Source of the DNA: Candidatus Poseidoniaceae archaeon
GTDB taxonomy: Archaea; Thermoplasmatota; Poseidoniia; Poseidoniales; Poseidoniaceae
Reading direction: 5' to 3'
NCBI GenBank assembly: GCA_964218365.1
Contig: CAXPMI010000002.1
Span: 1 to 59,486 of the forward strand
Length of the DNA: 59,486 nt
Part shown: positions 1 to 59,486 of the stretch, in pieces
How positions within the stretch are numbered: the stretch's first letter is position 1
Layout of the letters: each line of letters begins with the position of its first letter
Notes under the pieces: generated by a model
Told to the model about the DNA's origin: nothing
Database searches by the model: none
What the model saw: only the letters and a program-made list of their open reading frames with translations
Position numbers and translations under genes: made by a program

Positions 1-96
1 GGAGCTGTTCTCTTCATACTATCCGCTGTCCTCGCAACTTCAGTCCTTCGATTGAGCATGTTGGATTGGGAAAATCCAACCCCTGAAGAAGAATAG
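1..96 (+). CDS. C-terminal fragment of a membrane protein (truncated by window edge)
   Basis: Frame 1 is open from base 1 (GAVLFILSAVLATSVLRLSMLDWENPTPEEE*): hydrophobic helix, acidic tail, TAG at 94-96. Confidence 0.6.
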   Translation, partial: GAVLFILSAVLATSVLRLSMLDWENPTPEEE

Positions 97-226
97 ATCC
101 CATTTCATTAGGTAGCGTCTAAAATGAGCCACGCAAAGCCAATTCAAACAATGGTGTTCGCAAGGTTCCCCTCTTAGACTATTGCCGGGACATCATTGAA
201 GCATAATGCAGTGGCGCATAGAGTGT

Positions 227-994
227 ATGGACTGGAAGAAATTCTCTGGGCCCGCGATTCTCATTGGCATCGCCATCATCCTTCACATTGGAATGAAAGT
301 CTATGGTGATGCGAAATATGACGAAGGCGATACGATTGAAGATGGAGATATGATAGCGATATGTGGCACATATTTACTGTTGATATTATTGTGCTTAGGT
401 TCAATCGTTTGGTTTGCATTTGCGTTGGGAGGGAAGACACAAAAGACGGTTTTCCTAGCTGAAGTTCCAAGTAATTCCCAACATACCCCAGTTCCGCTTG
501 CGAACGATTCGCATAGCACGGTCGCACCTTCCACAATTGGTGGAAATCCTGTGTCATATGTACGAGAGAAAATCATAATCGCAAAATCTGAAGGCGATAC
601 AGAGCAAATGGTCGGTTTCCTCATTATTGCAGGCAGTGTTGCGATGTTTGTACTCATGATTATCTTGGGATCGCTCTGGATTCTTTCTGGAATGGGTTCC
701 GGTTTGGGAGGCTCAGGTGGGACCTGTGACGAAACTTGTGAATCTTTAGGCTCTGCTGCTGAATTTAGCATGTGGGCTTCACTCTTGCTTTTCCCATGTG
801 GAGTAATTGCTTTGGCGAGGCCTTGGTCATGGTTCAATTCCGACCAAGATATTAGAGATCCTGTTGTGAAAGTAAGGGTCGGTATCGTATCAGGTATAGC
901 ATTAATTGCAATTATCTCCTTTGGTTGGCCCGCATTGCTTGTTGTAGGAATAGCGTTGGCTATTTTTGTCGCAGCAAGGTTTGGGAATAAATAG
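227..994 (+). CDS. Hypothetical multi-pass membrane protein
   Basis: ORF 206..994, likely start MDWKKF at 227; about 5-6 hydrophobic segments. Confidence 0.7.
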   Translation: MDWKKFSGPAILIGIAIILHIGMKVYGDAKYDEGDTIEDGDMIAICGTYLLLILLCLGSIVWFAFALGGKTQKTVFLAEVPSNSQHTPVPLANDSHSTVAPSTIGGNPVSYVREKIIIAKSEGDTEQMVGFLIIAGSVAMFVLMIILGSLWILSGMGSGLGGSGGTCDETCESLGSAAEFSMWASLLLFPCGVIALARPWSWFNSDQDIRDPVVKVRVGIVSGIALIAIISFGWPALLVVGIALAIFVAARFGNK

Positions 995-1009
995 GGTCTA
1001 TGCGAATGC

Positions 1010-2050
1010 TTAGAGAGTCAAGTTTTGGCGTTCCATCAAGAAATCAAACGTCAACTCGAAGAGTCCTTTTCCATCGACTACTGCATTCCATGCACCATGT
1101 CCGTGACCTTCGAGCGTTACGAGTTCGCTGTGAACATTCATGGAATCATAAATGTCCTGCAAGGCTAATGCTCCTTCATATGGTGTTACGGGGTCGTTTC
1201 CGTCACCATGAGCCATGAATAATTCTGGGTCATTAGCATCGTATCGATCAAAACCGTATACTGCTTCAAAGACATCCAATTTTATTTTTGAACCCCAGAA
1301 ATAAACCATGCTCTTGACATCATATGTCTCATTCAGATTAGTTGTAGCGAGGGTCGGATCCTTATCGATTGAGATTTCATCACGGAAATCTCCCAAGTCT
1401 GAGATTCCAAGTGCAATGGTTGTTATCGAACCTGCTGAAGCCCCTCCGACTGCTATCTGGTCTGTACTAATATTGTATCTGTCTGCATTTGCGACTATCC
1501 ATCTCAAGGCAGCTTTGGCATCTCTTTGAGCTGCATACATAGCAATTGATTGCTGGATTTGCTTAGTTGATTCTGCTCCAGTGAATGTATGCTCAACCCA
1601 TTCCTTAGGTGCAATGCCATCGTAGTAATCGATAATTTCCTCATCGGACATTCCGTCAATATCACCCAACTCTTCTGTTGTTCTGTAATCTATTGAAACG
1701 TAAACCCATCCACGGGAAGCGTAATACTTCCCCATCTCAATGATTTCCGGTTTGTGCTTGACTCCTCCAGTAAAACCTCCACCATGTATGAACATCAAGA
1801 CTGGTCTATCTGTCGAGTTTGTGTCTGGACAATAGATGTCCAACATCAGAGGAACTGCAGATGGTTCTGTGCTTGTTTTTGAATGGGCAAGACCGCTAGC
1901 GTAAACGATGTCTTCGTACGTCAAAACATCGTATGGACCTGGCTCGTAAACAACCATTTCATCATTTTTGTCGCCCTTTCCATCGCGTAAACAACCCGAT
2001 AAGGATACAGTAATTAGTAAAATAACAAGAAAGAAAGCTTTCTTACTCAT
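1010..2050 (-). CDS. Lipoprotein esterase/lipase, alpha/beta hydrolase (HSL-like)
   Basis: Lipobox LSGC; HGGGF oxyanion motif; GASAG nucleophile elbow; DPV and GHG acid/His motifs. Confidence 0.85.
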   Translation of the reverse strand: MSKKAFFLVILLITVSLSGCLRDGKGDKNDEMVVYEPGPYDVLTYEDIVYASGLAHSKTSTEPSAVPLMLDIYCPDTNSTDRPVLMFIHGGGFTGGVKHKPEIIEMGKYYASRGWVYVSIDYRTTEELGDIDGMSDEEIIDYYDGIAPKEWVEHTFTGAESTKQIQQSIAMYAAQRDAKAALRWIVANADRYNISTDQIAVGGASAGSITTIALGISDLGDFRDEISIDKDPTLATTNLNETYDVKSMVYFWGSKIKLDVFEAVYGFDRYDANDPELFMAHGDGNDPVTPYEGALALQDIYDSMNVHSELVTLEGHGHGAWNAVVDGKGLFELTFDFLMERQNLTL

Positions 2051-2146
2051 AATTTCTGCATTGGGTTAACACACTTATTTGTTCGGTAACAAACGTGTTA
2101 CTCTCGAGCACATACTGCTCAAAGTGGATTACAGCATGGATATTGA

Positions 2147-2269
2147 ATGAATCCTGTCCAACTCAACCTTGATATCCCATCAAAAATTAGAGGCACCATG
2201 GGAGAAGAGAAATCGCCTTTCAATCTTGATGATTGGGGTTCTGATATCTCCGAAATCGAGGACTTATAA
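2147..2269 (+). CDS. Possible 40-aa small ORF or gene remnant coupled to fkbM
   Basis: MNPVQLNLDIPSKIRGTMGEEKSPFNLDDWGSDISEIEDL*; stop overlaps the next ATG (TAATG). Confidence 0.3.
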   Translation: MNPVQLNLDIPSKIRGTMGEEKSPFNLDDWGSDISEIEDL

Positions 2270-3108
2270 TGCTAAAATCTCTTTATTGGCGAGTCAATTT
2301 TTTCCTAAAAAACAGGAAGTCTATTCGATTTGTCAATCGCCTTGGCAAAGACGTGAAAGCGGTAATCGTTGAGACAAAAAACGGCGTATTTGCGGTTGAT
2401 CCAGCCGATTTAGAAGTTGGTGCAAAACTCAGGAAAGAGGGAGAGTATGGTATAGGTGAGATAAAGCAAATTTCACAATTTGTTGACAAAGATTCCTCAG
2501 TACTGATCGTCGGTGCTCATCTCGGTTCAATAGCCATACCAGTAGCGAATATTTGTTCGAAGTTAATTGCAATAGAAGCCAACCCAAATAACTTCAAATT
2601 GCTAGAAACAAATGTGAAATTGAATAACACTTCTAACATTACAATACACAACATAGCAGCTAATGATAAGGAAGAGAAAATCAAATTCCAATTAAACACA
2701 GTCAACTCTGGTGGGAGTAAAAGAGTCCCTGTCATCAACCGTTACGCCTACACGTATGATAATCCAGAGGTCATAGATGTCGAGGCACATTCACTAGACA
2801 ATTATCTTTCAGAGAAAGAATTTGATTTGGTGTTAATCGATATTGAAGGCTCGGAGTATTTTGCCATGAAAGGAATGGCTGATATTTTATCCAAAACCAA
2901 AACCCTGATTGTGGAATTTTTACCACACCACATAACCAATGTTGCAGGAATTGAACTTTCAGATTTCCTTGAGAATATCCCTAAGCATCTAACAAAGCTA
3001 ACCATCCCCTCAAAAAACAAAACTTGCCCCATAGATGAAGGCATAGTTACCTTACAACAAATGTTTCAATCAGGCCAGGGTGATGAAGGAATAATTTTCC
3101 ACAATTGA
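2269..3108 (+). CDS. FkbM-family SAM-dependent methyltransferase
   Basis: VGAHLG SAM motif, AIEANP, LIDIEGSE, LIVEF motifs typical of FkbM (Methyltransf_21). Confidence 0.85.
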   Translation: MLKSLYWRVNFFLKNRKSIRFVNRLGKDVKAVIVETKNGVFAVDPADLEVGAKLRKEGEYGIGEIKQISQFVDKDSSVLIVGAHLGSIAIPVANICSKLIAIEANPNNFKLLETNVKLNNTSNITIHNIAANDKEEKIKFQLNTVNSGGSKRVPVINRYAYTYDNPEVIDVEAHSLDNYLSEKEFDLVLIDIEGSEYFAMKGMADILSKTKTLIVEFLPHHITNVAGIELSDFLENIPKHLTKLTIPSKNKTCPIDEGIVTLQQMFQSGQGDEGIIFHN

Positions 3109-3124
3109 CCTAATGAGTTGCAAG

Positions 3125-3148
3125 GCCTCCCCTGTTTCCGGGGGAGGC
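3125..3148. terminator. GC-rich hairpin between convergent genes
   Basis: GCCTCCCCTG-TTTC-CGGGGGAGGC, 10-bp stem, between the fkbM and fasciclin stops. Confidence 0.5.
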
Positions 3149-3176
3149 TCTCCAAATCGTATTCTGCGTGAACTGA

Positions 3177-6100
3177 TCACGCAGCAGGCTGCCAATCGGA
3201 GCCGTTCCACCATAGCATGCTTCCATCATCCATCTGGCGCCATGTGTGTCCTGCATCATCTGTCCACTGTTGCAAGACTTGTGGTTCTGCAACAACAGGT
3301 TGTGCTACAACAGGCTCGGCTACAGGTTGTGCTATTGCTTGAGCCTGGTAAGTTGGCTGAGCAGCAGCAACGGTTTGTGTTGGATAGGTTGCTTGAGTTT
3401 GAGTTGCGTAACTCGTAGCAGTGGTTTGACCGCTGGATGGCTGAGCGGTGAAGATTGTTCCCTCATTCATCGACATTGGGTTGCTTACTCCGCCTTGAGC
3501 GAAATCCTTGCTAATGTCTCCACCAGCCTCTCCTCTTCTCATGAATAGAAGACCTCCAACTCCTGCTAGAACCAAGATTCCAAGTCCGATGTATAGATAA
3601 TTCATCCAACCGCTGTCTTCGTCTTCATCAGATGACGTTCCATCTCCGGTTCCTTCGCCTTCGGTTGTCTCGTCCTCTTCATCTACAGGAACCTCGACTT
3701 CTGGAACTGGTGGCATCAATACCTTGTCAATTACGTGAATGACACCGTTAGATGTGAATACGTCTGCAGTAACTATTCCTGCATCGTTAATCCCGGGACT
3801 TCCTGAGATTGTAACATTGTCACCGTTTACCATTTGCAGAGTGTTTCCATCAATGATATCTGCCGCAGTGAATGTTCCTGCATAGACGTGGTAAAGCAGG
3901 ATATCCGTTAGGTTCTCCTTTCCTGATACGCTATCGAAAGATGCTAGGTCGATTCCTGCATCTGCAAATGCTTGGTCAGATGGTGCGAAGACTGTGAAAG
4001 GACCTTCGCCTTCTAGAGTCGCCACTAATTCTGCCTGAATCAAAGCTGCAACCAAAGAGGTGTGTGCGCCGGTACAGGATGCGGTTCGTACAGTGTCGTT
4101 TGGTGTATCGGTTGGGGTAAGGACCTTGTCGATAACATGGATGACACCGTTGCTAGTGTTTACGTCTGCAATTGAGACTGTTGCATCATTGACCATCACT
4201 GAATCGCCGACAGTGAATGCAAGTGGTTGACCATTTACTGCGGTTGCGCTACCACATTCTGCAACATCGGCGGCTGGTACTGCACCTGACACAACGTGAT
4301 ACAGTAGGATGTCAGTCAAGGTTTCCTTGCCCTCTGGAGTGTCAAGGGATGCTAGATCAATTCCTGCATCTGCGAACGCCTGGTCGGTTGGTGCAAAGAC
4401 TGTGAAAGGACCTTCTCCTTGAAGAGTCTCAACTAATTCTGCTTGTGCTAATGCTGCTACTAAAGATGAATGAACTCCAGTACATTGTGCTGTTCTTGCG
4501 ATATCGTTTGGTGTGTCTGTTGGCGACAAAACCTTGTCGATGACGTGTATTACACCGTTGCTTGTTGCTACATCTGCCAATGTTACTGTTGCATCGTTTA
4601 CCATTACAGATGAACCTACGGAGAAGGACAGTGTCTGACCGTTTGCTGCAGTAGCATCCATACAATCCGCAACAGCGGAAGATGGGACCTCTGAAGGTAC
4701 TACGTGGTAAAGCAAAATATCACTTAAGGCGGCCTTTCCTTCTACCGTATCCAGTGCTGCTAGGTCAATTCCTGCATCTGTGAAGGCTTGGTCAGTTGGT
4801 GCAAAGACTGTGAACGGCCCCTCTCCTTGCAGTGTCTCAAGTAGTTCAGCCTGGATGACTGCCGCTACTAGAGAATCATGAATGCCAGTACACTGGGCTG
4901 TTCGTGGAATGTCGTTAGGCGTAGGAGTAGGCATCAATACCTTGTCAATCACGTGAATGATTCCGTTACTTGCTCCCAAATCGGTTGCGGTAACAGTAGC
5001 TCCGTTGACCATTACAGTTCCGCCAACAGTGAATGATAGAGGATTACCGTTTACTGTAGATGCAGACATACAGTCTGTCACGTTTGCTGCTGGCACTGCA
5101 CCTGAAACTACGTGGTAAAGAAGGATGTCTGTTAGAGTCTGCTTGCCATCTGGATTGTCTAGAGCAGCAAGATCGATTCCTGCATCTGCAAAGGCTTGGT
5201 CGGTTGGTGCAAATACGGTGAATGGACCGTCGCCTTGTAGTGTTTCAAGCAACTCTGCTTGAACTATGCTTGAAACTAGAGAGTTGTGAACTCCGCTGCA
5301 TTCTGCTGTTCGTGGAATGTCGTTTGGAGTATCTGTTGGCATCAGAACCTTGTCGATAACGTGAATCACACCGTTGCTTGTTCCAACATCTGCAAGAGTG
5401 ACATTTGCATCGTTTACCATTACTCCAGAGCCGACGTTAAAGGACAGAGTTTGTCCATTTACTGCAGGTGTAGTCATACAGTCAGATAGTGCGGTAGATG
5501 GCACATTTCCTGAAACTACGTGGTACAGTAGAATGTCGGTTAGAGCTGCTTTTCCATCTGGATTATCCAGTGCTGCCAAATCGATTCCGGCATCAGTGAA
5601 TGCTTGGTCTGTAGGAGCAAATAGCGTGAAAGGACCGGCTCCCTGTAGTGTTTCGAGTAACTCTGCTTGAACAACAGCAGAAACAAGGGAATCATGAATT
5701 CCTGTACACTGTGCAGTCCTCGGAATATCATTTGGTGTATCTGTTGGTGACAACACCTTGTCAATGACGTGGATTACTCCATTGCTTGTGCCGACATCAG
5801 CCAAGGTTACATTTGCACCGTTGACCATTACTCCATCGCTCACTGTGAATGATAGCGTTTGACCATTTACTGCAGTTGCGGTCATACATTCTGTCACGTT
5901 GCTAGAAGGTACTTCACCAGAGACTACGTGGTAGAGAAGTATGTCGGAGAGGGTTTGCTTTCCTGCTGGATTATCCAATGCTCCAAGGTCAATACCTGCA
6001 TCAGCAAACGCCTGGTCTGTAGGTGCGAAGATTGTGAATGGACCCGGGCCTTGGAGGGTCTCAAGGAGTTCAGCTTGTACCACTCCTGCAACTAGTGAAT

Positions 6101-7031
6101 CGTGAATACCTGTACACTGTGCAGTTCTTGGAATATCGTTTGGATTATCTGTAGGTGTCAGAACCTTATCGATAACGTGAACGTATCCATTGCTTGCGAT
6201 TACATCTGTCATCGTGATGTTTGCATCGTTAATCATGACACCATTCTGCAGTGAGAATGCTACTGGTTGTCCATTTGCAGTTACAGAGGTCATACACTCT
6301 GTAACGTTCATCGCCGGGATTTCTTCAGAAACCACGTGATACAGCAGTATATCCTGCAGTGTGGCCTTGCCTTGTGGATTGTCTAGTGCCGCAAGGTCGA
6401 TTCCTGCCTCAACGAAGGCTTGGTCAGTAGGTGCAAAGAGTGTAAATGGCCCTGGGCCTTCTAAAGTAGGAAGTAACTCTGCCTGCAATACAGCACTTAC
6501 TAGACTGTTGTGAATACCAGTATTGGAAGCAATTCCAGGAATGTTTTCTGGAGGCATTAGGACTTGGTCGATCACGTGAATGATTCCGTTAGATGATTGA
6601 ACATCAGCAGTTGTTACTGTTGCTGTACCAATTGTTACGGATGCTCCATTAACCCCAAACTTTGCTTTATCACCATTTGCCATAGTTGCAACCATCCCAT
6701 CAGTAACCGCACTAGATGCTACGGACGCTGTTACTACGTGGTAAAGCAGAATGTCTGTCAGTAGGTCTTTTTCTTCTTGAGTTTGGAAGTTAGCTAGGTC
6801 AATGCCGGCATCATCGAACGCTTGGTCCGTTGGAGCGAATAGGGTAAACGGCCCTGTACCTTCCAATGTCGTGTTCAGTCCAACGTGTGTCAATGCCGCT
6901 AGTAGTGATCCGTGTACACCTGTACCCGCTGCATTGGTTGGTATGTCATCGCTAGCGTCCGCTGTTGCATTCAAAGGGAATGCAGAAGCAATAAGTAAAG
7001 TCATCATCATGAATGTTAGAACTCTATTCAT
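3177..7031 (-). CDS. Membrane-anchored surface protein with 8 tandem fasciclin (FAS1) domains
   Basis: Eight ~136-aa repeats with FT(L/V/I)FAP(T/S)D, LLYHV and NG.(I/V)HVID motifs; signal peptide; C-terminal TM and Trp-rich tail. Confidence 0.92.
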   Translation of the reverse strand: MNRVLTFMMMTLLIASAFPLNATADASDDIPTNAAGTGVHGSLLAALTHVGLNTTLEGTGPFTLFAPTDQAFDDAGIDLANFQTQEEKDLLTDILLYHVVTASVASSAVTDGMVATMANGDKAKFGVNGASVTIGTATVTTADVQSSNGIIHVIDQVLMPPENIPGIASNTGIHNSLVSAVLQAELLPTLEGPGPFTLFAPTDQAFVEAGIDLAALDNPQGKATLQDILLYHVVSEEIPAMNVTECMTSVTANGQPVAFSLQNGVMINDANITMTDVIASNGYVHVIDKVLTPTDNPNDIPRTAQCTGIHDSLVAGVVQAELLETLQGPGPFTIFAPTDQAFADAGIDLGALDNPAGKQTLSDILLYHVVSGEVPSSNVTECMTATAVNGQTLSFTVSDGVMVNGANVTLADVGTSNGVIHVIDKVLSPTDTPNDIPRTAQCTGIHDSLVSAVVQAELLETLQGAGPFTLFAPTDQAFTDAGIDLAALDNPDGKAALTDILLYHVVSGNVPSTALSDCMTTPAVNGQTLSFNVGSGVMVNDANVTLADVGTSNGVIHVIDKVLMPTDTPNDIPRTAECSGVHNSLVSSIVQAELLETLQGDGPFTVFAPTDQAFADAGIDLAALDNPDGKQTLTDILLYHVVSGAVPAANVTDCMSASTVNGNPLSFTVGGTVMVNGATVTATDLGASNGIIHVIDKVLMPTPTPNDIPRTAQCTGIHDSLVAAVIQAELLETLQGEGPFTVFAPTDQAFTDAGIDLAALDTVEGKAALSDILLYHVVPSEVPSSAVADCMDATAANGQTLSFSVGSSVMVNDATVTLADVATSNGVIHVIDKVLSPTDTPNDIARTAQCTGVHSSLVAALAQAELVETLQGEGPFTVFAPTDQAFADAGIDLASLDTPEGKETLTDILLYHVVSGAVPAADVAECGSATAVNGQPLAFTVGDSVMVNDATVSIADVNTSNGVIHVIDKVLTPTDTPNDTVRTASCTGAHTSLVAALIQAELVATLEGEGPFTVFAPSDQAFADAGIDLASFDSVSGKENLTDILLYHVYAGTFTAADIIDGNTLQMVNGDNVTISGSPGINDAGIVTADVFTSNGVIHVIDKVLMPPVPEVEVPVDEEDETTEGEGTGDGTSSDEDEDSGWMNYLYIGLGILVLAGVGGLLFMRRGEAGGDISKDFAQGGVSNPMSMNEGTIFTAQPSSGQTTATSYATQTQATYPTQTVAAAQPTYQAQAIAQPVAEPVVAQPVVAEPQVLQQWTDDAGHTWRQMDDGSMLWWNGSDWQPAA

Positions 7032-7150
7032 AATACTAACAGACGAAGGTGCGGTTATAAGCGAATGTTTTTTTTCACCAAAACTTTCACTTTACACTCT
7101 AAAGTGTAGGTCAATCAGTAAACAGTCACATTACGCAATGCCCACTCTAA

Positions 7151-8356
7151 TCACGAAATCGGGATTAGAAAATGTACATCCATTTGGCTAGAAATTCTGA
7201 TAGTTATTTCCAGATGGGTATCATCTGTGTCACAATTACCGTTAGAATGGTCAATTATCGAAATTGTATCGCCATCTGCAGGTACGTCTGGATTAACTCC
7301 ATTGTAGGTTGTTGCAGCTTCAATCCAAGTTTCTTCCCCGGTGTTGCTATTTATACAATATACAGGCCAAACACCCCAGTTCTCACCATAGTCGCTATCG
7401 GGATTCCAGTCTAACCAATTAGATGTTCCTGAAATTGTAATCGTAGCAATATTGTCACCTCCATTAGCAGTCAAGAGGTCAGGGTGGTCAACTACAGAGA
7501 ATGTTGGTGCAACAGGGCAATTTGAAGTACCGCCTGCCAACCAATCTAAGTCTGCTTGAGAAATTGGCAAGGCCTGATAGAGAGCTTCTTGAATTTCAAA
7601 TCCATCGACGATATCATAGCCTTCTTGGAGCGTAATAGGAGCAACTATCGGAAATACGCTTTTTGCGCCAGAATTGTCCTCAGCAATAACAGCAAATGAT
7701 TTTTGTATGACTAATCCACAAACCACCGTTCTTGCTTCTTCATGTTCTTTGAAATTTGTGATTCTGGTAATTGAGACCCCCTCTTCAAGAGGCAGTTGGA
7801 ACACACCCGTTATCGTGTTTCCACTTGGAAGTAAGACTGAGGATTGTGGGTCAAGAGCACCGGAATCGCCCGGTAATGTGACGTCGGTAACGCCGTCCAA
7901 ATCGTGGTCGATTCCAACTGAAGCAATGGTACCATCCACGTCATAGGCGAACCAATCCATCAAAAAAGTAAGCGACATTGTTCCATCACCGTCATCGATA
8001 AGACGAGCTGTGGTCTCTCCGCTATCAGCACTCCAAATGCTTGCACTGATCACAGGAGGGGAGTTTAGAACGATATTGGAATTCGAACCTCCGATGTCAA
8101 CCACTTCCCAGCCTGTTGACATGCAGGCTTGGAAGTTTACGTCATCTTCAACGTAGTAAAGACGACCTAATGTGCTTGCATCACATGTAGGCAAATCTCC
8201 AGAAGATTGGACGTAGTAAGTTGGCCAATCATCAGGCGATTCCCCAAGTTCAACATCATCTCCTTCTGATGTTTCTACATCGGAGTTGCCTATACATCCG
8301 GATAGGGTCATTGTAGTCATTATCAAAGCAAGCAGCAGAGTTTTGATTCTCTTCAT
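7151..8356 (-). CDS. Secreted acidic lipoprotein of unknown function
   Basis: Lipobox LSGC; acidic, beta-rich sequence with DxDG-like motifs. Confidence 0.75.
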   Translation of the reverse strand: MKRIKTLLLALIMTTMTLSGCIGNSDVETSEGDDVELGESPDDWPTYYVQSSGDLPTCDASTLGRLYYVEDDVNFQACMSTGWEVVDIGGSNSNIVLNSPPVISASIWSADSGETTARLIDDGDGTMSLTFLMDWFAYDVDGTIASVGIDHDLDGVTDVTLPGDSGALDPQSSVLLPSGNTITGVFQLPLEEGVSITRITNFKEHEEARTVVCGLVIQKSFAVIAEDNSGAKSVFPIVAPITLQEGYDIVDGFEIQEALYQALPISQADLDWLAGGTSNCPVAPTFSVVDHPDLLTANGGDNIATITISGTSNWLDWNPDSDYGENWGVWPVYCINSNTGEETWIEAATTYNGVNPDVPADGDTISIIDHSNGNCDTDDTHLEITIRISSQMDVHFLIPIS

Positions 8357-8473
8357 GAAATAACTGTTGTAAAGACAGTAAATGAATTAATTCCCGCCAG
8401 GATTCTCTCGAACCACATCCATCACAATTTACATCAGAGACACTGCTGATTTAGCTTTGTGACTTTTATCAAA

Positions 8474-8889
8474 TCACAAATTTACGTCACACTGCCAATT
8501 TCCTGAGAGATATATCCCATCTCCATATGCGTATTCAACCTCTGTCGGAGTACCGGTTGTTATGCATTCTAAATCTGAATAGAATGTCGGACTTTTCCCA
8601 AACAATTGATTTTCTAAGTTGTATACATCGTTTTCAAATGCAGTTACCAATACAGAAAATGGAGTACCATCTTCGTACAATTGGGATGTGTACGTACTCG
8701 TACATTGAATGAATGTAGGGTTTACTTCGACACAATTTGCATAGGCACCAAGTCTGAGTAGTCAAAATCTACACACGACTCGGTAACTCCCTCATCGCCC
8801 TGAGACCCTTCGTTTAGATCTAAGCAGCCTGCTAAAGGAGCAACCAGCAAGATTAAACACAACAGCAAGGCTTCTTTTCCTTTGTTCAT
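8474..8889 (-). pseudogene. Frameshifted small lipoprotein (~138 aa if repaired)
   Basis: ATG at 8889 gives MNKGKEALLLCLILLVAPLAGCLD..., which stops after 55 aa. One extra base near 8748-8750 continues it as GAYANCVEVNPTF... into the 8474..8680 ORF. Confidence 0.65.
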
Positions 8890-8985
8890 GAAATTCACAT
8901 TTTGATATTAGTTAATTATCTTTTTTTTATTCCACTTTGGTAAACTGCCAACATGTTGAATAGGATTGGAATATGCGCGAAGCGC

Positions 8986-10392
8986 ATGAGTCGTAGGATA
9001 TCGGCCCTCGTCTTGACCACGCTTTTCGTTATCGCACCACTAGCAGGGTGCTTTGGTGACGAGGAAAAAACAGAAATTGTGCCTGAGGACTCATTCCAAA
9101 TCGACTTCGTAGATCCACAAGATGCAATCATCAGAACTGGGGAATGGCATGACTTTACTCTTGAAGGAGAAGGAAACGCAATCGCAACAGAACCAGATGT
9201 TCTAATTTTCATCAACGGTTCTTACGTGAAGAGCCACAGCGTAATGGCTGAGGAAAACACCGTATTCGGCCAAATTCTAACCACTCCTTACACAACTGCT
9301 GTCAATATCACTTTCATGAGTGATGATGGAAGAACAGAAATCATCCAAGTCCCACTTACTAATGGCTCTCCAATCGTCAACGGAGTAGAGTGGTTTGAGA
9401 AGATGGATTTCATCACGAGTGTATGCTCTGACACAACAAAGTGTGGAGGATATGTTAACCGCTGGATGGGTGCTGGAAATGGATTCTATGAGCGTGCTGC
9501 TGAATACTTCAAGGGCCACTTCGAAGGATTGGGCTATGAGACACACCTACTCAGAGTCACAGACCACGGCAACCTTGCACAACCTGAGAGCCTGAACGTC
9601 ATCGCTTGGAAAGAAGGAACCAATGACAACTGTGTCCAAGGCATGGGTGGACACATGGACATCGCGCCACCCGGAGGACCTCCTGGTGGTGGAACATATG
9701 AGGGTGCGTATGACAACACTGCTGGAACTGTTGCAATGATGCTCTTTGCACGTGCATTCGTCGATATGACCTTTGAGTGTGACACGTTCCTTGCATTGTG
9801 GTCAAGCGAAGAAGAAGGACTTCGAGGCTCTAACGCATTCGCAAACAATCAATGTGACTACTGTCTTCCCCACGATAAGGAGCTTGAATTCTACATCAAC
9901 ATGGATATGATGGGAATGTCATGGCCTGCACACAAGTCCAATGGAGACCCATTCCCCTATCACGCATGGTCCGGTCCTGACTCGAATCCTGATGTGCAAG
10001 ATGTTGAAATTACTTCGGTCCTAGACCACGTACACAGAAATATTCTCAAAGCTCCAATGGACCTAAGAATTGATGGTTCATATGGTGCTGGTTGTGACCA
10101 GCATTGGGATGAGCATGCAGACTTAGTATTCGATGTACACGAGGACACTTTTGGACGCTCTGACCACGTTACTTTCAGAGAATTGGGTGCTCAAACAATC
10201 TTCCATCTTGGAGCTTATGACGAAGATTACTCAGCATATCACTCACCTTCTGACACACTGGATAACATGGTGTCAGAAGTAGGCGGCCAAGAGGAACTAG
10301 AGAAGAGCATTCAGTTCGTATTATGGGCTGCTATGCTTGAGTTCATTATCGCTGATGCAACTCCTGAAATCAGGAACCTGAATGAACTGTGA
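8986..10392 (+). CDS. M28-family zinc peptidase lipoprotein
   Basis: Lipobox LAGC; GHMD, GAYDN.AG, SEEEGLRGS, NMDMMG, SDH and YHS.SDT motifs. Confidence 0.9.
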   Translation: MSRRISALVLTTLFVIAPLAGCFGDEEKTEIVPEDSFQIDFVDPQDAIIRTGEWHDFTLEGEGNAIATEPDVLIFINGSYVKSHSVMAEENTVFGQILTTPYTTAVNITFMSDDGRTEIIQVPLTNGSPIVNGVEWFEKMDFITSVCSDTTKCGGYVNRWMGAGNGFYERAAEYFKGHFEGLGYETHLLRVTDHGNLAQPESLNVIAWKEGTNDNCVQGMGGHMDIAPPGGPPGGGTYEGAYDNTAGTVAMMLFARAFVDMTFECDTFLALWSSEEEGLRGSNAFANNQCDYCLPHDKELEFYINMDMMGMSWPAHKSNGDPFPYHAWSGPDSNPDVQDVEITSVLDHVHRNILKAPMDLRIDGSYGAGCDQHWDEHADLVFDVHEDTFGRSDHVTFRELGAQTIFHLGAYDEDYSAYHSPSDTLDNMVSEVGGQEELEKSIQFVLWAAMLEFIIADATPEIRNLNEL

Positions 10393-10396
10393 TCTT

Positions 10397-10567
10397 ATGG
10401 TTGATGCTCTTGGAGAGTTATTCGCTGCAGCAGGTAGTTCCATCGCCGAGGAAAGCGAGTTTCTAAATGAAAAAAGTAAGAACAAAACCGTTCTCTTTCG
10501 AATTCTTTCTTACATAATCCCGATGTCAATTCTCACTGGAATTTATTTTTGGGTAATCAGCAATTAG
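10397..10567 (+). CDS. Small membrane protein
   Basis: 56 aa with a C-terminal hydrophobic helix; begins 4 nt after the peptidase stop. Confidence 0.45.
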   Translation: MVDALGELFAAAGSSIAEESEFLNEKSKNKTVLFRILSYIIPMSILTGIYFWVISN

Positions 10568-11547
10568 CTTTCAGTAATTTTATTCCAAACCGAACTAATT
10601 TCCGGATCATTATTGACCCAGTCAGCAATTTCAGCTTTCTTTTTCCGCGATTTTAGCATTGAAAATTTTGAAAGATAATCAAACTTGATTTCAATCTTGA
10701 CATTTACTCCTGACTTGGTTTTAATTTTGTTCTTTATCGATAAAATTTCATCTAGGTCTGATAAGAAATGGTCTCTACGATAGTCGTGACATGTCGTGAA
10801 AATCCAACTTGCTATGAATTTAGTTTCTCCAACAAAATATTCCAACAAATAACCTTGGCTTGGACTAGAGTGGTCTCCACCACCTCTGTAAAAAGTGGTT
10901 GCCTTTATTCGATGTTCAGAGGATACTTCTTTGAATTTTACAAAGTTGAAAGTCTCGTGCTTCCAATTATACTCTGTCAAGAATCGACCATCAGGAGTTA
11001 AACCATCGCCCCTTCCGCTTCTGTAAGCCCCACCTTCTCTGTTTGCAAGGCTCATATCATCACCTGAATATTGGGATGGGGTGCTAGCAACCATCATCAC
11101 AAGGGTCGGGATACCCAAACAACAAACTGCTCCAATCCATCCATCAGGTTGAGATACCAGTACAATTGCAAAGATTATGGCTGGGATGAATAACAGTCCT
11201 GCGAAAATGCGGAAGTTGTTACTAAAGTCAAAATTAGATTGTATCTCATCAGAGGTAACTGTTCCATTCTTACCGCCGCTTCCGATTACATCATCTGCAA
11301 CTGCATCATTATCCATTACTTCATTTGCGAATTTTACCGCTTCGTGGAGGTAGTCTGCATCGAAGAATGTCTCGTATTCGCTACTTCCTGGAAAAATGTA
11401 GTTCCTATCGGTTCTTAGGCCCACGATGTGTTTGCCGTTCCAATCGATTCCAGCACTACATTCTGGACACTCAAAAACATTTGAATCGCCCCTCGGCAGT
11501 AGTATAGGGTCGCCACAGGATGGACAGACCACTTCGAAATCTTCCAT
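10564..11547 (-). CDS. Membrane protein with N-terminal zinc ribbon
   Basis: CPSC...CPEC at the N-terminus (start MEDFEV) and two TM helices. Confidence 0.7.
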   Translation of the reverse strand: MEDFEVVCPSCGDPILLPRGDSNVFECPECSAGIDWNGKHIVGLRTDRNYIFPGSSEYETFFDADYLHEAVKFANEVMDNDAVADDVIGSGGKNGTVTSDEIQSNFDFSNNFRIFAGLLFIPAIIFAIVLVSQPDGWIGAVCCLGIPTLVMMVASTPSQYSGDDMSLANREGGAYRSGRGDGLTPDGRFLTEYNWKHETFNFVKFKEVSSEHRIKATTFYRGGGDHSSPSQGYLLEYFVGETKFIASWIFTTCHDYRRDHFLSDLDEILSIKNKIKTKSGVNVKIEIKFDYLSKFSMLKSRKKKAEIADWVNNDPEISSVWNKITES

Positions 11548-11599
11548 TGAGTGACTTTCCAAAAAATGTACCAAATAATATTGTCGCCTACACAAAAAA

Positions 11600-12691
11600 T
11601 TATTCTTCACAGTCTGAATTCAGTATTTTTGATTCGATGTAATTCTCTCTTGTTTCGATTAAGTTTCTTAGAACCAATCCATGGTATACCTTGAGTTGTT
11701 TTGAGCGCACTAGCTCATTGGCTGATTCTTCAATAGAGCCTAATTTATCCAAATCGTCTGTTGATTCAATGTCTGCGATTAACTCATTGAAAATTTGCCG
11801 TCGTGAAATGAAAAGTCCAACGTAAATAGGAACCAGAAGAAGCAGAATCACCAACTCCTCGAAGACGATATCCAACAGTCCTGATAGAGAGATCTCAAGT
11901 GCATCATCAGTATAACCGTTGTAAAATGTCAACCCTCCTCCGTAGAAAATGCCTGTATCAACACCAAAATACATCAAATGCGGATTGCTATTTTCATCAA
12001 GATGGTCAGAACCTCTGTCAAGTTCTACATCATCTGGCCATCCGTCGCCATCACTATCCTCATCAAGTGCATCGGGAGAGCCATCGCCGTCATAGTCTGG
12101 TGGAGTCAAGGTTTCATCTAACCAATTGTAATTTTCACCAGTAATCCTAGATGCCTCAATTTCATCTGAGTTTGAAATCCCATCATTATCAGCATCATCG
12201 TCTAATACATCCGGAATTGTATCTTCATCAACATCTGATGGGGTTGAATTGAAATTGTAAGGGTCATACATTACCAAACCGGTAGAGGCCGCTCTCTCCA
12301 TTTCATTGCGTATTCCATCCCCGTCTGCATCATCGTCATACAAATCCGGCATAAAATCACCATCCATGTCCTTACAACCCTTTAGAATAAACCGAGAGGT
12401 CCCGGGAACCATTGGACAATCGTCCTCATCATTATCCCAGTAATCTCCGTCTCTATTCCAATCTAGATGGTCAGGAATGCCATCTTCATCATAATCAGGG
12501 CATCCAAACTCCAACATTGAAGATGTTCCAAAAACAAAAGGGCATGAATCATTGGTATTATTCAATCCGTCTCCATCAATGTCTAAATCGACATCGTCGG
12601 TTTGTCCATCGCCATCCAGATCCGATTCTGTTGCAGATACGCACATTGCAATCATTCCGATCGCCATCAAATATACCAGCATTCTTCGCAT
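11600..12691 (-). CDS. Thrombospondin type-3 (Ca-binding) repeat membrane protein
   Basis: Many D-x-D-x-D-G repeats and D.CP...G motifs; signal peptide; C-terminal TM. Confidence 0.85.
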   Translation of the reverse strand: MRRMLVYLMAIGMIAMCVSATESDLDGDGQTDDVDLDIDGDGLNNTNDSCPFVFGTSSMLEFGCPDYDEDGIPDHLDWNRDGDYWDNDEDDCPMVPGTSRFILKGCKDMDGDFMPDLYDDDADGDGIRNEMERAASTGLVMYDPYNFNSTPSDVDEDTIPDVLDDDADNDGISNSDEIEASRITGENYNWLDETLTPPDYDGDGSPDALDEDSDGDGWPDDVELDRGSDHLDENSNPHLMYFGVDTGIFYGGGLTFYNGYTDDALEISLSGLLDIVFEELVILLLLVPIYVGLFISRRQIFNELIADIESTDDLDKLGSIEESANELVRSKQLKVYHGLVLRNLIETRENYIESKILNSDCEE

Positions 12692-12777
12692 GGCTAAGCG
12701 TACGCATGCGAGACTTATTTATTGAAGCGTGATATTAAGACGTAGGATTAAAGAAACAGTCTGTTCTAAAAGACGAC

Positions 12778-13326
12778 ATGCGTGGCAGAATATTCGCTAT
12801 TCTTGTGGCTTCCAGTTTGTTCCTTGCAGGATGCACTAGCGATAGTGACGAAAATGATTCATCTACGGAGTACTCAGAAATGCCGGAGACATTCCCACAG
12901 TGGGATGAATTAACAGATGACGGAACAAATTGGTCAAGTGCAAGATTGAATGGTCAAGCATACATCGTTATTTTCTCCGCACAATGGTGCAATTTACCTT
13001 GTATGGATTTGATGCACACGATTTGGAACACAATCGCTGATATTCCTGTAATGGTTATGTCTACAGATAGCGGTTCAGAAATCTCATTCGAAGATTGGCA
13101 TGATTCAGCAGATGCACACGATGACGATGGTGACGAACCGAACAACAATTTGACGTCATACAGATTTTTATTAGGAGATGAAGAGGGTAACTATCTAGGA
13201 ATTGAATCACCTGGCACAACAGTATTCGTAAACAAAACTGGAGATATTACGTGGTATGGTAAATCATCTGCTGCGAACGATGCTGACCTGATTACTGAGC
13301 AGTGGGAAATAGCCAATCAAGACTAA
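12778..13326 (+). CDS. Thioredoxin-fold (redoxin-like) lipoprotein with CxxxC motif
   Basis: Lipobox LAGC; IFSAQWCNLPC; PGTTVFVNKTGDI cis-Pro region. Confidence 0.7.
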   Translation: MRGRIFAILVASSLFLAGCTSDSDENDSSTEYSEMPETFPQWDELTDDGTNWSSARLNGQAYIVIFSAQWCNLPCMDLMHTIWNTIADIPVMVMSTDSGSEISFEDWHDSADAHDDDGDEPNNNLTSYRFLLGDEEGNYLGIESPGTTVFVNKTGDITWYGKSSAANDADLITEQWEIANQD

Positions 13327-13724
13327 TTCCAAAATGCATCGTCTTCCCAAGGAAGTCCTACAGCGATTCCTAGAATTTCCAAGACAACATAGTTGAAGAA
13401 AAGATAGCATAGTATTGCTATTGTGAATGCTAGCAGAGAGGTGTTGATTACTTTCTGTCTCTCACGCTTTACATCATCCAAAGTACAGACCCCTTGATTC
13501 CTAAAGTAGGATATGAGGCCGAACGCAACCATAATTGCTGCTACGCCAAGAACTGTGGGTCTAAACCACCAGTAACCGTCTTTTCCCCAATAAAGAGTGT
13601 CTGATAGTGCTGCTGCGGTGGAAACCGAAGCAAGGCCGAACATGACCATCACAACAGATGGCAGACAGCACAATGATGCAACTATGGTAGAGGATGAAAT
13701 CCACTTCCACAGGCCCTTGTCCAT
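13323..13724 (-). CDS. Small membrane protein with vicinal Cys pair (MerT-like)
   Basis: ASLCCL in TM1, three TM segments, loop Cys (GVC). Confidence 0.55.
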   Translation of the reverse strand: MDKGLWKWISSSTIVASLCCLPSVVMVMFGLASVSTAAALSDTLYWGKDGYWWFRPTVLGVAAIMVAFGLISYFRNQGVCTLDDVKRERQKVINTSLLAFTIAILCYLFFNYVVLEILGIAVGLPWEDDAFWN

Positions 13725-13769
13725 GTTAACTGCTCGAAACTAATCATTAATCAAACAGTGTATGCTTCT

Positions 13770-14462
13770 TTAGAGATTATTTCTCACCGTTTTACACCCA
13801 ACGGAGAAGTCTGGATTCTCCTTCATTGCCTGGGCGGTTTTGTCCAATAAATCGTCTTCAGCTGTTCGTGGATTTTCTCCAGCCTTTCTCCACGAGACTG
13901 AGACAAATAGATCGTCGTGGACAAAAGATTCGACCTGAAAATTATCCAAAATAATGTCTCTGGGATTAAGGTGCATTCCGAGTTTTTCGGCTTTTTGAAC
14001 CGCCTCTTTTGCGGTCCAGATTTCAATTGCCATTTTTGAATTTTCAATTAGAAAATTTAACTCAGCATCCTTAGCCATCATGTCAAATGCGTTGGTCTGA
14101 ATCTGCCGATTTTTTTTCTCAGCATCAATCCCAATCCAATACCCAGGCTCTACCAATGCACATACCGCCCAATCCTCACAATGGCCTATACTGATCCCGG
14201 GTAAAGGCTCATTTTTCCAAACACCGCTTATCCAAGAGAGGTATGGTGCGCGATGCTCGGTACGAAGAACTTCTAGAGAGTCCAGAGGTAAGCCCCATTC
14301 TTGAACACACTTCTCTAGTAGAAGGCGCCCCGAATTGTGGTCATTTAGGCGCTTTTGTGTCGCACGAGGGATATCTTCAGAGAAAATACTGCCACAATCT
14401 TGAATTGGCATCCTTGCAAGCAACATCTTGGGACCTTGCAAAGGACCCATGATTTCCATCAT
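13770..14462 (-). CDS. 4'-phosphopantetheinyl transferase (Sfp-like)
   Basis: SIGH, IGIDAE and WTAKEAVQKA motifs of the PPTase superfamily; immediately follows the PKS stop. Confidence 0.88.
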   Translation of the reverse strand: MMEIMGPLQGPKMLLARMPIQDCGSIFSEDIPRATQKRLNDHNSGRLLLEKCVQEWGLPLDSLEVLRTEHRAPYLSWISGVWKNEPLPGISIGHCEDWAVCALVEPGYWIGIDAEKKNRQIQTNAFDMMAKDAELNFLIENSKMAIEIWTAKEAVQKAEKLGMHLNPRDIILDNFQVESFVHDDLFVSVSWRKAGENPRTAEDDLLDKTAQAMKENPDFSVGCKTVRNNL

Positions 14463-14463
14463 T

Positions 14464-17400
14464 TCACCTCGAGAGAGTGAATCTTTGGTCTTCCGGGACT
14501 TCGCCCATTGCCTTGAGTCTCAATCCCTTGAGAGACAATACAGGCGCATCATCATCGCCAACAACGACGACGTCGTGAACGGTCACACCTGCATCTTCTG
14601 TTGCAACCTTAACAGAGCGCACTCTGAGTTTTTCTTCTGCTTCTGGAACTCTTAGCATAGTGGACCACTCAATCCCAATTGGTAGGCTCGAGAACCCTTC
14701 GCTTTCCATTGCCGCTAATCCGGCATTCTGGAAACCGGCTTCAATCAGCATTGGTAATGCCTCGAGCAGTACCTCTTCTCCATCACTTTCTAGGGCGAAT
14801 TGATCTGTTGAGGGGAGTTGATGCCTCATCAGTGCAATTCCATCCACTCCGCCTTCGATGCCACGTAGTACACCGCCGTGTGACTGGAATCTAGGGCCAT
14901 GGAAGTATCTCAGGTAAATGAAACTGGAATGGTGCTGAAGTTCCCCGTCTGGAGGTGTGCCAATTTCTGGGAGTGACTTCACTTCACTCTCTAGGAATGG
15001 TGTCATGTCTTCACTACTTGCAACCAGCCTTACCTTAGCTTCGTGGTGCAGCCTTGGCTCGCCAAATACCTCGCCCTTTGAATTAACCAAGTCTGATACG
15101 AGTCTACACTTTACCCAACTCATATCACCCTCACTAGAAACTAATTCTGCCTCGACACGAACAGTCATTGCACCTTTCATTATCTTGATAGGCAAACCGA
15201 ATGTAACCTCTTCAAATCCAGCCAAATGATTGCCAGGGAGTAATAGCAGTGAATTTTCTGCAAACATCTCCATAGCCATCACACCTGGGTGATAGGGTAC
15301 TCCATCGATGGCATGGTCGCTCAAGAATGGGTGGTCTCTCACAGACAAGGTGCATTGTGAGGTTAGTGACTTACCTTCATCTAGTGAAATTAATTTGTCA
15401 ATCAGAGGGAACCTTCGTGGGTCTGCTATAGCTGCTGCCATTTCTGCTGGAAGTTTCAATGGTGCATCTCTGAATGAGTCATAGCGGTCCATCAAACCAA
15501 GGGAGCCGCAGCCGAGGACTCTCCTCTTTCCTCCTGCGAGTGCCTCTCCGACAAATATCTCGACTCCATCCTCAACAGCCAATGTTTCAATTCCTGCTGA
15601 TTCGAATACCGCCTCAATTGAACCGCGTGTTGCCATTCCGACATCTCTCCAACCAGTCCAACCGATTGCAACTGCTCTGCATTCTGAGTTAGCGGTTAAG
15701 CGTGCCATCTCTGCATCGAGAATTGAGTTCGCTGCTGCATAATCGGTCTGTCCACCGTTTCCGAATCTTCCTGCAACGCTAGTGAAAGCACAGGCGAATC
15801 TCAGTGAGTCTGTTACACAAGATGTTAATGCCTTCCAACCATCAATCTTGACTCTGACAATCAAATCGAATGTACTCCAAGTCTTATCCGCTACAAGTTT
15901 AGATTCCTCTAATCCTGCACCGTGTACGATTCCAGTTACGGTTCTTTCACCAACTGCAGCGCTAATTGCACCCGAGTCTGTGACATTTGCCGAATGGTAC
16001 TCCGCGATGTTTCCTGTCGATTCTATTTCGCTTATTGTGCGGTAGATGTCCATGCTTCTTGTCAACTTCATCCACGCATTGTTCCATTCGACCATTGTGA
16101 CCTTGCCACTCTCTGATTCTGCAATCAACGACTCTCTAAGTGCCATCTTCCTCGAATTAAGTTGCTCTTCTGACCAGTCGAGCCATTGTGAAGTTTCTTC
16201 GACAAGTCCGCTGCGCCCGAGTAATAGGAAGGTTGCTCCTGCATTTTTGCTCGCATTTGCTACACCGATGATCGATGCAGCGGTTACTCCAGAACCTCCA
16301 CCACTGACCAACCACACATCGTCTGATTGAAGCGATTTGACCTCATCCACTAGGTCTTCTGCAAAGCAGACTAGTGTCCACCTTCGAAGGTCTCTATCGA
16401 TTCCGATTTCAACCTCGCCACCTGCATTGAGCATATCATTCTCGATAATCTCTGCAGCGGCATCCGCATCAATTATCAATTCAGGATGCAGATCGAGTGC
16501 TCGACATCGGAGGTTTTCTCTCTCAAATGCATATGATTTCGTTACACCGCTAGCACCACAAGCAAGGGAATTGAATCTCTCACCTCTGTTTCCGTGCCTG
16601 CCATCTAGGGCAGAAACGCTACCAACGATTCCCGAGGATAGGACACCTAATTGGGTATCAAGTCCCTTCAGTAGACCAAACCAAGATTGCGCTGCTAAGT
16701 TCACTTGGTTCGATGCTCCTTCGCTTTCCCATGAACTGCCTGTCAAGGAAAGTGGGGCAAGGTGAATGATTCCGCCTACGCCTGAAATTCTCGAACAGAT
16801 TTCTGCGATTTGCTCTTCGCTGCCTGGGTCTGCTCTGTATGTATGTCCGGACAACTCTTCTTGCTCAGTTACCGATTTCGCACCGAATTCAAATCCGACC
16901 TTAGCAACTGATAGGCCCTTAGTTGAGAGTCTAGTTGCTAATGCATCTGCAACTCCCCAACTATCCTGAGTTAGAACGATTGTTCCACCAATTGGAAGAC
17001 CTTCTGCAACAGCAGGGCACGGTTCAACTTCAACTTGCCATCTGCGTGTCTTGGAAGCTGTCGTCATTACACTTGGTTCTGGTTTATTTGTTTGAGCAGA
17101 AACTTGCGGCTGTGGAGAGGTAGAAGCAGTCACTGGGGTCGGTGGCTTGGCAGGCTCGCTTCCACCTTTCATCTTGACAATGTATGATACGAAGTGGTTC
17201 AATGTAGGATGGTCCGATAACACGAAATCTTCGTCTACTGGCAGGGAGAATATTTCTCTAACGTCCCCCATAATCTCCGCTTGCTTTACCGTATCAATTC
17301 CCAACTCACCCTCAAGGTCTTGGTCCATTTCAATGAAGTCTTCAGGATATCCTGTATGCTTAACGACCACGCCGATTAGTTTGGGCTCAATATCGCCTGT

Positions 17401-20400
17401 ATCACCCGTATTTACTGCACTAACATGGATTTGATCTGCTTGGGCCTGAGGGGCAGCTACGGGTTCTGGCTCTGCAGGTGTTGGTACAACCGTTGGCGCA
17501 GTTGAGGTGGCTGGAACACCTCCCGTCATTTTCACAATGTAATCTACGAAGTGATTGAGAGTTGGATGTTCGGATAGAACGAAATCCTCGTCTACAGGTA
17601 ATGAGAATATTTCTCTGACATCACCCATGATTTCCGCTTGCTTGACTGTATCAATTCCCAATTCTCCTTCTAGGTCTTGGTCCATCTCAATGAAATCTTC
17701 AGGGTATCCGGTGTGCTTGACAACTACCGCAATCAACTTTGGTTGAATTTCAGATTCATCGCCGGAGGCTTGTGCTGGTGGTGTGACAGCCTCTGCAACA
17801 GGTGTTTGCACAGGTGCTTCAACTGGAGGCGTCGGCTCCACAGCCTCTAGAGGCGCTGCAACAGCAACAGGTGCTTCTCCGCCCTGCATTTTGTGAATAT
17901 ATGCAATCATGTGATTCAATGTTGGATAATCCGAGAGAATGAAATCCTCGTCTACAGGCAGTCCAAACTTAGCACGGATATCGGCCATGATTTCAGCCTG
18001 TTTGACTGTATCAATTCCCAACTCTCCTTCCAAATCTTGGTCTAATTCAACGAAGTCTGCAGGATATCCAGTATGGTTTACAACCACTTCAATCACAATT
18101 TGAGTCGTATCTCCTGTTGGCACGGATGCCGGCGCAGGGGTTGGAATCGGAGCAGGGCTCGGCTCCTCTGCGACTGGAACAGGATCTTGCTTGACTAGGA
18201 TAGGCGCTGCGACAACCGGGACTGAAGAGACAGATTCCGCAGACGGAGTTGCGTATTCAGCTCCTTGAATACCACCATGTAGGTTATTTTCACCGTCCAC
18301 ATATGCAACTAGTTTATTCTTCAAAACACGTAACTCTAGATTAGAAGTGCCGGCTTGAGATTGACTCCAAGCCATCAATTTCGCCTTGTCAATTCTATCT
18401 CCTGTATACTCGTATTTCCTTACTAGTGAAAGCCCGATTTGGCTACCGAAACCTGCTGCGAATCGCATTCCATACTTCAGATTTGGATAATCTCCACCTT
18501 TGGAAAGATTGAGATTTCCTAGTTCTGGGTCAACCTCTTTGTGGTTAGCAATAGGTGGAATTCTGCCAGTCAATAATCCATAGAACATCGATGCATCTTC
18601 AATTCCAACGCCCATAGGGTGACCAGTGAAACCTTTGGTATTTGCAATAACTAATGAGTCTGCACTTTGACCAAATGTCTCACGCAATGCTTTGACCTCT
18701 GCTTGTGCAGAGCCCCCTCTTGCAGGGGTGTATGTTTCATGGGAGAAGAATACGGTGCTTGGTGCCATTTGGTGCCTATCAAGACCCCATTGCCCTTCCA
18801 TTTCTGTGATGAATTCATTGACGGTTTGGGCGACGTGGTCCACATCTAAACGAGTGCCGTGGAATGCTGAATTCGAAATTCTGCTACCGAGAATTTCCGC
18901 CATCGGTTGAACACCTCTAGCTTCAGCCTCAGACTTTCTTTCAACTACGAATGCTGCTGCACCCATACCAAGAATCAATCCATTTCTTCTCTTGTCGAAA
19001 GGCAAAGCGGTTTCTTCAACCACATTGTGAGTCGATGCGGCACCACTAGCGGCAAATCCTGCACCGATCCATTCCCACAAATCATCGCCAGTAACGTCGT
19101 CTGCAGAGATGATTACCACTCTGTCACATCTGTCATTTGATAGCCAATCTTCTGCAACGCCAAATGCCGCAGTTGCTGAGGCACATGCGAGATTGATTGT
19201 GGTATTCGGCCCTCTAATACCCACATGCTGTGCGAATTGTGAATGGCCCATGTTTAGAATTTGGAAAAGATATCTTCTGTCGAATCTACCCTCTCCATCG
19301 TCGCCGTTCATCTTTGCATGCTTCGCTGCCATCTGGTGGCCAGCGAAACAAGATGCGAATACGATACCGGTTCTGTCTCTGTATGCTGCAGGCATTTGCC
19401 AAGAACGGATTAGTCGCAATCCACCCTTACCAACTTGCTCAACAGGTGTAAGAGGAATTCCTGCATCCTTGAGTGCAATCAATCCAGACGCACAAGCTAA
19501 CTGGGTTGTGATATCCCATGCTGCGGCAATCTTTGCTTCGATTCCAAACTCCTCTTCTGGGTCAAATGCAGACATGACGCCCGCCAATTGTGGAATGTCG
19601 CCGAATTCCTTTGCAGCCTCCATTCCTACGCTGCCATCTCTACCTTTGATTAATCGAACTAGGTTCTTGTCTAGCAGTCTCTGTTTGTATTCATTACTTA
19701 CCTCAGAAATGCAAGTCTCTCCTCGAACTAATTTCTCAAAGTTACCTTCATCGAATACTCTTTCTCCACCAGGTAGACCAAGCGAAATACCAGTAACCAC
19801 GTATGGGTCGACTGCTCTGTCATCCAATTTGGCGACTCGTGCTTTACTCTGGGTAGTTGGAGCGGAGGTAATCCACCTTGTGATGTCTCCTGGTGTTTTT
19901 GCTACTGTAATGTCCCAATCAGGGTCAGTACTACATCGAGCATGAACTGTTGTGATTACATTTTGAATCTGGTCATCACTCATTCCTAGAACCGCACGCA
20001 TGTCGACATTGCCTTGACAGAACTTGGCAGGATAACCCGTATGAGCAGCAATCAGTTCTCCCACTAGCGCCTTCTTTGCTGCGTCTGGGTCAACATAAGT
20101 ATCACTAGATTTTACAACGGTTTGAGTTACAACTTCGCCACCCTTTGATGGAAGTGGCTTACTTCTCTCTCTGAGCGGTGTTGTAGGTTTGATGGAACCT
20201 CTTTGAGCTTCGATTGGTCCAGCACGGAATGCTTCGGTTAGATGCGGGCTATCGCGGCCGGGCCAATTTGGTGGGCGACCGGCTAATGCTAGTGTTCCTA
20301 GTGCGGATAGGAAGGTTGCGATTCCTCCTGCCTTCGGATGATTTGTCATAACAGGAATCGCTTGTTTTCCTTCCAAAATTTGTGAGGCGAATACCGTTAG

Positions 20401-23154
20401 AGCCCTCTTTGGACCGACTTCCAAAAAGATCCTAGCTCCTGCGTCATACATCGAATTGATTTGTGATGTCCATTCTACGCTAGATGCCATCTGGGGTGCG
20501 AGTTTTGACAGAACAGCAGTCTTGGAGTCGCCACCGTCATCCATCGGATACCAACCTCCGTCGACGTTACTGGTGATAGGAATCTTTGGCCAATTGATTT
20601 CAAGACCTTCGAGGAATCTTCGAAGTGGTTCGTTTGCAGGAGCCACGATTCTTGAGTGGAAAGCGTGACTAGTTGCTAGTGCAACGGTTTGAAACCCTTC
20701 TGCCTCAAACCTTGACATCGCTGCTTTGACAGGCTCTGTTTCACCTGCAATCACTGTCATCTTTGGAGAGTTCTTGTTCGCTGCAATGACATATCCATCT
20801 ATTTCTGCGATGATTTCTGCAATTCTCTCGTAAGGAGCAGTAACACTAGCCATCAATCCCTTGTCGTCAATCTCAACGCTTCCCATTTCCGTTCCACGTG
20901 CAGCGGCTGCTCTTAGAGCGCCGTCCATGTCTAAGATCCCTGCACTCATCAGAGCAGCATATTCTCCAAGGCTGTGTCCTGCAACCATGTCTGGTTGGTG
21001 ACCATGGGCATTGAGTGCTGCCTCAATAGCGAGGTCTGCGGTTAGCATTGCGGGTTGAGTATATTCTGTTTGCTTGAGTTTATGTTCGGCTTCTTTTTTC
21101 TCCCCATCTGTGAGGTTCTCACGAAGTACGAATGAGGAAAGCGTTTCTCCATCTAGAACGTCGACCATGGTCACGTCTGCCTTTTCCCAAACTTCTCCAA
21201 CTCCAGTATATCTTCCGGACAAGTCGTTCGTCATGCCGACATATTGGCTGCCTTGGCCAGGGTACATGTGAGCGACCTTTGCTTGGGATGGCATTGCAGG
21301 CTGGTCACTGATGAGAATACCTTGGCTCATCAAGAAGCCCCATTTCCCTGCATCATCAATCGCTTTGAGAGCTAGGTCTTTTCGTTTGTTGAATTCTGCC
21401 CAAGATGTTGCACTTATCGCCATTCTTACTGAATCGCTCACTTCGTAAGACCAGTGTTCTGGCAATGTGAAAGAGAGGCGAATTCCCTTTGGGTCATCGT
21501 CAAAATTAGAACCGGTGATCGAAATTGCAGACAACTTAGATTTGACTGCATCAACTGAGTTTCCTGACAAGAGTAGTAATCCGCCCTCTATCGCCTTAAG
21601 TTCGTCATGTGTCATCGATGGCTTAGAAGAACTGGATGTTGAGATGCCAGCATATGCTTCCCATCTACCGCTCCACTCCTCAACTATGTCTGCGTGATAA
21701 TCCTGAACATATTCTTCGAGAGTTACGTGGAAATTAGTTCCACCAAATCCAAATGCGGATATTCCTGCTCTTCTTGGGTTTGATTCTGGCTTTGCCCAAT
21801 CTAGAGCTTTTGTTGGCACGAAAAATGGAATTTGGTTCCATTCAACTGTTGGATTAGGAGTTACGAAGCCTGCGCTTGGCGGTATTGTTGCGTGGTAAAC
21901 AGCGTTACAGGCTTTCATTATACCTGCAATTCCTGCGGCTGCTTTCAAGTGCCCAATTTGGCTCTTCACTGAACCAACTGCGATGTGGTCGCCACCGTCT
22001 AGTCCCTTCCAAAGCAGGGAGAGAGTAGACAATTCGGTAGCATCTCCAACTTTGGTTGAAGTGCCATGCGCTTCAACCAGTTCTACGGTTGATGGGTCAT
22101 AGCCAGCCTGTGCATATGCTCTACTAACCGCTTGAACCTGACCTCTCTGACTAGGCGCAGTAATTCCCTTCCCTCTACCATCAGATGAACCCCCTACTCC
22201 TCTGATTACCGCTTTGATATCGTCGCCATCATCAATCGCATCCGATAAGCGCTTTAGCAGTAGAACTCCAGCTCCTTCACCCATAACGAAGCCATTTGCC
22301 CTAGCATCGAAAGGCGTAGAGTGTGATGGTGAAAGCGCTCCGATTGCGCTAAACTTCGCATAGGTTGCAGCTTCCATACAGCGGTCGGTTGCTCCAGCAA
22401 GCATCGTATCGACCTGTCTAGTTTGCAATAATCGACAGGCATCGAGTAAAGCAGCCATTGATGATGCGCATGCTGCATCTGTAGAGTAGTTTGGACCTTG
22501 AAGGTCGAGAAGATTTGCAACTCTTCCACTTACGACGTTAGCCAATTCTCCTGGCATTGTGTCTTCATCGATGCGAGGTGTGCCCTCGCACATTTTCTCA
22601 ACCATTGCATCGGCTTGTTCGGGAGTTGCTCCGTTGTCGATTGCGATTTGACGCATTTCTGCACTGTAGACTCGAATGTTGGATTCCGAACGGTTTTCCC
22701 CACCAAGGGCATTAGCGAATATTACGCCTGTACGCGCTCTGTCTAGCGTTTTTCCTCCTTCACCATAACCCGCGTTGTCGATTGCATCTGCTGAAACCGT
22801 TACAGCCCAAAGTTGGCAGGGGTCGATTTGAGGAAGAGTTCCCGGAGGCTGCCTCCATCTTCGCCAATCGAACTCATATCCTTCAACAAAGCCTCCGATT
22901 TTCGAGTATGTCTTGCCTTCAGTCACATTGCCCGGAGCGCCATTCTCCCAGTAAATGTCTGGGTTCCAGCGGTCTTTTGATACCTCTTTAATCGAGACAT
23001 GCGCATCGATTATGTTCTGCCAAAATTCGTCAATAGAGGTTGCATCGGGCATTAATGCAGCCATACCGATAACTGCAATTGGTTCGAAAGGAGCTTGATT
23101 CAGACCATCTACTTGCTTTCCGTCCGCTGTAGTAACCGACATGAAATCACTCAC
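14464..23154 (-). CDS. Type I FAS/PKS (PfaA/HglE-like): KS-AT-(degenerate ACP)-KS-ACP-ACP-ACP-KR-DH
   Basis: KS1 DAAC229ASS/HGTST/IGHLK; AT PGQGSQ/GHS728LGE/HAFH; KS2 NLAC1324ASA/SHET/TGHPMG; three LGIDTVKQAEI ACP repeats; KR SGGGSG/HGAG/DY2472AAAN; DH HPFLSDH2614AIDGVPYHPG. Confidence 0.93.
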   Translation of the reverse strand: MSDFMSVTTADGKQVDGLNQAPFEPIAVIGMAALMPDATSIDEFWQNIIDAHVSIKEVSKDRWNPDIYWENGAPGNVTEGKTYSKIGGFVEGYEFDWRRWRQPPGTLPQIDPCQLWAVTVSADAIDNAGYGEGGKTLDRARTGVIFANALGGENRSESNIRVYSAEMRQIAIDNGATPEQADAMVEKMCEGTPRIDEDTMPGELANVVSGRVANLLDLQGPNYSTDAACASSMAALLDACRLLQTRQVDTMLAGATDRCMEAATYAKFSAIGALSPSHSTPFDARANGFVMGEGAGVLLLKRLSDAIDDGDDIKAVIRGVGGSSDGRGKGITAPSQRGQVQAVSRAYAQAGYDPSTVELVEAHGTSTKVGDATELSTLSLLWKGLDGGDHIAVGSVKSQIGHLKAAAGIAGIMKACNAVYHATIPPSAGFVTPNPTVEWNQIPFFVPTKALDWAKPESNPRRAGISAFGFGGTNFHVTLEEYVQDYHADIVEEWSGRWEAYAGISTSSSSKPSMTHDELKAIEGGLLLLSGNSVDAVKSKLSAISITGSNFDDDPKGIRLSFTLPEHWSYEVSDSVRMAISATSWAEFNKRKDLALKAIDDAGKWGFLMSQGILISDQPAMPSQAKVAHMYPGQGSQYVGMTNDLSGRYTGVGEVWEKADVTMVDVLDGETLSSFVLRENLTDGEKKEAEHKLKQTEYTQPAMLTADLAIEAALNAHGHQPDMVAGHSLGEYAALMSAGILDMDGALRAAAARGTEMGSVEIDDKGLMASVTAPYERIAEIIAEIDGYVIAANKNSPKMTVIAGETEPVKAAMSRFEAEGFQTVALATSHAFHSRIVAPANEPLRRFLEGLEINWPKIPITSNVDGGWYPMDDGGDSKTAVLSKLAPQMASSVEWTSQINSMYDAGARIFLEVGPKRALTVFASQILEGKQAIPVMTNHPKAGGIATFLSALGTLALAGRPPNWPGRDSPHLTEAFRAGPIEAQRGSIKPTTPLRERSKPLPSKGGEVVTQTVVKSSDTYVDPDAAKKALVGELIAAHTGYPAKFCQGNVDMRAVLGMSDDQIQNVITTVHARCSTDPDWDITVAKTPGDITRWITSAPTTQSKARVAKLDDRAVDPYVVTGISLGLPGGERVFDEGNFEKLVRGETCISEVSNEYKQRLLDKNLVRLIKGRDGSVGMEAAKEFGDIPQLAGVMSAFDPEEEFGIEAKIAAAWDITTQLACASGLIALKDAGIPLTPVEQVGKGGLRLIRSWQMPAAYRDRTGIVFASCFAGHQMAAKHAKMNGDDGEGRFDRRYLFQILNMGHSQFAQHVGIRGPNTTINLACASATAAFGVAEDWLSNDRCDRVVIISADDVTGDDLWEWIGAGFAASGAASTHNVVEETALPFDKRRNGLILGMGAAAFVVERKSEAEARGVQPMAEILGSRISNSAFHGTRLDVDHVAQTVNEFITEMEGQWGLDRHQMAPSTVFFSHETYTPARGGSAQAEVKALRETFGQSADSLVIANTKGFTGHPMGVGIEDASMFYGLLTGRIPPIANHKEVDPELGNLNLSKGGDYPNLKYGMRFAAGFGSQIGLSLVRKYEYTGDRIDKAKLMAWSQSQAGTSNLELRVLKNKLVAYVDGENNLHGGIQGAEYATPSAESVSSVPVVAAPILVKQDPVPVAEEPSPAPIPTPAPASVPTGDTTQIVIEVVVNHTGYPADFVELDQDLEGELGIDTVKQAEIMADIRAKFGLPVDEDFILSDYPTLNHMIAYIHKMQGGEAPVAVAAPLEAVEPTPPVEAPVQTPVAEAVTPPAQASGDESEIQPKLIAVVVKHTGYPEDFIEMDQDLEGELGIDTVKQAEIMGDVREIFSLPVDEDFVLSEHPTLNHFVDYIVKMTGGVPATSTAPTVVPTPAEPEPVAAPQAQADQIHVSAVNTGDTGDIEPKLIGVVVKHTGYPEDFIEMDQDLEGELGIDTVKQAEIMGDVREIFSLPVDEDFVLSDHPTLNHFVSYIVKMKGGSEPAKPPTPVTASTSPQPQVSAQTNKPEPSVMTTASKTRRWQVEVEPCPAVAEGLPIGGTIVLTQDSWGVADALATRLSTKGLSVAKVGFEFGAKSVTEQEELSGHTYRADPGSEEQIAEICSRISGVGGIIHLAPLSLTGSSWESEGASNQVNLAAQSWFGLLKGLDTQLGVLSSGIVGSVSALDGRHGNRGERFNSLACGASGVTKSYAFERENLRCRALDLHPELIIDADAAAEIIENDMLNAGGEVEIGIDRDLRRWTLVCFAEDLVDEVKSLQSDDVWLVSGGGSGVTAASIIGVANASKNAGATFLLLGRSGLVEETSQWLDWSEEQLNSRKMALRESLIAESESGKVTMVEWNNAWMKLTRSMDIYRTISEIESTGNIAEYHSANVTDSGAISAAVGERTVTGIVHGAGLEESKLVADKTWSTFDLIVRVKIDGWKALTSCVTDSLRFACAFTSVAGRFGNGGQTDYAAANSILDAEMARLTANSECRAVAIGWTGWRDVGMATRGSIEAVFESAGIETLAVEDGVEIFVGEALAGGKRRVLGCGSLGLMDRYDSFRDAPLKLPAEMAAAIADPRRFPLIDKLISLDEGKSLTSQCTLSVRDHPFLSDHAIDGVPYHPGVMAMEMFAENSLLLLPGNHLAGFEEVTFGLPIKIMKGAMTVRVEAELVSSEGDMSWVKCRLVSDLVNSKGEVFGEPRLHHEAKVRLVASSEDMTPFLESEVKSLPEIGTPPDGELQHHSSFIYLRYFHGPRFQSHGGVLRGIEGGVDGIALMRHQLPSTDQFALESDGEEVLLEALPMLIEAGFQNAGLAAMESEGFSSLPIGIEWSTMLRVPEAEEKLRVRSVKVATEDAGVTVHDVVVVGDDDAPVLSLKGLRLKAMGEVPEDQRFTLSR
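17170..18110 (-). repeat. Three tandem ACP-domain repeats (~360-nt period) with Pro/Ala-rich linkers
   Basis: VVV(N/K)HTGYP.DF.E.DQDLEGELGIDTVKQAEIM repeated three times. Confidence 0.9.
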
Positions 23155-23950
23155 CCATTATGCTTGAGGGCACCATCGTAATCGAATACCCTGCATCAAC
23201 ATGGATACACTGTCCAGTGACACCTGAGGAGAGAGGACTTGCAAGCCAAGTCGTACACCCTGCTACGTCTGATTGTGTTACATTTCGGCGAAGTGGAGAA
23301 TTGGCTGCGACGTGATCCAAGATATTGTCAAAGCCTGGAATTCCGCTTGCTGCGATTGTCCTTATTGGGCCGCTAGAAATCGAATTTACACGGTGTCCCT
23401 CTGGCCCAAGGTGGCAGGCTAATTCTCGTGTCCAGCATTCAAGGGCCGCTTTTGCCATGCTCATGATTCCATAAGACGGAACATGCCTAGTCGAGGCAGC
23501 ATAGGTTAGTGTGACTGTCGAGGAACCAGGGTTGAGGTATGGTAATGCGAACTTCAGACAGCGCTGGAGTGAGTTCGCAGAAATTGTATATGCCGTGTTG
23601 ATGCTTTCATCATCGACAAACAAGATTGGCCTATCGAAACATTCTCTCGGGGCGAATCCAATTGCGTGAACCATTATGTCTGCTTTCAGACCAGGGTTGT
23701 CTTTACTGAATGCATCGAAAAATTCCTTCGTGTCTGCATCGGATGCAACGTCTAGGGGGTAGAACCCCGCGATTGCAGGAAGTTTGTCTTTGAGTTGGAA
23801 AACTCTTGACATGAATCTCTTTTGATAACCGAGGTACAACGTCACCCCTGCCTCTGCAAGACTCTTACAAATCGCCCATGCGATTGAGTCTTCACTTGCC
23901 ACTCCGAAAACAAATGCAACTTTACCTTGTAAACCAAGCATCTTTGGCAC
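23147..23950 (-). CDS. fabI: Enoyl-ACP reductase FabI (SDR)
   Basis: GVASEDSIAWAI, HAIGFAP, YGIMSMAK catalytic motif, ISSGPIRTIAASGIPGF; GTG start; overlaps the PKS start by 8 nt. Confidence 0.9.
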   Translation of the reverse strand: MPKMLGLQGKVAFVFGVASEDSIAWAICKSLAEAGVTLYLGYQKRFMSRVFQLKDKLPAIAGFYPLDVASDADTKEFFDAFSKDNPGLKADIMVHAIGFAPRECFDRPILFVDDESINTAYTISANSLQRCLKFALPYLNPGSSTVTLTYAASTRHVPSYGIMSMAKAALECWTRELACHLGPEGHRVNSISSGPIRTIAASGIPGFDNILDHVAANSPLRRNVTQSDVAGCTTWLASPLSSGVTGQCIHVDAGYSITMVPSSIMGE

Positions 23951-23968
23951 CTACCCTTAGGGTAGGTG
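23948..23968. promoter_or_regulatory. Perfect 10-bp inverted repeat overlapping the fabI start codon
   Basis: CACCTACCCT-T-AGGGTAGGTG; one arm contains the GTG start. Confidence 0.55.
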
Positions 23969-24059
23969 TTTCCCTTGCCATTACGCCTATGACTGTTGTC
24001 ATCAAAAAACAGGGTACAGAGCCTATTGAGTGGGTGTTTGTGATTTTTCGTTTTGCGGC

Positions 24060-25223
24060 CTAAAGATCCTCAAAATCAAAATCATCATCCAAATCATCTA
24101 AGTCATCGAAATCTAAGTCGTCATCGAACTCTTCTTCGATTTGCTCCTCTGAGATTCCTGCCTTCTTCATAGCCTTGCGGCCTGCTTTGTTTGCCTTCCT
24201 TTCAGCCTTAGCGACCCTCTTTGCTTCCTTAGCTGCAATTTTCTGTTTTCCGGCCTTCTTTGTTAGTTTTGAAATCAGGACTAGAAGGACGATTAATGCG
24301 ATTAATCCGCCACCGGCTATTCCGACCAATTGTAAATCATCATTTGAAACAGATTCAATACCAAATGCGCCACCTGTTGAGGCACTTCCCGAGACTTGTG
24401 CATCAACTGTTACATCGATGTAAGGGGCTGAATCATCTGTTAACGAGTAAGCACGTAAATTAATTTCAAAATTGAAACTCTCATCTGGGAGTTGATCGAT
24501 GCCAAACAGCATAAATCCTGCATTTGAAGTAGAACCAGGAGTTACAACCTCTCTGTAAAAATCAACTCCAAAGTAGAATGGAGTTACACTATAAAATGAG
24601 TGCGTGATGCCTAAACTACTCAATTCCTCTAAGTTCATAATTTCTACAACAATGTCGTCATCGACGTTACCATCGTTGAATAAAGTCAGTTGAACTTGAT
24701 AGAATCCCTCATCATCATCAATTTTCTCGTCAATTATGACTGTGCTCTTATCTTGCACTTGGAACGTCATCCTAGAATATGGCATTGATTTTACTTGGCC
24801 GCTAGCTTCTGAACTGGAACCAAGTTGACCGATTGGGATTAGTATTGGCTCTTGGCCCACACTTTCAATTGTAGCTGTGATATTGTAATCTTCAGTTGCT
24901 ACTTCAGACCTAGGTGAAGCAGAGAATGTTGCGATAAAACTTGCATCTTCTCCTGCTGCCAACTCAAAGGATGATTCTGACAAAATTAGAGAAAAGCCAT
25001 TTCCATCAACACTTCCATCGACGTTGATTTTCTGATTTAATGAGCCAGTGTTAGAAACCACGCAGTTTACATTCACTGGAGCATTTTGCTCTGGATGCAC
25101 GTTTATTTCAATTGTTTGTTGGTCACAATCGATGTCCACACCAATGGGCGAAACTTGTGCTTGAGAATGAATAGGTGTAAACAAACAAGTTAGAAGGAGT
25201 GAGATGAGAATGACTCTCTTCAT
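24060..25223 (-). CDS. Membrane-anchored surface protein (Ig-like; resembles MGII choice-of-anchor T family)
   Basis: Signal peptide (start MKRVIL), beta-rich domains with N.G...D motifs, C-terminal TM, basic then very acidic tail. Confidence 0.7.
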   Translation of the reverse strand: MKRVILISLLLTCLFTPIHSQAQVSPIGVDIDCDQQTIEINVHPEQNAPVNVNCVVSNTGSLNQKINVDGSVDGNGFSLILSESSFELAAGEDASFIATFSASPRSEVATEDYNITATIESVGQEPILIPIGQLGSSSEASGQVKSMPYSRMTFQVQDKSTVIIDEKIDDDEGFYQVQLTLFNDGNVDDDIVVEIMNLEELSSLGITHSFYSVTPFYFGVDFYREVVTPGSTSNAGFMLFGIDQLPDESFNFEINLRAYSLTDDSAPYIDVTVDAQVSGSASTGGAFGIESVSNDDLQLVGIAGGGLIALIVLLVLISKLTKKAGKQKIAAKEAKRVAKAERKANKAGRKAMKKAGISEEQIEEEFDDDLDFDDLDDLDDDFDFEDL

Positions 25224-25269
25224 TGTTTCACCACTACACCCGAGATGAATCAAGGTCATGAAGTCTTGG

Positions 25270-26112
25270 TTAAATCGCACCGTAGATTCGCTCAGGCAAG
25301 TCAACGTGCGTGTTGTACAGAACCTCTTCGTCTAAACCTGCTTCAAGGAGTTGCCTAGTTCTCTTGGGTACGGTTTTCGGCCCTAGAACTGCACCAGGCC
25401 TCCTTGGGTCATCCATGTAGTCGGTTTCAAGCATGAAACCATGAGATGAAGACTCAAAGGTACTCATCAATTCCTCGATTGAACCACTACCCGCTAGAAC
25501 GCTAGGAGTTAAGCCGTGAGTGTATGATTCATCAACTCGTGGTGGCGCATAGTGCCTGACCAATTTTTCTCTAGCCAAACCAGCTCTGTCAGCCATTTGT
25601 GCTAACTCGCCATAGGTAAGGTCAGATTCCCCTTCAACGTGAAGTTGTAGTGGAATGTTTTCCCTTGCTGCTAACTCCATGGTTTCTTGCAGCAATACGT
25701 TTGAGCGATTCCAAATTTCATCAGTTACTGGCCAGTGAGGCCTTCCGACTTCCCCAATACCGTGAGCAAGGCCCTCGTGGACATAATGCAATGCAGTTTC
25801 TATGCTATCCCAATAATTCTCTTCCGCCCTTTCTCCTAGTGAATCAAATTGATGAGCAAATGCAGCAGGATGAGGCCCTAAGATGACTCTAACCCCTAGT
25901 CCTAAATCTCTAACTTCTTGTGCCATTGCAATCGTGTCAGCGTAAGTTTCTGAGTGACCTTCTCTCGTCACAGGAGGAGAGGCGAAATCAGGACAATGAA
26001 CCAATACTAGGTCGGTTCCACCAACTCTCTTGAAGTCCCTAGCCGCATCAAGAAAACGACCATTTCTATTTAGATGAAAATGGTCGTCAAGGATTGGCCC
26101 TTTCCAATCCAT
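25270..26112 (-). CDS. TatD-related archaeal metal-dependent hydrolase
   Basis: DDHFH, GPHP, GIGEVGRPH, LQLH and LETDYMDD motifs. Confidence 0.85.
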   Translation of the reverse strand: MDWKGPILDDHFHLNRNGRFLDAARDFKRVGGTDLVLVHCPDFASPPVTREGHSETYADTIAMAQEVRDLGLGVRVILGPHPAAFAHQFDSLGERAEENYWDSIETALHYVHEGLAHGIGEVGRPHWPVTDEIWNRSNVLLQETMELAARENIPLQLHVEGESDLTYGELAQMADRAGLAREKLVRHYAPPRVDESYTHGLTPSVLAGSGSIEELMSTFESSSHGFMLETDYMDDPRRPGAVLGPKTVPKRTRQLLEAGLDEEVLYNTHVDLPERIYGAI

Positions 26113-26116
26113 GCCA

Positions 26117-26656
26117 TCACACCTTGAACGATTTCTTGTCCGCGAACTTAGATTTCCAATGTACTGCAGACATTGCTACCATGTTCGGGTGTCTAGCATT
26201 TAGAGCAACGGTTCTTCCAGTAGGCCAAATCAATAACTCCAAATCGTGTCTCGTGTCATTTAACCTCAAGCAGCCAAGTCTCTCATCCATAGAGGAAGTA
26301 CCACTTCCTAGATTCATTCTGACATTTTCTATTTGAATAGGCTCTCCGAAGTCGAATGATGCCACAATAGGACCGAGTTCGGTTACAAGTCCCGAATCAT
26401 CTCTACCCATTCTAAGGAGCATTTCTTTGGCAGCAGCACGTGCAGCCTCGATTCGATGAGTTCCATGAACAACGATTCTCCCCTCGGAATCGATAATCAG
26501 TGTTGCGCGTGGCCGATCTAGCATCTTAATGATGACATCACCGTTAACGACTCCACCCAGTCTTTCGACGGCTTCCTCGAGGTCTACCCTTGGTGTTGGA
26601 GTGAATCTTGCGAGCAAATTCTCTACACGAACTTCGATGTTATTTGCACCTGACAT
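26117..26656 (-). CDS. Divergent TATA-binding-protein (TBP)-fold protein
   Basis: Two TBP-like repeats (VENLLAR..DLE..PRATLIIDSEGRIVVHG; PIVASFDFG..LELLIWPTGRTV); EYEPEQFPG loops absent. Confidence 0.65.
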   Translation of the reverse strand: MSGANNIEVRVENLLARFTPTPRVDLEEAVERLGGVVNGDVIIKMLDRPRATLIIDSEGRIVVHGTHRIEAARAAAKEMLLRMGRDDSGLVTELGPIVASFDFGEPIQIENVRMNLGSGTSSMDERLGCLRLNDTRHDLELLIWPTGRTVALNARHPNMVAMSAVHWKSKFADKKSFKV

Positions 26657-26658
26657 AA

Positions 26659-27456
26659 TCACTCCTCCTCTCGATGCGATGAAGCGCCAAGCAATGAACT
26701 CTCTGCATCAGGTAACGCTTTCAGAGCGGATAGCATAGACGCTCTCCATGCCTGTTGAATCGGAACCAGTAGAACTGCATCGTCCCCGTGTTCATCTCTC
26801 AAGTCAGATAAGGCACCACGTAAACGAGAAGCAAATCTTAGGTCCTTTTGTTGATTCAACTCATCCACTGAATTTTCTCTGTTCAATGTCCACCATGTAG
26901 CTGCAAGAGCGCTCGCTGCTTGTAGGCCGTCAGGTTCTCTAGATGGTTGTTCAACTACGTGCTTACGCATACGCTTGATTCCTTTTCTCCATCGCCTTGA
27001 TGTGAAAATTATCCTTGCTAATTTTAGTGGCTTGGTCATTGCTTTGGCTTCCTTTCCTAGGAAATCTGCCCAATTTTCGTCATCCATATCTGGTTCGATG
27101 AAATACACCGGTCTGTCGTGGTTAACCGCAGCCTTGTGAAGCCTTCTTGGTTCAGGGTCAGGGAATCTTCCCACTTGTAATCCTTCGACGCCGTAGGCGA
27201 GCATTTCGAGATAAAGTCCATCCAGGCCTCCGTTGAGAATTGCGCTGTCCAAATTTATTCCGGAGTCTTCTGCCTCTGCTTTTTCTTCCTCAGCCCAAAC
27301 CTCTACTTCTTCGCTGGACCCCATAATTCCCAAACCGTGCCAATTGAGGCGTGGCCTCATTGCATTAGGCAAAACCACTGTCGGTAGGACACCGTGCAAC
27401 ACAATCGTGCCGCCATCGGGGTCCTTCCAGTGGATATCGTCCCAGTCAAGATTCAT
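26659..27456 (-). CDS. Hypothetical soluble protein
   Basis: 265-aa ORF tightly packed with its neighbours; no recognised motif. Confidence 0.7.
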   Translation of the reverse strand: MNLDWDDIHWKDPDGGTIVLHGVLPTVVLPNAMRPRLNWHGLGIMGSSEEVEVWAEEEKAEAEDSGINLDSAILNGGLDGLYLEMLAYGVEGLQVGRFPDPEPRRLHKAAVNHDRPVYFIEPDMDDENWADFLGKEAKAMTKPLKLARIIFTSRRWRKGIKRMRKHVVEQPSREPDGLQAASALAATWWTLNRENSVDELNQQKDLRFASRLRGALSDLRDEHGDDAVLLVPIQQAWRASMLSALKALPDAESSLLGASSHREEE

Positions 27457-27462
27457 AGTGAA

Positions 27463-30400
27463 TCACTGATTGTTGTTTACCCAATCTCTTAGGCTGTCGA
27501 TGTCCCATCCTTGGTCGAAGTAACCTTGGATGGTTGCTTGGTCCCATTGTGGGAATTCTGCCATTGCTGCAGCCATTGTTGGATCTACGCTTGCAGGCGG
27601 TGGACCGGCAGATGGAGGGCCTGCTCTTGGCAGGTCAACTAACGATTTATCGACCTCTTCCTCGTATTCGTATTCATACTCGTATGTACCGTCAGAGGAG
27701 CCTCTCCTAGCAAGTACAACCACAACTAACAGAAGTATCAGAATCAGAGTACTCAATCCAATAACTATCAGCATACCAGAGCCGGATAAGAAACCGCCAT
27801 CATCGGATGCTTCAGCGACGTTGAATGATTTAGAGAATTCTGAGCCGTTCCATAAAGGCATGTTTGATTCTGCATCTACGATGATGAAATACATACCACT
27901 GGTTGGGTTTCCGAATACCTCAAGATCTGTAACGAAGATATTCTCGGTTGTGCCCATTGCAATTTCACCGGTAGTGAAGGTTAACTCAGTTGTAGGGAAC
28001 CCGCCGTCCTTGACTGACTGAATCTCTAGCGTAATGTTGCCATCCTTTGTTCCATCATTCTTCAGAGTGATTTCTAATTCTGGCGTATCGCCGACTTCTG
28101 GGCTCTTTGGAGTCATTCTAACGTCTATGACCTTGAACGATGCTTCTTCGTAAACTAGCCTGTATTCAGAGTTATGAATTGGGATGCTTGAGTAAATTCC
28201 GCTAACGCCTTCAACTCCATCCAATCCGACAATTGGACCACCTGCTTCAATTTCCCATCCAGCAGAATCTCTACCTTCAATCCACAGTACGATGTCAATT
28301 CCAGTAAGTTGTGATTGAGTTGGGCTAACCGGGTCAGGCCACAAATCAACACAGTTTGCGCTTACTAGGTAATCTCCACCTTGGATCTTCAAATCGAGTG
28401 GAGCAGATAGTGGATTTATGCCGAACTTCTGACCAAATACTGGCCAAGTTTGGTTGGTGTCAGCATCGATGTAGTAAGACCACATTAGGTTGACTTCACC
28501 TGCAATCAGTGCAGCGTTCTCTTCGATTACTGCCTCTACGTCCACACAGTTTAGGGCTGAAGATGGCATTGTGTTACCAAAGACTTCCCCGTTCAATCCA
28601 GAACTTGCTTCCCATGAATCATCATCGATTTTTGGTTGGCTTGCATCGACCTTAATCTTGAACGAACCACAACCATTTGCACTGTTTCCATCACAAATTT
28701 GTGCGGTTGTGTCTGTTGCTCCATCTGGCAGGTTCACCAACCTGAATGTGTAGGTGTACTCGTTGTTGATTGGTGGAGCTGTGATGTTAATTGCAAACGC
28801 ACCTCCATCGATTGTATGTAGGGTTGGTCCATCTGTCTTGGAACCATCTGCACCACCTGCTGGATATGCGAAGTATCCCTTACTTCCATCCATCATTGCT
28901 TCTTGGCGTGTTATTTCAACCGTAAATTCACCTTCAGGCAGAACGTAAACTCCGAAGTTAATTCCGTCTACATAGGCGTACTGTCCTTCCATCAGAATTG
29001 TATCACTTGGGAAGACGAAAGCGACCTCAACATCTTGCGAATATGGGTAATCCATATCTGTGAATGAAGGAGTTATTCCGTTTCTGAAATCGAGTTGGAT
29101 TCCATCACTGTAAACCCAGCGCTGCTTGTGTCTGCCACCGCTTTCACTCATCAAAGACGGGTCTCTGTCCATATCCTTGATTCTGAGTTGTGGAATCATG
29201 GTCCCTCCTCCGATTCCAATAATGTCCCAATTCATTCTGATCGGCAAGTCTAGATAGAACTCATCTTCGAATGGATCAATCAAACGACCGCCATCCATTC
29301 TCAGGACCTGTGGTCCGTCGCTGTCGTCTCCTGCTTCGATGATTTCAATGTCTTCAGATTCAGTCCATGCTGTTTCGTTTCTTGGCGAGTAGTAAACAAC
29401 CATGTCATCGGGACCTAAGTCGATTTGGAAGTAGTTGATATCTCTCCATCCGTTTTCATCTGTCGCTTCTACAATTAGGTGGTATTGGTTACCAGCATAC
29501 ATTGTCATGTTCCAAGGTCCTTGGTAGAAAGGAGCTCCCTCGCTAGGATTGTGAAGGCGGTTTCTATCAGAATCTTCTATGAAGAAATTTCTGATGTTAG
29601 GAGTCTTTGCATCCATTGAAACGTATGTAACCAAATCGTTGTCAAATCCTGCCATTCCGCCATCGATTGGATTTCCACCGATGTCAGTTCCTTCGACATA
29701 GATACTAACCTTGCCAGGTGGAATTTGTCCCTTATTTGCGTCATCGCTGAAGGTTCCAGAGTAGTTTGCAGTTGGTAGGTTACCATCGCTGTATATTGTC
29801 AAAATTGCATACTCATCAGGGTCGGCAATTCCATCCATATCTGCATCGTGGTCATACTCGACCCAGTAGTACATGTCTAGACTTGTTGGAGGCTCTGGTA
29901 TGTCCTGAGCGAGAACTCTAACCTTCTGCTGAGCGCTTGGAAGAACCCATGTATCATCGACTAGGTTTCTCCAGTTCGACCAAATAGACTGGTCAAAGTT
30001 CGCTGCTTTCAATACAGAGATGTTGATTAGAGTAGGTGAATAAGTATCGATTGATAGATTGAAAGGTATCGCACAATCAGAATCCGAAACTATTGGTGCA
30101 GGAGGACATAGAGTATCTCCGCCTTCATATCCGTCAATCATGAAGCGGTATGTCGCTTCACCTGCTGCTGTTGAGCCAAGGTCAACATCCCAGTCAAAGT
30201 CGCCACCAATAACACCAGATTTGTTTGAAATTTCAATCCACTCTGAGACAACTGTACCGTTCACGGTTTGGACGTCCCAGCGCTGTAAAGACAAATTGTA
30301 GGCTGTTGGATCTGGGGCTACATCCAGACCTTCGAGTCTGATACTTCCCATTAGGTTGATGTTTTGGTTTGACGTTGCAGCTGTCAAATCCTGCAAATCA

Positions 30401-33291
30401 CCTGCATCATTTCGCAACTCAAAGGCGGAAATCATAGCATCATTTTCTATAGCGTTTCCATTTGCAGGAGCAAGAACGACTGCACCTGGTAAACCATTAA
30501 CTCCGTTGTCTGCAATAAAGTTCGCATAAATTCTGAGCTCAGGTGTATCTTCCCAGGCAGTGTTTACTCTGAATCTCCAAGTAACGTGCATTTCGTCTCC
30601 GACCTCAGTGTAAGATGATGATTCCATTGTAACCAAGTTGTCAGGGTCATACGCTTCATTGAAGAGTGTAAGTTCTGAGAAAGATAGTTCAACTAAACCA
30701 CTGGATGATTCCATCCTAAGCCTTGCCTCTGCAAATGCTGCATTTGTTGAGGAGTCAATACTGTGAATTGACTTCACTTCTATAATGTCACCATTAGGGT
30801 ACAGACCTGCTGGGTTACCGGTAATGGAAATGGATGAGTCATATCCGGGTGCGGTGGCAATTGAGAGGTCAGAAAGCATAACTGCTCCTCCGGAGCTAGC
30901 ACTAAGGGCAATTGGTACTGCAACTTGAGCACCGCTACCTAATGCGACACCTTGATTCAACTCTCTGTCGAAGTTTTCTGCAGCTCCGAATGTTGTTTCC
31001 CAGTCGTATATAATGTCAAGGTCTCCGACACTAACCTGTGTACCACTGGAGGCATTTTGGTTAGAAACCTTGAACTGGAAAGTTGCCCATTCGTTACCGT
31101 ACGCATCAATGTATGATGCTTGTAGTAGCGGATTGTTCATTAGAGAATTAATTGCATCCTTGAAAGCTATTCTTGGATACATTGTCTCGTGTGCTAAAAT
31201 TGACTGATTTGGCATTGTACCCAGAGCGACAACTTGGCCGCTTGCCACAAGTGAAAGATCGAATGCACCTGCTGTATTGTTGTAAAGAACTACGTCTGCT
31301 AGATTGATGTCTGAACCTATTGGAAGCATGAATCCAGCGCCGGTAGCCTCTCCGTTGATATTCAGAGTTAGTGTTGAGTCATCCATGCCATAGTTGATCC
31401 CATCTACTGCTCCTGCCCAGAAGACTGTTTGGCGTCCAAATGCACCGAATGCTGGTTCATTCATTGCCCATTCAATATCGCCGTCGTTAGCAATATCGAG
31501 TTCTACTCCTGATGAACTGTGACCGAATTCCAAGTCAAACCATAACTCTGACATGTCACATGGATTGTTGTAAAATAGAATCGCTGAGAACCCGAATATT
31601 GGGTTATCAGGCACCCACTTTTGTCCAACGGTCACGTTTTGAACCGTTTCGTCTCGAAGAGTCAACTCGATGGTTGGGTTTTCTGCACAGTTGTCTATTA
31701 CCACTGGTGTAATACCCAATATTGGCTGAGAGAACTTAGTTCTTGGAATAGGCGGATTGTAAGAGTAATCCAAAATTGATGGCTCGTAAATTATTGGTTC
31801 AGCACCTCCTTGAGAGTACCAAACACCATCAGTTATCGATGGACTACTGATTACGTTAGTATCATTGAGACCTGTTCCTATTCTGGTTCCGATTGTGATA
31901 CCATGCAGAACCGCAGTGGATAATTTGTATTGCCCTGTGTCGAAATCAAAACGCAAATCAATCACAGGATATTCTGAGGCATCAATGCCCCATAGTTCGA
32001 TAATTGGCCCCTCAAGGTTGGTTACTTGATTACCGTCTCTGTCCACAACAACTTCAGTTGTTCCTCCCCTCAGGGCAGTAACCTTCAGAGAGTTGGTTGA
32101 AGTTGTTTCTTGCTCAAGTGTTAGGATTCCATATCCATCAGGGAAACCAGGATTTGGATTCTGCTTTGGAGTGAATCCCTTCACTGTCATCCATCCAGAC
32201 TGAGGAAGGGGGTTACCCATTCGGAAATCGTCGATAAACCAACCAGGCATTGTTATGTTTTCTGGGATACCATTACCAGAATTATGCTTCAACACGAACT
32301 TTATCTGCACATATTTTCCTGCGTGGGATTGCAGATTTACAGCCATGTCTGCCCAACCGTCAGGATTGAGTGTAGGGTGGGTAGATTCTCCACCCAAAGC
32401 GTAATCATTTCCTGATAGCGCATCACAAGATTGTATCTTACCATTTCCAAATCCGACTGGATACAAGCCATTTACATATCCAACTCCAGAAGAATTAGCA
32501 ACGTCGAAAGGAATGTAGCTCCATGAAGACAACTGGTCAACCGGTGGGAAGTTGGTGGGTGCTGATGAATTTCTGACCATTAGGTAACCACAGTCGTAAT
32601 AGGTTTTAGTTGGGTTAGAACCGGGGTTGGATAGGTTCCAATGCATGCCGTGCCAACTAGAGAAACGAGCGATAAACGCGCCTGGGTCAACTTCCATTGC
32701 AGGAGATACCAAACTGGTTGAGTATGCACCATTGTCGTCGGTTGTATAATCATTATCGAAATCGTACATGTTTGTACCCCAGCATTCGTTACCTGTGTTA
32801 CAATTGTCATTGAGAACCGTTCCGTCTCCTAGAGACCCATGTTCCCAACCGGGAGATGTCATCAACGGAGGAGAGGTTGCATCACTGAATCCACCGTTTG
32901 TTCTTTCAAAGTCTGTGGAATAACCACCGCTAACAAGACTCACGGTGTCTTGTGTGTAAGTGAAATCGCTTTGTGTTGAGAATTCTGTTTGTTGATTATT
33001 GTAGAATGGATCCCAAACGTATTCGGCGCTCTCAGAGTTGATTGTTGTGTAGGTTTCATGGGTAGCCATATCGGTTGAAATCTTCATGCTAGCACTTGTA
33101 ACCGTGTCACCTGATGGGAGATTTACTGTTCCGTCGACTAAGTTTGTATAATCTGGGCTGTCTCTAACTTCGACAGTTACCTCACTTTCTCCACCACTGA
33201 ATGTACTAACATTTACTGCTCCAGCCATGGGTGAAATAATCATCAAAACCGAGAATACCATAGCGGTAATTGCACTCTTATTGTCTTTCAT
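27463..33291 (-). CDS. Very large (1942 aa) cell-surface protein with C-terminal CARDB-like domain and TM anchor
   Basis: Signal peptide; acidic beta-rich sequence with many N-x-S/T sequons; TPKSPEVGD..ITLKNDG domain; TM; WDQATIQGYFDQGW tail. Confidence 0.85.
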   Translation of the reverse strand: MKDNKSAITAMVFSVLMIISPMAGAVNVSTFSGGESEVTVEVRDSPDYTNLVDGTVNLPSGDTVTSASMKISTDMATHETYTTINSESAEYVWDPFYNNQQTEFSTQSDFTYTQDTVSLVSGGYSTDFERTNGGFSDATSPPLMTSPGWEHGSLGDGTVLNDNCNTGNECWGTNMYDFDNDYTTDDNGAYSTSLVSPAMEVDPGAFIARFSSWHGMHWNLSNPGSNPTKTYYDCGYLMVRNSSAPTNFPPVDQLSSWSYIPFDVANSSGVGYVNGLYPVGFGNGKIQSCDALSGNDYALGGESTHPTLNPDGWADMAVNLQSHAGKYVQIKFVLKHNSGNGIPENITMPGWFIDDFRMGNPLPQSGWMTVKGFTPKQNPNPGFPDGYGILTLEQETTSTNSLKVTALRGGTTEVVVDRDGNQVTNLEGPIIELWGIDASEYPVIDLRFDFDTGQYKLSTAVLHGITIGTRIGTGLNDTNVISSPSITDGVWYSQGGAEPIIYEPSILDYSYNPPIPRTKFSQPILGITPVVIDNCAENPTIELTLRDETVQNVTVGQKWVPDNPIFGFSAILFYNNPCDMSELWFDLEFGHSSSGVELDIANDGDIEWAMNEPAFGAFGRQTVFWAGAVDGINYGMDDSTLTLNINGEATGAGFMLPIGSDINLADVVLYNNTAGAFDLSLVASGQVVALGTMPNQSILAHETMYPRIAFKDAINSLMNNPLLQASYIDAYGNEWATFQFKVSNQNASSGTQVSVGDLDIIYDWETTFGAAENFDRELNQGVALGSGAQVAVPIALSASSGGAVMLSDLSIATAPGYDSSISITGNPAGLYPNGDIIEVKSIHSIDSSTNAAFAEARLRMESSSGLVELSFSELTLFNEAYDPDNLVTMESSSYTEVGDEMHVTWRFRVNTAWEDTPELRIYANFIADNGVNGLPGAVVLAPANGNAIENDAMISAFELRNDAGDLQDLTAATSNQNINLMGSIRLEGLDVAPDPTAYNLSLQRWDVQTVNGTVVSEWIEISNKSGVIGGDFDWDVDLGSTAAGEATYRFMIDGYEGGDTLCPPAPIVSDSDCAIPFNLSIDTYSPTLINISVLKAANFDQSIWSNWRNLVDDTWVLPSAQQKVRVLAQDIPEPPTSLDMYYWVEYDHDADMDGIADPDEYAILTIYSDGNLPTANYSGTFSDDANKGQIPPGKVSIYVEGTDIGGNPIDGGMAGFDNDLVTYVSMDAKTPNIRNFFIEDSDRNRLHNPSEGAPFYQGPWNMTMYAGNQYHLIVEATDENGWRDINYFQIDLGPDDMVVYYSPRNETAWTESEDIEIIEAGDDSDGPQVLRMDGGRLIDPFEDEFYLDLPIRMNWDIIGIGGGTMIPQLRIKDMDRDPSLMSESGGRHKQRWVYSDGIQLDFRNGITPSFTDMDYPYSQDVEVAFVFPSDTILMEGQYAYVDGINFGVYVLPEGEFTVEITRQEAMMDGSKGYFAYPAGGADGSKTDGPTLHTIDGGAFAINITAPPINNEYTYTFRLVNLPDGATDTTAQICDGNSANGCGSFKIKVDASQPKIDDDSWEASSGLNGEVFGNTMPSSALNCVDVEAVIEENAALIAGEVNLMWSYYIDADTNQTWPVFGQKFGINPLSAPLDLKIQGGDYLVSANCVDLWPDPVSPTQSQLTGIDIVLWIEGRDSAGWEIEAGGPIVGLDGVEGVSGIYSSIPIHNSEYRLVYEEASFKVIDVRMTPKSPEVGDTPELEITLKNDGTKDGNITLEIQSVKDGGFPTTELTFTTGEIAMGTTENIFVTDLEVFGNPTSGMYFIIVDAESNMPLWNGSEFSKSFNVAEASDDGGFLSGSGMLIVIGLSTLILILLLVVVVLARRGSSDGTYEYEYEYEEEVDKSLVDLPRAGPPSAGPPPASVDPTMAAAMAEFPQWDQATIQGYFDQGWDIDSLRDWVNNNQ

Positions 33292-33304
33292 TGGGCTACC
33301 CTCT

Positions 33305-33320
33305 TTGCCTACGGAGGCAA
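33305..33320. promoter_or_regulatory. Inverted repeat just upstream of the surface-protein start
   Basis: TTGCCT-ACGG-AGGCAA, 13 nt upstream of the ATG. Confidence 0.3.
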
Positions 33321-33355
33321 GTTAGGCATAAAAGACCGACGGGAGTGTGAGCAAA

Positions 33356-33383
33356 CGGGTTCCCCCCTTTAGGGGGGGACCCG
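33356..33383. terminator. GC-rich hairpin after the thiI-like stop
   Basis: CGGGTTCCCCCC-TTTA-GGGGGGGACCCG, 12-bp stem. Confidence 0.5.
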
Positions 33384-33389
33384 AAAGGT

Positions 33390-34055
33390 TCACAAATTGA
33401 CGATTCTCAATTTCGAATAACAATCCTTAGCAAGGTGCTGCAAGCCACCCACTCTCTCTTCTGACCTCTCGAGCCACTCCTTGTTTGCTACAGTTGTTGG
33501 TTTACTTGGACCAAGGGCGTCGCAAATCTCAGGACCTTCACTGATTTCTAGGGTTCCAATCTCTCTCGCCATTGTCATGATATCCACTTTGTCGAAAGCC
33601 AATAGTGGTCGGAGAGGTATGAGATCTGATGCTATCTCAATCCCACCAAGGTTGCCCAAAGTTTGACTGGAAACCTGTCCCAGATTTTCACCTGTGAGCA
33701 AATGAGTTGCTTCTATCTCGTGGCCTCTGATTGTGGCTATGGAACTGAACAGTCTCTTCATGTGTATGAAATATTCAGTATGATTCCATTTTTCAGTGAA
33801 TAATGCTAACTTTTCAGCTACTGGTACAACCACTAACTCTCTTGACAAATTTTCACGAGCTGCATCTCCAAGTGGCCCTTCAAGTGCTAGTAAATATCGA
33901 AGTAGAGTAACGGTTTTTTCTTCTGGAGCAGGACCAGTTATGGGTTCTTGTGATGCATGAACAGGATGTATTTTCCAGCCTTTCATCAACATACGTGCAA
34001 CCGCAACAGGGGAATCGATTCCGCCGCTAACAAGTGCGACGCAAACTCCCGACAT
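33390..34055 (-). CDS. thiI: ThiI-like PP-loop tRNA sulfurtransferase catalytic domain (no THUMP)
   Basis: SGGIDSPVA, TGENLGQVSSQTL, LRPLLAFDK and IGTLEIS motifs; only 221 aa. Confidence 0.75.
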   Translation of the reverse strand: MSGVCVALVSGGIDSPVAVARMLMKGWKIHPVHASQEPITGPAPEEKTVTLLRYLLALEGPLGDAARENLSRELVVVPVAEKLALFTEKWNHTEYFIHMKRLFSSIATIRGHEIEATHLLTGENLGQVSSQTLGNLGGIEIASDLIPLRPLLAFDKVDIMTMAREIGTLEISEGPEICDALGPSKPTTVANKEWLERSEERVGGLQHLAKDCYSKLRIVNL

Positions 34056-34148
34056 GATTGCCTCGTAAAATCGGCAACACATCAATTCATAGGATAGGAG
34101 GGTGATATTGCACATGGATTGAAGATGTATAGGTGTGTAGGAGTATAC

Positions 34149-34613
34149 ATGGAACCCTTCAGTACTGAACCTGTGACCCTTATCGAAGAGGTATTTCCTC
34201 AAGACACAAATGCCTACAACACACTGTTTGGAGGTAGATTACTCTCCCTTATGGACAAGGCCGCAGGTATTGTATGTGCTAAATTCGCACACAGAGAATT
34301 CGTAACAATTTCAATCGATACATTGGAATTCAAGGCACCGGCAAGACAGGGAGACTTGATCGAGGTAACCGCAAAGATCGTTTTCACTTCAAATAGGACT
34401 GCGTGTGCAAGAGTCACAGCATGGGCAATGAACAAATCTGATTGGTCTAAGACAGAAATTTGTGATGGCTACTTTTTCATGGTTGCAATAGACTCAATGA
34501 TGCGCCCAATCCCTATTCCACAATTCACTCCAGTTTCAGATGAAGAAAAGGAAGACTGGATTGCGGCAAAGGCAATTAGAGATCACATGATTTCTCAGAA
34601 GAAGAAGAAGTGA
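34149..34613 (+). CDS. Hotdog-fold acyl-CoA thioesterase (YciA type)
   Basis: VFPQDTN..NTLFGGRLL..MD, VTISID..FKAP...GD and FFMVAID motifs. Confidence 0.88.
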   Translation: MEPFSTEPVTLIEEVFPQDTNAYNTLFGGRLLSLMDKAAGIVCAKFAHREFVTISIDTLEFKAPARQGDLIEVTAKIVFTSNRTACARVTAWAMNKSDWSKTEICDGYFFMVAIDSMMRPIPIPQFTPVSDEEKEDWIAAKAIRDHMISQKKKK

Positions 34614-34614
34614 T

Positions 34615-36123
34615 TCAATCATCAATTCTTGGAATTGATTCAACGTTCTCAGTTCTCTTTTTTTCTGTACTTACACAATCGGAGAAACTTGTTGGGATAT
34701 CTGGCTTTGGAGCGATGTGCGACAGCATGTGGTCTAGTTCTTCGTCGCTAACACTGCCACCATTGCTCTTTGCGAGGTTTTGAATCGATTCTGCGACTTG
34801 AGACTGACGATTGCTCTCAGACTGTAACCTCAGTGAATCAGTGGTTCTAGAGCGACCACGGAAAATTCTCTTGGAAATTCTGCTCGCTCTCCCCAAGGTT
34901 GGACTTACTAATTCAGCGATAACAGAGCGGCCGCGTAGAGATGCTGTTGTGGACTTCCGAACCCTCAAACGGTTGGTTTTGGGCTTCGCCACCAATTTAC
35001 TCATCTTTGGATAGCGTTCCCTCGGACTTTCAATCTCTTCAGGGATAATCTCTGCCTCGAGGGGGACATCCCTTCTTGCGGATGCAACAAGAGATGGGGC
35101 TTCCTCTATCTCCTCAGTAGGCTGAAGAGGCGTGTCCGGAGAGGAAAACATCTCAGGCGTCGAGTATGGAACGTGTGCGCCATTAGCTCCTACGAAAGAA
35201 GGAAGGAAGTCGCTTGGAGGTGGCGTTGGTTGCGGCTGCGTTTGCTGATTGAAAGAGTGCGTTTGCCCATTTTGATTAAGCATTCCATAAGATGGCATGC
35301 CAGTAGGGGTTGCTCGATGAACTTGGTTGTAAACCGGTTGCTGTGGAGGTTCTTGCCAACCGTTTTGCATCACTTGATTTCTCTGAGTGAATAAGTTGGC
35401 TTTTGAACGGGCAAGCAGACCTTCTGAAATCTGTGGATCTTCGATTACTTCATCTTCCCATCCGGGTATATCCAAATCGTTGATCACCGTAGCCGGACTT
35501 TCAAGTTCTGCATCAAGTATTTCTTCATCCATTTCCATTGCATCAATGAAGTGGTTTATCACTGCAGAAGGGAATAGTTCAATCGGTTCAGGAACCACTT
35601 CAAGTTCTTCGCTATTGACCGAGCGAGGATAATCAGAATCGCTAACTATGCTGTCTACACTCGCTTTTGCTGCCTCAAGAGACATTCCATCCTGTAGTCT
35701 TTTGATTAACGCACAAAGCCTCATTATCGACAAATCTGGACCGAATACTACGTGGCAGTCATCCGCATTTGTATCAATAATCAAAGTTGGCTGTTTAGTA
35801 AAATAGTGAGCTGCAGATAGAACAATTCCAGCAGCACCAAGAAGGGCCTGAATCTTCCCGGTCACTCCTCGCCAAGCGACCCAAACGAGGATTAAACCAA
35901 CAACAGCAAGCCATCCCGGTACAAGATTTGTGTCATGATGGTGAACTCTCCTAATCGCATTCAAACGAATGTCGAGAGCGTGTCCATTTCTAGACTCAAA
36001 TGAGACCTGGTTCTCGTTTAAGGTCGCCCTGACCTTACCGCGAACTCCGCCCAGCGACAACGAGCGGAATTTTATCCCCACTCCATTGACACCGAGCCCC
36101 TCTGGCCTCGTGTCCATACGCAT
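34615..36123 (-). CDS. Hypothetical membrane protein with long disordered C-terminus
   Basis: 502-aa ORF, two TM helices near the N-terminus, Pro/Gln/Glu-rich region. Confidence 0.75.
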   Translation of the reverse strand: MRMDTRPEGLGVNGVGIKFRSLSLGGVRGKVRATLNENQVSFESRNGHALDIRLNAIRRVHHHDTNLVPGWLAVVGLILVWVAWRGVTGKIQALLGAAGIVLSAAHYFTKQPTLIIDTNADDCHVVFGPDLSIMRLCALIKRLQDGMSLEAAKASVDSIVSDSDYPRSVNSEELEVVPEPIELFPSAVINHFIDAMEMDEEILDAELESPATVINDLDIPGWEDEVIEDPQISEGLLARSKANLFTQRNQVMQNGWQEPPQQPVYNQVHRATPTGMPSYGMLNQNGQTHSFNQQTQPQPTPPPSDFLPSFVGANGAHVPYSTPEMFSSPDTPLQPTEEIEEAPSLVASARRDVPLEAEIIPEEIESPRERYPKMSKLVAKPKTNRLRVRKSTTASLRGRSVIAELVSPTLGRASRISKRIFRGRSRTTDSLRLQSESNRQSQVAESIQNLAKSNGGSVSDEELDHMLSHIAPKPDIPTSFSDCVSTEKKRTENVESIPRIDD

Positions 36124-36168
36124 CCCGAACCAACGAAGAGGAACCCGAGGTTATGAACCCACCGTTTT

Positions 36169-36185
36169 CCCCTCCTATGGAGGGG
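36169..36185. terminator. C/G-run hairpin after the SelB-like gene
   Basis: CCCCTCC-TAT-GGAGGGG, followed by palindrome CCAATATTGG. Confidence 0.35.
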
Positions 36186-36202
36186 CCAATATTGGAGGTG
36201 TC

Positions 36203-37222
36203 TCAAGATAGCCGAGTTAACTTTGCACTTCCCATAATTCTAGGCTTAGAATCAAGTTGTGCTAACAGAACAACAGGAGGGTTTTCCTTCCTGATGAATA
36301 ATGGCGAATCCCAAGCTACTTCAAGGCCTGAATCTATCGATTCTACTCTTCCAACCACAAATTGGAGGTCCACGCTAGCGTGTACGACATCACCAACTGC
36401 CAAGACTCTCTTTTGGAAAGGAGAAACACTCAGCTCGATTGAGCTCTTATCGTGCTTTTCAAGACAAAGTGGAATTGAGATTCCTTTGTTCTTATCCTCT
36501 ACAGCAGGATGGGTTACTAGTGAGCCGCCTGTGAGGTGTTCTTCCTTTGTGTTCCTTAATGCAATTCCGACTCGATCTCCAGCGACTGCTTGCTCGACAT
36601 CATCGTCCATGACCTGAAGACTCTTCACAGTACCAGGGCCTTCCGCAGGTAGGAGATGTAACTCATCATGAACAGATACCGAACCGGATTGCACATATCC
36701 AATCGCAACCAATCCGATACCTTTCACGTTGAAGTGTTGGTCGATTGGAACAACTAACGGTTCTTGCTTTGCAGACTCCAAATCCCCTGAAATCTCATCC
36801 ATCAAACCATACAATGCATCCCTAAGTTCGATACCGTCAGTTCCGCCTTGTTTCCAAGATGAAAGTCCTGCTTGAGCGATGAATGCTTTGACTTGGTCTT
36901 CATCTATCCATTCTCCTTGAGGTGGATTAATTACGAATATTCCTTTGTTGATACCTGCTGATGCGAATCCAACCAAGACCTCACCAAATGTGGCATCGAT
37001 TGCGCTAACTTCGATTAAACCGACTCTTGCAGCACAAAGTGAGTTGAAAAATGGACGAATTCTTTCAGGCATTTTTGCCGGTCTAATTATTGATAAGATT
37101 CTAGGACCATTGGCTCCTGATTCTTTGTGCACGTAAGTGTGGACATCCCTTTGGTCGGTTGCTTTAGCTATTGCTTTAGCCAAATCGTCGCTCCCAATCA
37201 TAGCGATGTTCAGTACTGTCAT
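36203..37222 (-). CDS. Archaeal SelB-like / EF-Tu-domain protein (degenerate G domain)
   Basis: VPIDQHFNVKGIGLV.IG.V..G and VKSLQV.D...AGDRVGIALR domain II motifs; no intact P-loop. Confidence 0.8.
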   Translation of the reverse strand: MTVLNIAMIGSDDLAKAIAKATDQRDVHTYVHKESGANGPRILSIIRPAKMPERIRPFFNSLCAARVGLIEVSAIDATFGEVLVGFASAGINKGIFVINPPQGEWIDEDQVKAFIAQAGLSSWKQGGTDGIELRDALYGLMDEISGDLESAKQEPLVVPIDQHFNVKGIGLVAIGYVQSGSVSVHDELHLLPAEGPGTVKSLQVMDDDVEQAVAGDRVGIALRNTKEEHLTGGSLVTHPAVEDKNKGISIPLCLEKHDKSSIELSVSPFQKRVLAVGDVVHASVDLQFVVGRVESIDSGLEVAWDSPLFIRKENPPVVLLAQLDSKPRIMGSAKLTRLS

Positions 37223-37261
37223 GGTCGGGCCAGAAAGGGCACGTTCTTGAGCATAGTGCAA

Positions 37262-38188
37262 TCAAGAAGTCTTTGTGATACTTCTATACTCTAAAAGTCT
37301 AGATTCATATTCTTCAGCAGTGAGTTTTCTTATTCTTTCAGTGCCAAAATTTTCGATTGTGAATGAGGCAGTAACAGTAGCATGTACGAGAGATTCTGCC
37401 AATTCATCTCTACTTACCTCACCAGAATTTTTTGACAGGTAGTGTGCCATAGAGCCTGCAAAACTGTCACCACACCCAGTAGGGTCAACCAAATTTGAGG
37501 TCGGGAATGATGGCATTGACACCATACCATCTGGATGGAATGCTATCACACCATTTTCCCCTTTCTTGACAACGAGAATACCACCATTTTTCATTTCCAA
37601 AACAGTTTTCGCTGCCACGATTAAGTTCTCTTCGTCAGCCAACATCCGCACTTCTCCGTCATTTAGAATCAAAATGTCAACTTGTTTCATGACATCTTTG
37701 AGTTCTTCATTTGCGATTTCAATCCACAAATTCATCGAATCAAGGATTGAGACTCTACTAACCTCGGCCTGAGATAGCACTGAAGATTGAAGTGCAGGGT
37801 GCAGATTCGCACACATCAAAACTTTTGTTTTCTTTAGTGATTGGGGAACTTTAGGTTGAAAATTCTCGAAGACATTGAGGTGCGTTTCGTGAGTTACCGC
37901 CTCAGCCATAGAACCATGATAGGATCCCTTCCAGCGGAATGTTTCGCCCTGATTTACCTCGATGCCAGATACATCTAATCCTGCATTTTTGTACCAATCT
38001 AAATGCTCGGATTGGAAATCTTGCCCAATAACTCCTACAATTCCTATGCCGTTTCCAGCATTCTTATTGTTGTGAAATGCCGCTGAAAATCCACCATAAG
38101 AAGCTGAACCTCCGAGTTCATTTTCAACCGAACCAGCCGGTGTTTCTAGGCTATCGTAGGCCAAACTGCCAACAATCAATACGTCCAT
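37262..38188 (-). CDS. PfkB-family carbohydrate/nucleoside kinase
   Basis: GSLAYD, LGGSASY, NDGE, KKGENG and DPTGCGDSFAG signature. Confidence 0.9.
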   Translation of the reverse strand: MDVLIVGSLAYDSLETPAGSVENELGGSASYGGFSAAFHNNKNAGNGIGIVGVIGQDFQSEHLDWYKNAGLDVSGIEVNQGETFRWKGSYHGSMAEAVTHETHLNVFENFQPKVPQSLKKTKVLMCANLHPALQSSVLSQAEVSRVSILDSMNLWIEIANEELKDVMKQVDILILNDGEVRMLADEENLIVAAKTVLEMKNGGILVVKKGENGVIAFHPDGMVSMPSFPTSNLVDPTGCGDSFAGSMAHYLSKNSGEVSRDELAESLVHATVTASFTIENFGTERIRKLTAEEYESRLLEYRSITKTS

Positions 38189-38193
38189 TCGAA

Positions 38194-39534
38194 TCATCCC
38201 AGAAGTTCTTGATGCTCGTCGATATATGCGATTGTTATATCCCCTGCGAGGAAATCCTTCTCATCCATAATTCTTCGATGAAGAGGAATTAAATGGTCTA
38301 CACCAGTAATTAGAGTTTCATCCAATGCAGTACGCATCCTGCGAACTGCGGAATCTCTGTCTGGCCCCCATGTCAGTAATTTCGCGAGTAGGCTGTCAAA
38401 ACATCCCGGCATCTCGTAACCGGGATGTGCATGTGTATCACACCGAATGCCGAATCCTGAAGGGAAGTGACATTCCCAAAGTCTTCCAGGAGATGGGACG
38501 AAGTTTGTAGTATCCTCAGCATTCAGTCTGCACTGAATTGCGTGTCCTCTAATCTTGATATCATCTTGAGTAAGTGGAAGGCTCTCTCCTTGTGCTACTC
38601 TGACTCCTAGTTCGACAAGATTGTAGCCTGTAATCAGTTCAGTAACTGTGTGTTCGACTTGTACCCGCGGATTGACTTCCAAGAAGTAAAAGTCACCATT
38701 CTTATCTCTCAGGAACTCAAACGTTGCTAGGCCTTTGTAGCCAACTGATTCTGCTCCAGCACAAACCAAAGCGCCAACTTCTGCTCTTTTCTCGTCGCTC
38801 AACCATGGACCTTCTTCAATCAATTTTTGATGGCGGCGTTGAATTGAACAGAACCTCTCACCGAAATGAATTGCTTTTTCACCGTCTGCTAATACTTGAA
38901 ATTCAACGTGCTGCGCACCTTCGATGTATTTCTCAACGAAAACTCTGTCATCGCCGAATGCTGATTTCGCTCTACCTTGACAGAGTTTCAGTGCGCCTTC
39001 GAATTCGTCTGCAGCGTGTACAATCTGCATTCCAATTCCTCCACCTCCTGCTGCAGCCTTGATAATTACTGGATAGCCGATTACATCAGCCAACTCGCTT
39101 GCAACTTTTGCAGATGAAATCGGTTCACTGCTTCCTTTAGCGGTCGGTAGACCTGCTGCTTCCATTGCTGCTCTGGCTTCTATTTTGTCACCTAATAGTG
39201 TGATTACACCCGATGCAGGGCCAATGAATGTGATTCCTTCTTCCTCTAGCCTCTTTACGAAATGTGCGTTCTCAGCCAAGAAACCGTAACCGGGGTGGAC
39301 TGCATCACACTCTAGGTCTTTAGCAGCCTGAACAACAGCTTCAATGTCGAGATATGAATCAAGTGGATTCGCTCTCATTATTGGGTACGCAACGTCAGCT
39401 AACCTAACTGGCAATGATAGCCTGTCTTCTCTGCCGTGAATAATTGCAGCCTCAATTCCCATGTCTCTCAGGGTTCTGAGAATTCTCAATGCGATTTCTC
39501 CACGGTTTGCAATCAGTACGCGCTTGAATCCCAT
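38194..39534 (-). CDS. accC: Biotin carboxylase subunit of an acyl-CoA/pyruvate carboxylase
   Basis: LIANRGEIA, HPGYGFLAEN, KAAAGGGGIGM, CSIQRRHQKLIEE, EVNPRVQVEH. Confidence 0.88.
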   Translation of the reverse strand: MGFKRVLIANRGEIALRILRTLRDMGIEAAIIHGREDRLSLPVRLADVAYPIMRANPLDSYLDIEAVVQAAKDLECDAVHPGYGFLAENAHFVKRLEEEGITFIGPASGVITLLGDKIEARAAMEAAGLPTAKGSSEPISSAKVASELADVIGYPVIIKAAAGGGGIGMQIVHAADEFEGALKLCQGRAKSAFGDDRVFVEKYIEGAQHVEFQVLADGEKAIHFGERFCSIQRRHQKLIEEGPWLSDEKRAEVGALVCAGAESVGYKGLATFEFLRDKNGDFYFLEVNPRVQVEHTVTELITGYNLVELGVRVAQGESLPLTQDDIKIRGHAIQCRLNAEDTTNFVPSPGRLWECHFPSGFGIRCDTHAHPGYEMPGCFDSLLAKLLTWGPDRDSAVRRMRTALDETLITGVDHLIPLHRRIMDEKDFLAGDITIAYIDEHQELLG

Positions 39535-39693
39535 GTTTATGCCCAAACCAAACTAATCTATGATGAAAGCGGTCAAATTTGCACATTAAAAGCAAGTAAT
39601 TATCCCCGATTTACGGAAATAATTTACTCTTTTATGATGTTCAACGTCAAAAATATCCGCTGACCTTATACGATACTTGAGCGATTTACACCC

Positions 39694-40161
39694 ATGACCG
39701 AGAATACGGCGACGGGCGCTTCCACAATCGAAAGATTGGCTGGAAGAGACCTTAATCAAGATGGTAAAGTCATCAATTTGGTAATCTGTGGAAACTCAAG
39801 ATACTATAATTATGAATGGATTGAAGAACAATTAGATCAATGGATAAAGTGGAATGATTACCCCGACCTAATCATAATAGGAGGGGCTAGTGGAGTTGAC
39901 TACCTTGTAGAGAGGTGGGCTACAAACCAAGCGATTCCTACGGCGGTTTTTACAGAGGCATGGGGTCAACCACGAACAGGACTAGAGGACTCTGGTAGAC
40001 CTGAAGCGGCACCTACACTGGGAGAAAAGATGCTTGAAAGTGCTACACACCTAATCGCATTTCCCGGACCAAATTCAAAATGGACAACTGTAATGATTGA
40101 CCTTGCAAACCAAAAGGGAATACCGGCGGTATCGGTACCTACACCAACAGATGGATATTGA
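39694..40161 (+). CDS. SLOG-superfamily (DUF2493-like) protein
   Basis: VICGNSR.Y, IIIGGASGVD.L..RWA and LIAFPG motifs. Confidence 0.65.
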   Translation: MTENTATGASTIERLAGRDLNQDGKVINLVICGNSRYYNYEWIEEQLDQWIKWNDYPDLIIIGGASGVDYLVERWATNQAIPTAVFTEAWGQPRTGLEDSGRPEAAPTLGEKMLESATHLIAFPGPNSKWTTVMIDLANQKGIPAVSVPTPTDGY

Positions 40162-40163
40162 GA

Positions 40164-41426
40164 TCAGTACACGTCACGTAGGTAACGCTTCTGTTCCTTC
40201 ATCATCGTCTTCTCGATGAAGTGTGTTGCGTCTTCCTCGGACATTCCACCGTGTTCCATTGCGATTTCAATTAGTGCTCTGTGAACGTCTTTCGCCATGT
40301 ACTGCTTATCACCACAAATGTAGAAGTAAGCTCCTCGCTCGAACCACTCCCAGACTTCTGCTCCGTGCTCCTTTAGCCTATGTTGAACGTAAATTTTCTT
40401 CTCTTGGTCACGTGACCATGCTGTAGTAAATCTGTACATGTGCCCTTCATCCAACCAAGATTCTATTTCGTCCTTGTAGTAGAACTCAGTCTTCGAAGAT
40501 TGATCGCCGAAGAATAGCCAATTCTTTCCTGAACCACCATCATGAACCCTTTGTTCCATAAATGCACGGAATGGAGCAATACCAGTTCCTGGACCCACCA
40601 TAATGATGTCAATCGACTTGTCCTCTGGAAGTACGAAAGACTTGGTTGGAGACATGAATACTCCCACATCTGTCTTGTTTACTTCAACCTCATCTGCCAT
40701 GTAGATAGTACAGAGACCCCCTCTGTCTCTACCGTGGTGAGAATATCTGACGATTCCAACTGTTAATTCAACGAATCCTGGGTGTGCGTCGTGACTACTA
40801 GCGATTGAATACAACCTTGGTTTTAATTTGTCAATAACTTCAATGAATTCTTCTGGAGTATAACTTACTTCGAAATCCCTCATAACATCGATGTAATCTC
40901 TTGACCAGATGTAATCTTCCATTGCATCAGCATCTGTTGTTAGATGTTCTACTCTGCCGACCGGGTCGTCTCCTGGAATAGAGGGTAATAGTTCAGTGCC
41001 CATTTCAGAGTCGCCACCCATCCAGCCTGCACCTTGACCTGCAACGGATTCTCTATACCTGTCAATCATCTTTACAGTGATTCTCATTCCATTCGAGTTA
41101 ACTTTGTCAATTAGGGATTTTACGAATTTCTTGTTGACTCTGTGAATCTCGAAATCCTTCTTTAGAGCCTCCCAAATTGTTCTCTCACCGTTGTGGGTTG
41201 TAACCATGTGGTCTTGGTCCCATCCTGCCGTCTCGATTAGCAGATCAACAGTGTTTGCCGGATTCTCAGCAAGTACTCCAAGTGCGTCGCCGACTTTGTA
41301 GTCAAGTCCGGAGTCCCCTAGGTCAAAAACAACGTGGCGCGTCTCTTTGCGAGACCCTTCGCCATTCAAGACATAGCATTCAGTAATCTTAGTCATGTAA
41401 GGATTCTTTGCGCTCCAGTTAGACAT
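40164..41426 (-). CDS. FAD/NADPH oxidoreductase (CysJ/FNR-like, lacking the flavodoxin domain)
   Basis: PRLYSIASS, MVGPGTGIAPFR, AWSRD, YVQHR, YICGD and C-terminal RYLRDVY. Confidence 0.85.
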   Translation of the reverse strand: MSNWSAKNPYMTKITECYVLNGEGSRKETRHVVFDLGDSGLDYKVGDALGVLAENPANTVDLLIETAGWDQDHMVTTHNGERTIWEALKKDFEIHRVNKKFVKSLIDKVNSNGMRITVKMIDRYRESVAGQGAGWMGGDSEMGTELLPSIPGDDPVGRVEHLTTDADAMEDYIWSRDYIDVMRDFEVSYTPEEFIEVIDKLKPRLYSIASSHDAHPGFVELTVGIVRYSHHGRDRGGLCTIYMADEVEVNKTDVGVFMSPTKSFVLPEDKSIDIIMVGPGTGIAPFRAFMEQRVHDGGSGKNWLFFGDQSSKTEFYYKDEIESWLDEGHMYRFTTAWSRDQEKKIYVQHRLKEHGAEVWEWFERGAYFYICGDKQYMAKDVHRALIEIAMEHGGMSEEDATHFIEKTMMKEQKRYLRDVY

Positions 41427-41516
41427 TGAGGTCACCAGACAAAACCGCCCACCGGAACCGAATAGATGAATGTTAGGTGCGATGGTGTCTTAGAGTGGAA
41501 GCGCTTCCACTCATCA

Positions 41517-42281
41517 ATGGTCGAGGTCAGTTTGCTCGGAAGCGGCAACGCATTCCTACCCTCTGGCAGACTTCACTCGTTCTTGATGATAGACAAACAC
41601 ATCATAGTCGATTGCCCTCCAACCGCCTTAGCTTCATTGCGAAAGGCGAAAATGAGCCCATCGGACATTGATACAATACTCATCACCCACGTTCACGGAG
41701 ACCACGTCTTCGGATTCCCATTCTTCCTGCTTGAGAGAAAATACATCTCTGATAGGGAGGGGGTCAAGCCACTTACAGTTGCCGGTTCAGCGATGGTCAA
41801 GGATAGACTTGTAGAATTGTGTAAACTTGCATATCCCGGCTCTCTAGATGATTTGCTTGAGCAAATAAATTGGGTTGACACTCCTGTTGTAGACGGATGG
41901 CAAATGGAGAGATTCGAGGTATTCCATGAACCAAGCGTGGAGCCACATGGTTGGATGTTAACCAGTGACGAAGGATGGTCAATGCTGCATTCAGGGGATT
42001 CGGGGCCCTGTGATGAGTTGTGGAATCGAATAAAGAAATGCAAATTTGCGGTTGTTGAAATGGGAGTTCCCGAGTGGGTCAACACTGATGAACATCACAA
42101 ACCTAGCGACATACAAAGGTTAGCTGAGATCTGCAAAGATACAACAATGATTCTGACTCACACTTACATTGATTCAGATTATCTCATTCTAACGAAGGAT
42201 TTTCCTGAACTACCTGAAAATGTGATTCATGGTGAAGATGGAATGAATTTTATTTTAGATGAAAATGGGAATTTATGTTAA
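41517..42281 (+). CDS. Metallo-beta-lactamase-fold hydrolase (RNase Z-like)
   Basis: LLGSG, THVHGDH, HSGDS, HH and LTH motifs. Confidence 0.8.
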   Translation: MVEVSLLGSGNAFLPSGRLHSFLMIDKHIIVDCPPTALASLRKAKMSPSDIDTILITHVHGDHVFGFPFFLLERKYISDREGVKPLTVAGSAMVKDRLVELCKLAYPGSLDDLLEQINWVDTPVVDGWQMERFEVFHEPSVEPHGWMLTSDEGWSMLHSGDSGPCDELWNRIKKCKFAVVEMGVPEWVNTDEHHKPSDIQRLAEICKDTTMILTHTYIDSDYLILTKDFPELPENVIHGEDGMNFILDENGNLC

Positions 42282-42600
42282 AATTCTGGCTTATTAATTA
42301 TCATTGATTTGCGGGTAAACTCCACACTCCTGGAAATTTAATTTGAATTTAGAATCACTGGGAAATTTAGACTAAATCACACCAAAATAGTACCAAGTGA
42401 ATTTTGAATTTTTAAACAAAATCCTGAGTAAAATTTCTGTCGGCAATAAAAAAAATTCACTCCGGAAAAATTTCTAAAAAATGTATTCTAATATGTTAAT
42501 TTATTAAGGATAAGTTGGAAAAAGCGACCCCCTTTTTATACCCCCAATTGGAATCAAAGATTTGGTCAAATCCCTGTCTCTCTGCAGGTGCCCGGGATTA
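42282..42600. other. Putative replication origin upstream of cdc6
   Basis: AT-rich non-coding stretch with three CACT(N)nGGAAA repeats (42325, 42356, 42458) and a C-string + CCAATTGGAA element (~42527-42553). Confidence 0.55.
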
Positions 42601-42693
42601 GCCTTATATGGTGGACTCGGACTCGCCGGAGGCATCACGCACTGTGTGTGATGGGCCTGCAAGTAGTGGTGGAAAAAAACGAGGTGAGACTTT

Positions 42694-43935
42694 TTGACAA
42701 GAAATATTTTCGACGGTATTCTGAACCAGAAAACTCTGTTCGTCGAAAAGGAAGTTCTACGACATACTTACCAGCCTGAATCACTACCTCATCGTGATTA
42801 CGAGCGTGATCAATTATCGTTCAATTTAGTTGAAGCCCTAAAGGGTCACATTCCTTCTAACATGATCCTTTACGGTGTTACCGGGGCTGGGAAAACTGCC
42901 GTCACTAGATACGTCTGTGACCAACTTCAAGCAAAAGGTGAATCAATAGGAAGAATGGTTCATCCCGTGCTCGTCAACTGCAGACAGATTGACACACAAT
43001 ACCGTGTTTTATCTCATCTCGGTAACGCTTTACTCGAAGAGTATGAGAGAGATGAAATTCCTTTCACAGGTTGGCCAACTGACAGAGTGTTTTCTGAAGT
43101 AATTCGAAGAATGAATCAGAGAGGTGGAGTTTATGTTATCGTGCTCGACGAAATCGATCATCTAGTAAAGAAAGCAGGTGATGACCTTCTCTACAATCTA
43201 ACTAACCTAAACGCAGAGTTGAAGGATGCTAGAGCATGTGTAATCGGAATTTCCAACGATTTGAAATTTACAGATTTCCTTGACCCTAGAGTCAGAAGCA
43301 GACTCGGTCAGCAAGACATCGTTTTCAACCCTTACAATGCTGAACAACTCCAGGATATTCTACGCTCTAGAGCTGAAGTGGGAATAAACAAGGATGCAAT
43401 CGGAGCAGGTGTAATCGAGTTATGCGCTGCATTAGCTGCTCAAGAACACGGTGATGCGCGCTGCGCTCTTGATTTACTACGTGTTTCAACCGAAAAGGCA
43501 GAACAGGAAGGGCTTGACATCGTTGAACAAAACCACGTTCGAATCGCACAAGCACAGATTGAATCTGACCAAGTTACTCCTGTGATACGAACACTACCAA
43601 CTCAACAAAAACTCGTCTTAGCTGCAGTTTTAATCAACGAGAATAATGGCTTGAGAAATATGCAAACCGGTGAAGTATACCATATTTACAAACAGGCATG
43701 CACGAACATTGGGCAACAATTCCTCACCTCAAGAAGAATTTCCGGAATTATTTCCAACCTAGATATGCTTGGATTGATTACTGCAAAGACGATTTCAAGA
43801 GGGAGATATGGAAGAAGTAAGGAGATTAACTCCTGCATTCCTACAAACATCAATCCTTCTGACGTTATGGCAAAAGCAGAACCCACACTGAGCGAGGTTT
43901 TCCAAGCCAAATACCGTCATCAATCTAGACTTTGA
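42694..43935 (+). CDS. cdc6: Orc1/Cdc6 replication initiator
   Basis: Walker A YGVTGAGKT, Walker B IVLDEID, LDPRVRSRL, HGDARCALDLLR, C-terminal wH (SRGRYGR); GAGGTGA SD before TTG. Confidence 0.95.
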   Translation: MTRNIFDGILNQKTLFVEKEVLRHTYQPESLPHRDYERDQLSFNLVEALKGHIPSNMILYGVTGAGKTAVTRYVCDQLQAKGESIGRMVHPVLVNCRQIDTQYRVLSHLGNALLEEYERDEIPFTGWPTDRVFSEVIRRMNQRGGVYVIVLDEIDHLVKKAGDDLLYNLTNLNAELKDARACVIGISNDLKFTDFLDPRVRSRLGQQDIVFNPYNAEQLQDILRSRAEVGINKDAIGAGVIELCAALAAQEHGDARCALDLLRVSTEKAEQEGLDIVEQNHVRIAQAQIESDQVTPVIRTLPTQQKLVLAAVLINENNGLRNMQTGEVYHIYKQACTNIGQQFLTSRRISGIISNLDMLGLITAKTISRGRYGRSKEINSCIPTNINPSDVMAKAEPTLSEVFQAKYRHQSRL

Positions 43936-43998
43936 GAGGCAACCTGTCTTGTCTTTGCTATGCCAAGACTCTTAAACGCGACTTAGGTCGAACGGCGC

Positions 43999-44547
43999 AT
44001 GAGCGACAACGGAGAGAATGCACAGGACAATCTGGGCACAATTCTGTTTAGTCCATCCAAAACACTTGCAACATGGTATTTTTGGATTGGATTGTTAGGT
44101 CTATTACTAGCAGTTCTCAACCTCATGGGGATGATTCACCCTACTTACAGAGTATCGTGGGGAGGATTGCTTACTTTCGAATACATGAATGACGCATTTG
44201 GCGACAAGGATACTGCCGCCGCTTTTGTAGCAGGCGATGCAGTTTTCATGGCGATTTTCGGTGGTATGACTTTCTTGGGTGCACGCTCCCTAATCGGTGA
44301 CGATAGCCCTCAAGAATGGTTCACTGGCATGATAACCAACGATTGGTACAATGATTTATTGGACGTCGAGTCAGGTTGGAGCTTGGCGCTTGGAACATGG
44401 TGCATGCTAGCAAGTATGATTTTCTACTTCTACTGGGGAATTATGTACATGGCATGGATCGACCCTGGTGTATACTCAATCGCAATCGCTCTCATGGGAG
44501 CAGGTATTGTAATGCGAATGTTGTCTTCTGTTGAACATGAAGAGTGA
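43999..44547 (+). CDS. Hypothetical membrane protein (4 TM)
   Basis: 182-aa ORF with four hydrophobic segments. Confidence 0.75.
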   Translation: MSDNGENAQDNLGTILFSPSKTLATWYFWIGLLGLLLAVLNLMGMIHPTYRVSWGGLLTFEYMNDAFGDKDTAAAFVAGDAVFMAIFGGMTFLGARSLIGDDSPQEWFTGMITNDWYNDLLDVESGWSLALGTWCMLASMIFYFYWGIMYMAWIDPGVYSIAIALMGAGIVMRMLSSVEHEE

Positions 44548-44548
44548 A

Positions 44549-45571
44549 TCAGTGACCATTTCTGCGTAATAACGCATCGAGATAACCCAATATGATCCCC
44601 TGCCAAAGGGCTAAGGACCAAGATAACAACACTAGGTTGGAGTATATACCCTTCTTCGGCAGATCACTTCGTATAAATGAAAGCAACCAGTAAATCGGTG
44701 CTGCAGCAATTAACAGAACTTCTCTCGTCAATGAGTAATACATAGAATTGAGATTTACTGATTCATATGAGGACAACGTGTCAACATATTGGTATATGGC
44801 AACACCTAGCAAAGAAAGCAATGGTGTCATCCATAGAACTACCCAAGATGACCCAATAAAATCATGCCCGCTTCTCAAGATTTTGTATCTTCGGTGTATC
44901 CTGACGTGAGCCCTAGCGTCGCGCTTACGCTTTCCAAGAAATCTCTTGAGGCCTGTTTCTGGAACGTGATTTACAACAGCATTTGGAGTATAGACAATAG
45001 TTCCACCATCCTGTATTAATTTCAATGAAACTTCCATGTCTTCAGCATGGTACCATGATGGATCGAAGCCGCCGATTGCAAGGAGGCTATCGCGATTAAA
45101 CATCGAACAAGGACCGTTTGCTAAGTTAGTTCTCCGAGGCCTTGAGCGATACTTAGACTCGATTTCAATCGATCTGATCCGGGAAATTACGTCATCCGCT
45201 CGTCCGAATACAGTTCTTCCAGTGACTGCAACTACGTTTTCGCCTTCCTGAGATTTTGAAGACTCTAGCATTCTCTGAATCCAATCTGCTTCTGGGCGCA
45301 CATCGATGTCTGTTATTGCAAACCATTCTCCTTTGGATTGCTCTAATGCAGCCATTCTTCCAGCAGACAAACCAAGTTTATCTTGAGAAATCGTTGTTAC
45401 CATTTCATGCTTAGACCATTTTGCAACAACATCTCTTCCACCATCTGAAGAACCATCGTCGACAAGAATAATTTCGATTGGTGAATGGGTTTGTTCAACC
45501 AAAGATTCCATGCACCCATCAATCCAATCGACACCATCTCTAACACATACTGCTATCGATACTAGTGTCAA
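44549..45571 (-). CDS. Glycosyltransferase family 2 with C-terminal TM helices
   Basis: LVDDGSSD, TDID, GGFD and AEDME motifs. Confidence 0.88.
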   Translation of the reverse strand: MTLVSIAVCVRDGVDWIDGCMESLVEQTHSPIEIILVDDGSSDGGRDVVAKWSKHEMVTTISQDKLGLSAGRMAALEQSKGEWFAITDIDVRPEADWIQRMLESSKSQEGENVVAVTGRTVFGRADDVISRIRSIEIESKYRSRPRRTNLANGPCSMFNRDSLLAIGGFDPSWYHAEDMEVSLKLIQDGGTIVYTPNAVVNHVPETGLKRFLGKRKRDARAHVRIHRRYKILRSGHDFIGSSWVVLWMTPLLSLLGVAIYQYVDTLSSYESVNLNSMYYSLTREVLLIAAAPIYWLLSFIRSDLPKKGIYSNLVLLSWSLALWQGIILGYLDALLRRNGH

Positions 45572-46557
45572 TCTCTCACCTCGAATTTGGAAAGAAGTGT
45601 TCTACATTGTTCCTTGGATTCCAAAGTAGTGATTCTCAAAACAACACCTTTGTTAGGTTGGCCATATACCACATTTGTTCCTAGTGGAGCAAGTAGGTGT
45701 ATCACGATAGGAGCGAGGTCTTCTTCTCCTTCTACTTCAATACATGTAGTTTGGTCATTGTGTAATGCGCTAGCGACTGCTGTGAATAGTGATGGTGTAA
45801 TTTGTCCAGGCGGATTATGAGCATTCAGATGAACGTCGAACTTTGACAAATCGACCTTATTGTCAAGTTCAACTCTTTTCGTCATTCCATCAACTACAGC
45901 GATATCTGGAACCACACCTAAATCGAGTAAAGTAGCAGCGCAAACATCGCCTACCGCAATAATACTACCAGGTGATAAGTTTTCCATTGCGGATGACATA
46001 GCGACTTCAGGAGAATCTTCAGGTCCAGTGAATAACTCACCATTTGGCTTTTTGAGTTCCTCATCCAAACCCTTGTGGAAAAAATATGTCTGTTCTTTTT
46101 GAGAATCCTTAACCCATAATTTGCCGTCGCAATCTATGTTACCCGCTCTAATTCTAGAACTGGAAATTATTCCTCCCGATTCATCAAGACTGTGCTGTAC
46201 TTCGATTATCTCTAATGGCAATAGACCGTTTTGTAATCTGATTTCGTTTATTTTTTGACAATTCCCTAGAGTCTCTGGAGTGCAAATTATGCTGTCGCAA
46301 TCTTTGCGAATAGGTGCAGGCCCGTAATTATCATCTAATTCATGAGTTGTGATCCTTTCATCAGCCCAAGCTAGTATCGCTTCTCGCCTATCTTCGAATG
46401 ATTGGATTACTGGTGATTTTACAGCTGACATTTCGTCGTTTGTGATCCAAACTTCAACGAACTCAGCGGTTTCTAATGCTGATTCAAGGAGGACCTTGTG
46501 TCCTATGTGAAACCTGTCGAAAGTGCCACCAACTAAGCAGCGCTCCAACTTCGGCAT
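45568..46557 (-). CDS. coaD: Bifunctional phosphopantetheine adenylyltransferase / DUF359 GTP-dependent dephospho-CoA kinase
   Basis: GGTFDRFHIGH and ISSSRIRAG (PPAT); VGDV, DGMTKR, NPPG.IT, VEGEEDL and YGQPNKG (DUF359). Confidence 0.88.
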   Translation of the reverse strand: MPKLERCLVGGTFDRFHIGHKVLLESALETAEFVEVWITNDEMSAVKSPVIQSFEDRREAILAWADERITTHELDDNYGPAPIRKDCDSIICTPETLGNCQKINEIRLQNGLLPLEIIEVQHSLDESGGIISSSRIRAGNIDCDGKLWVKDSQKEQTYFFHKGLDEELKKPNGELFTGPEDSPEVAMSSAMENLSPGSIIAVGDVCAATLLDLGVVPDIAVVDGMTKRVELDNKVDLSKFDVHLNAHNPPGQITPSLFTAVASALHNDQTTCIEVEGEEDLAPIVIHLLAPLGTNVVYGQPNKGVVLRITTLESKEQCRTLLSKFEVRD

Positions 46558-46599
46558 GGCAACTACTGTCTTTGGATGGCTATTCAATGAATCGCAAGA

Positions 46600-46845
46600 A
46601 AAGGTGTGCCCCGACCCGTAACAGCCCCTGTCATCGTCTCCTCGGGAGCTTGACCCAGGGTCAGGGCGTCTGTGCAGCCGGTTGGTTGTCTCACTCTCAT
46701 TCTCTCGTCCAGCGAGGACCCATTACCGACCACATAGTCCATCGGTTTGCATCAGAGGTCATTCCCGAAAGTCACTCTGGTCTTCGTCGATGGCGCATGA
46801 CCGCAGTCATTGGTATCACAGTTCATCGAGCAGCACGCCCTCCGT
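46600..46845 (-). ncRNA. Candidate structured non-coding RNA with K-turn(s)
   Basis: GC-richer intergenic stretch; K-turn hairpin CAGAG-U-GA-CU(UUCG)GG-AAU-GA-C-CUCUG (46753-46779) inside a CCAUCG/CGAUGG stem; long-range GGGCGU/ACGCCC pairing; 3' U-run. Confidence 0.5.
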
Positions 46846-46882
46846 GTGATGTTGCATGTGCGGTCAAATGAATCTCAGATGC

Positions 46883-49159
46883 TCATTGTTGTTGAAAGCG
46901 TCGGTGTAATTCTATGTGAATATCCAAATCGTGTTTTGTTTCCAAAGGCACCATAGGAACTGAATCTTTGAACAGCCATCCTGCAAATGGGTGAGTTTTC
47001 CCTAATGATGGATGGATTCCTTGCTCTGAAGCAGTGATACCCATTAGTGAATCAATTAGGTAATCCTTACCTACACCATTCGGCATATGATGAACGAGTG
47101 CAAGGTCTTCAGAAGAAATATCCTTTTTGCTTAGTATAACTGGCCATGGAATTTCAAGAGAAGATAGTGCTGTTCTGCCAACTGAGGATGCCAAACAGTT
47201 CAAGAGCCAAGATTCTGATTTATCCTCCCAAAGCGAGTAATGAACATCTTCCATTATTGCAAGCATTTGCGTTCTGTCTACAACATTATCCTCTAGCAAT
47301 AACTTGTGTTGAGGACACGCTGATGCTATTCTAGCAATATCTCCCTCTCTCCAATTTTTCCTAATTACCTCACTAGCTCTCAGTGGTTGCTCAAGCCAAG
47401 TGTCAACAACATCAGGTATCTCTTCAATCCACTCACGACTCAGAAGAATTGCTGTTGCTACAGATGGCTTAGTAGTAATCCTAGCAAGACTTGACAAAGG
47501 GTGCTCTCTTAATCGGTCGATAAGAATCGATAGTGCGTGGTCATCATACATTGCTAGGTTGGAAAGGTCCTCATCGGCAAATGTGGTCAAATCAGCCAAA
47601 CTCGCCCACTTTGGATCTATCGAATCTCCAATTCTCCTCCATCTCGAAGGTTGCGAGTGTCCTGTTGTAGCAATCCAAGATGCGAGTGGATATTCGCGCT
47701 CATGCCTATCTGCCCAGACATCATCTCCTTCTGCCAATTGGCACGCTAACCACATTGCTTCTCTGGAATTTTCAGCATTTTTTACATTGGTTAAACTACC
47801 TCGGGTTAACTCATCAGGAGTTTTTGGGGCCTGCCAATTTGTAGGCATCATCGAATCGCGGGAAACCGTGATTGGAATATTGATTCGGCCCGGAATTTCA
47901 AGATTGAATTTACCCGGTGTGTCACTTGTAGTCAATCTCAATGAAATATCCAAACTAATATCATTGCTAATGATGACCCTACATCTCTGATCAGCACCTA
48001 ACCTATCCAAAGCTTCGACATACTTCCATCTCCAATCTAAGATAATTGGCGCATCGATTTCTTCAAGAGCAAACAATAAACATGCTTCACCTGCTCTTTG
48101 TGAGAGATGTCTCGTATCAATCAACGAACCTATTCCTTCTCCCCATTCTCTTCCGGGAAAATCGCTCAAAACCCTTCGCGTTAGCGCATTGCTTGACCTC
48201 GAATTAAGGTCCTCGATCAATCGTGTGAATTTCATATCTAGAGCTAGACTAGACATTCTAGGGTGAATTATTGAAAGCCAATATTTCAAAATTGCAAACG
48301 GTAGAGGTTTACTCTGAACTCCAATCAAGTTACCATCGATGATTGAAACCGCATTCTCAGCCATATTGGTAGCAACTATCGACCTGTCCAAACTACGACC
48401 TAAAACAGCTTGAATTGCGCCACGGGGCTTTACTGGTGGCCCTGAATTACCTGCCCTGCCAATTACTGAATCTCCATCCTGGAGAACTTGCGGTAAATCT
48501 GGCCAAAACCCCGAGGGTAATGGTGAGAACCAACTTCCCACGCTCACTGGCCAAGGATTCCCCTCATCTAGCAGCCTAGCACGAACTAAGCCCATCACCT
48601 TGGGCCTCTCCATCCATGCAGTGAGCGTGGTGGGACTAGATCGAGTTGGAGCAGATGTTCGTCTCAATGTTTCAATATCCCACCACACTGGTCCATCCCC
48701 TCTTTGAACAGCCCATCGCCATACTTCGGGCTCCCCATCATTTCCATTGGAGTTTAAGAGTACTCCACTTCCCTCATCCATAGGGCGATCTGGTATGCCT
48801 AAGAGAGGGCCAGCTGGCTGAGATGCGTAACCAAGTAACATCATTGGACCATCTCTTGCAAGTACGATTCCTGCAGCACCCGGAGGGGGTGGCCATTGTA
48901 CTAATTCCGTCATTCTTGCAATTCCATCTGACTCTAATCTAGCAAGACCTTGAGAGGATAAGCGGTATCTAGAGCCACGAATATTTGCTTCATCTCGTAT
49001 TACGTCACCTGATTCTCTAAGTTTCTTCAAGGCAGCTGAAGCGTGAGGCACTCTGATATTCAATGCAAGAGAAACCTCGGTTACCGTTCCACCGCCATCT
49101 GCCAACCAATCCAAAACTCTGCGTTGGTGTGTGGAACGAATACGGCTAGTTTGCACCAT
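46883..49159 (-). CDS. Large protein with N-terminal winged HTH (ArsR/MarR-like) and unknown C-terminal region
   Basis: QRRVLDWL..TVTEVSLALNIRVPHASAALKKLRESG.V..RYRLS. Confidence 0.75.
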   Translation of the reverse strand: MVQTSRIRSTHQRRVLDWLADGGGTVTEVSLALNIRVPHASAALKKLRESGDVIRDEANIRGSRYRLSSQGLARLESDGIARMTELVQWPPPPGAAGIVLARDGPMMLLGYASQPAGPLLGIPDRPMDEGSGVLLNSNGNDGEPEVWRWAVQRGDGPVWWDIETLRRTSAPTRSSPTTLTAWMERPKVMGLVRARLLDEGNPWPVSVGSWFSPLPSGFWPDLPQVLQDGDSVIGRAGNSGPPVKPRGAIQAVLGRSLDRSIVATNMAENAVSIIDGNLIGVQSKPLPFAILKYWLSIIHPRMSSLALDMKFTRLIEDLNSRSSNALTRRVLSDFPGREWGEGIGSLIDTRHLSQRAGEACLLFALEEIDAPIILDWRWKYVEALDRLGADQRCRVIISNDISLDISLRLTTSDTPGKFNLEIPGRINIPITVSRDSMMPTNWQAPKTPDELTRGSLTNVKNAENSREAMWLACQLAEGDDVWADRHEREYPLASWIATTGHSQPSRWRRIGDSIDPKWASLADLTTFADEDLSNLAMYDDHALSILIDRLREHPLSSLARITTKPSVATAILLSREWIEEIPDVVDTWLEQPLRASEVIRKNWREGDIARIASACPQHKLLLEDNVVDRTQMLAIMEDVHYSLWEDKSESWLLNCLASSVGRTALSSLEIPWPVILSKKDISSEDLALVHHMPNGVGKDYLIDSLMGITASEQGIHPSLGKTHPFAGWLFKDSVPMVPLETKHDLDIHIELHRRFQQQ

Positions 49160-49240
49160 TGTCACCAAAATATCCCGATATTCGTAAACATATCAATTTT
49201 TTCACTTACAAAGAAATAATTAGTTACATTTTGTTACACA

Positions 49241-49254
49241 TTTCCACTGGAGAA
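49241..49254. promoter_or_regulatory. Single ORB-like box in an AT-rich divergent intergenic region
   Basis: TTTCCACTGGAGAA resembles the Orc1/Cdc6 ORB core TTCCA.TGGAAA. Confidence 0.3.
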
Positions 49255-49430
49255 TGGTTTAATAGCACCCAGTTTAACAATGAAACCACTTTTTTGACAA
49301 AATTTCACGGTAGTTAGTGTAACTTCAACAGTGATGTTGGAGGAACGGTTATATGGGCTGCTTCGCTCCTCTTGTACAACGGCCCAAACTCTTGACGGAA
49401 AACGGCCGCATGACAAGGAGGAGAATGCAG

Positions 49431-49757
49431 ATGAAAACAGTAAGAATACGTGAAAAAATCAAGAAGTTCCTGGGCGACCGCCCACGCAACACAGCTGAAA
49501 TCTTGGAGCACATCAACAGCACCATGAGACATGGCACCACTAGTCAGCAACTCGGAAACGTCCTATCAAAAGACAAGGACATTGTCAAGGTTGGATACAT
49601 CAAGCGCTCCGGCATTCTCTCAGGCGGATACGACATTTGCGAATGGGCCACAAGAACATGGGTCTCTGACAACTGCCCAGGTTGGGAAGAAGGACAGCCT
49701 CTAATCATCGATTCAGAAGGAAACGTCCAGACTAACGACCTGATCAGAAGAAGCTGA
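49431..49757 (+). CDS. Small basic HTH-like protein (DUF3860-like)
   Basis: MKTVRIREKIKKFL..RNTAEILEHIN..HGTTSQQLGNVLSKD; AGGAGG SD upstream; family name from recall. Confidence 0.75.
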   Translation: MKTVRIREKIKKFLGDRPRNTAEILEHINSTMRHGTTSQQLGNVLSKDKDIVKVGYIKRSGILSGGYDICEWATRTWVSDNCPGWEEGQPLIIDSEGNVQTNDLIRRS

Positions 49758-49780
49758 TTTGCATGCGTTGGGTTCAATGG

Positions 49781-49861
49781 ATGACAGATGCTACCGTTTG
49801 CATGTTCTGTGGAGGCCTCGTAGTAGGTAGCCTTTGTACAGAATGTGGAATGGTACAATGA
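49781..49861 (+). CDS. 26-aa zinc-finger microprotein (CxxCG-x7-CxxCG)
   Basis: MTDATVCMFCGGLVVGSLCTECGMVQ*; below the ORF-track cutoff; alternative in-frame ATG at 49763. Confidence 0.55.
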   Translation: MTDATVCMFCGGLVVGSLCTECGMVQ

Positions 49862-49971
49862 ATCTAGCCCAAACAAATCCACTTTGATTTTTATTCGATA
49901 CGGAACAAACATCGATTTTTAGTTAGAACTAACCATGGTGGACAAGACTGTTACTACAATCAATCTAAGAA

Positions 49972-50901
49972 TCACTGACCGTTGTAAATCGCCAGAGCTT
50001 CTTCAAGTCCTACACCATCACAAATGACCGCCTTACATGCTGCTGTCATTCTAACCGCTTCTTCTGTCGTCTTTTGATGGATGTTTCTTCCGGTTGCAGC
50101 ACCTCTACATCCGGATACTTGCATTTGGTCAACCAAACGTCCCAAGAATTCTCGAGGAGGAAGTGAGCCTCCTCCTGAGCAAATAATTCCACAGCGGCCT
50201 GCCGCTTCTGCAGCAATCCCAAGACTTTCTGGTTGAGTCATACCCTCGAATGCCCTTGGATAGTTGACTTTAGCAAAGTCGGCACCAATACATGCGGCAA
50301 CACCCGCTGCCCCTGAGATCAGTTGCGGGTCTTTCTCGTCAGTAACCGCTTGTCCTCTTGGGTACATCCAGACAACTGCAATCATTCCAAGTTCGTGTGC
50401 TTGACGAATGAAGGTTGCTGCTTCGGTAAGCATTTCATGTTCATACTCTGAACCGATGTAGACAGTATAGCCTATACCAACTACATTGATACCATTGTGA
50501 AGCAAAGCGGAAACGTCATCCAAATCCCATAGTGCCTGAGAGACTGGGTCTCTTTGTGCAGTCTTTACCATGTGCGACTTAGAATTCAGCTTGACCAAAT
50601 AAGGAATGTCTGGATAGTCCCGAGCGTATTGTGCGATTAAACCAAGTTGACCTGCTAGCACTCCAATAGTTCCCTGTTCATGCGCTCTTGCACCTATCTC
50701 GAATAGGTGGCCAGGGTCATTAGAAGAGAGAGGAATGTCTTTTCCACCATCGTAGAAATCATCATTCAGGTGCTCAATTTTCTGGTCGCACGCGAATAGG
50801 TTCATCTTGCCTGTTCCGCAAGTTGCTGCATCCATGTTGTCGATGAAAGTCTCGATAAGTTCGTCAGGAACGTCTGCTGGGACAGGATATTTGGTCGCCA
50901 T
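49972..50901 (-). CDS. Class I (DhnA/FbaB-type) fructose-bisphosphate aldolase
   Basis: ACDQKIEH, LVKLNSKS, YTVYIGSEYE, WMYPRG, GADFAKVNYP (Schiff-base Lys), ATGRNIHQ. Confidence 0.88.
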   Translation of the reverse strand: MATKYPVPADVPDELIETFIDNMDAATCGTGKMNLFACDQKIEHLNDDFYDGGKDIPLSSNDPGHLFEIGARAHEQGTIGVLAGQLGLIAQYARDYPDIPYLVKLNSKSHMVKTAQRDPVSQALWDLDDVSALLHNGINVVGIGYTVYIGSEYEHEMLTEAATFIRQAHELGMIAVVWMYPRGQAVTDEKDPQLISGAAGVAACIGADFAKVNYPRAFEGMTQPESLGIAAEAAGRCGIICSGGGSLPPREFLGRLVDQMQVSGCRGAATGRNIHQKTTEEAVRMTAACKAVICDGVGLEEALAIYNGQ

Positions 50902-51005
50902 TAAATCGTCCACTTTCCTTTAGGACTTCAAAACATCGTTCGCTAATTGTACCCAAAACACTCAGTTTGGCAAAAACCAAGTGGATATATCTGCAAATTG
51001 CGAGT

Positions 51006-51869
51006 TCACTGACCTTCGAATGAAGGTACTCTCTTCTCGACATATGCTGCGATTCCTTCCTTGGCATCGCTACTGCCGAATAGAGCAGCCTGAAGTTCAC
51101 GCTCGAGAGCCAAGTGGTACTCGAATGGAATCTCAGGTCCAGTCTGGCAAGAACGCTTGATGTTTCCAACAGCCTTTGTTGCCTTGTTTGGTAGAGTGAA
51201 TTGGCTAGCCCAATCTAGAACGTCACGGCGGAAGTCATCTGCGTCGCCTTCCCAAATGTGGTTGATTAAGTTGCAATCTAGTGCATCTTCGAATGACATC
51301 AATTCACCAGTAACCATCATCTCAAGCGCCTTTGCCTTTCCGATTAGGCGAGTTAGGCGAGCTGTTCCACCAGTACCTGCTAGAACACCTAGGTTGATTT
51401 CAGGAAGACCGACCTTTCCGGAGTTCTTTCTTGCGATTCTAATGTCAGCAGCCATTGCGATTTCTAGACCGCCGCCAACAGCGTGTCCGTTCATTGCACA
51501 AATTACCAACTTGGTAGTCTGCTCGAAGCGAGAAAGTGTCTCATTAGCGTGAAGACAGAAGTTGTACTTGAATCCAGGAGAAACGCTGTTCAGCATCTGA
51601 ATGGATGCACCTGCAGAGAAGAACTTGGAACCGTGACCGGTGATCACGATTACAGTTACATCATCATCGAAACGTGCCTTGATAATTGCAGAATCGATAT
51701 CTCTCATCATTTCGTGAGTGTAGGTGTTTGGACCCATTGCATCTCCTTCCAGAGGAGCACCTGCTGAGTCAGAAGCTAGTTCAATGACTGCGATACCATT
51801 GTCTGTGGTTCCGTAGTTGACTAGACGGTTTGGCATTGGTTCTAATTTGAGTCCGTATAGGTCGCTCAT
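51006..51869 (-). CDS. Crotonase-family enzyme, half-size BoxC-like
   Basis: FFSAGASIQML..KYNFCLHANET resembles the BoxC N-terminal segment; GHAVGGGLE and GLPEINLGV crotonase motifs. Confidence 0.75.
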   Translation of the reverse strand: MSDLYGLKLEPMPNRLVNYGTTDNGIAVIELASDSAGAPLEGDAMGPNTYTHEMMRDIDSAIIKARFDDDVTVIVITGHGSKFFSAGASIQMLNSVSPGFKYNFCLHANETLSRFEQTTKLVICAMNGHAVGGGLEIAMAADIRIARKNSGKVGLPEINLGVLAGTGGTARLTRLIGKAKALEMMVTGELMSFEDALDCNLINHIWEGDADDFRRDVLDWASQFTLPNKATKAVGNIKRSCQTGPEIPFEYHLALERELQAALFGSSDAKEGIAAYVEKRVPSFEGQ

Positions 51870-51899
51870 GGTTCACTCCAAACGGGTCCGCTTAATGAG

Positions 51900-53132
51900 T
51901 CAATCGCTGCTCTCGCTGAACGAAGTCTTTCCACCGGAGCGACGAATTTTGTCCCACCTATCCGCAACAGATTTCGCTTCATCGGACATCTCCCAGAGGT
52001 CCCTTTTCTTCGCCTTTCTGAATGGAAGACGCCTAACTCCTCTACCCATTGCCTTAGGGTCCGATTTCAGCATGAATGGATTGACAAGTACATAGAGCAG
52101 AGATTTGTACCACTTGGGGCGGAATAATTTACCAATCCAAACTAGGCCATCATCACGCTTCTTCTGGTCCTTCATCCATGCTTTACACATGTACTTGAAA
52201 GTGCGATTGCCTACTCTATTCATCAAAAATCGATTAGCAACGGAAGTTTTCACGTATGGCATCAATTGCTTTCGAACTTCGTTTTCATAATTGCAGTTTC
52301 CAAGAATATCTTGTGCTGCAAGGTATCCAGACCAAACCGCCATCCTCATTCCGAAGCCCCACATGAAGTCTTGCAGGCCACCTGACTCACCGACGTAATA
52401 TCTTCCGTCTTGGAAGTAATTCTTGTTTATTGTAAAGTCTCCTTTACCCCCCACTCTCTTGATTGGTTCCATATCGATATCAGGATAGTACTTCTGATAC
52501 CACGCTATTGTCTCGTTTAGGAACCTATCTGTTCCTCTTTGCTTTCTCCACAAACAGGTACAAATCAAACCGACTCCATCGATGATTATCAGGTAAGAAT
52601 ACGAGCCAGGAGCCAATTTATCATTCATTTGAAAGGCGATGTGATTTGGATGCTTGGTCTTGAATATTTCTCCATAAGCAACTGCACTTGTACCCTTGGG
52701 ACCACAAGCGATAATCTGACAGTCTTCTTCCTTGACTTTGCTCTTGTAGTGAAGATTTGCGCCAGCTGCAATAGCCATTCGCTTGAAACCTTGGTCGATT
52801 GTGTGTTCAGAAGTCCCCCTCTCTACAATTCTGTAAGCGACCTTTGGAGAGTAAGTTTTGCTGATTTCATCATCGGGGTGAATCAGGTCTACTTCCTTGA
52901 ATTCTGTTGCTTTAAATTCGCTTGGATCGTATCCCCATTCTGTTAACTGGTCGAAAAAATCCTCATCCATAGACCAGTTTTCCAATGCTTGGAAATCTCC
53001 ATCAAAGCGTTGACCTGAGTCCTCTCTAACATCATGAACATGAACTTCAATCCCTGCTTTAGCAAGGGTAGTTGCAGCAGCCAAACCAGACAAACCCGCG
53101 CCCATGATGTGGATGGGGCCTGCCTGTGCCAT
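51900..53132 (-). CDS. FAD-dependent oxidoreductase (geranylgeranyl-reductase-like)
   Basis: IMGAGLSGL dinucleotide motif, PGSYSY, YVGESGGLQD..GFGM. Confidence 0.8.
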   Translation of the reverse strand: MAQAGPIHIMGAGLSGLAAATTLAKAGIEVHVHDVREDSGQRFDGDFQALENWSMDEDFFDQLTEWGYDPSEFKATEFKEVDLIHPDDEISKTYSPKVAYRIVERGTSEHTIDQGFKRMAIAAGANLHYKSKVKEEDCQIIACGPKGTSAVAYGEIFKTKHPNHIAFQMNDKLAPGSYSYLIIIDGVGLICTCLWRKQRGTDRFLNETIAWYQKYYPDIDMEPIKRVGGKGDFTINKNYFQDGRYYVGESGGLQDFMWGFGMRMAVWSGYLAAQDILGNCNYENEVRKQLMPYVKTSVANRFLMNRVGNRTFKYMCKAWMKDQKKRDDGLVWIGKLFRPKWYKSLLYVLVNPFMLKSDPKAMGRGVRRLPFRKAKKRDLWEMSDEAKSVADRWDKIRRSGGKTSFSESSD

Positions 53133-53184
53133 GATATCCCATGACTGTGGATGGTTTCAAGGATGCGGCGCACATCGCAGCAAC

Positions 53185-53610
53185 ATGCAGGAGCACATCT
53201 TCATTCAAGAAGCTCCTGAATCACTAGACGTTGATGCGCTCAGAACTATGTTGCATACAGAGGGCTGTGGTGCAATTGTTTCTTTCATTGGAATCACTAG
53301 AGGAATGGACGCCGGAGAAGAAGTCCTTAGTTTGGAATTCGATGCATGGCAAGAAAAATTGTCAGAAACACTGCACGGTCTAGCGGAAAATGCGATGTCA
53401 CAGTTCGGCCTACATTCCATTGCCATGGCCCATCGCACAGGTTCCGTTGGACCTGGTGAAAACATAGTTGCAATTCATGTTGCAAGCCCACACAGGAAGG
53501 AAGCCTTTGAAGGATGCTCGTGGTTGATTGATGAGTTGAAAAGGCAAGCACCATTGTGGAAGAAAGAAGTCAAACCAAGTGGAGAGACTTGGAAAGCAGG
53601 ATTGGGGTGA
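53185..53610 (+). CDS. moaE: Molybdopterin synthase catalytic subunit
   Basis: GAIVSFIGITR, HRTG...GE, SPHRKEAF, LKRQAPLWKKE. Confidence 0.92.
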   Translation: MQEHIFIQEAPESLDVDALRTMLHTEGCGAIVSFIGITRGMDAGEEVLSLEFDAWQEKLSETLHGLAENAMSQFGLHSIAMAHRTGSVGPGENIVAIHVASPHRKEAFEGCSWLIDELKRQAPLWKKEVKPSGETWKAGLG

Positions 53611-53614
53611 TGGA

Positions 53615-54064
53615 ATGGAAAAAAGCATACAGGGAGTTGTAGACATATCGGCTAAACCAGTCGTACAAAGAAGAGCCATAGCAACAGGATTAGTACACTT
53701 ATCTGAATCCTCAAAGGAAGCAATAATTACTGGCTCTGTAAGGAAAGGAGATGTTTTGGAGGCATCTACAATCGCCGCAATTCAAGCGGTTAAGGAAACA
53801 CCTAGAATCATACCTCATTGCCATCCAATCCCTCTCGAGGGTTGCAAAGTCGACTGGGCTTGGGAAGGAAATTCGCTAAGGTGTACAGTTGAAGTCAATG
53901 CCCATTACAAAACAGGAATTGAGATGGAAGCGTTAACCGGAGTATCTGCAGGCCTTCTATGCGCTCTTGACATGGTAAAATCACTTGAAAAAGACGCTAA
54001 CGGCCAATATCCTGAAACGAAAATCACAGACATAGTTGTCTTAGAAAAACACAAGTCGGATTAA
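53615..54064 (+). CDS. moaC: Cyclic pyranopterin monophosphate synthase
   Basis: VDISAK, KGDVL, IPHCHPIPL, TGIEMEALT, DMVKS. Confidence 0.92.
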   Translation: MEKSIQGVVDISAKPVVQRRAIATGLVHLSESSKEAIITGSVRKGDVLEASTIAAIQAVKETPRIIPHCHPIPLEGCKVDWAWEGNSLRCTVEVNAHYKTGIEMEALTGVSAGLLCALDMVKSLEKDANGQYPETKITDIVVLEKHKSD

Positions 54065-54102
54065 GCGCTTTATTGATGGAGGGGTTACTTATCGCAGACA
54101 AC

Positions 54103-55056
54103 ATGGCGAGAACCGCTGACCTAGCACATCACTTTTTGGAAGCGGTAGACCAAGCGGCAATTGCAAGTGCTGAATGGCGTGGACTGGGTGACAAAAACGC
54201 TGCAGATGCCGCTGCTGTTGAAGCAATGCGAAAAACATTCGACAAAGTGCCATTTGATGGAAGAGTTGCAATCGGGGAAGGTGAAAGAGACGATGCACCA
54301 ATGCTATTCATTGGAGAAGAACTCGGAAACCAAATTGGTGTAGAGGGAGCACTTCAAATCGACATAGCGGTAGACCCGCTTGAGTGTACCAACAATTGTG
54401 CAGATAATACTCCTAATTCGATCGCTGTTCTTGCTGCAGCACCAAGAGGAACCCTGCTTCATGCTCCAGATTGTTACATGGACAAAATCGCTGCTGGGCC
54501 AGAACTTGCAGGTCATATCAGTCTAGATGGTGGAGTGACCTACAACCTTGAGCAAGCTGCAGATGTCTTGGACAAGCCAATGTCAGAAGTCAAGGTTGTT
54601 GCCCTTGACAGAGAAAGGCACGCTGATTTGTTCAAAGAAGTAAGGGAAGCTGGAGCACAACTTCATTTGATGGGAGATGGAGATGTTTCTGCAGCAATTT
54701 GGGCAGCAAGGCCTGATGGCCCCTACGACATGCTGTTAGGAATCGGTGCTGCACCAGAGGGAGTAATTACAGCGACTGCAATAAGAGGCATTGGTGGCGT
54801 TTTCGAAGGAAGGCTAGTATTCCGTTCAGATGAAGAAGAAAAGAGAGCAGAAAAGATGGTCGATGATGACTTGACCAGACTTTGGGATGCAACAGACCTT
54901 TGCCGCTCAGATGATGCTATCTTTGCTGCATCCGGAGTCTGTGACGGATATCTTCCAGGAGTTATCGTAAACGAAGACAGCGTGCAAACATTTGCGGAGT
55001 TAATCGACGTACAAACTGGAAAGGTTACTCGTCATGACCGAACCCATTCATTGTGA
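54103..55056 (+). CDS. glpX: Class II fructose-1,6-bisphosphatase
   Basis: GDKNAADAAAV.AMR, IGEGERDDAPML, DIAVDPLE, APDCYMDK, GDGDV, GAAPEGV. Confidence 0.92.
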   Translation: MARTADLAHHFLEAVDQAAIASAEWRGLGDKNAADAAAVEAMRKTFDKVPFDGRVAIGEGERDDAPMLFIGEELGNQIGVEGALQIDIAVDPLECTNNCADNTPNSIAVLAAAPRGTLLHAPDCYMDKIAAGPELAGHISLDGGVTYNLEQAADVLDKPMSEVKVVALDRERHADLFKEVREAGAQLHLMGDGDVSAAIWAARPDGPYDMLLGIGAAPEGVITATAIRGIGGVFEGRLVFRSDEEEKRAEKMVDDDLTRLWDATDLCRSDDAIFAASGVCDGYLPGVIVNEDSVQTFAELIDVQTGKVTRHDRTHSL

Positions 55057-55060
55057 TAGC

Positions 55061-55684
55061 ATGGTGAACCAATTAAGAATCGAGGTTCGCCTACCCGAGG
55101 GACATTGGTCCGGAGATGTATCTAGACAACGTCCTGAAGCAGTATTACGAATCGAAGAAACGATGCCACTAGGAAGGGGCAGAGGTACTGCGAAAATGTC
55201 TTCTTCTTGTGAATTAAAAGAGGAACTGATTGCACACCAAGGCGTGGATGAAGTAAGAGACCTCGGAGGCAATCGCTACGAAGTTGATATTGCTCCCAAA
55301 GGGGGCGGATACATCAAAGAGATTAGAGAAGCTGGTGTAATACCACAATCACCGTTCGAAGTAAGAGACGGTTGGGTAGATTGGACAATTGAATGCTCAG
55401 CACAAAAAAGCAGAGAATTAGTTCAACTTTTGAGGGAAGAAGGGACTCCATACAGAGTGGTCTCAACCAGAGCAACTGGTTCCAGAATGCTTACGCCAAA
55501 GCAAAGACTGATTTTTGATTCGGCTCTAAATGAGGGGTACTGGGATACACCGAGACGGATCACCCTCAGTGATTTGGCTGAACTTCTAGGATTGAGCAAA
55601 TCCACCTTATCTGTACACCTTCACAAAATCGAGGGAATCGTTCTAAACGTGTTCGCAGAAGAGGTGCGTCGGAACTCACCCTGA
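55061..55684 (+). CDS. Bat/HTH_10-family transcriptional regulator
   Basis: C-terminal LTPKQR...ALNEGYWDTPRRITLSDLAELLGLSKSTLSVHLHKIE signature. Confidence 0.88.
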   Translation: MVNQLRIEVRLPEGHWSGDVSRQRPEAVLRIEETMPLGRGRGTAKMSSSCELKEELIAHQGVDEVRDLGGNRYEVDIAPKGGGYIKEIREAGVIPQSPFEVRDGWVDWTIECSAQKSRELVQLLREEGTPYRVVSTRATGSRMLTPKQRLIFDSALNEGYWDTPRRITLSDLAELLGLSKSTLSVHLHKIEGIVLNVFAEEVRRNSP

Positions 55685-55720
55685 ACATGTTCGCACGAAC
55701 ATGTTCGCAAATTCATGAAT
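55683..55720. promoter_or_regulatory. Tandem palindromic operator upstream of boxB-like gene
   Basis: GAACATGTTCGCA at 55683 and 55697 (14-bp period), then palindrome ATTCATGAAT. Confidence 0.6.
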
Positions 55721-55743
55721 AGTAGGAGCCCTTTCCCCGTACC

Positions 55744-56907
55744 ATGGCAGAACTACCTAAGACATGGGAAGACTGGGTCGCCAACTTTGGCGAATGGCAA
55801 GACAGAGTTGGTTTCGACAGAGAATGGTTGGGCGATTTCGACCTTTCAATTCTATTTGATTGGGACCGTGCTGGCGAAGTAATCGAGTTTGGAGATTACG
55901 CTGGCAGAGCAAAGTGGGAGAGAGCCCTACAAGTTCCTCACCAGAACATCCGTGATTCATTGGTTGCAATGATCACTGTTCAGGGTGACACTGAATTCGC
56001 ATCCGTGGAGCAGCAACGCCACCTACTTGCAACCGCTCCAACAGACTACGACCGCTACGCAGCAGCTCGCATCATGGCTGAAGAGCAGAGACACGGTTGG
56101 CAAATGGCTTACTTACTCATGACCTACTTCGGACAGCAGGGACGAAGAGAAGCCCAAAAGTTACTTGAGCGCAATGCACAAGATGGCGACAGATTGCTAG
56201 GGGCATTCAACAGACCAATGCCACACTGGCTTGATTTCTTCAACTACACAATGTTCGTGGACAGAGATGGAAAGTTCCAACTTGGTATGCTATCCACATC
56301 TGCTTTCAAGCCGCTAGCAGCTTCAATGGGACCAATGCTCAAGGAGGAATCATTCCACTTGGGAACAGGATCAAATGGACTGCGCAGAATCATCAAGGCA
56401 GGGGTAATCCCACTTGATATGCTACAGCGCTACATGAACAAGTGGGTCGCAACCGCTCACGACTTATTCGGTACCGATTCATCAACATCGGCTCACTGGG
56501 CATACGTCTGGGGAGTTAAGGGACGCTGGGACGAGCGCAAGAAACTCGAAGGTGACATCGAAGTTGACAAGGAAGTTCTGAATGAGGAAAGCCGTGGCCA
56601 CTACCACGATGAAATCGTCAGAGAAGTTGAGAAGTTGAACGGTTACCTACCAGAAGGTTGTGGAGTTACACTGTATGTCCCTCACGAGAACTTCAACAGA
56701 GAAATCGGAAACTTCGGTGGAAAGAACTGCTACACAAACGGTGACTTATTCGAGGGTACTGATGAAGAGTACGCTGAATACTTGAGAACTGTTCTACCTA
56801 CCGCTGAAGATGAAGAGTCTTTGAAGGAACTATTCAAGCAACAATGGATCGAGGACAAGCCATTGACTCCTCGCCAAGTTGCTAGTGGAATCGGCGCTAC
56901 TGCTTGA
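55744..56907 (+). CDS. boxB: BoxB-like di-iron aromatic-CoA epoxidase (PaaA/BoxB family)
   Basis: QGDTEFASVEQQRHL, EEQRH, FVDRDGKFQL and EESFH di-iron motifs; N-terminus shorter than proteobacterial BoxB. Confidence 0.8.
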   Translation: MAELPKTWEDWVANFGEWQDRVGFDREWLGDFDLSILFDWDRAGEVIEFGDYAGRAKWERALQVPHQNIRDSLVAMITVQGDTEFASVEQQRHLLATAPTDYDRYAAARIMAEEQRHGWQMAYLLMTYFGQQGRREAQKLLERNAQDGDRLLGAFNRPMPHWLDFFNYTMFVDRDGKFQLGMLSTSAFKPLAASMGPMLKEESFHLGTGSNGLRRIIKAGVIPLDMLQRYMNKWVATAHDLFGTDSSTSAHWAYVWGVKGRWDERKKLEGDIEVDKEVLNEESRGHYHDEIVREVEKLNGYLPEGCGVTLYVPHENFNREIGNFGGKNCYTNGDLFEGTDEEYAEYLRTVLPTAEDEESLKELFKQQWIEDKPLTPRQVASGIGATA

Positions 56908-56916
56908 GGTGAGAAT

Positions 56917-57453
56917 TTGATCCCCGTCTCGCTCTACGGAGCCGACGAAGCGGAATTAGAACGCTTCTATTCGGTACTACCTGAATTAGTCAGTGATGCT
57001 TACGAAGACCGTCCGTATCAGGAAACTCTGTTTGCAATTACAGGTGATGATGTAATCGAACACATCGAATTGGCAGACTCTTGGGCAAATAACACACCTT
57101 TTGCCTGGCCGGAAGATGTAGTAATGGAAGTCAACATGGCAATTCAAACAATCAAGTACCCTGATGTGGGGTTGCTTGAGCACTTGTTAACCTTGGAAAA
57201 CATCGACTGCAAGAGAGTCTCAACTTGGATGCACTTTGAAACCAACGTATATCCAATCTACTCTAAGGAGGCATGCGATGGCCTAGAAAAACTAGGTCTG
57301 CCTACACCATATCTTCCTAACGATATCGCATCATATGGATTGTACGTTCAAAGACTTGAAGGACTGAAAATCCACGCCCCAGCCGAAGGAATGCCAGAAA
57401 TCGGGCTACCTAGAGCCCGCATTCTGCAACTCGGCTTGGAGCGATTTGGATGA
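56917..57453 (+). CDS. Hypothetical protein in the boxB operon
   Basis: GAGGTGA SD before TTG; stop overlaps the next gene (ATGA). Confidence 0.7.
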   Translation: MIPVSLYGADEAELERFYSVLPELVSDAYEDRPYQETLFAITGDDVIEHIELADSWANNTPFAWPEDVVMEVNMAIQTIKYPDVGLLEHLLTLENIDCKRVSTWMHFETNVYPIYSKEACDGLEKLGLPTPYLPNDIASYGLYVQRLEGLKIHAPAEGMPEIGLPRARILQLGLERFG

Positions 57454-58352
57454 AAAATGTATCAACCCATCTGAAGCTGCTCATTGTTGCAATAATTTGG
57501 GGCCTTGGTTGGGTTGCAGGAAGAGTTGTAGCCCTTGAGATACCGCCATTTACTGCCGGATGGGTTAGATACATCATAGCAGTGGCGTGTTTTTTAGTAT
57601 TCTTGAGATTATCAAAACAATGGATTCTACCCTCAAAAGATCAGTGGAAGATAATCACAGGAATCGGGTTCCTATCCACCTTCCTCTATCAGGCATTTTT
57701 CATGTACGGAATGAAATGGACTGCTGCTGGTGATGCGTCACTCATGATAACCTTCAATCCGGTGTTTACTGCAATTCTAGCAGTACCGTTTCTTGGAGAA
57801 AAATTCGACATTAGACTCGGTGCAGGATTGCTATCAGCGGTTTGCGGTGTTGTTGTAATCGCTTGGTATTCACCGAATGTAGACCTGCCAGTAAATGAGA
57901 GACTTCTTGGAGATGCTTTGATTGGAATGGCTGCTTTATCTTGGGCTTGTACAACGATTTTGATGAAGAAAGCAATGACTGGAGGTAACCCTATGTCTCC
58001 ACTTCACATAACTGTATGGTCAAGCGTTGTTGGACTTCTAATTCAAACACCTGCCGTAATTTGGGAATACTCTCAAGTCGGATTTCCCACCGATGCTTCA
58101 CTCGAAGGGTGGGCATGGCTAGCCTTCCTTGCTATCTTCTCAACCGTCTTGAGTTACGTTTGGTTTGCTGACGGAATTCGAATAATCGGAGCAGGAAGGT
58201 CTGCAATGTACGTTTACCTCGTGCCCATTTTTGGAATACTAAGTGGATGGCTATTGCTCGATGAAAAATTGGGACTTTCACTGATTGCATCCTTCATTCT
58301 AATTGTAGGGGGCGTTTACCTTGCCCAATCTAAGCAACCGTCATCAACCTAA
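57450..58352 (+). CDS. EamA/DMT-family transporter
   Basis: About 10 TM helices in two repeats; IIWG, AVPFLGEK, YLVPIFG..LLLDEK. Confidence 0.9.
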   Translation: MKNVSTHLKLLIVAIIWGLGWVAGRVVALEIPPFTAGWVRYIIAVACFLVFLRLSKQWILPSKDQWKIITGIGFLSTFLYQAFFMYGMKWTAAGDASLMITFNPVFTAILAVPFLGEKFDIRLGAGLLSAVCGVVVIAWYSPNVDLPVNERLLGDALIGMAALSWACTTILMKKAMTGGNPMSPLHITVWSSVVGLLIQTPAVIWEYSQVGFPTDASLEGWAWLAFLAIFSTVLSYVWFADGIRIIGAGRSAMYVYLVPIFGILSGWLLLDEKLGLSLIASFILIVGGVYLAQSKQPSST

Positions 58353-58370
58353 TTCCCTTGGACTAGAAAC

Positions 58371-59255
58371 ATGGGAATCAATACTGTAGCCGTCATTGGA
58401 GCAGGAACAATGGGTGCAGGAATTGCACAGGTTTGTGCACAGGCGGGTTGGCATACCAAACTGTATGACGCATTTCCCGAAGGACTAGAGCGTGGAATGA
58501 ATACCATAGATGCGTTTTGGGACAAAGGCATCGCTAGAGGCAAAACAACTGCTGAACAAAAGGCAACTTGGGCAACAAATCTTCACGCTGTATCCGACAT
58601 GCAAGAAGCGGTAAAAGATGCAGACCTAGTAATCGAAGCGGTTCCGGAAATCCCCGATTTAAAGCACAAGATCTTCTCGGAACTTGGGACAATGGCCAAG
58701 GAAGATTGCATCTTAGGCACCAACACTTCCTCTCTATCAATCGCCGACATTGCTGCCGCATCGGGTAGACCTGACAAAGTAATTGGAATGCATTTCTTCA
58801 ATCCAGTTCCAATTATGAAACTGCTAGAATTGATCAAGCATGATTCATGTTCTGAATCCACTATTGAGGCTGCAACTGCTGCCGGTGAAGCCATGGGTAA
58901 AACCACGATTCTAGTCAAAGACGTCCCAGGATTTGCAACATCTAGACTTGGCGTAGTTCTCGGCAATGAAGCGATTCGCATGCTTGCAGATGGAGTAGCT
59001 AGTGCCAAAGACATCGATACTGCGATGGTCTTGGGATATAAGCATCCGATGGGACCACTCGCCCTTACTGACCTTGTCGGCCTAGATGTACGCAGGGACA
59101 TTCTACTGAATCTGAAGAAATCATTCAACGATGATGCTTACACACCCCATCCACTCCTTGAGAAGTTGATTGCAGAAGGACGCTTAGGCAAGAAATCCGG
59201 TAAGGGAATCTATGACTGGTCAACGGGTTCTGCTGAAGAAACCGAACTTCCCTAA
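58371..59255 (+). CDS. 3-hydroxyacyl-CoA dehydrogenase (PaaH/Hbd type)
   Basis: VIGAGTMGAGIA, IEAVPE, TNTSSL, GMHFFNPV, HPMGPL..DLVGLD, GRLGKKSGKG. Confidence 0.92.
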   Translation: MGINTVAVIGAGTMGAGIAQVCAQAGWHTKLYDAFPEGLERGMNTIDAFWDKGIARGKTTAEQKATWATNLHAVSDMQEAVKDADLVIEAVPEIPDLKHKIFSELGTMAKEDCILGTNTSSLSIADIAAASGRPDKVIGMHFFNPVPIMKLLELIKHDSCSESTIEAATAAGEAMGKTTILVKDVPGFATSRLGVVLGNEAIRMLADGVASAKDIDTAMVLGYKHPMGPLALTDLVGLDVRRDILLNLKKSFNDDAYTPHPLLEKLIAEGRLGKKSGKGIYDWSTGSAEETELP

Positions 59256-59363
59256 TCTCTGTAATCCTCTACATCCTTGTGGAATTCTCAGATATCATTC
59301 GAATCCTATATTCCAATGCTAAATTGCAATATGATTATTTGTCTGGAACAAAGCAGTACTAGC

Positions 59364-59486
59364 ATGTCACTCCGCACTGGCTTATTGTCGTTGATTCTTT
59401 TGATGTCTTCTTTGCAAGGATGTTTGTCCGACGATGAGGACTCATCAAGTAGTTCAAGCTCGAATTGTGACGATGATGCTCTAGAT
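59364..59486 (+). CDS. N-terminus of a lipoprotein (truncated by window edge)
   Basis: MSLRTGLLSLILLMSSLQGCLSDDED...: lipobox-like LQGC; frame open to the end of the window. Confidence 0.6.
   Translation, partial: MSLRTGLLSLILLMSSLQGCLSDDEDSSSSSSSNCDDDALD

What the first reader, a model, noticed from the sequence alone, without database searches (positions are those of the whole stretch)
13770..23950. Carrier-protein-dependent fatty-acid/polyketide assembly line (fabI + type I FAS/PKS + PPTase) in an archaeal chromosome
Seen: three co-oriented, tightly coupled genes (8-nt overlap; 1-nt gap) supply KS, an AT with the malonyl-type HAFH motif, ACPs, KR, DH, a trans enoyl reductase and the activating PPTase. 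That is every step of fully reducing chain elongation. Flanking genes are archaeal (cdc6, TBP fold, CoaD-DUF359) and no mobile-element genes are nearby. Established: archaeal membranes are isoprenoid-based, and archaea generally lack ACP-dependent FAS. Inference: a domesticated, probably bacterially derived system making saturated or partly reduced long acyl chains in a marine archaeon, relevant to the lipid divide. Automated surveys may already flag such loci, but I know of no characterised product.
Basis: partly seen in the sequence, partly recalled or inferred. Interest (0 to 1): 0.95.

Follow-up and report, generated by a model that had tools for sequence, protein, structure and literature searches.

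The report
Archaeal fatty-acid-like synthase operon
A three-gene operon in an abundant marine archaeon encodes a carrier-protein-dependent machine for building long acyl chains; it belongs to a family known only from genome surveys, and its product is still unknown.

Summary
Three tightly packed minus-strand genes encode a FabI-type enoyl reductase (23147-23950), a 2896-aa synthase (14464-23154) and an Sfp-type PPTase (13770-14462). The architecture is KS-AT-KS-ACP3-KR-DH, and both KS domains keep Cys-His-His.

The locus is archaeal and is not a chimera. Contigs from four studies bridge both edges. The contig carries Orc1/Cdc6, a TBP-like gene and PPAT-DUF359. The synthase was found in 144 of 149 genomes of the same family and in 194 of 301 of the order. 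It sits at the same TatD/TBP-linked site in three families and is cleanly missing in small-genome genera, which also lack FabI.

It matches the 'Type R' secondary-lipid synthase of Shulse and Allen (2011): one pfaA-like gene plus a PPTase, product unknown. This family is widespread in bacteria and, in my searches, in other Thermoplasmatota and an Asgard MAG. Bacteria carry an acyl-CoA-dehydrogenase-like gene in the slot where Poseidoniales carry fabI.

Most likely function: iterative, fully reducing synthesis of saturated long acyl chains as a dispensable lipid. Bacterial origin is not shown. I found no release enzyme, no RNA evidence and no product.

The parts
23147..23950 (-). fabI-type enoyl-ACP reductase (267 aa), putative trans-acting ER of the synthase
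   Evidence: PF13561 2.8e-67. The best NCBIfam FabI model scores 212 bits, below its equivalog cut-off of 391. All 60 best PDB matches listed are enoyl-ACP reductases, the best being 1ulu at 189 bits. It lies immediately upstream of the synthase in 9 of 9 same-genus loci and 5 of 5 loci of other families.
14464..23154 (-). 2896-aa iterative type I synthase, KS-AT-KS-ACP3-KR-DH
   Evidence: The best NCBIfam model is TIGR02813 PfaA at 928 bits, below its cut-off of 1010.
21715..23085 (-). KS1 (residues ~24-480), Cys229/His363/His402
   Evidence: PF00109 and PF02801. Cys-His-His is present in 91 of 91 aligned family members.
20329..21267 (-). Acyltransferase (residues 630-942), GHSLG Ser728, Arg753, SHAFHS
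   Evidence: PF00698 1.2e-35. TIGR00128 FabD scores 197 bits, below its cut-off. Ser 91/91, Arg 90/91, first His of HAFH 78/91.
18415..19797 (-). KS2 (residues ~1120-1580), FabF-like, Cys1324/His1472/His1512 retained, so not a Cys-less chain-length factor
   Evidence: Cys-His-His is present in 91 of 91.
17140..18096 (-). three tandem ACP domains
   Evidence: PF00550, 3 stretches. Three DNA repeats of 233 nt at 357-360 nt spacing, 70-78% identical. These are the only PP-binding match in the genome.
15643..16047 (-). ketoreductase catalytic part (residues 2370-2504); residues ~2030-2370 have no Pfam match and are probably its structural half (inference)
   Evidence: PF08659 6.9e-21. No family for residues 1990-2400.
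14494..15408 (-). PKS-type double-hotdog dehydratase (residues 2583-2887)
   Evidence: PF21089 1.6e-9 and PF14765 6.2e-7. The His and Pro of the HxxxGxxxxP motif are invariant in 15 of 15 sequences.
13770..14462 (-). Sfp-type 4'-phosphopantetheinyl transferase (230 aa)
   Evidence: PF01648 at 32.3 bits, above its cut-off of 25. It is the only PF01648 match in the genome. It follows the synthase in 6 of 6 same-genus loci that extend that far. By iterative search it was found in all 5 loci of other families.

Best explanation
The operon encodes a self-contained, iteratively acting type I fatty-acid/polyketide synthase of the 'Type R secondary lipid synthase' family. It has been inherited vertically in Poseidoniales.

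Shown: the domain set and its intact catalytic residues; the strict linkage and co-occurrence of fabI, synthase and PPTase; and the archaeal chromosomal setting.

Inferred mechanism:
1. The PPTase converts the three ACP domains to the holo form.
2. The malonyl-type AT loads malonyl units from malonyl-CoA.
3. The two active KS domains carry out successive decarboxylative condensations, probably dividing the work by chain length.
4. KR and DH produce trans-2-enoyl-ACP.
5. The separately encoded FabI reduces it in trans, so each round adds a saturated C2 unit.

The likely product is a saturated, or nearly saturated, long acyl chain. It would serve as a non-essential 'secondary' lipid or as an optional de novo acyl supply. 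It is released by an enzyme that is not encoded in the operon.
For: Domains and residues:
- KS1 and KS2 keep Cys-His-His in 91 of 91 family members. The AT keeps Ser in 91/91 and Arg in 90/91.
- KR and DH motifs are invariant in 15 of 15.
- FabI matches only enoyl-ACP reductases among the 60 best PDB hits. In the alignment to 1ulu it keeps the Tyr-x10-Tyr-x6-Lys pattern. That these are the catalytic residues is recalled, not tested.

Linkage:
- The genes are joined by an 8-nt overlap and a 1-nt gap.
- fabI is upstream in 14 of 14 Poseidoniales loci examined and in L092 'Poseidonia sp.'.
- No FabI was found (only SDR hits of 31 bits or less) in 5 of 5 high-quality genomes of the order that lack the synthase.

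The ER slot in relatives:
- 62 of the 72 related loci that hold upstream sequence carry an acyl-CoA-dehydrogenase-family gene in the same slot. All 62 are bacterial.
- This gene is often preceded by ETF-beta, ETF-alpha and an Fe-S CCG protein, and followed by a single-chain ACC and a PPTase.
- The family therefore recurrently packages malonyl supply, synthase, a candidate reductase and a PPTase.

Only system in the genome: this operon holds the only KS, ACP and PPTase matches in the 86%-complete genome.

Vertical inheritance:
- Found in 23 of 24 genomes of the genus.
- Found in 144/149, 2/2 and 47/149 genomes of the three families.
- The upstream neighbours (ORF 26659-27456, TBP-like, TatD) are the same in all three families.
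- In four synthase-less genomes TatD abuts the gene that lies beyond the operon elsewhere.

Assembly: contigs of 4 runs from 4 studies bridge the edges, with even depth and no joints.
Against: - No product, transcript or protein evidence exists. No RNA run was listed.
- No thioesterase (PF00975) or PlsX was found in the genome, so chain release is unexplained.
- No ACC lies in the operon. The number of carboxyltransferase genes is 3 in five synthase-bearing genomes and 3, 3, 3, 2, 3 in five synthase-less genomes, so nothing marks a dedicated malonyl-CoA supply.
- That FabI acts in every cycle is an assumption. Partial reduction would give unsaturated or hydroxylated chains.
- The role of the second KS is unknown.
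- FabI scores below every NCBIfam FabI equivalog cut-off.
- The operon is compositionally unusual for this genome: GC 47.7% against 44.5 +/- 1.1%, the 99.6th percentile of 262 windows.
- Three other Thermoplasmatota genomes with the synthase (G365, G385, G354) show no FabI with this query. An ER partner is therefore not universal, or differs between lineages.
Confidence: 0.6

Rival explanations
1. Primary fatty-acid synthase for membranes. The operon would be the cell's route to fatty acids that PlsC-type acyltransferases attach to glycerol-3-phosphate, giving bacterial-type or mixed membranes. This is the 'lipid divide' reading.
For: - It is the only KS/ACP system in the genome.
- A PlsC/AGPAT-like acyltransferase is encoded (73 bits to an acyl-ACP-phospholipid acyltransferase model and 69.8 bits to AGP_acyltrn). 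PF01553 rang in 10 of 10 bacterial controls and 0 of 4 archaeal controls.
- Rinke et al. 2019 (passages) report that no G1P dehydrogenase was found in 270 MAGs but that G3P dehydrogenase is present.
- The synthase is near-universal in family f1, at 144 of 149.
Against: - The PlsC-like gene is in 284 of 301 genomes of the order. These include five of the six genera in which the synthase was not found (g5 17/18, g7 21/22, g10 23/24, g25 14/14, g26 9/9); in the sixth, g8, it is in 5 of 11. The two genes therefore do not co-vary, and the synthase is dispensable.
- No PlsX was found.
- The PlsC-like protein scores below the curated cut-offs.
- Rinke et al. infer archaeal ether lipids on a G3P backbone, not acyl esters.
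- No lipid data link fatty acids to these archaea. A search of PMC8473941 for 'fatty acid', 'acyl' and 'ester' gave 0 occurrences.
Confidence: 0.2
2. Specialised, partly reduced product. FabI would act only in some cycles, or on another substrate, and the synthase would make a hydroxylated, unsaturated or polyene chain with a signalling, pigment, antioxidant or surface role.
For: - Two active KS domains and tandem ACPs are features of PUFA-type synthases, which programme reduction cycle by cycle. The best family model is PfaA at 928 bits.
- The family was named a 'secondary lipid' synthase (PMC3098273, section 7).
- The patchy, dispensable distribution in family f3 fits an accessory metabolite.
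Against: - There are no FabA-type dehydratase/isomerase domains, no second synthase subunit, no tailoring enzymes, and no other KS in the genome.
- The only accessory catalytic gene is a reductase.
- Bacterial relatives add an ACC and a second candidate reductase, which points to bulk, fully reduced chains.
Confidence: 0.15
3. Artefact or recent foreign DNA. The locus would be a bacterial contig or segment mis-joined or mis-binned into an archaeal MAG, or a very recent transfer.
For: - Operon GC is at the 99.6th percentile and tetranucleotide distance at the 93.5th percentile of genome windows.
- Most named relatives outside the phylum are bacterial.
Against: - Contigs from 4 studies bridge both edges at even depth with no joints.
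- 20 runs of 6 studies hold the stretch.
- Orc1/Cdc6 and a TBP-like gene lie on the same contig.
- The synthase lies inside a single-contig 2.1-Mb genome of the same family (G041).
- Synteny is conserved across three families.
- No bacterial locus exceeds about 50% identity to it. Domain identities to representatives outside the Poseidoniales clade (which takes in P0124-P0128) are 25-53%.
Confidence: 0.02

Closest known systems
'Type R' secondary lipid synthase gene cluster (Shulse and Allen 2011, PMC3098273; section 7 read)
   Same: One pfaA homologue described as KS-MAT-CLF-ACP(3-6)-KR, followed by a PPTase gene, product unknown. In Koribacter an ACC gene sits between the two. My 80 related loci include the same lineages (Korobacteraceae, Elusimicrobiaceae, Chloroflexia) and show the same layout.
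   Different: - The organism here is an archaeon. The word 'archaea' occurs 0 times in that paper.
- The position they call CLF keeps the active-site Cys in 91 of 91 sequences.
- A FabI gene replaces the acyl-CoA-dehydrogenase/ETF genes that I found in bacteria.
- There is no ACC in the operon.
- I did not include their reference strains in a tree.
PfaA of bacterial PUFA synthases (pfaABCDE)
   Same: KS-AT-tandem ACP-KR-DH order. The best NCBIfam model is TIGR02813 (8e-279).
   Different: - The score of 928 bits is below the cut-off of 1010.
- An extra KS lies between AT and ACPs.
- There is no PfaB, no PfaC (KS-CLF-FabA-like DH2) and no PfaD (FMN-type ER). The ER here is an SDR-type FabI.
Type II FAS enoyl-ACP reductase FabI
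   Same: SDR fold. All 60 best PDB matches are enoyl-ACP reductases. The alignment to Thermus 1ulu runs over residues 6-258.
   Different: - There is no type II FAS in this genome for it to serve, because the only KS and ACP are in the synthase.
- It scores below the NCBIfam equivalog cut-offs.
- It is translationally coupled to a type I synthase.
Iterative enediyne PKS (KS-AT-ACP-KR-DH-PPTase); compared from recall only
   Same: A single iterative module with a dedicated PPTase.
   Different: The enediyne PKS makes polyenes without an ER, has one ACP, no second KS and a fused PPTase. It was not tested here. PPTase fusions do occur in two Thermoplasmatota relatives, L060 and L093.

Membership tests
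Type R secondary lipid synthase (Shulse and Allen 2011) | Single pfaA homologue with KS-MAT-(second KS-like domain)-ACP(3-6)-KR | tested here: met
   KS 24-480, AT 630-942, KS-like 1120-1580, 3 ACP, KR, plus DH.
Type R secondary lipid synthase (Shulse and Allen 2011) | PPTase gene downstream of the synthase | tested here: met
   PF01648 ORF one nucleotide after the synthase stop.
Type R secondary lipid synthase (Shulse and Allen 2011) | The proximal KS clusters with the Type R reference KS domains (Koribacter, Solibacter, Elusimicrobium, Roseiflexus) | tested here: inconclusive
   The trees hold MAGs of Korobacteraceae, Elusimicrobiaceae and Chloroflexia but not the reference strains, and no other Types as outgroups.
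Type R secondary lipid synthase (Shulse and Allen 2011) | The second KS-like domain is a chain-length factor (no active-site Cys) | tested here: not met
   Cys, His and His are present in 91 of 91, including the bacterial members. The published label may be loose rather than the family different.
PUFA synthase PfaA (TIGR02813) | Score above the curated cut-off | tested here: not met
   928.4 bits against a cut-off of 1010.1.
PUFA synthase PfaA (TIGR02813) | Partner genes pfaB, pfaC (KS-CLF-FabA-type DH) and pfaD | tested here: not met
   No other KS in the genome. The neighbours are FabI and a PPTase only. The genome is 86% complete.
FabI enoyl-ACP reductase | SDR enoyl-ACP reductase domain (PF13561) over its cut-off | tested here: met
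   227 bits against a cut-off of 27.
FabI enoyl-ACP reductase | NCBIfam FabI equivalog cut-off | tested here: not met
   The best model scores 212 bits against a cut-off of 391. All 12 FabI models listed are below their cut-offs.
FabI enoyl-ACP reductase | Catalytic Tyr/Tyr/Lys pattern | tested here: met
   TLTYAAS...VPSYGIMSMAK aligns with the same residues of 1ulu. The identity of the catalytic residues is recalled.
FabI enoyl-ACP reductase | Reduces enoyl-ACP | not testable with these tools
   Needs an enzyme assay.
Sfp-type PPTase | ACPS superfamily domain over its cut-off, two-domain length (~230 aa) | tested here: met
   PF01648 at 32.3 bits against 25. The N-terminal 4PPT_N match of 21.1 bits is below its cut-off of 27. 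The GIDAE and WTAKEAVQK motifs were read; their meaning is recalled.
Type I FAS of animals, fungi or mycobacteria | Integrated ER and a chain-release domain (TE or MPT) | tested here: not met
   No ER or TE domain in the polypeptide.

The most novel reading that the evidence does not exclude
Poseidoniaceae, among the most abundant archaea of the surface ocean, make fatty acyl chains de novo with an ACP-dependent type I synthase. They would have carried it since before the families of the order split, and would use the chains in glycerol lipids. That would make them natural bearers of mixed archaeal/bacterial membranes. The same machine in other Thermoplasmatota and in an Asgard-labelled MAG, with archaeal lineages branching as deep as bacterial ones in paralog-rooted KS trees, would mean that carrier-protein fatty-acid synthesis is an old and widespread archaeal trait rather than a rare bacterial import.
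Probability: 0.2. Interest if true: 0.9.

Novelty: new variant of a known kind. Interest (0 to 1): 0.65.

Why it matters
Textbook accounts hold that archaea build isoprenoid membranes and lack ACP-dependent fatty-acid synthesis. Here a complete candidate pathway (carrier, activation and all four elongation steps) is conserved at one chromosomal site in most sampled Poseidoniales. The synthase is also frequent in other Thermoplasmatota.

Three genes totalling about 10.2 kb make the question directly testable by heterologous expression.

The comparison also assigns a likely role to two unlinked gene types, FabI and an ACAD/ETF set, because they occupy the same slot next to an uncharacterised synthase family that is very common in soil and marine bacteria. 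One experiment on any member would therefore inform thousands of genomes.

The clean loss in small-genome lineages gives a natural comparison for lipidomics.

Tried and rejected
- Full-length homologue search: it timed out and was not counted. I repeated it on residues 960-1660.
I redid it with a faster MAFFT mode and FastTree. These are quick trees, not careful ones. Of the long ORFs gathered from the 80 named loci, 15 Thermoplasmatota loci and 6 Poseidoniales loci, plus 6 representatives, 91 rows were kept. Rows that lacked a KS1, AT or KS2 match of sufficient length were dropped.
- Expression: no RNA holder was listed for the stretch, so nothing can be said about transcription.
- PlsC-like acyltransferase as the release or acceptor enzyme: tested for co-variation and rejected as a specific partner. 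It is in 284 of 301 genomes, including five of the six genera where the synthase was not found (5 of 11 in g8).
- Carboxyltransferase copy number as a marker of malonyl-CoA supply: no difference between genomes with and without the synthase.
- The 133-aa three-helix ORF after the PPTase (13323-13724): it is conserved in the genus but inverted in L005 and absent in other families, so I rejected it as a fourth operon gene.
- The 1942-aa neighbour (27463-33291): no Pfam family, and unrelated to the bacterial ACC.
- Tandem Repeats Finder found nothing in the ACP region. The repeat finder found the three copies.
- Identity of the closest outgroups P0126 and P0127: no source name was available.
No paper in the library links Marine Group II or Poseidoniales with polyketide synthase, ketoacyl or acyl carrier protein in a relevant way. 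Villanueva et al. 2017 is not held and may bear on this.
- Supplements are closed. The supplementary text and tables of Rinke et al. 2019, and Table S2 of PMC10304266, could list these genes.
- One search was a too-early ticket collection.
Full report
**What is in the sequence**

On the minus strand lie three ORFs: 23147-23950 (267 aa), 14464-23154 (2896 aa) and 13770-14462 (230 aa). The first overlaps the second by 8 nt. The second and third are 1 nt apart.

- The first ORF is an SDR of the enoyl-ACP reductase type (PF13561, 2.8e-67). All 60 best PDB matches listed are enoyl-ACP reductases, led by Thermus 1ulu at 189 bits. The printed alignment keeps the Tyr-x10-Tyr-x6-Lys pattern. That these are the catalytic residues is my recall. 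It scores below every NCBIfam FabI equivalog cut-off (best 212 against 391), so it is a divergent FabI.
- The large protein has KS (24-480), AT (630-942), three ACPs (about 1687-2005), KR (2370-2504) and a PKS-type DH (2583-2887).
- The third ORF is an Sfp-type PPTase (PF01648, 32.3 bits, cut-off 25).

In an alignment of 91 family members, both KS domains keep Cys-His-His in 91 of 91. The AT keeps its Ser in 91 and its Arg in 90, and the first His of HAFH is kept in 78. The second KS is therefore not a Cys-less chain-length factor.

**Is it archaeal and correctly assembled?**

The window is a whole contig of a 1.77-Mb, 62-contig genome, 86% complete with 0.08% contamination. The contig carries:
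- Orc1/Cdc6 (TIGR02928, 415 bits against 181);
- a cytidylyltransferase-DUF359 fusion;
- a weak TBP-fold gene.

Close homologues are named 'Candidatus Poseidoniales/Poseidoniaceae archaeon' by NCBI. One related locus is titled Poseidonia sp..

Twenty DNA runs from six studies hold at least 90% of the sampled words. I laid contigs from four runs of four studies:
- the PPTase-side edge is bridged in four of four;
- the fabI-side edge is bridged in three of four;
- depth is even at 8-16 and there are no joints.

Contigs break mainly in the ACP repeat region. Those repeats are three 233-nt copies, 70-78% identical. A chimeric join is excluded.

The operon is nevertheless compositionally unusual. 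Its GC is 47.7% against 44.5 +/- 1.1% in 262 genome windows (99.6th percentile). Its tetranucleotide distance is at the 93.5th percentile.

**Distribution and inheritance**

The synthase was found in 23 of 24 other genomes of the genus. With the KS2 region as query (E <= 1e-30) it was found in 194 of 301 genomes of the order:

| Family | Genomes with a match |
|---|---|
| f1 | 144 of 149 |
| f2 | 2 of 2 |
| f3 | 47 of 149 |

In f3, seven genera have it in 47 of 51 genomes. Six genera, with the small genomes of the sample (about 1.1-1.7 Mb as listed), have it in 0 of 98.

Gene order fabI-synthase-PPTase holds in every locus that extends far enough:
- fabI in 9 of 9 same-genus loci and PPTase in 6 of 6;
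- fabI in 5 of 5 loci of other families, and PPTase in 5 of 5 by iterative search.

The upstream neighbours (ORF 26659-27456, the TBP-like gene and TatD) are the same in families f1, f2 and f3. In four synthase-less genomes of three genera, TatD lies directly beside the gene that sits beyond the operon in a synthase-bearing f3 genome. This is a clean presence/absence of about 10.5 kb at one locus.

The simplest reading is presence in the common ancestor of the three families and loss in reduced genomes. FabI goes with the synthase: five of five high-quality synthase-less genomes have only generic SDR hits of 31 bits or less.

**What family is it?**

Shulse and Allen (2011; PMC3098273, section 7 read) defined 20 types of pfa-like 'secondary lipid' clusters. 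Their Type R is one pfaA homologue, KS-MAT-CLF-ACP(3-6)-KR, followed by a PPTase gene. They found it in Koribacter, Solibacter, Elusimicrobium and Roseiflexus, with unknown product and with an ACC gene inserted in Koribacter. That matches this locus.

The family is very large:
- 542 representatives at E <= 1e-30, nearly all with KS-AT-KS-ACPn-KR-DH;

The best 80 loci come from Acidobacteriota, Actinomycetota, Chloroflexota, Myxococcota, Gemmatimonadota, Elusimicrobiota and others, and from Thermoplasmatota.

Within the phylum, 105 of 301 sampled genomes have it. These include non-Poseidoniales families f10 (9/9), f19 (22/24), f28 (5/6) and f29 (10/10). None were found in f4 (0/8), f6 (0/36) or f16 (0/35). 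One representative is labelled Asgard group archaeon.

It is not a PfaA proper. TIGR02813 scores 928 bits, below its cut-off of 1010, and there are no pfaB, pfaC or pfaD partners and no other KS in the genome.

**The informative comparison**

In 62 of the 72 related loci that hold upstream sequence, all bacterial, an acyl-CoA-dehydrogenase-family gene of about 565 aa sits immediately upstream of the synthase. It is often preceded by an Fe-S CCG protein, ETF-beta and ETF-alpha. It is often followed by a 1820-aa single-chain ACC and then the PPTase.

Poseidoniales carry fabI in exactly that slot. So do one Elusimicrobiota locus and one Thermoplasmatota f10 locus. Two unrelated oxidoreductases in the same position next to a synthase that lacks an ER domain is good circumstantial evidence that both supply enoyl reduction. 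The ACC in bacteria points to bulk chain synthesis.

Other archaeal members vary:
- the PPTase is fused to the synthase in L060 and L093;
- FabI is unlinked in G469 and G442;
- no FabI was detected in G365, G385 or G354.

**Origin**

In a quick tree of KS1-AT-KS2 (91 rows, 1417 columns, FastTree), Poseidoniales plus the unnamed representative P0127 form a clade (support 1.0) on a long stem. The internal order broadly follows the families. The ACAD-type bacteria form one clade (1.0). The other Thermoplasmatota, the Asgard sequence and Elusimicrobiota form a weakly resolved grade.

In a tree of KS1 and KS2 together, each paralogue is monophyletic, so the duplication predates the family. The 54-tip bacterial clade is derived in both halves (0.99). 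Poseidoniales sit in different places in the two halves. The donor and the direction of transfer are therefore unresolved, and a bacterial origin is possible but not shown.

**Function**

The operon holds the only KS, ACP and PPTase in the genome. I infer iterative, fully reducing elongation from malonyl-CoA to a saturated long acyl chain.

What happens next is open:
- no PF00975 thioesterase and no PlsX were found;
- a PlsC-like acyltransferase exists, but it is in 284 of 301 genomes of the order, including five of the six genera where the synthase was not found;
- carboxyltransferase copy number does not differ between genomes with and without the synthase.

Dispensability argues for an accessory lipid or an optional de novo supply rather than an essential membrane pathway.

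**Literature**

None of the ten searches found a paper tying these archaea to this synthase.
- The main text of Rinke et al. 2019 (passages) mentions fatty-acid degradation and G3P backbones but no synthase.
- PMC10304266 (passages) reports type I PKS as the second largest BGC class in marine archaeal genomes, so automated surveys already flag such loci.
- PMC10308959 (passages) notes abundant uncharacterised PUFA-type KS in marine data and does not mention archaea.
- Villanueva et al. 2017 and all supplements could not be read.

**Verdict**

This is a real, vertically inherited archaeal member of a known but uncharacterised synthase family. It carries a FabI-for-ACAD swap that supports a fully reducing role. 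Product, chain release, expression and evolutionary origin remain open.

Noticed in passing
L036:270-20806 and L108; table: Bacterial members of the family share a larger conserved cluster: Fe-S CCG protein, ETF-beta, ETF-alpha, a 565-aa acyl-CoA-dehydrogenase-like gene, the synthase, an 1820-aa single-chain acetyl-CoA carboxylase (BC-BCCP-central-CT) and a PPTase. The ACAD gene was seen in 62 of 80 loci.
   Followed up: partly
L060:4987-16209 and L093:4999-16146: In two Thermoplasmatota relatives (one titled EX4484-6) the PPTase match lies inside the same open frame as the synthase, which suggests a synthase-PPTase fusion. Several other archaeal members have N-terminal extensions of 340-750 aa or leading ACP domains. 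I did not identify these extensions.
   Followed up: no
G000:C11:21309-22070 (L023:1258-2022): A PlsC/AGPAT-like acyltransferase lies next to thymidylate synthase. It is present in 284 of 301 genomes of the order, whether or not they have the synthase.
   Followed up: yes
window 13323-13724 (-): A 133-aa ORF with three hydrophobic stretches and an N-terminal Cys-Cys motif (weak MerT-like hit, 21.7 bits). It follows the PPTase in the genus and in L092, but is inverted in L005 and missing in other families.
   Followed up: yes
window 3177-7031 (-): A 1284-aa protein made of eight fasciclin domains (PF02469, 1e-236).
   Followed up: no
window 27463-33291 (-): A 1942-aa ORF with no Pfam family. 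Its C-terminal part is conserved next to the TBP/TatD block in other families of the order.
   Followed up: partly
window 24060-25304 (-): A 'choice-of-anchor T' family protein (NF041740, 82 bits against a cut-off of 70) lies between TatD and fabI in this family only.
   Followed up: no
window 38194-39546 (-) and 45568-46587 (-): A biotin carboxylase subunit lies 14 kb from the operon. A phosphopantetheine adenylyltransferase-like/DUF359 fusion (late CoA synthesis) lies 22 kb away. Both are relevant to malonyl-CoA and phosphopantetheine supply but are not linked to the operon.
   Followed up: no
window 54073-55056 (+) and 51006-51869 (-): A GlpX-type ('bacterial') fructose-1,6-bisphosphatase (PF03320, 9.5e-107) and an enoyl-CoA hydratase lie on the same archaeal contig.
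   Followed up: no

Follow-up and report, generated by a model that had tools for sequence, protein, structure and literature searches.

Conserved threonine at the phosphopantetheine site of the three acyl carrier domains of a PfaA-like synthase from a Poseidoniales archaeon

All three tandem acyl carrier (ACP) domains in a PfaA-like iterative synthase ('Type R') from an abundant marine archaeon of the Poseidoniales (Marine Group II) have threonine at the position where, to our knowledge, every studied carrier protein bears its phosphopantetheine on serine. The best explanation, and on sequence grounds a likely one, is that the three are working carriers with a Thr-linked phosphopantetheine, transferred by the Sfp-type 4'-phosphopantetheinyl transferase (PPTase) encoded directly downstream. 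The domains would then be functional carriers of a fatty-acyl synthase, with the side-chain oxygen of the Thr in LG[IV]D-T-VKQAE, where helix II begins, bearing the 4'-phosphopantetheine arm through a phosphodiester bond, and with transfer from CoA to Thr proceeding by the usual Mg-dependent mechanism, for which the His, Asp/Glu and Glu/Lys motifs of the PPTase are intact. Both the modification of the Thr and the identity of the arm as phosphopantetheine are inferred, and we take this to be the best reading because there is no conserved Ser, no other carrier or PPTase was found in the genome, the PPTase is linked to the synthase, and Thr and Ser exchange naturally at the site. No report of Thr as the phosphopantetheine acceptor of a carrier was found in the literature searched.

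The window (the whole stretch of 59,486 nt that was analysed) encodes the synthase on its minus strand, where translation of 14464..23154 gives one 8.7-kb frame of 2896 aa without interruption. Pfam and HMM searches yield the domain order KS1, AT, degenerate ACP-like segment, KS2, three ACPs, KR, DH. KS1 (residues 24-484; 21703..23085; ketoacyl-synt, Ketoacyl-synt_C and KAsynt_C_assoc) is followed by an acyltransferase (residues 630-942; 20329..21267) that matches Acyl_transf_1 at 123.9 bits and the FabD-like TIGR00128 at 197.5 bits, below the cut-off of the latter. A second ketoacyl-synt stretch, KS2, lies at about residues 1105-1600 (18355..19842, borders approximate and read from the sequence) and is not a classical CLF, since it keeps the active-site Cys (INLACASA, aligned by BLASTP on TDAACASS of KS1). 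Beyond the ACPs come a KR core (residues 2370-2504; 15643..16047; Pfam KR, 75.4 bits) and a PKS-type dehydratase (residues 2583-2887; 14494..15408; PKS_DH_N and PS-DH). With all of these present by Pfam and the KS2 Cys in place, the catalytic domains look as intact as they had seemed to the sequence-only reading. Scored against TIGR02813 (PfaA), the protein reaches 928.4 bits, below the cut-off of 1010.1, and is not a PfaA member by that score. A FabI-type enoyl reductase gene on the same strand (23147..23950; adh_short_C2, 227.2 bits; 212 bits against the NCBIfam FabI models, below their cut-offs) overlaps the synthase start by 8 bp, is kept upstream of the synthase in orthologues, and is likely its trans-acting ER.

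Each ACP reads LGIDTVKQAE, as first noticed from the sequence alone, and retranslation returns the string GIDT exactly three times: at Thr1716 of ACP1 (residues 1681-1760; 17875..18114; codon ACA, 18007-18009), Thr1836 of ACP2 (residues 1801-1880; 17515..17754; codon ACA, 17647-17649) and Thr1955 of ACP3 (residues 1920-2000; 17155..17397; codon ACG, 17290-17292), all on the minus strand. The three stretches belong to the PP-binding family (PF00550; 76.1 bits, cut-off 20.8), with Thr in all three domains in place of the Ser of the (D/H)S(L/I) acceptor motif. Pairwise HMMER alignment sets this Thr on the Ser of LGIDS or LGVDS in the solved carriers PigH 5y08, 4hkg and 2koo, and none of the solved-structure matches returned for the ACP query has Thr at the acceptor site. 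An AF2 model of ACP3 (pLDDT 88.1) shows a helical bundle with helices at 11-26, 47-61 and 77-86 and short three-residue helical turns near 30-32 and 71-73, and Thr, as residue 47, opens helix II. A single base-call error had been rejected on the strength of the three codons, and both chance and sequencing error are contradicted by independent assemblies carrying the same motif, among them 27 related genomes whose loci hold 68 Thr sites, and by the homologue count that follows.

The repeat also proved to be family-wide, bacteria included, as had been suggested. Thr was found in 523/523 motifs from 121 large homologues; counted by HMM, the same proteins gave 525 Thr and seven other matches (six Asp, one Glu), the degenerate segment included. 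Of the best 150 listed 50%-identity representatives for the window ACP, 149 had an HMM match, with 92 proteins all-Thr and 53 all-Ser, the latter being PfaA-type with DSIKRVE or DSIKKAQ. At least 600 genomic stretches match, some from Poseidoniales and others from bacteria, including Acidobacteria, Myxococcales, Spirochaetota, Elusimicrobia, Chloroflexi, Actinomycetes and Gemmatimonadales. Considering that Thr occupies the Ser position in the archaeon and in hundreds of bacterial relatives, the arm is probably on Thr. All four Thr codons are in use among distinct sites (ACG 122, ACC 65, ACT 29, ACA 27), and Thr has therefore been kept through synonymous change, though Ser is one base off. Among distinct bacterial sites Thr was retained in 132/132, which points to selection for Thr itself. 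Such conservation shows that the Thr matters; it says nothing about what the Thr carries. Acceptor and next residue were Thr-Val in 683 cases, Ser-Ile in 184, Thr-Ile in eight and Ser-Val in seven, and this paired change of the next residue would fit a reshaped acceptor site.

We consider it highly improbable that the domains are dead pseudo-carriers in a cluster decaying after import from bacteria. Archaea generally lack ACP-dependent lipid synthesis, and 12 of 41 related genomes have no PP-binding match, both of which would suit decay. Against it stand the open frame of the synthase, orthologues at 46-56% identity that retain all domains and the operon order, a motif invariant across phyla despite synonymous codon turnover, tandem ACPs that vary in copy number from 2 to 7 or 8 (two counts) with the motif kept, and a PPTase that is retained or even fused.

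The position is also one at which Thr and Ser exchange in nature. DSIKQAE was found in 22/401 Poseidoniales genomes, all from one family (f3; genera g6, 8/11, g9, 2/2, and g24, 12/15), with 0 matches to the reversed pattern used as a control, and these Ser-type synthases are orthologous and retain the FabI-synthase-PPTase gene order. Two DSVKQAE domains occur in P0211, which resembles Poseidoniales, and the sole non-Ser replacement seen was one Ala, in the divergent last domain of P0163. In a KS-AT tree the Poseidoniales clade (support 100) nests among Thr-type sequences, so that Ser in Poseidoniales is the derived state. Ser at the exact position of the Thr is what attachment through the Thr hydroxyl would predict, and the exchange seems to mark the Thr position as the attachment site.

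Very unlikely, in our judgement, is an arrangement in which the arm sits elsewhere (on another Ser of the domain, in the degenerate segment or on a separate Ser-type ACP) and the Thr domains are structural. Candidate residues do exist: the window ACPs bear a Ser in LSD/LSE past helix II, and another adjoins the site in 'LGMSD' of the degenerate segment (residues 1031-1088, HTGYP...LGMSDDQ; 19891..20064, minus strand), where an HMM made from the window's three ACPs places Asp in the acceptor column. The first of these is R, K, A, G or Q in bacterial relatives, and the second varies between S, N, D and T among close orthologues; the segment itself is present in 53/121 homologues, with no HMM match in bacterial members. 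Across 14 diverse domains we found no conserved Ser, the invariant residues being T26, G27, Y28, E40, L43, G44, D46, T47, V48, K49, Q50, E52 and T76. The earlier claim that the protein has no GxDS-type ACP elsewhere is right in substance, as the two GxDS strings, GGDS at 874 within the acyltransferase stretch and GRDS at 966 just C-terminal of it, are both outside the PP-binding matches. As for a separate carrier, the synthase is the sole PP-binding match by Pfam in this 1.77-Mb genome, which is 86% complete, so that a stand-alone carrier may be missing from this one assembly. Among the matches listed for the 41 related genomes, on the other hand, none was stand-alone: in the 29 genomes with a PP-binding match every listed one sits in a frame of at least 1017 aa, and all are inside the synthase.

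The reading of Thr-linked phosphopantetheine also calls for an enzyme, and one is encoded directly downstream, 1 bp from the synthase stop (230 aa; 13770..14462, minus strand). It belongs to the ACPS family (PF01648, 32.3 bits, cut-off 25), scores 21.1 bits against 4PPT_N, below the cut-off of 27, and is the sole PF01648 match in the genome. In 23 cluster-linked PPTases seven residues never vary (H94, G111, D113, E115, W149, E153, K157), and of these H94, D113, E115, E153 and K157 align with the IsH, GxDxE and WxxKExxxK motifs of Sfp, in which the His, the Asp and Glu, and the Glu and Lys respectively are the catalytic and Mg-binding residues. A cognate PPTase had been claimed for the cluster, and this adjoining gene, with all catalytic residues, bears that out. 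In 65/68 assessable loci the synthase is followed by, or fused to, an Sfp-type PPTase. Counted over 79 Thr-type loci, the PPTase is no more than 300 bp away on the synthase strand in 47, 2.0-8.4 kb downstream in 14, fused in three and on the opposite strand in one, while 11 loci lack the room to judge and three have the room with the PPTase absent; fusions also occur in P0145 and P0054. A model of PPTase, ACP, CoA and Mg scored 0.93, the best of three controls reaching 0.01, with at least 98% of contacts agreeing between runs and partner pLDDT of at least 87; that mark is attained by 58/80 solved complexes and 2/110 mismatched pairs. The modelled interface joins ACP residues 46-48 to PPTase residues 94-95, 115, 149 and 153. 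This pass may stem from likeness, because Sfp-PCP and AcpS-ACP complexes have been solved.

The same partner bears on a further idea, that the Thr carries something else (another group derived from CoA, or the acyl chain itself in ester linkage to the oxygen), to which we give very little credence. The conserved and sometimes fused partner is a PPTase, an enzyme type known for transferring phosphopantetheine from CoA; the KS, AT, KR and DH domains of PfaA type, as in type I FAS and PKS, act on thioester-bound substrates; and the Ser-type orthologues fit canonical chemistry.

The PPTase may have no specialisation for Thr, and we give rather less than an even chance to the view that an ordinary Sfp-type enzyme accepts Ser and Thr alike, Thr being a tolerated, lineage-fixed variant with no enzyme clade of its own. 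A specialised PPTase had been suggested from the sequence; across the 23 linked PPTases no Thr specialisation is visible, the catalytic motifs being ordinary Sfp ones, and alignment comparison showed no residue distinguishing Thr-linked PPTases from Sfp. The profile of linked PPTases matches Sfp (1qr0/4mrt) at 67 bits (E 1.4e-17, 171 profile positions), its positions 28-198 aligning with Sfp residues 22-185 over both half-domains, and it also matches human AASDHPPT. Eight alignment columns do separate 12 Thr-linked from nine Ser-linked archaeal PPTases; they are not common to bacterial Thr-linked PPTases or Sfp, and rest on one or two evolutionary events. Moreover, Ser-type Poseidoniales orthologues retain an orthologous PPTase that falls inside the archaeal PPTase clade, and P0150 joins four Thr-type domains to a divergent fifth, Ser-type ACP-like domain. 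Arguing against mere tolerance are the unbroken retention of Thr at the bacterial sites counted above and the finding that five bacterial hosts have two to four ACPS-family genes each, AcpS-sized ones included, with the cluster still keeping its own PPTase. An HMM of linked PPTases scores 72 linked ones at 83-315 bits, and seven unlinked ACPS-type genes and one of ambiguous linkage from the five hosts at 11.7-81.8 bits, a comparison that is partly circular because the HMM was trained on the linked set. In the PPTase tree the linked clade (support 96) leaves out two Sfp-type PPTases that are unlinked and takes in a third, long-branched one.

We hold as a tentative and rather doubtful possibility that O-phosphopantetheinyl-threonine is a real, undescribed modification and that Thr is in addition an insulation device, loaded only by the co-inherited PPTase. 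If true, Thr carriers would escape host AcpS, other PPTases or ACP phosphodiesterase, and the lipid pathway would be kept apart from primary fatty-acid synthesis. It would fit such insulation that the invariant bacterial Thr sites occur in hosts also bearing AcpS-type genes, and that the placeable Ser reversions are in Poseidoniales, with no other carrier or PPTase to insulate from.

Among known systems the closest by description is the Type R secondary-lipid synthase, which has one pfaA homologue ordered KS-MAT-CLF-ACP(3-6)-KR and then a PPTase gene, and is known from Acidobacteria (Koribacter, Solibacter), Elusimicrobium and Roseiflexus (Shulse & Allen 2011, PLoS One 6:e20146, PMC3098273). 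As far as that description goes, the window synthase has the same order, with three ACPs and a PPTase gene downstream on the same strand, and differs in its archaeal host, the FabI gene upstream and a second KS with Cys rather than a CLF. Outside the archaea its closest relatives belong to Acidobacteria, Elusimicrobia, Chloroflexi and others, and in the KS-AT tree it groups with loci from Acidobacteria, Elusimicrobia and further phyla, apart from the PfaA-type outgroups (support 81). Neither 'threonine' nor 'serine' occurs in the main text of PMC3098273, so that the Thr was not noted there. PfaA PUFA synthases (TIGR02813) share the KS-AT-tandem ACP-KR-DH logic, the Ala/Pro-rich inter-ACP linkers and an Sfp-type PPTase of their own, and PfaA-type domains are among the best 150 matches of the window ACP. 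Their ACPs, unlike those of the window, read LGIDSIKRVEI or LGIDSIKKAQL (253 Ser sites in the 53 all-Ser representatives and two others also with Ser sites), and the window synthase has an extra KS between AT and ACPs and, by Pfam of the neighbouring genes, no PfaB, PfaC or PfaD beside it. The engineered E. coli ACP S36T likewise has Thr at the phosphopantetheine site; it is reported to be non-functional, neither open to modification with 4'-PP nor able to replace acpP (PMC3340395), so at least one PPTase, AcpS, rejects Thr. The natural Thr domains, by contrast, are conserved and come with their own Sfp-type PPTase, a class other than AcpS. With Sfp of Bacillus subtilis (1qr0, and 4mrt with peptidyl carrier protein) the profile of linked PPTases shares the motifs IsH, GiDxE and WxxKE..K and, in our model of the window pair, the docking of ACP helix II on the PPTase, while the relation is remote and the predicted acceptor here is Thr, followed by Val rather than Leu or Ile.

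The PfaA-like synthase of the window is a single open frame of 2896 aa on the minus strand (14464–23154; ORF search and translation). Pfam matches, all on the same strand, place along it a first ketoacyl-synthase (KS1, residues 24–484), an acyltransferase (AT, residues 630–942), a second ketoacyl-synthase (KS2, about 18355–19842) between the AT and the ACPs, three PP-binding stretches between KS2 and the KR core (residues 2370–2504), and a PKS-type dehydratase (residues 2583–2887). Its top NCBIfam model is PfaA (TIGR02813), at 928.4 bits and thus below the cut-off of 1010.1. The active-site Cys is present in KS2, as aligned on the KS1 Cys, and candidate His motifs were seen there by eye; since the Cys is retained and such motifs were seen, the synthase may have two working ketosynthases. 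A FabI-type enoyl reductase (23147–23950, minus strand) overlaps the synthase start, and a PPTase of 230 aa (13770–14462, minus strand) follows one base past the synthase stop. Directly upstream of this FabI-synthase-PPTase unit is a 414-aa ORF (24060–25304, minus strand) matching the NCBIfam model 'choice-of-anchor T' at 82 bits (cut-off 70); further along, a 1942-aa ORF (27463–33291, minus strand) matches no Pfam family (E <= 0.01) and is adjoined by a TBP-like ORF (26117–26662, minus strand; PF00352, 36.9 bits). Judged by the source names of close homologues, the host belongs to the Poseidoniales (Marine Group II archaea).

The string 'GIDT' occurs exactly three times in the synthase, each time within LGIDTVKQAE. 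The three Thr residues and codons named in the sequence-only reading are exact on translation: T1716 in ACP1 (ACA, 18007–18009), T1836 in ACP2 (ACA, 17647–17649) and T1955 in ACP3 (ACG, 17290–17292), all on the minus strand. In HMMER alignments the Thr falls on the Ser of LGIDS/LGVDS in solved carriers (PigH 5y08, 4hkg and 2koo), and in an AlphaFold2 model of the third ACP (mean pLDDT 88.1) it is the first residue of helix II.

We looked for other places where a phosphopantetheine arm might be attached. The sequence-only reading had stated that no GxDS-type ACP exists elsewhere in the protein; two GxDS strings do exist, at residues 874 (within the Pfam acyltransferase stretch) and 966 (just past it), but neither lies in a carrier fold, so that the statement holds for domains and not for the bare string. 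An HMM made from the window's three ACPs picked up a fourth, degenerate ACP-like segment in the gap between AT and KS2 (residues 1031–1088; 19891–20064, minus strand; 'HTGYP...LGMSDDQ'), with Asp in the site column. This segment is present in 53 of 121 homologues, Poseidoniales-like ones, among which the Ser adjacent to the site is variously S, N, D or T, and the bacterial members of the 121 gave no match. The segment does not qualify as a conserved carrier of the Ser type; it could be the remnant of an additional carrier domain, or serve for docking. When 14 diverse Thr-type domains were aligned, the invariant residues were T26, G27, Y28, E40, L43, G44, D46, T47, V48, K49, Q50, E52 and T76, with no invariant Ser among them; where the window's ACPs have the Ser of LSD/LSE, relatives from bacteria have R, K, A, G or Q.

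Nor was a second carrier found in the genome. In the window's assembly (1.77 Mb, 62 contigs, 86% complete), the synthase is the sole PP-binding match and the neighbouring PPTase the sole ACPS-family match. PP-binding matches were found in 29 of 41 related genomes, and all those listed fall on one contig within open frames of 1017–2925 aa, those of the synthase. The Poseidoniales family f3 is patchy for the synthase: a PP-binding match is absent in 10 of its 14 genomes in this set (91–97% complete), so several genera have lost the cluster or never had it.

The Thr is conserved far beyond the window. A search with the ACP region gave 3945 large proteins at E <= 0.001, and in the query plus the 120 matches listed, 523 of 523 motif matches read LG[IV]DTVKQAE; an HMM run on the same proteins gave 525 domains with Thr and seven with Asp or Glu at the site, the degenerate segment being among the seven. 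An exhaustive one-domain phmmer search of 1.84 billion representatives gave 4267 proteins at E <= 0.001. Among the best 150 of these, 149 had a domain match, of which 92 were all-Thr, 53 all-Ser and four mixed or incomplete; the all-Ser proteins are PfaA-like, with LGIDSIKRVEI or LGIDSIKKAQL. Of the four, P0163 has six Thr domains, with Ala at the site of a divergent last one, P0150 has four Thr domains and a divergent fifth ('LGIDSELFNTI'), and the remaining two have an Asp and a gap column, respectively. A scan for [DE]LG[IV]DTVKQ in collections with one genome per species gave at least 600 stretches (595 confirmed), in line with the sequence-only reading, which mentioned similar DTVKQAE repeats in uncharacterised bacterial proteins; a large natural family, in abundant marine archaea and bacteria, has Thr in place of Ser. 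The 79 Thr-type loci kept come from archaea (Poseidoniales and other Thermoplasmatota) and from bacteria (Acidobacteria/Terriglobia, Myxococcales, Bradymonadia, Spirochaetota/Leptospiraceae, Elusimicrobia, Chloroflexia/Caldilineales, Gemmatimonadales and Actinomycetes). Other layouts contain Thr-type domains too, for example one with an N-terminal NMO-type reductase (P0158) and one with a C-terminal PPTase domain (P0145). All four Thr codons are in use at distinct sites (ACG 122, ACC 65, ACT 29, ACA 27), and Thr is therefore maintained through synonymous turnover. Ser (TCN) is one base away from the Thr codons.

This one-base exchange is seen in nature. The translated loci of related genomes have Thr throughout, except for two genomes (G030 and G033) with LGIDSIKQAE. 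A pattern scan found the Ser form, with a TCN codon, in 22 of 401 Poseidoniales genomes, all 22 in f3 (8 of 11 in genus g6, 2 of 2 in g9 and 12 of 15 in g24) and none among 199 genomes of family f1; the reversed-pattern control gave zero. The Ser-type genes are orthologues with the same FabI-synthase-PPTase order, 50–54% identical to the window's synthase, while Thr-type genes of the same family are 55–56% identical to it. A partial orthologue of 1886 aa (P0211) has two LGVDSVKQAE domains. Their Ser is followed by the Val of the Thr type, unlike the DSI of g6, g9 and g24, and probably arose by a Thr-to-Ser change of its own. The residue after the site varies together with it: across distinct domains, the pair reads Thr-Val in 683, Ser-Ile in 184, Thr-Ile in eight and Ser-Val in seven, counts that are descriptive since related sequences are not independent.

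In a KS-AT tree whose outgroup is PfaA-type proteins with Ser, the Poseidoniales group as a single clade (support 100) and sit among Thr-type rows from bacteria and archaea, so Thr is ancestral here and Ser derived. The fewest site changes on this tree are three overall and two within Poseidoniales, with the relevant forks lacking resolution. We leave the estimate at one to two Thr-to-Ser events, plus P0211, because the synthase tree has open forks and the PPTase tree puts the Ser-linked PPTases in one clade. Where Thr is replaced, it is by Ser, apart from the single Ala of P0163, and the operon persists after the change. Exchange for Ser with the operon kept is the behaviour expected of a hydroxyl that carries the arm.

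As the sequence-only reading had noted, a cognate PPTase is retained. It is an ordinary-looking Sfp-type enzyme. The profile of linked PPTases spans both lobes of Sfp (1qr0, 4mrt; E 1.4e-17) and of human AASDHPPT (2cg5; 1.6e-17), lining up the IsH, GiDxE and WxxKE..K motifs, and 23 cluster-linked PPTases share invariant R38, H94, G111, D113, E115, W149, E153 and K157 (window numbering). Among the 79 Thr-type loci, the PPTase lies within 300 bp downstream on the same strand in 47, 2.0–8.4 kb downstream in 14, on the opposite strand in one, and fused to the synthase in three (L091, L101, L108); 11 loci end before its presence can be judged, and in three it was not found despite room, the synthase frames there being fragmented. 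C-terminal fusions (these three, P0145 and P0054) occur in some Thermoplasmatota and Bradymonadia relatives, in frames of 3786–3856 aa. In L077, L082, L084–L087, L092, L100, L105, L106, L110 and L114, mostly from Acidobacteria (L110 is labelled uncultured Actinomycetes), the PPTase is 5.5–8.3 kb downstream, so further conserved genes lie in between; for Koribacter, the text of PMC3098273 mentions an acetyl-CoA carboxylase gene in that interval. The f1 PPTases have a conserved C-terminal tail of about 35 aa, ED.LLD.T..AM....VGC.T.RNN (window 13770–13880, minus strand), also seen in L037, L043, L045, L048, L053, L061 and L071 and absent from f2, f3 and bacterial PPTases.

Five bacterial hosts have 2–4 ACPS-family genes each, including AcpS-sized ones, and the linked PPTase is therefore an extra one. 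The hosts' other PPTases score 11.7–81.8 bits with the linked-PPTase HMM versus 83–315 for 72 linked ones, a comparison that is partly circular, the linked set having served to train the HMM. A PPTase tree bears on whether DT-type ACPs go with one PPTase clade: of three unlinked Sfp-type comparators, two fall outside the linked group (support 96) and one, long-branched, falls inside, which with only three comparators is no more than suggestive. All Ser-linked PPTases of archaea group in a single clade (support 91) inside the archaeal group. Eight columns split 12 Thr-linked from 9 Ser-linked archaeal PPTases (for example, the residue after the invariant Trp is T/V versus M/L according to group), but we rejected these as specificity determinants, as they fail in bacterial Thr-linked PPTases and in Sfp and reflect one or two events. 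The ordinary look of the enzyme would suit a linked PPTase that is unspecialised for Thr, and the scores and the two outlying comparators would suit a distinct one; we consider an unspecialised enzyme possible, while leaning away from it.

A modelled complex of PPTase, ACP, CoA and Mg scored 0.93, with the best of three controls at 0.01; the docking mark is attained by 58 of 80 solved complexes and 2 of 110 mismatched pairs. Contacts agree to at least 98% between runs, partner pLDDT is at least 87, and the modelled interface joins ACP residues 46–48 to PPTase residues 94–95, 115, 149 and 153, in the catalytic motifs. Because the like complexes Sfp-PCP and AcpS-ACP have been solved, this pass may reflect likeness to them, and it is no demonstration of modification.

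The three domains are probably working carriers whose Thr accepts the phosphopantetheine, with the linked Sfp-type PPTase as the enzyme that would load the arm. We infer this because the residue is conserved, is exchangeable only with Ser, has no alternative site and has a dedicated PPTase. Among sequences of known taxon, reversion to Ser was seen only in archaea, which are without another carrier system; this fits a bolder reading, based on few events, in which Thr might insulate the pathway from other PPTases or hydrolases of the host. If Thr is modified, this would be a new post-translational linkage and possibly an orthogonal ACP/PPTase pair that engineering and protein labelling could use, and motif filters such as 'GxDS' could mis-score entire synthase families as inactive. 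The answer also bears on whether archaea of Marine Group II build fatty-acyl chains of the bacterial type with a carrier-protein machine.

To our knowledge, lists of protein modifications contain phosphopantetheine only in its serine-linked form, and the carrier-protein rules of textbooks and databases, the PP-binding signature among them, all presume that Ser bears the arm. In the literature searched, with most subscription journals outside it, we found no Thr-linked phosphopantetheine, no DTVKQAE motif and no such cluster in Poseidoniales, and only a 2011 paper on the Type R hosts. The S36T variant of E. coli ACP, in the words of PMC3340395, 'cannot be post-translationally modified by 4'-PP' and is no substitute for acpP. 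The gene family itself is already catalogued; what is new is the Thr acceptor as a family trait, the natural Thr/Ser polymorphism and the presence in abundant marine archaea. Shulse & Allen 2011 (PMC3098273), in whose main text 'threonine' and 'serine' do not occur, describe a 'Type R' layout of KS-MAT-CLF-ACP(3-6)-KR with a downstream PPTase and unknown product, hosted by Koribacter, Solibacter, Elusimicrobium and Roseiflexus. Going by that description, the window's synthase has the Type R layout, except that the domain labelled CLF in the catalogue corresponds to KS2, which in the window has the active-site Cys.
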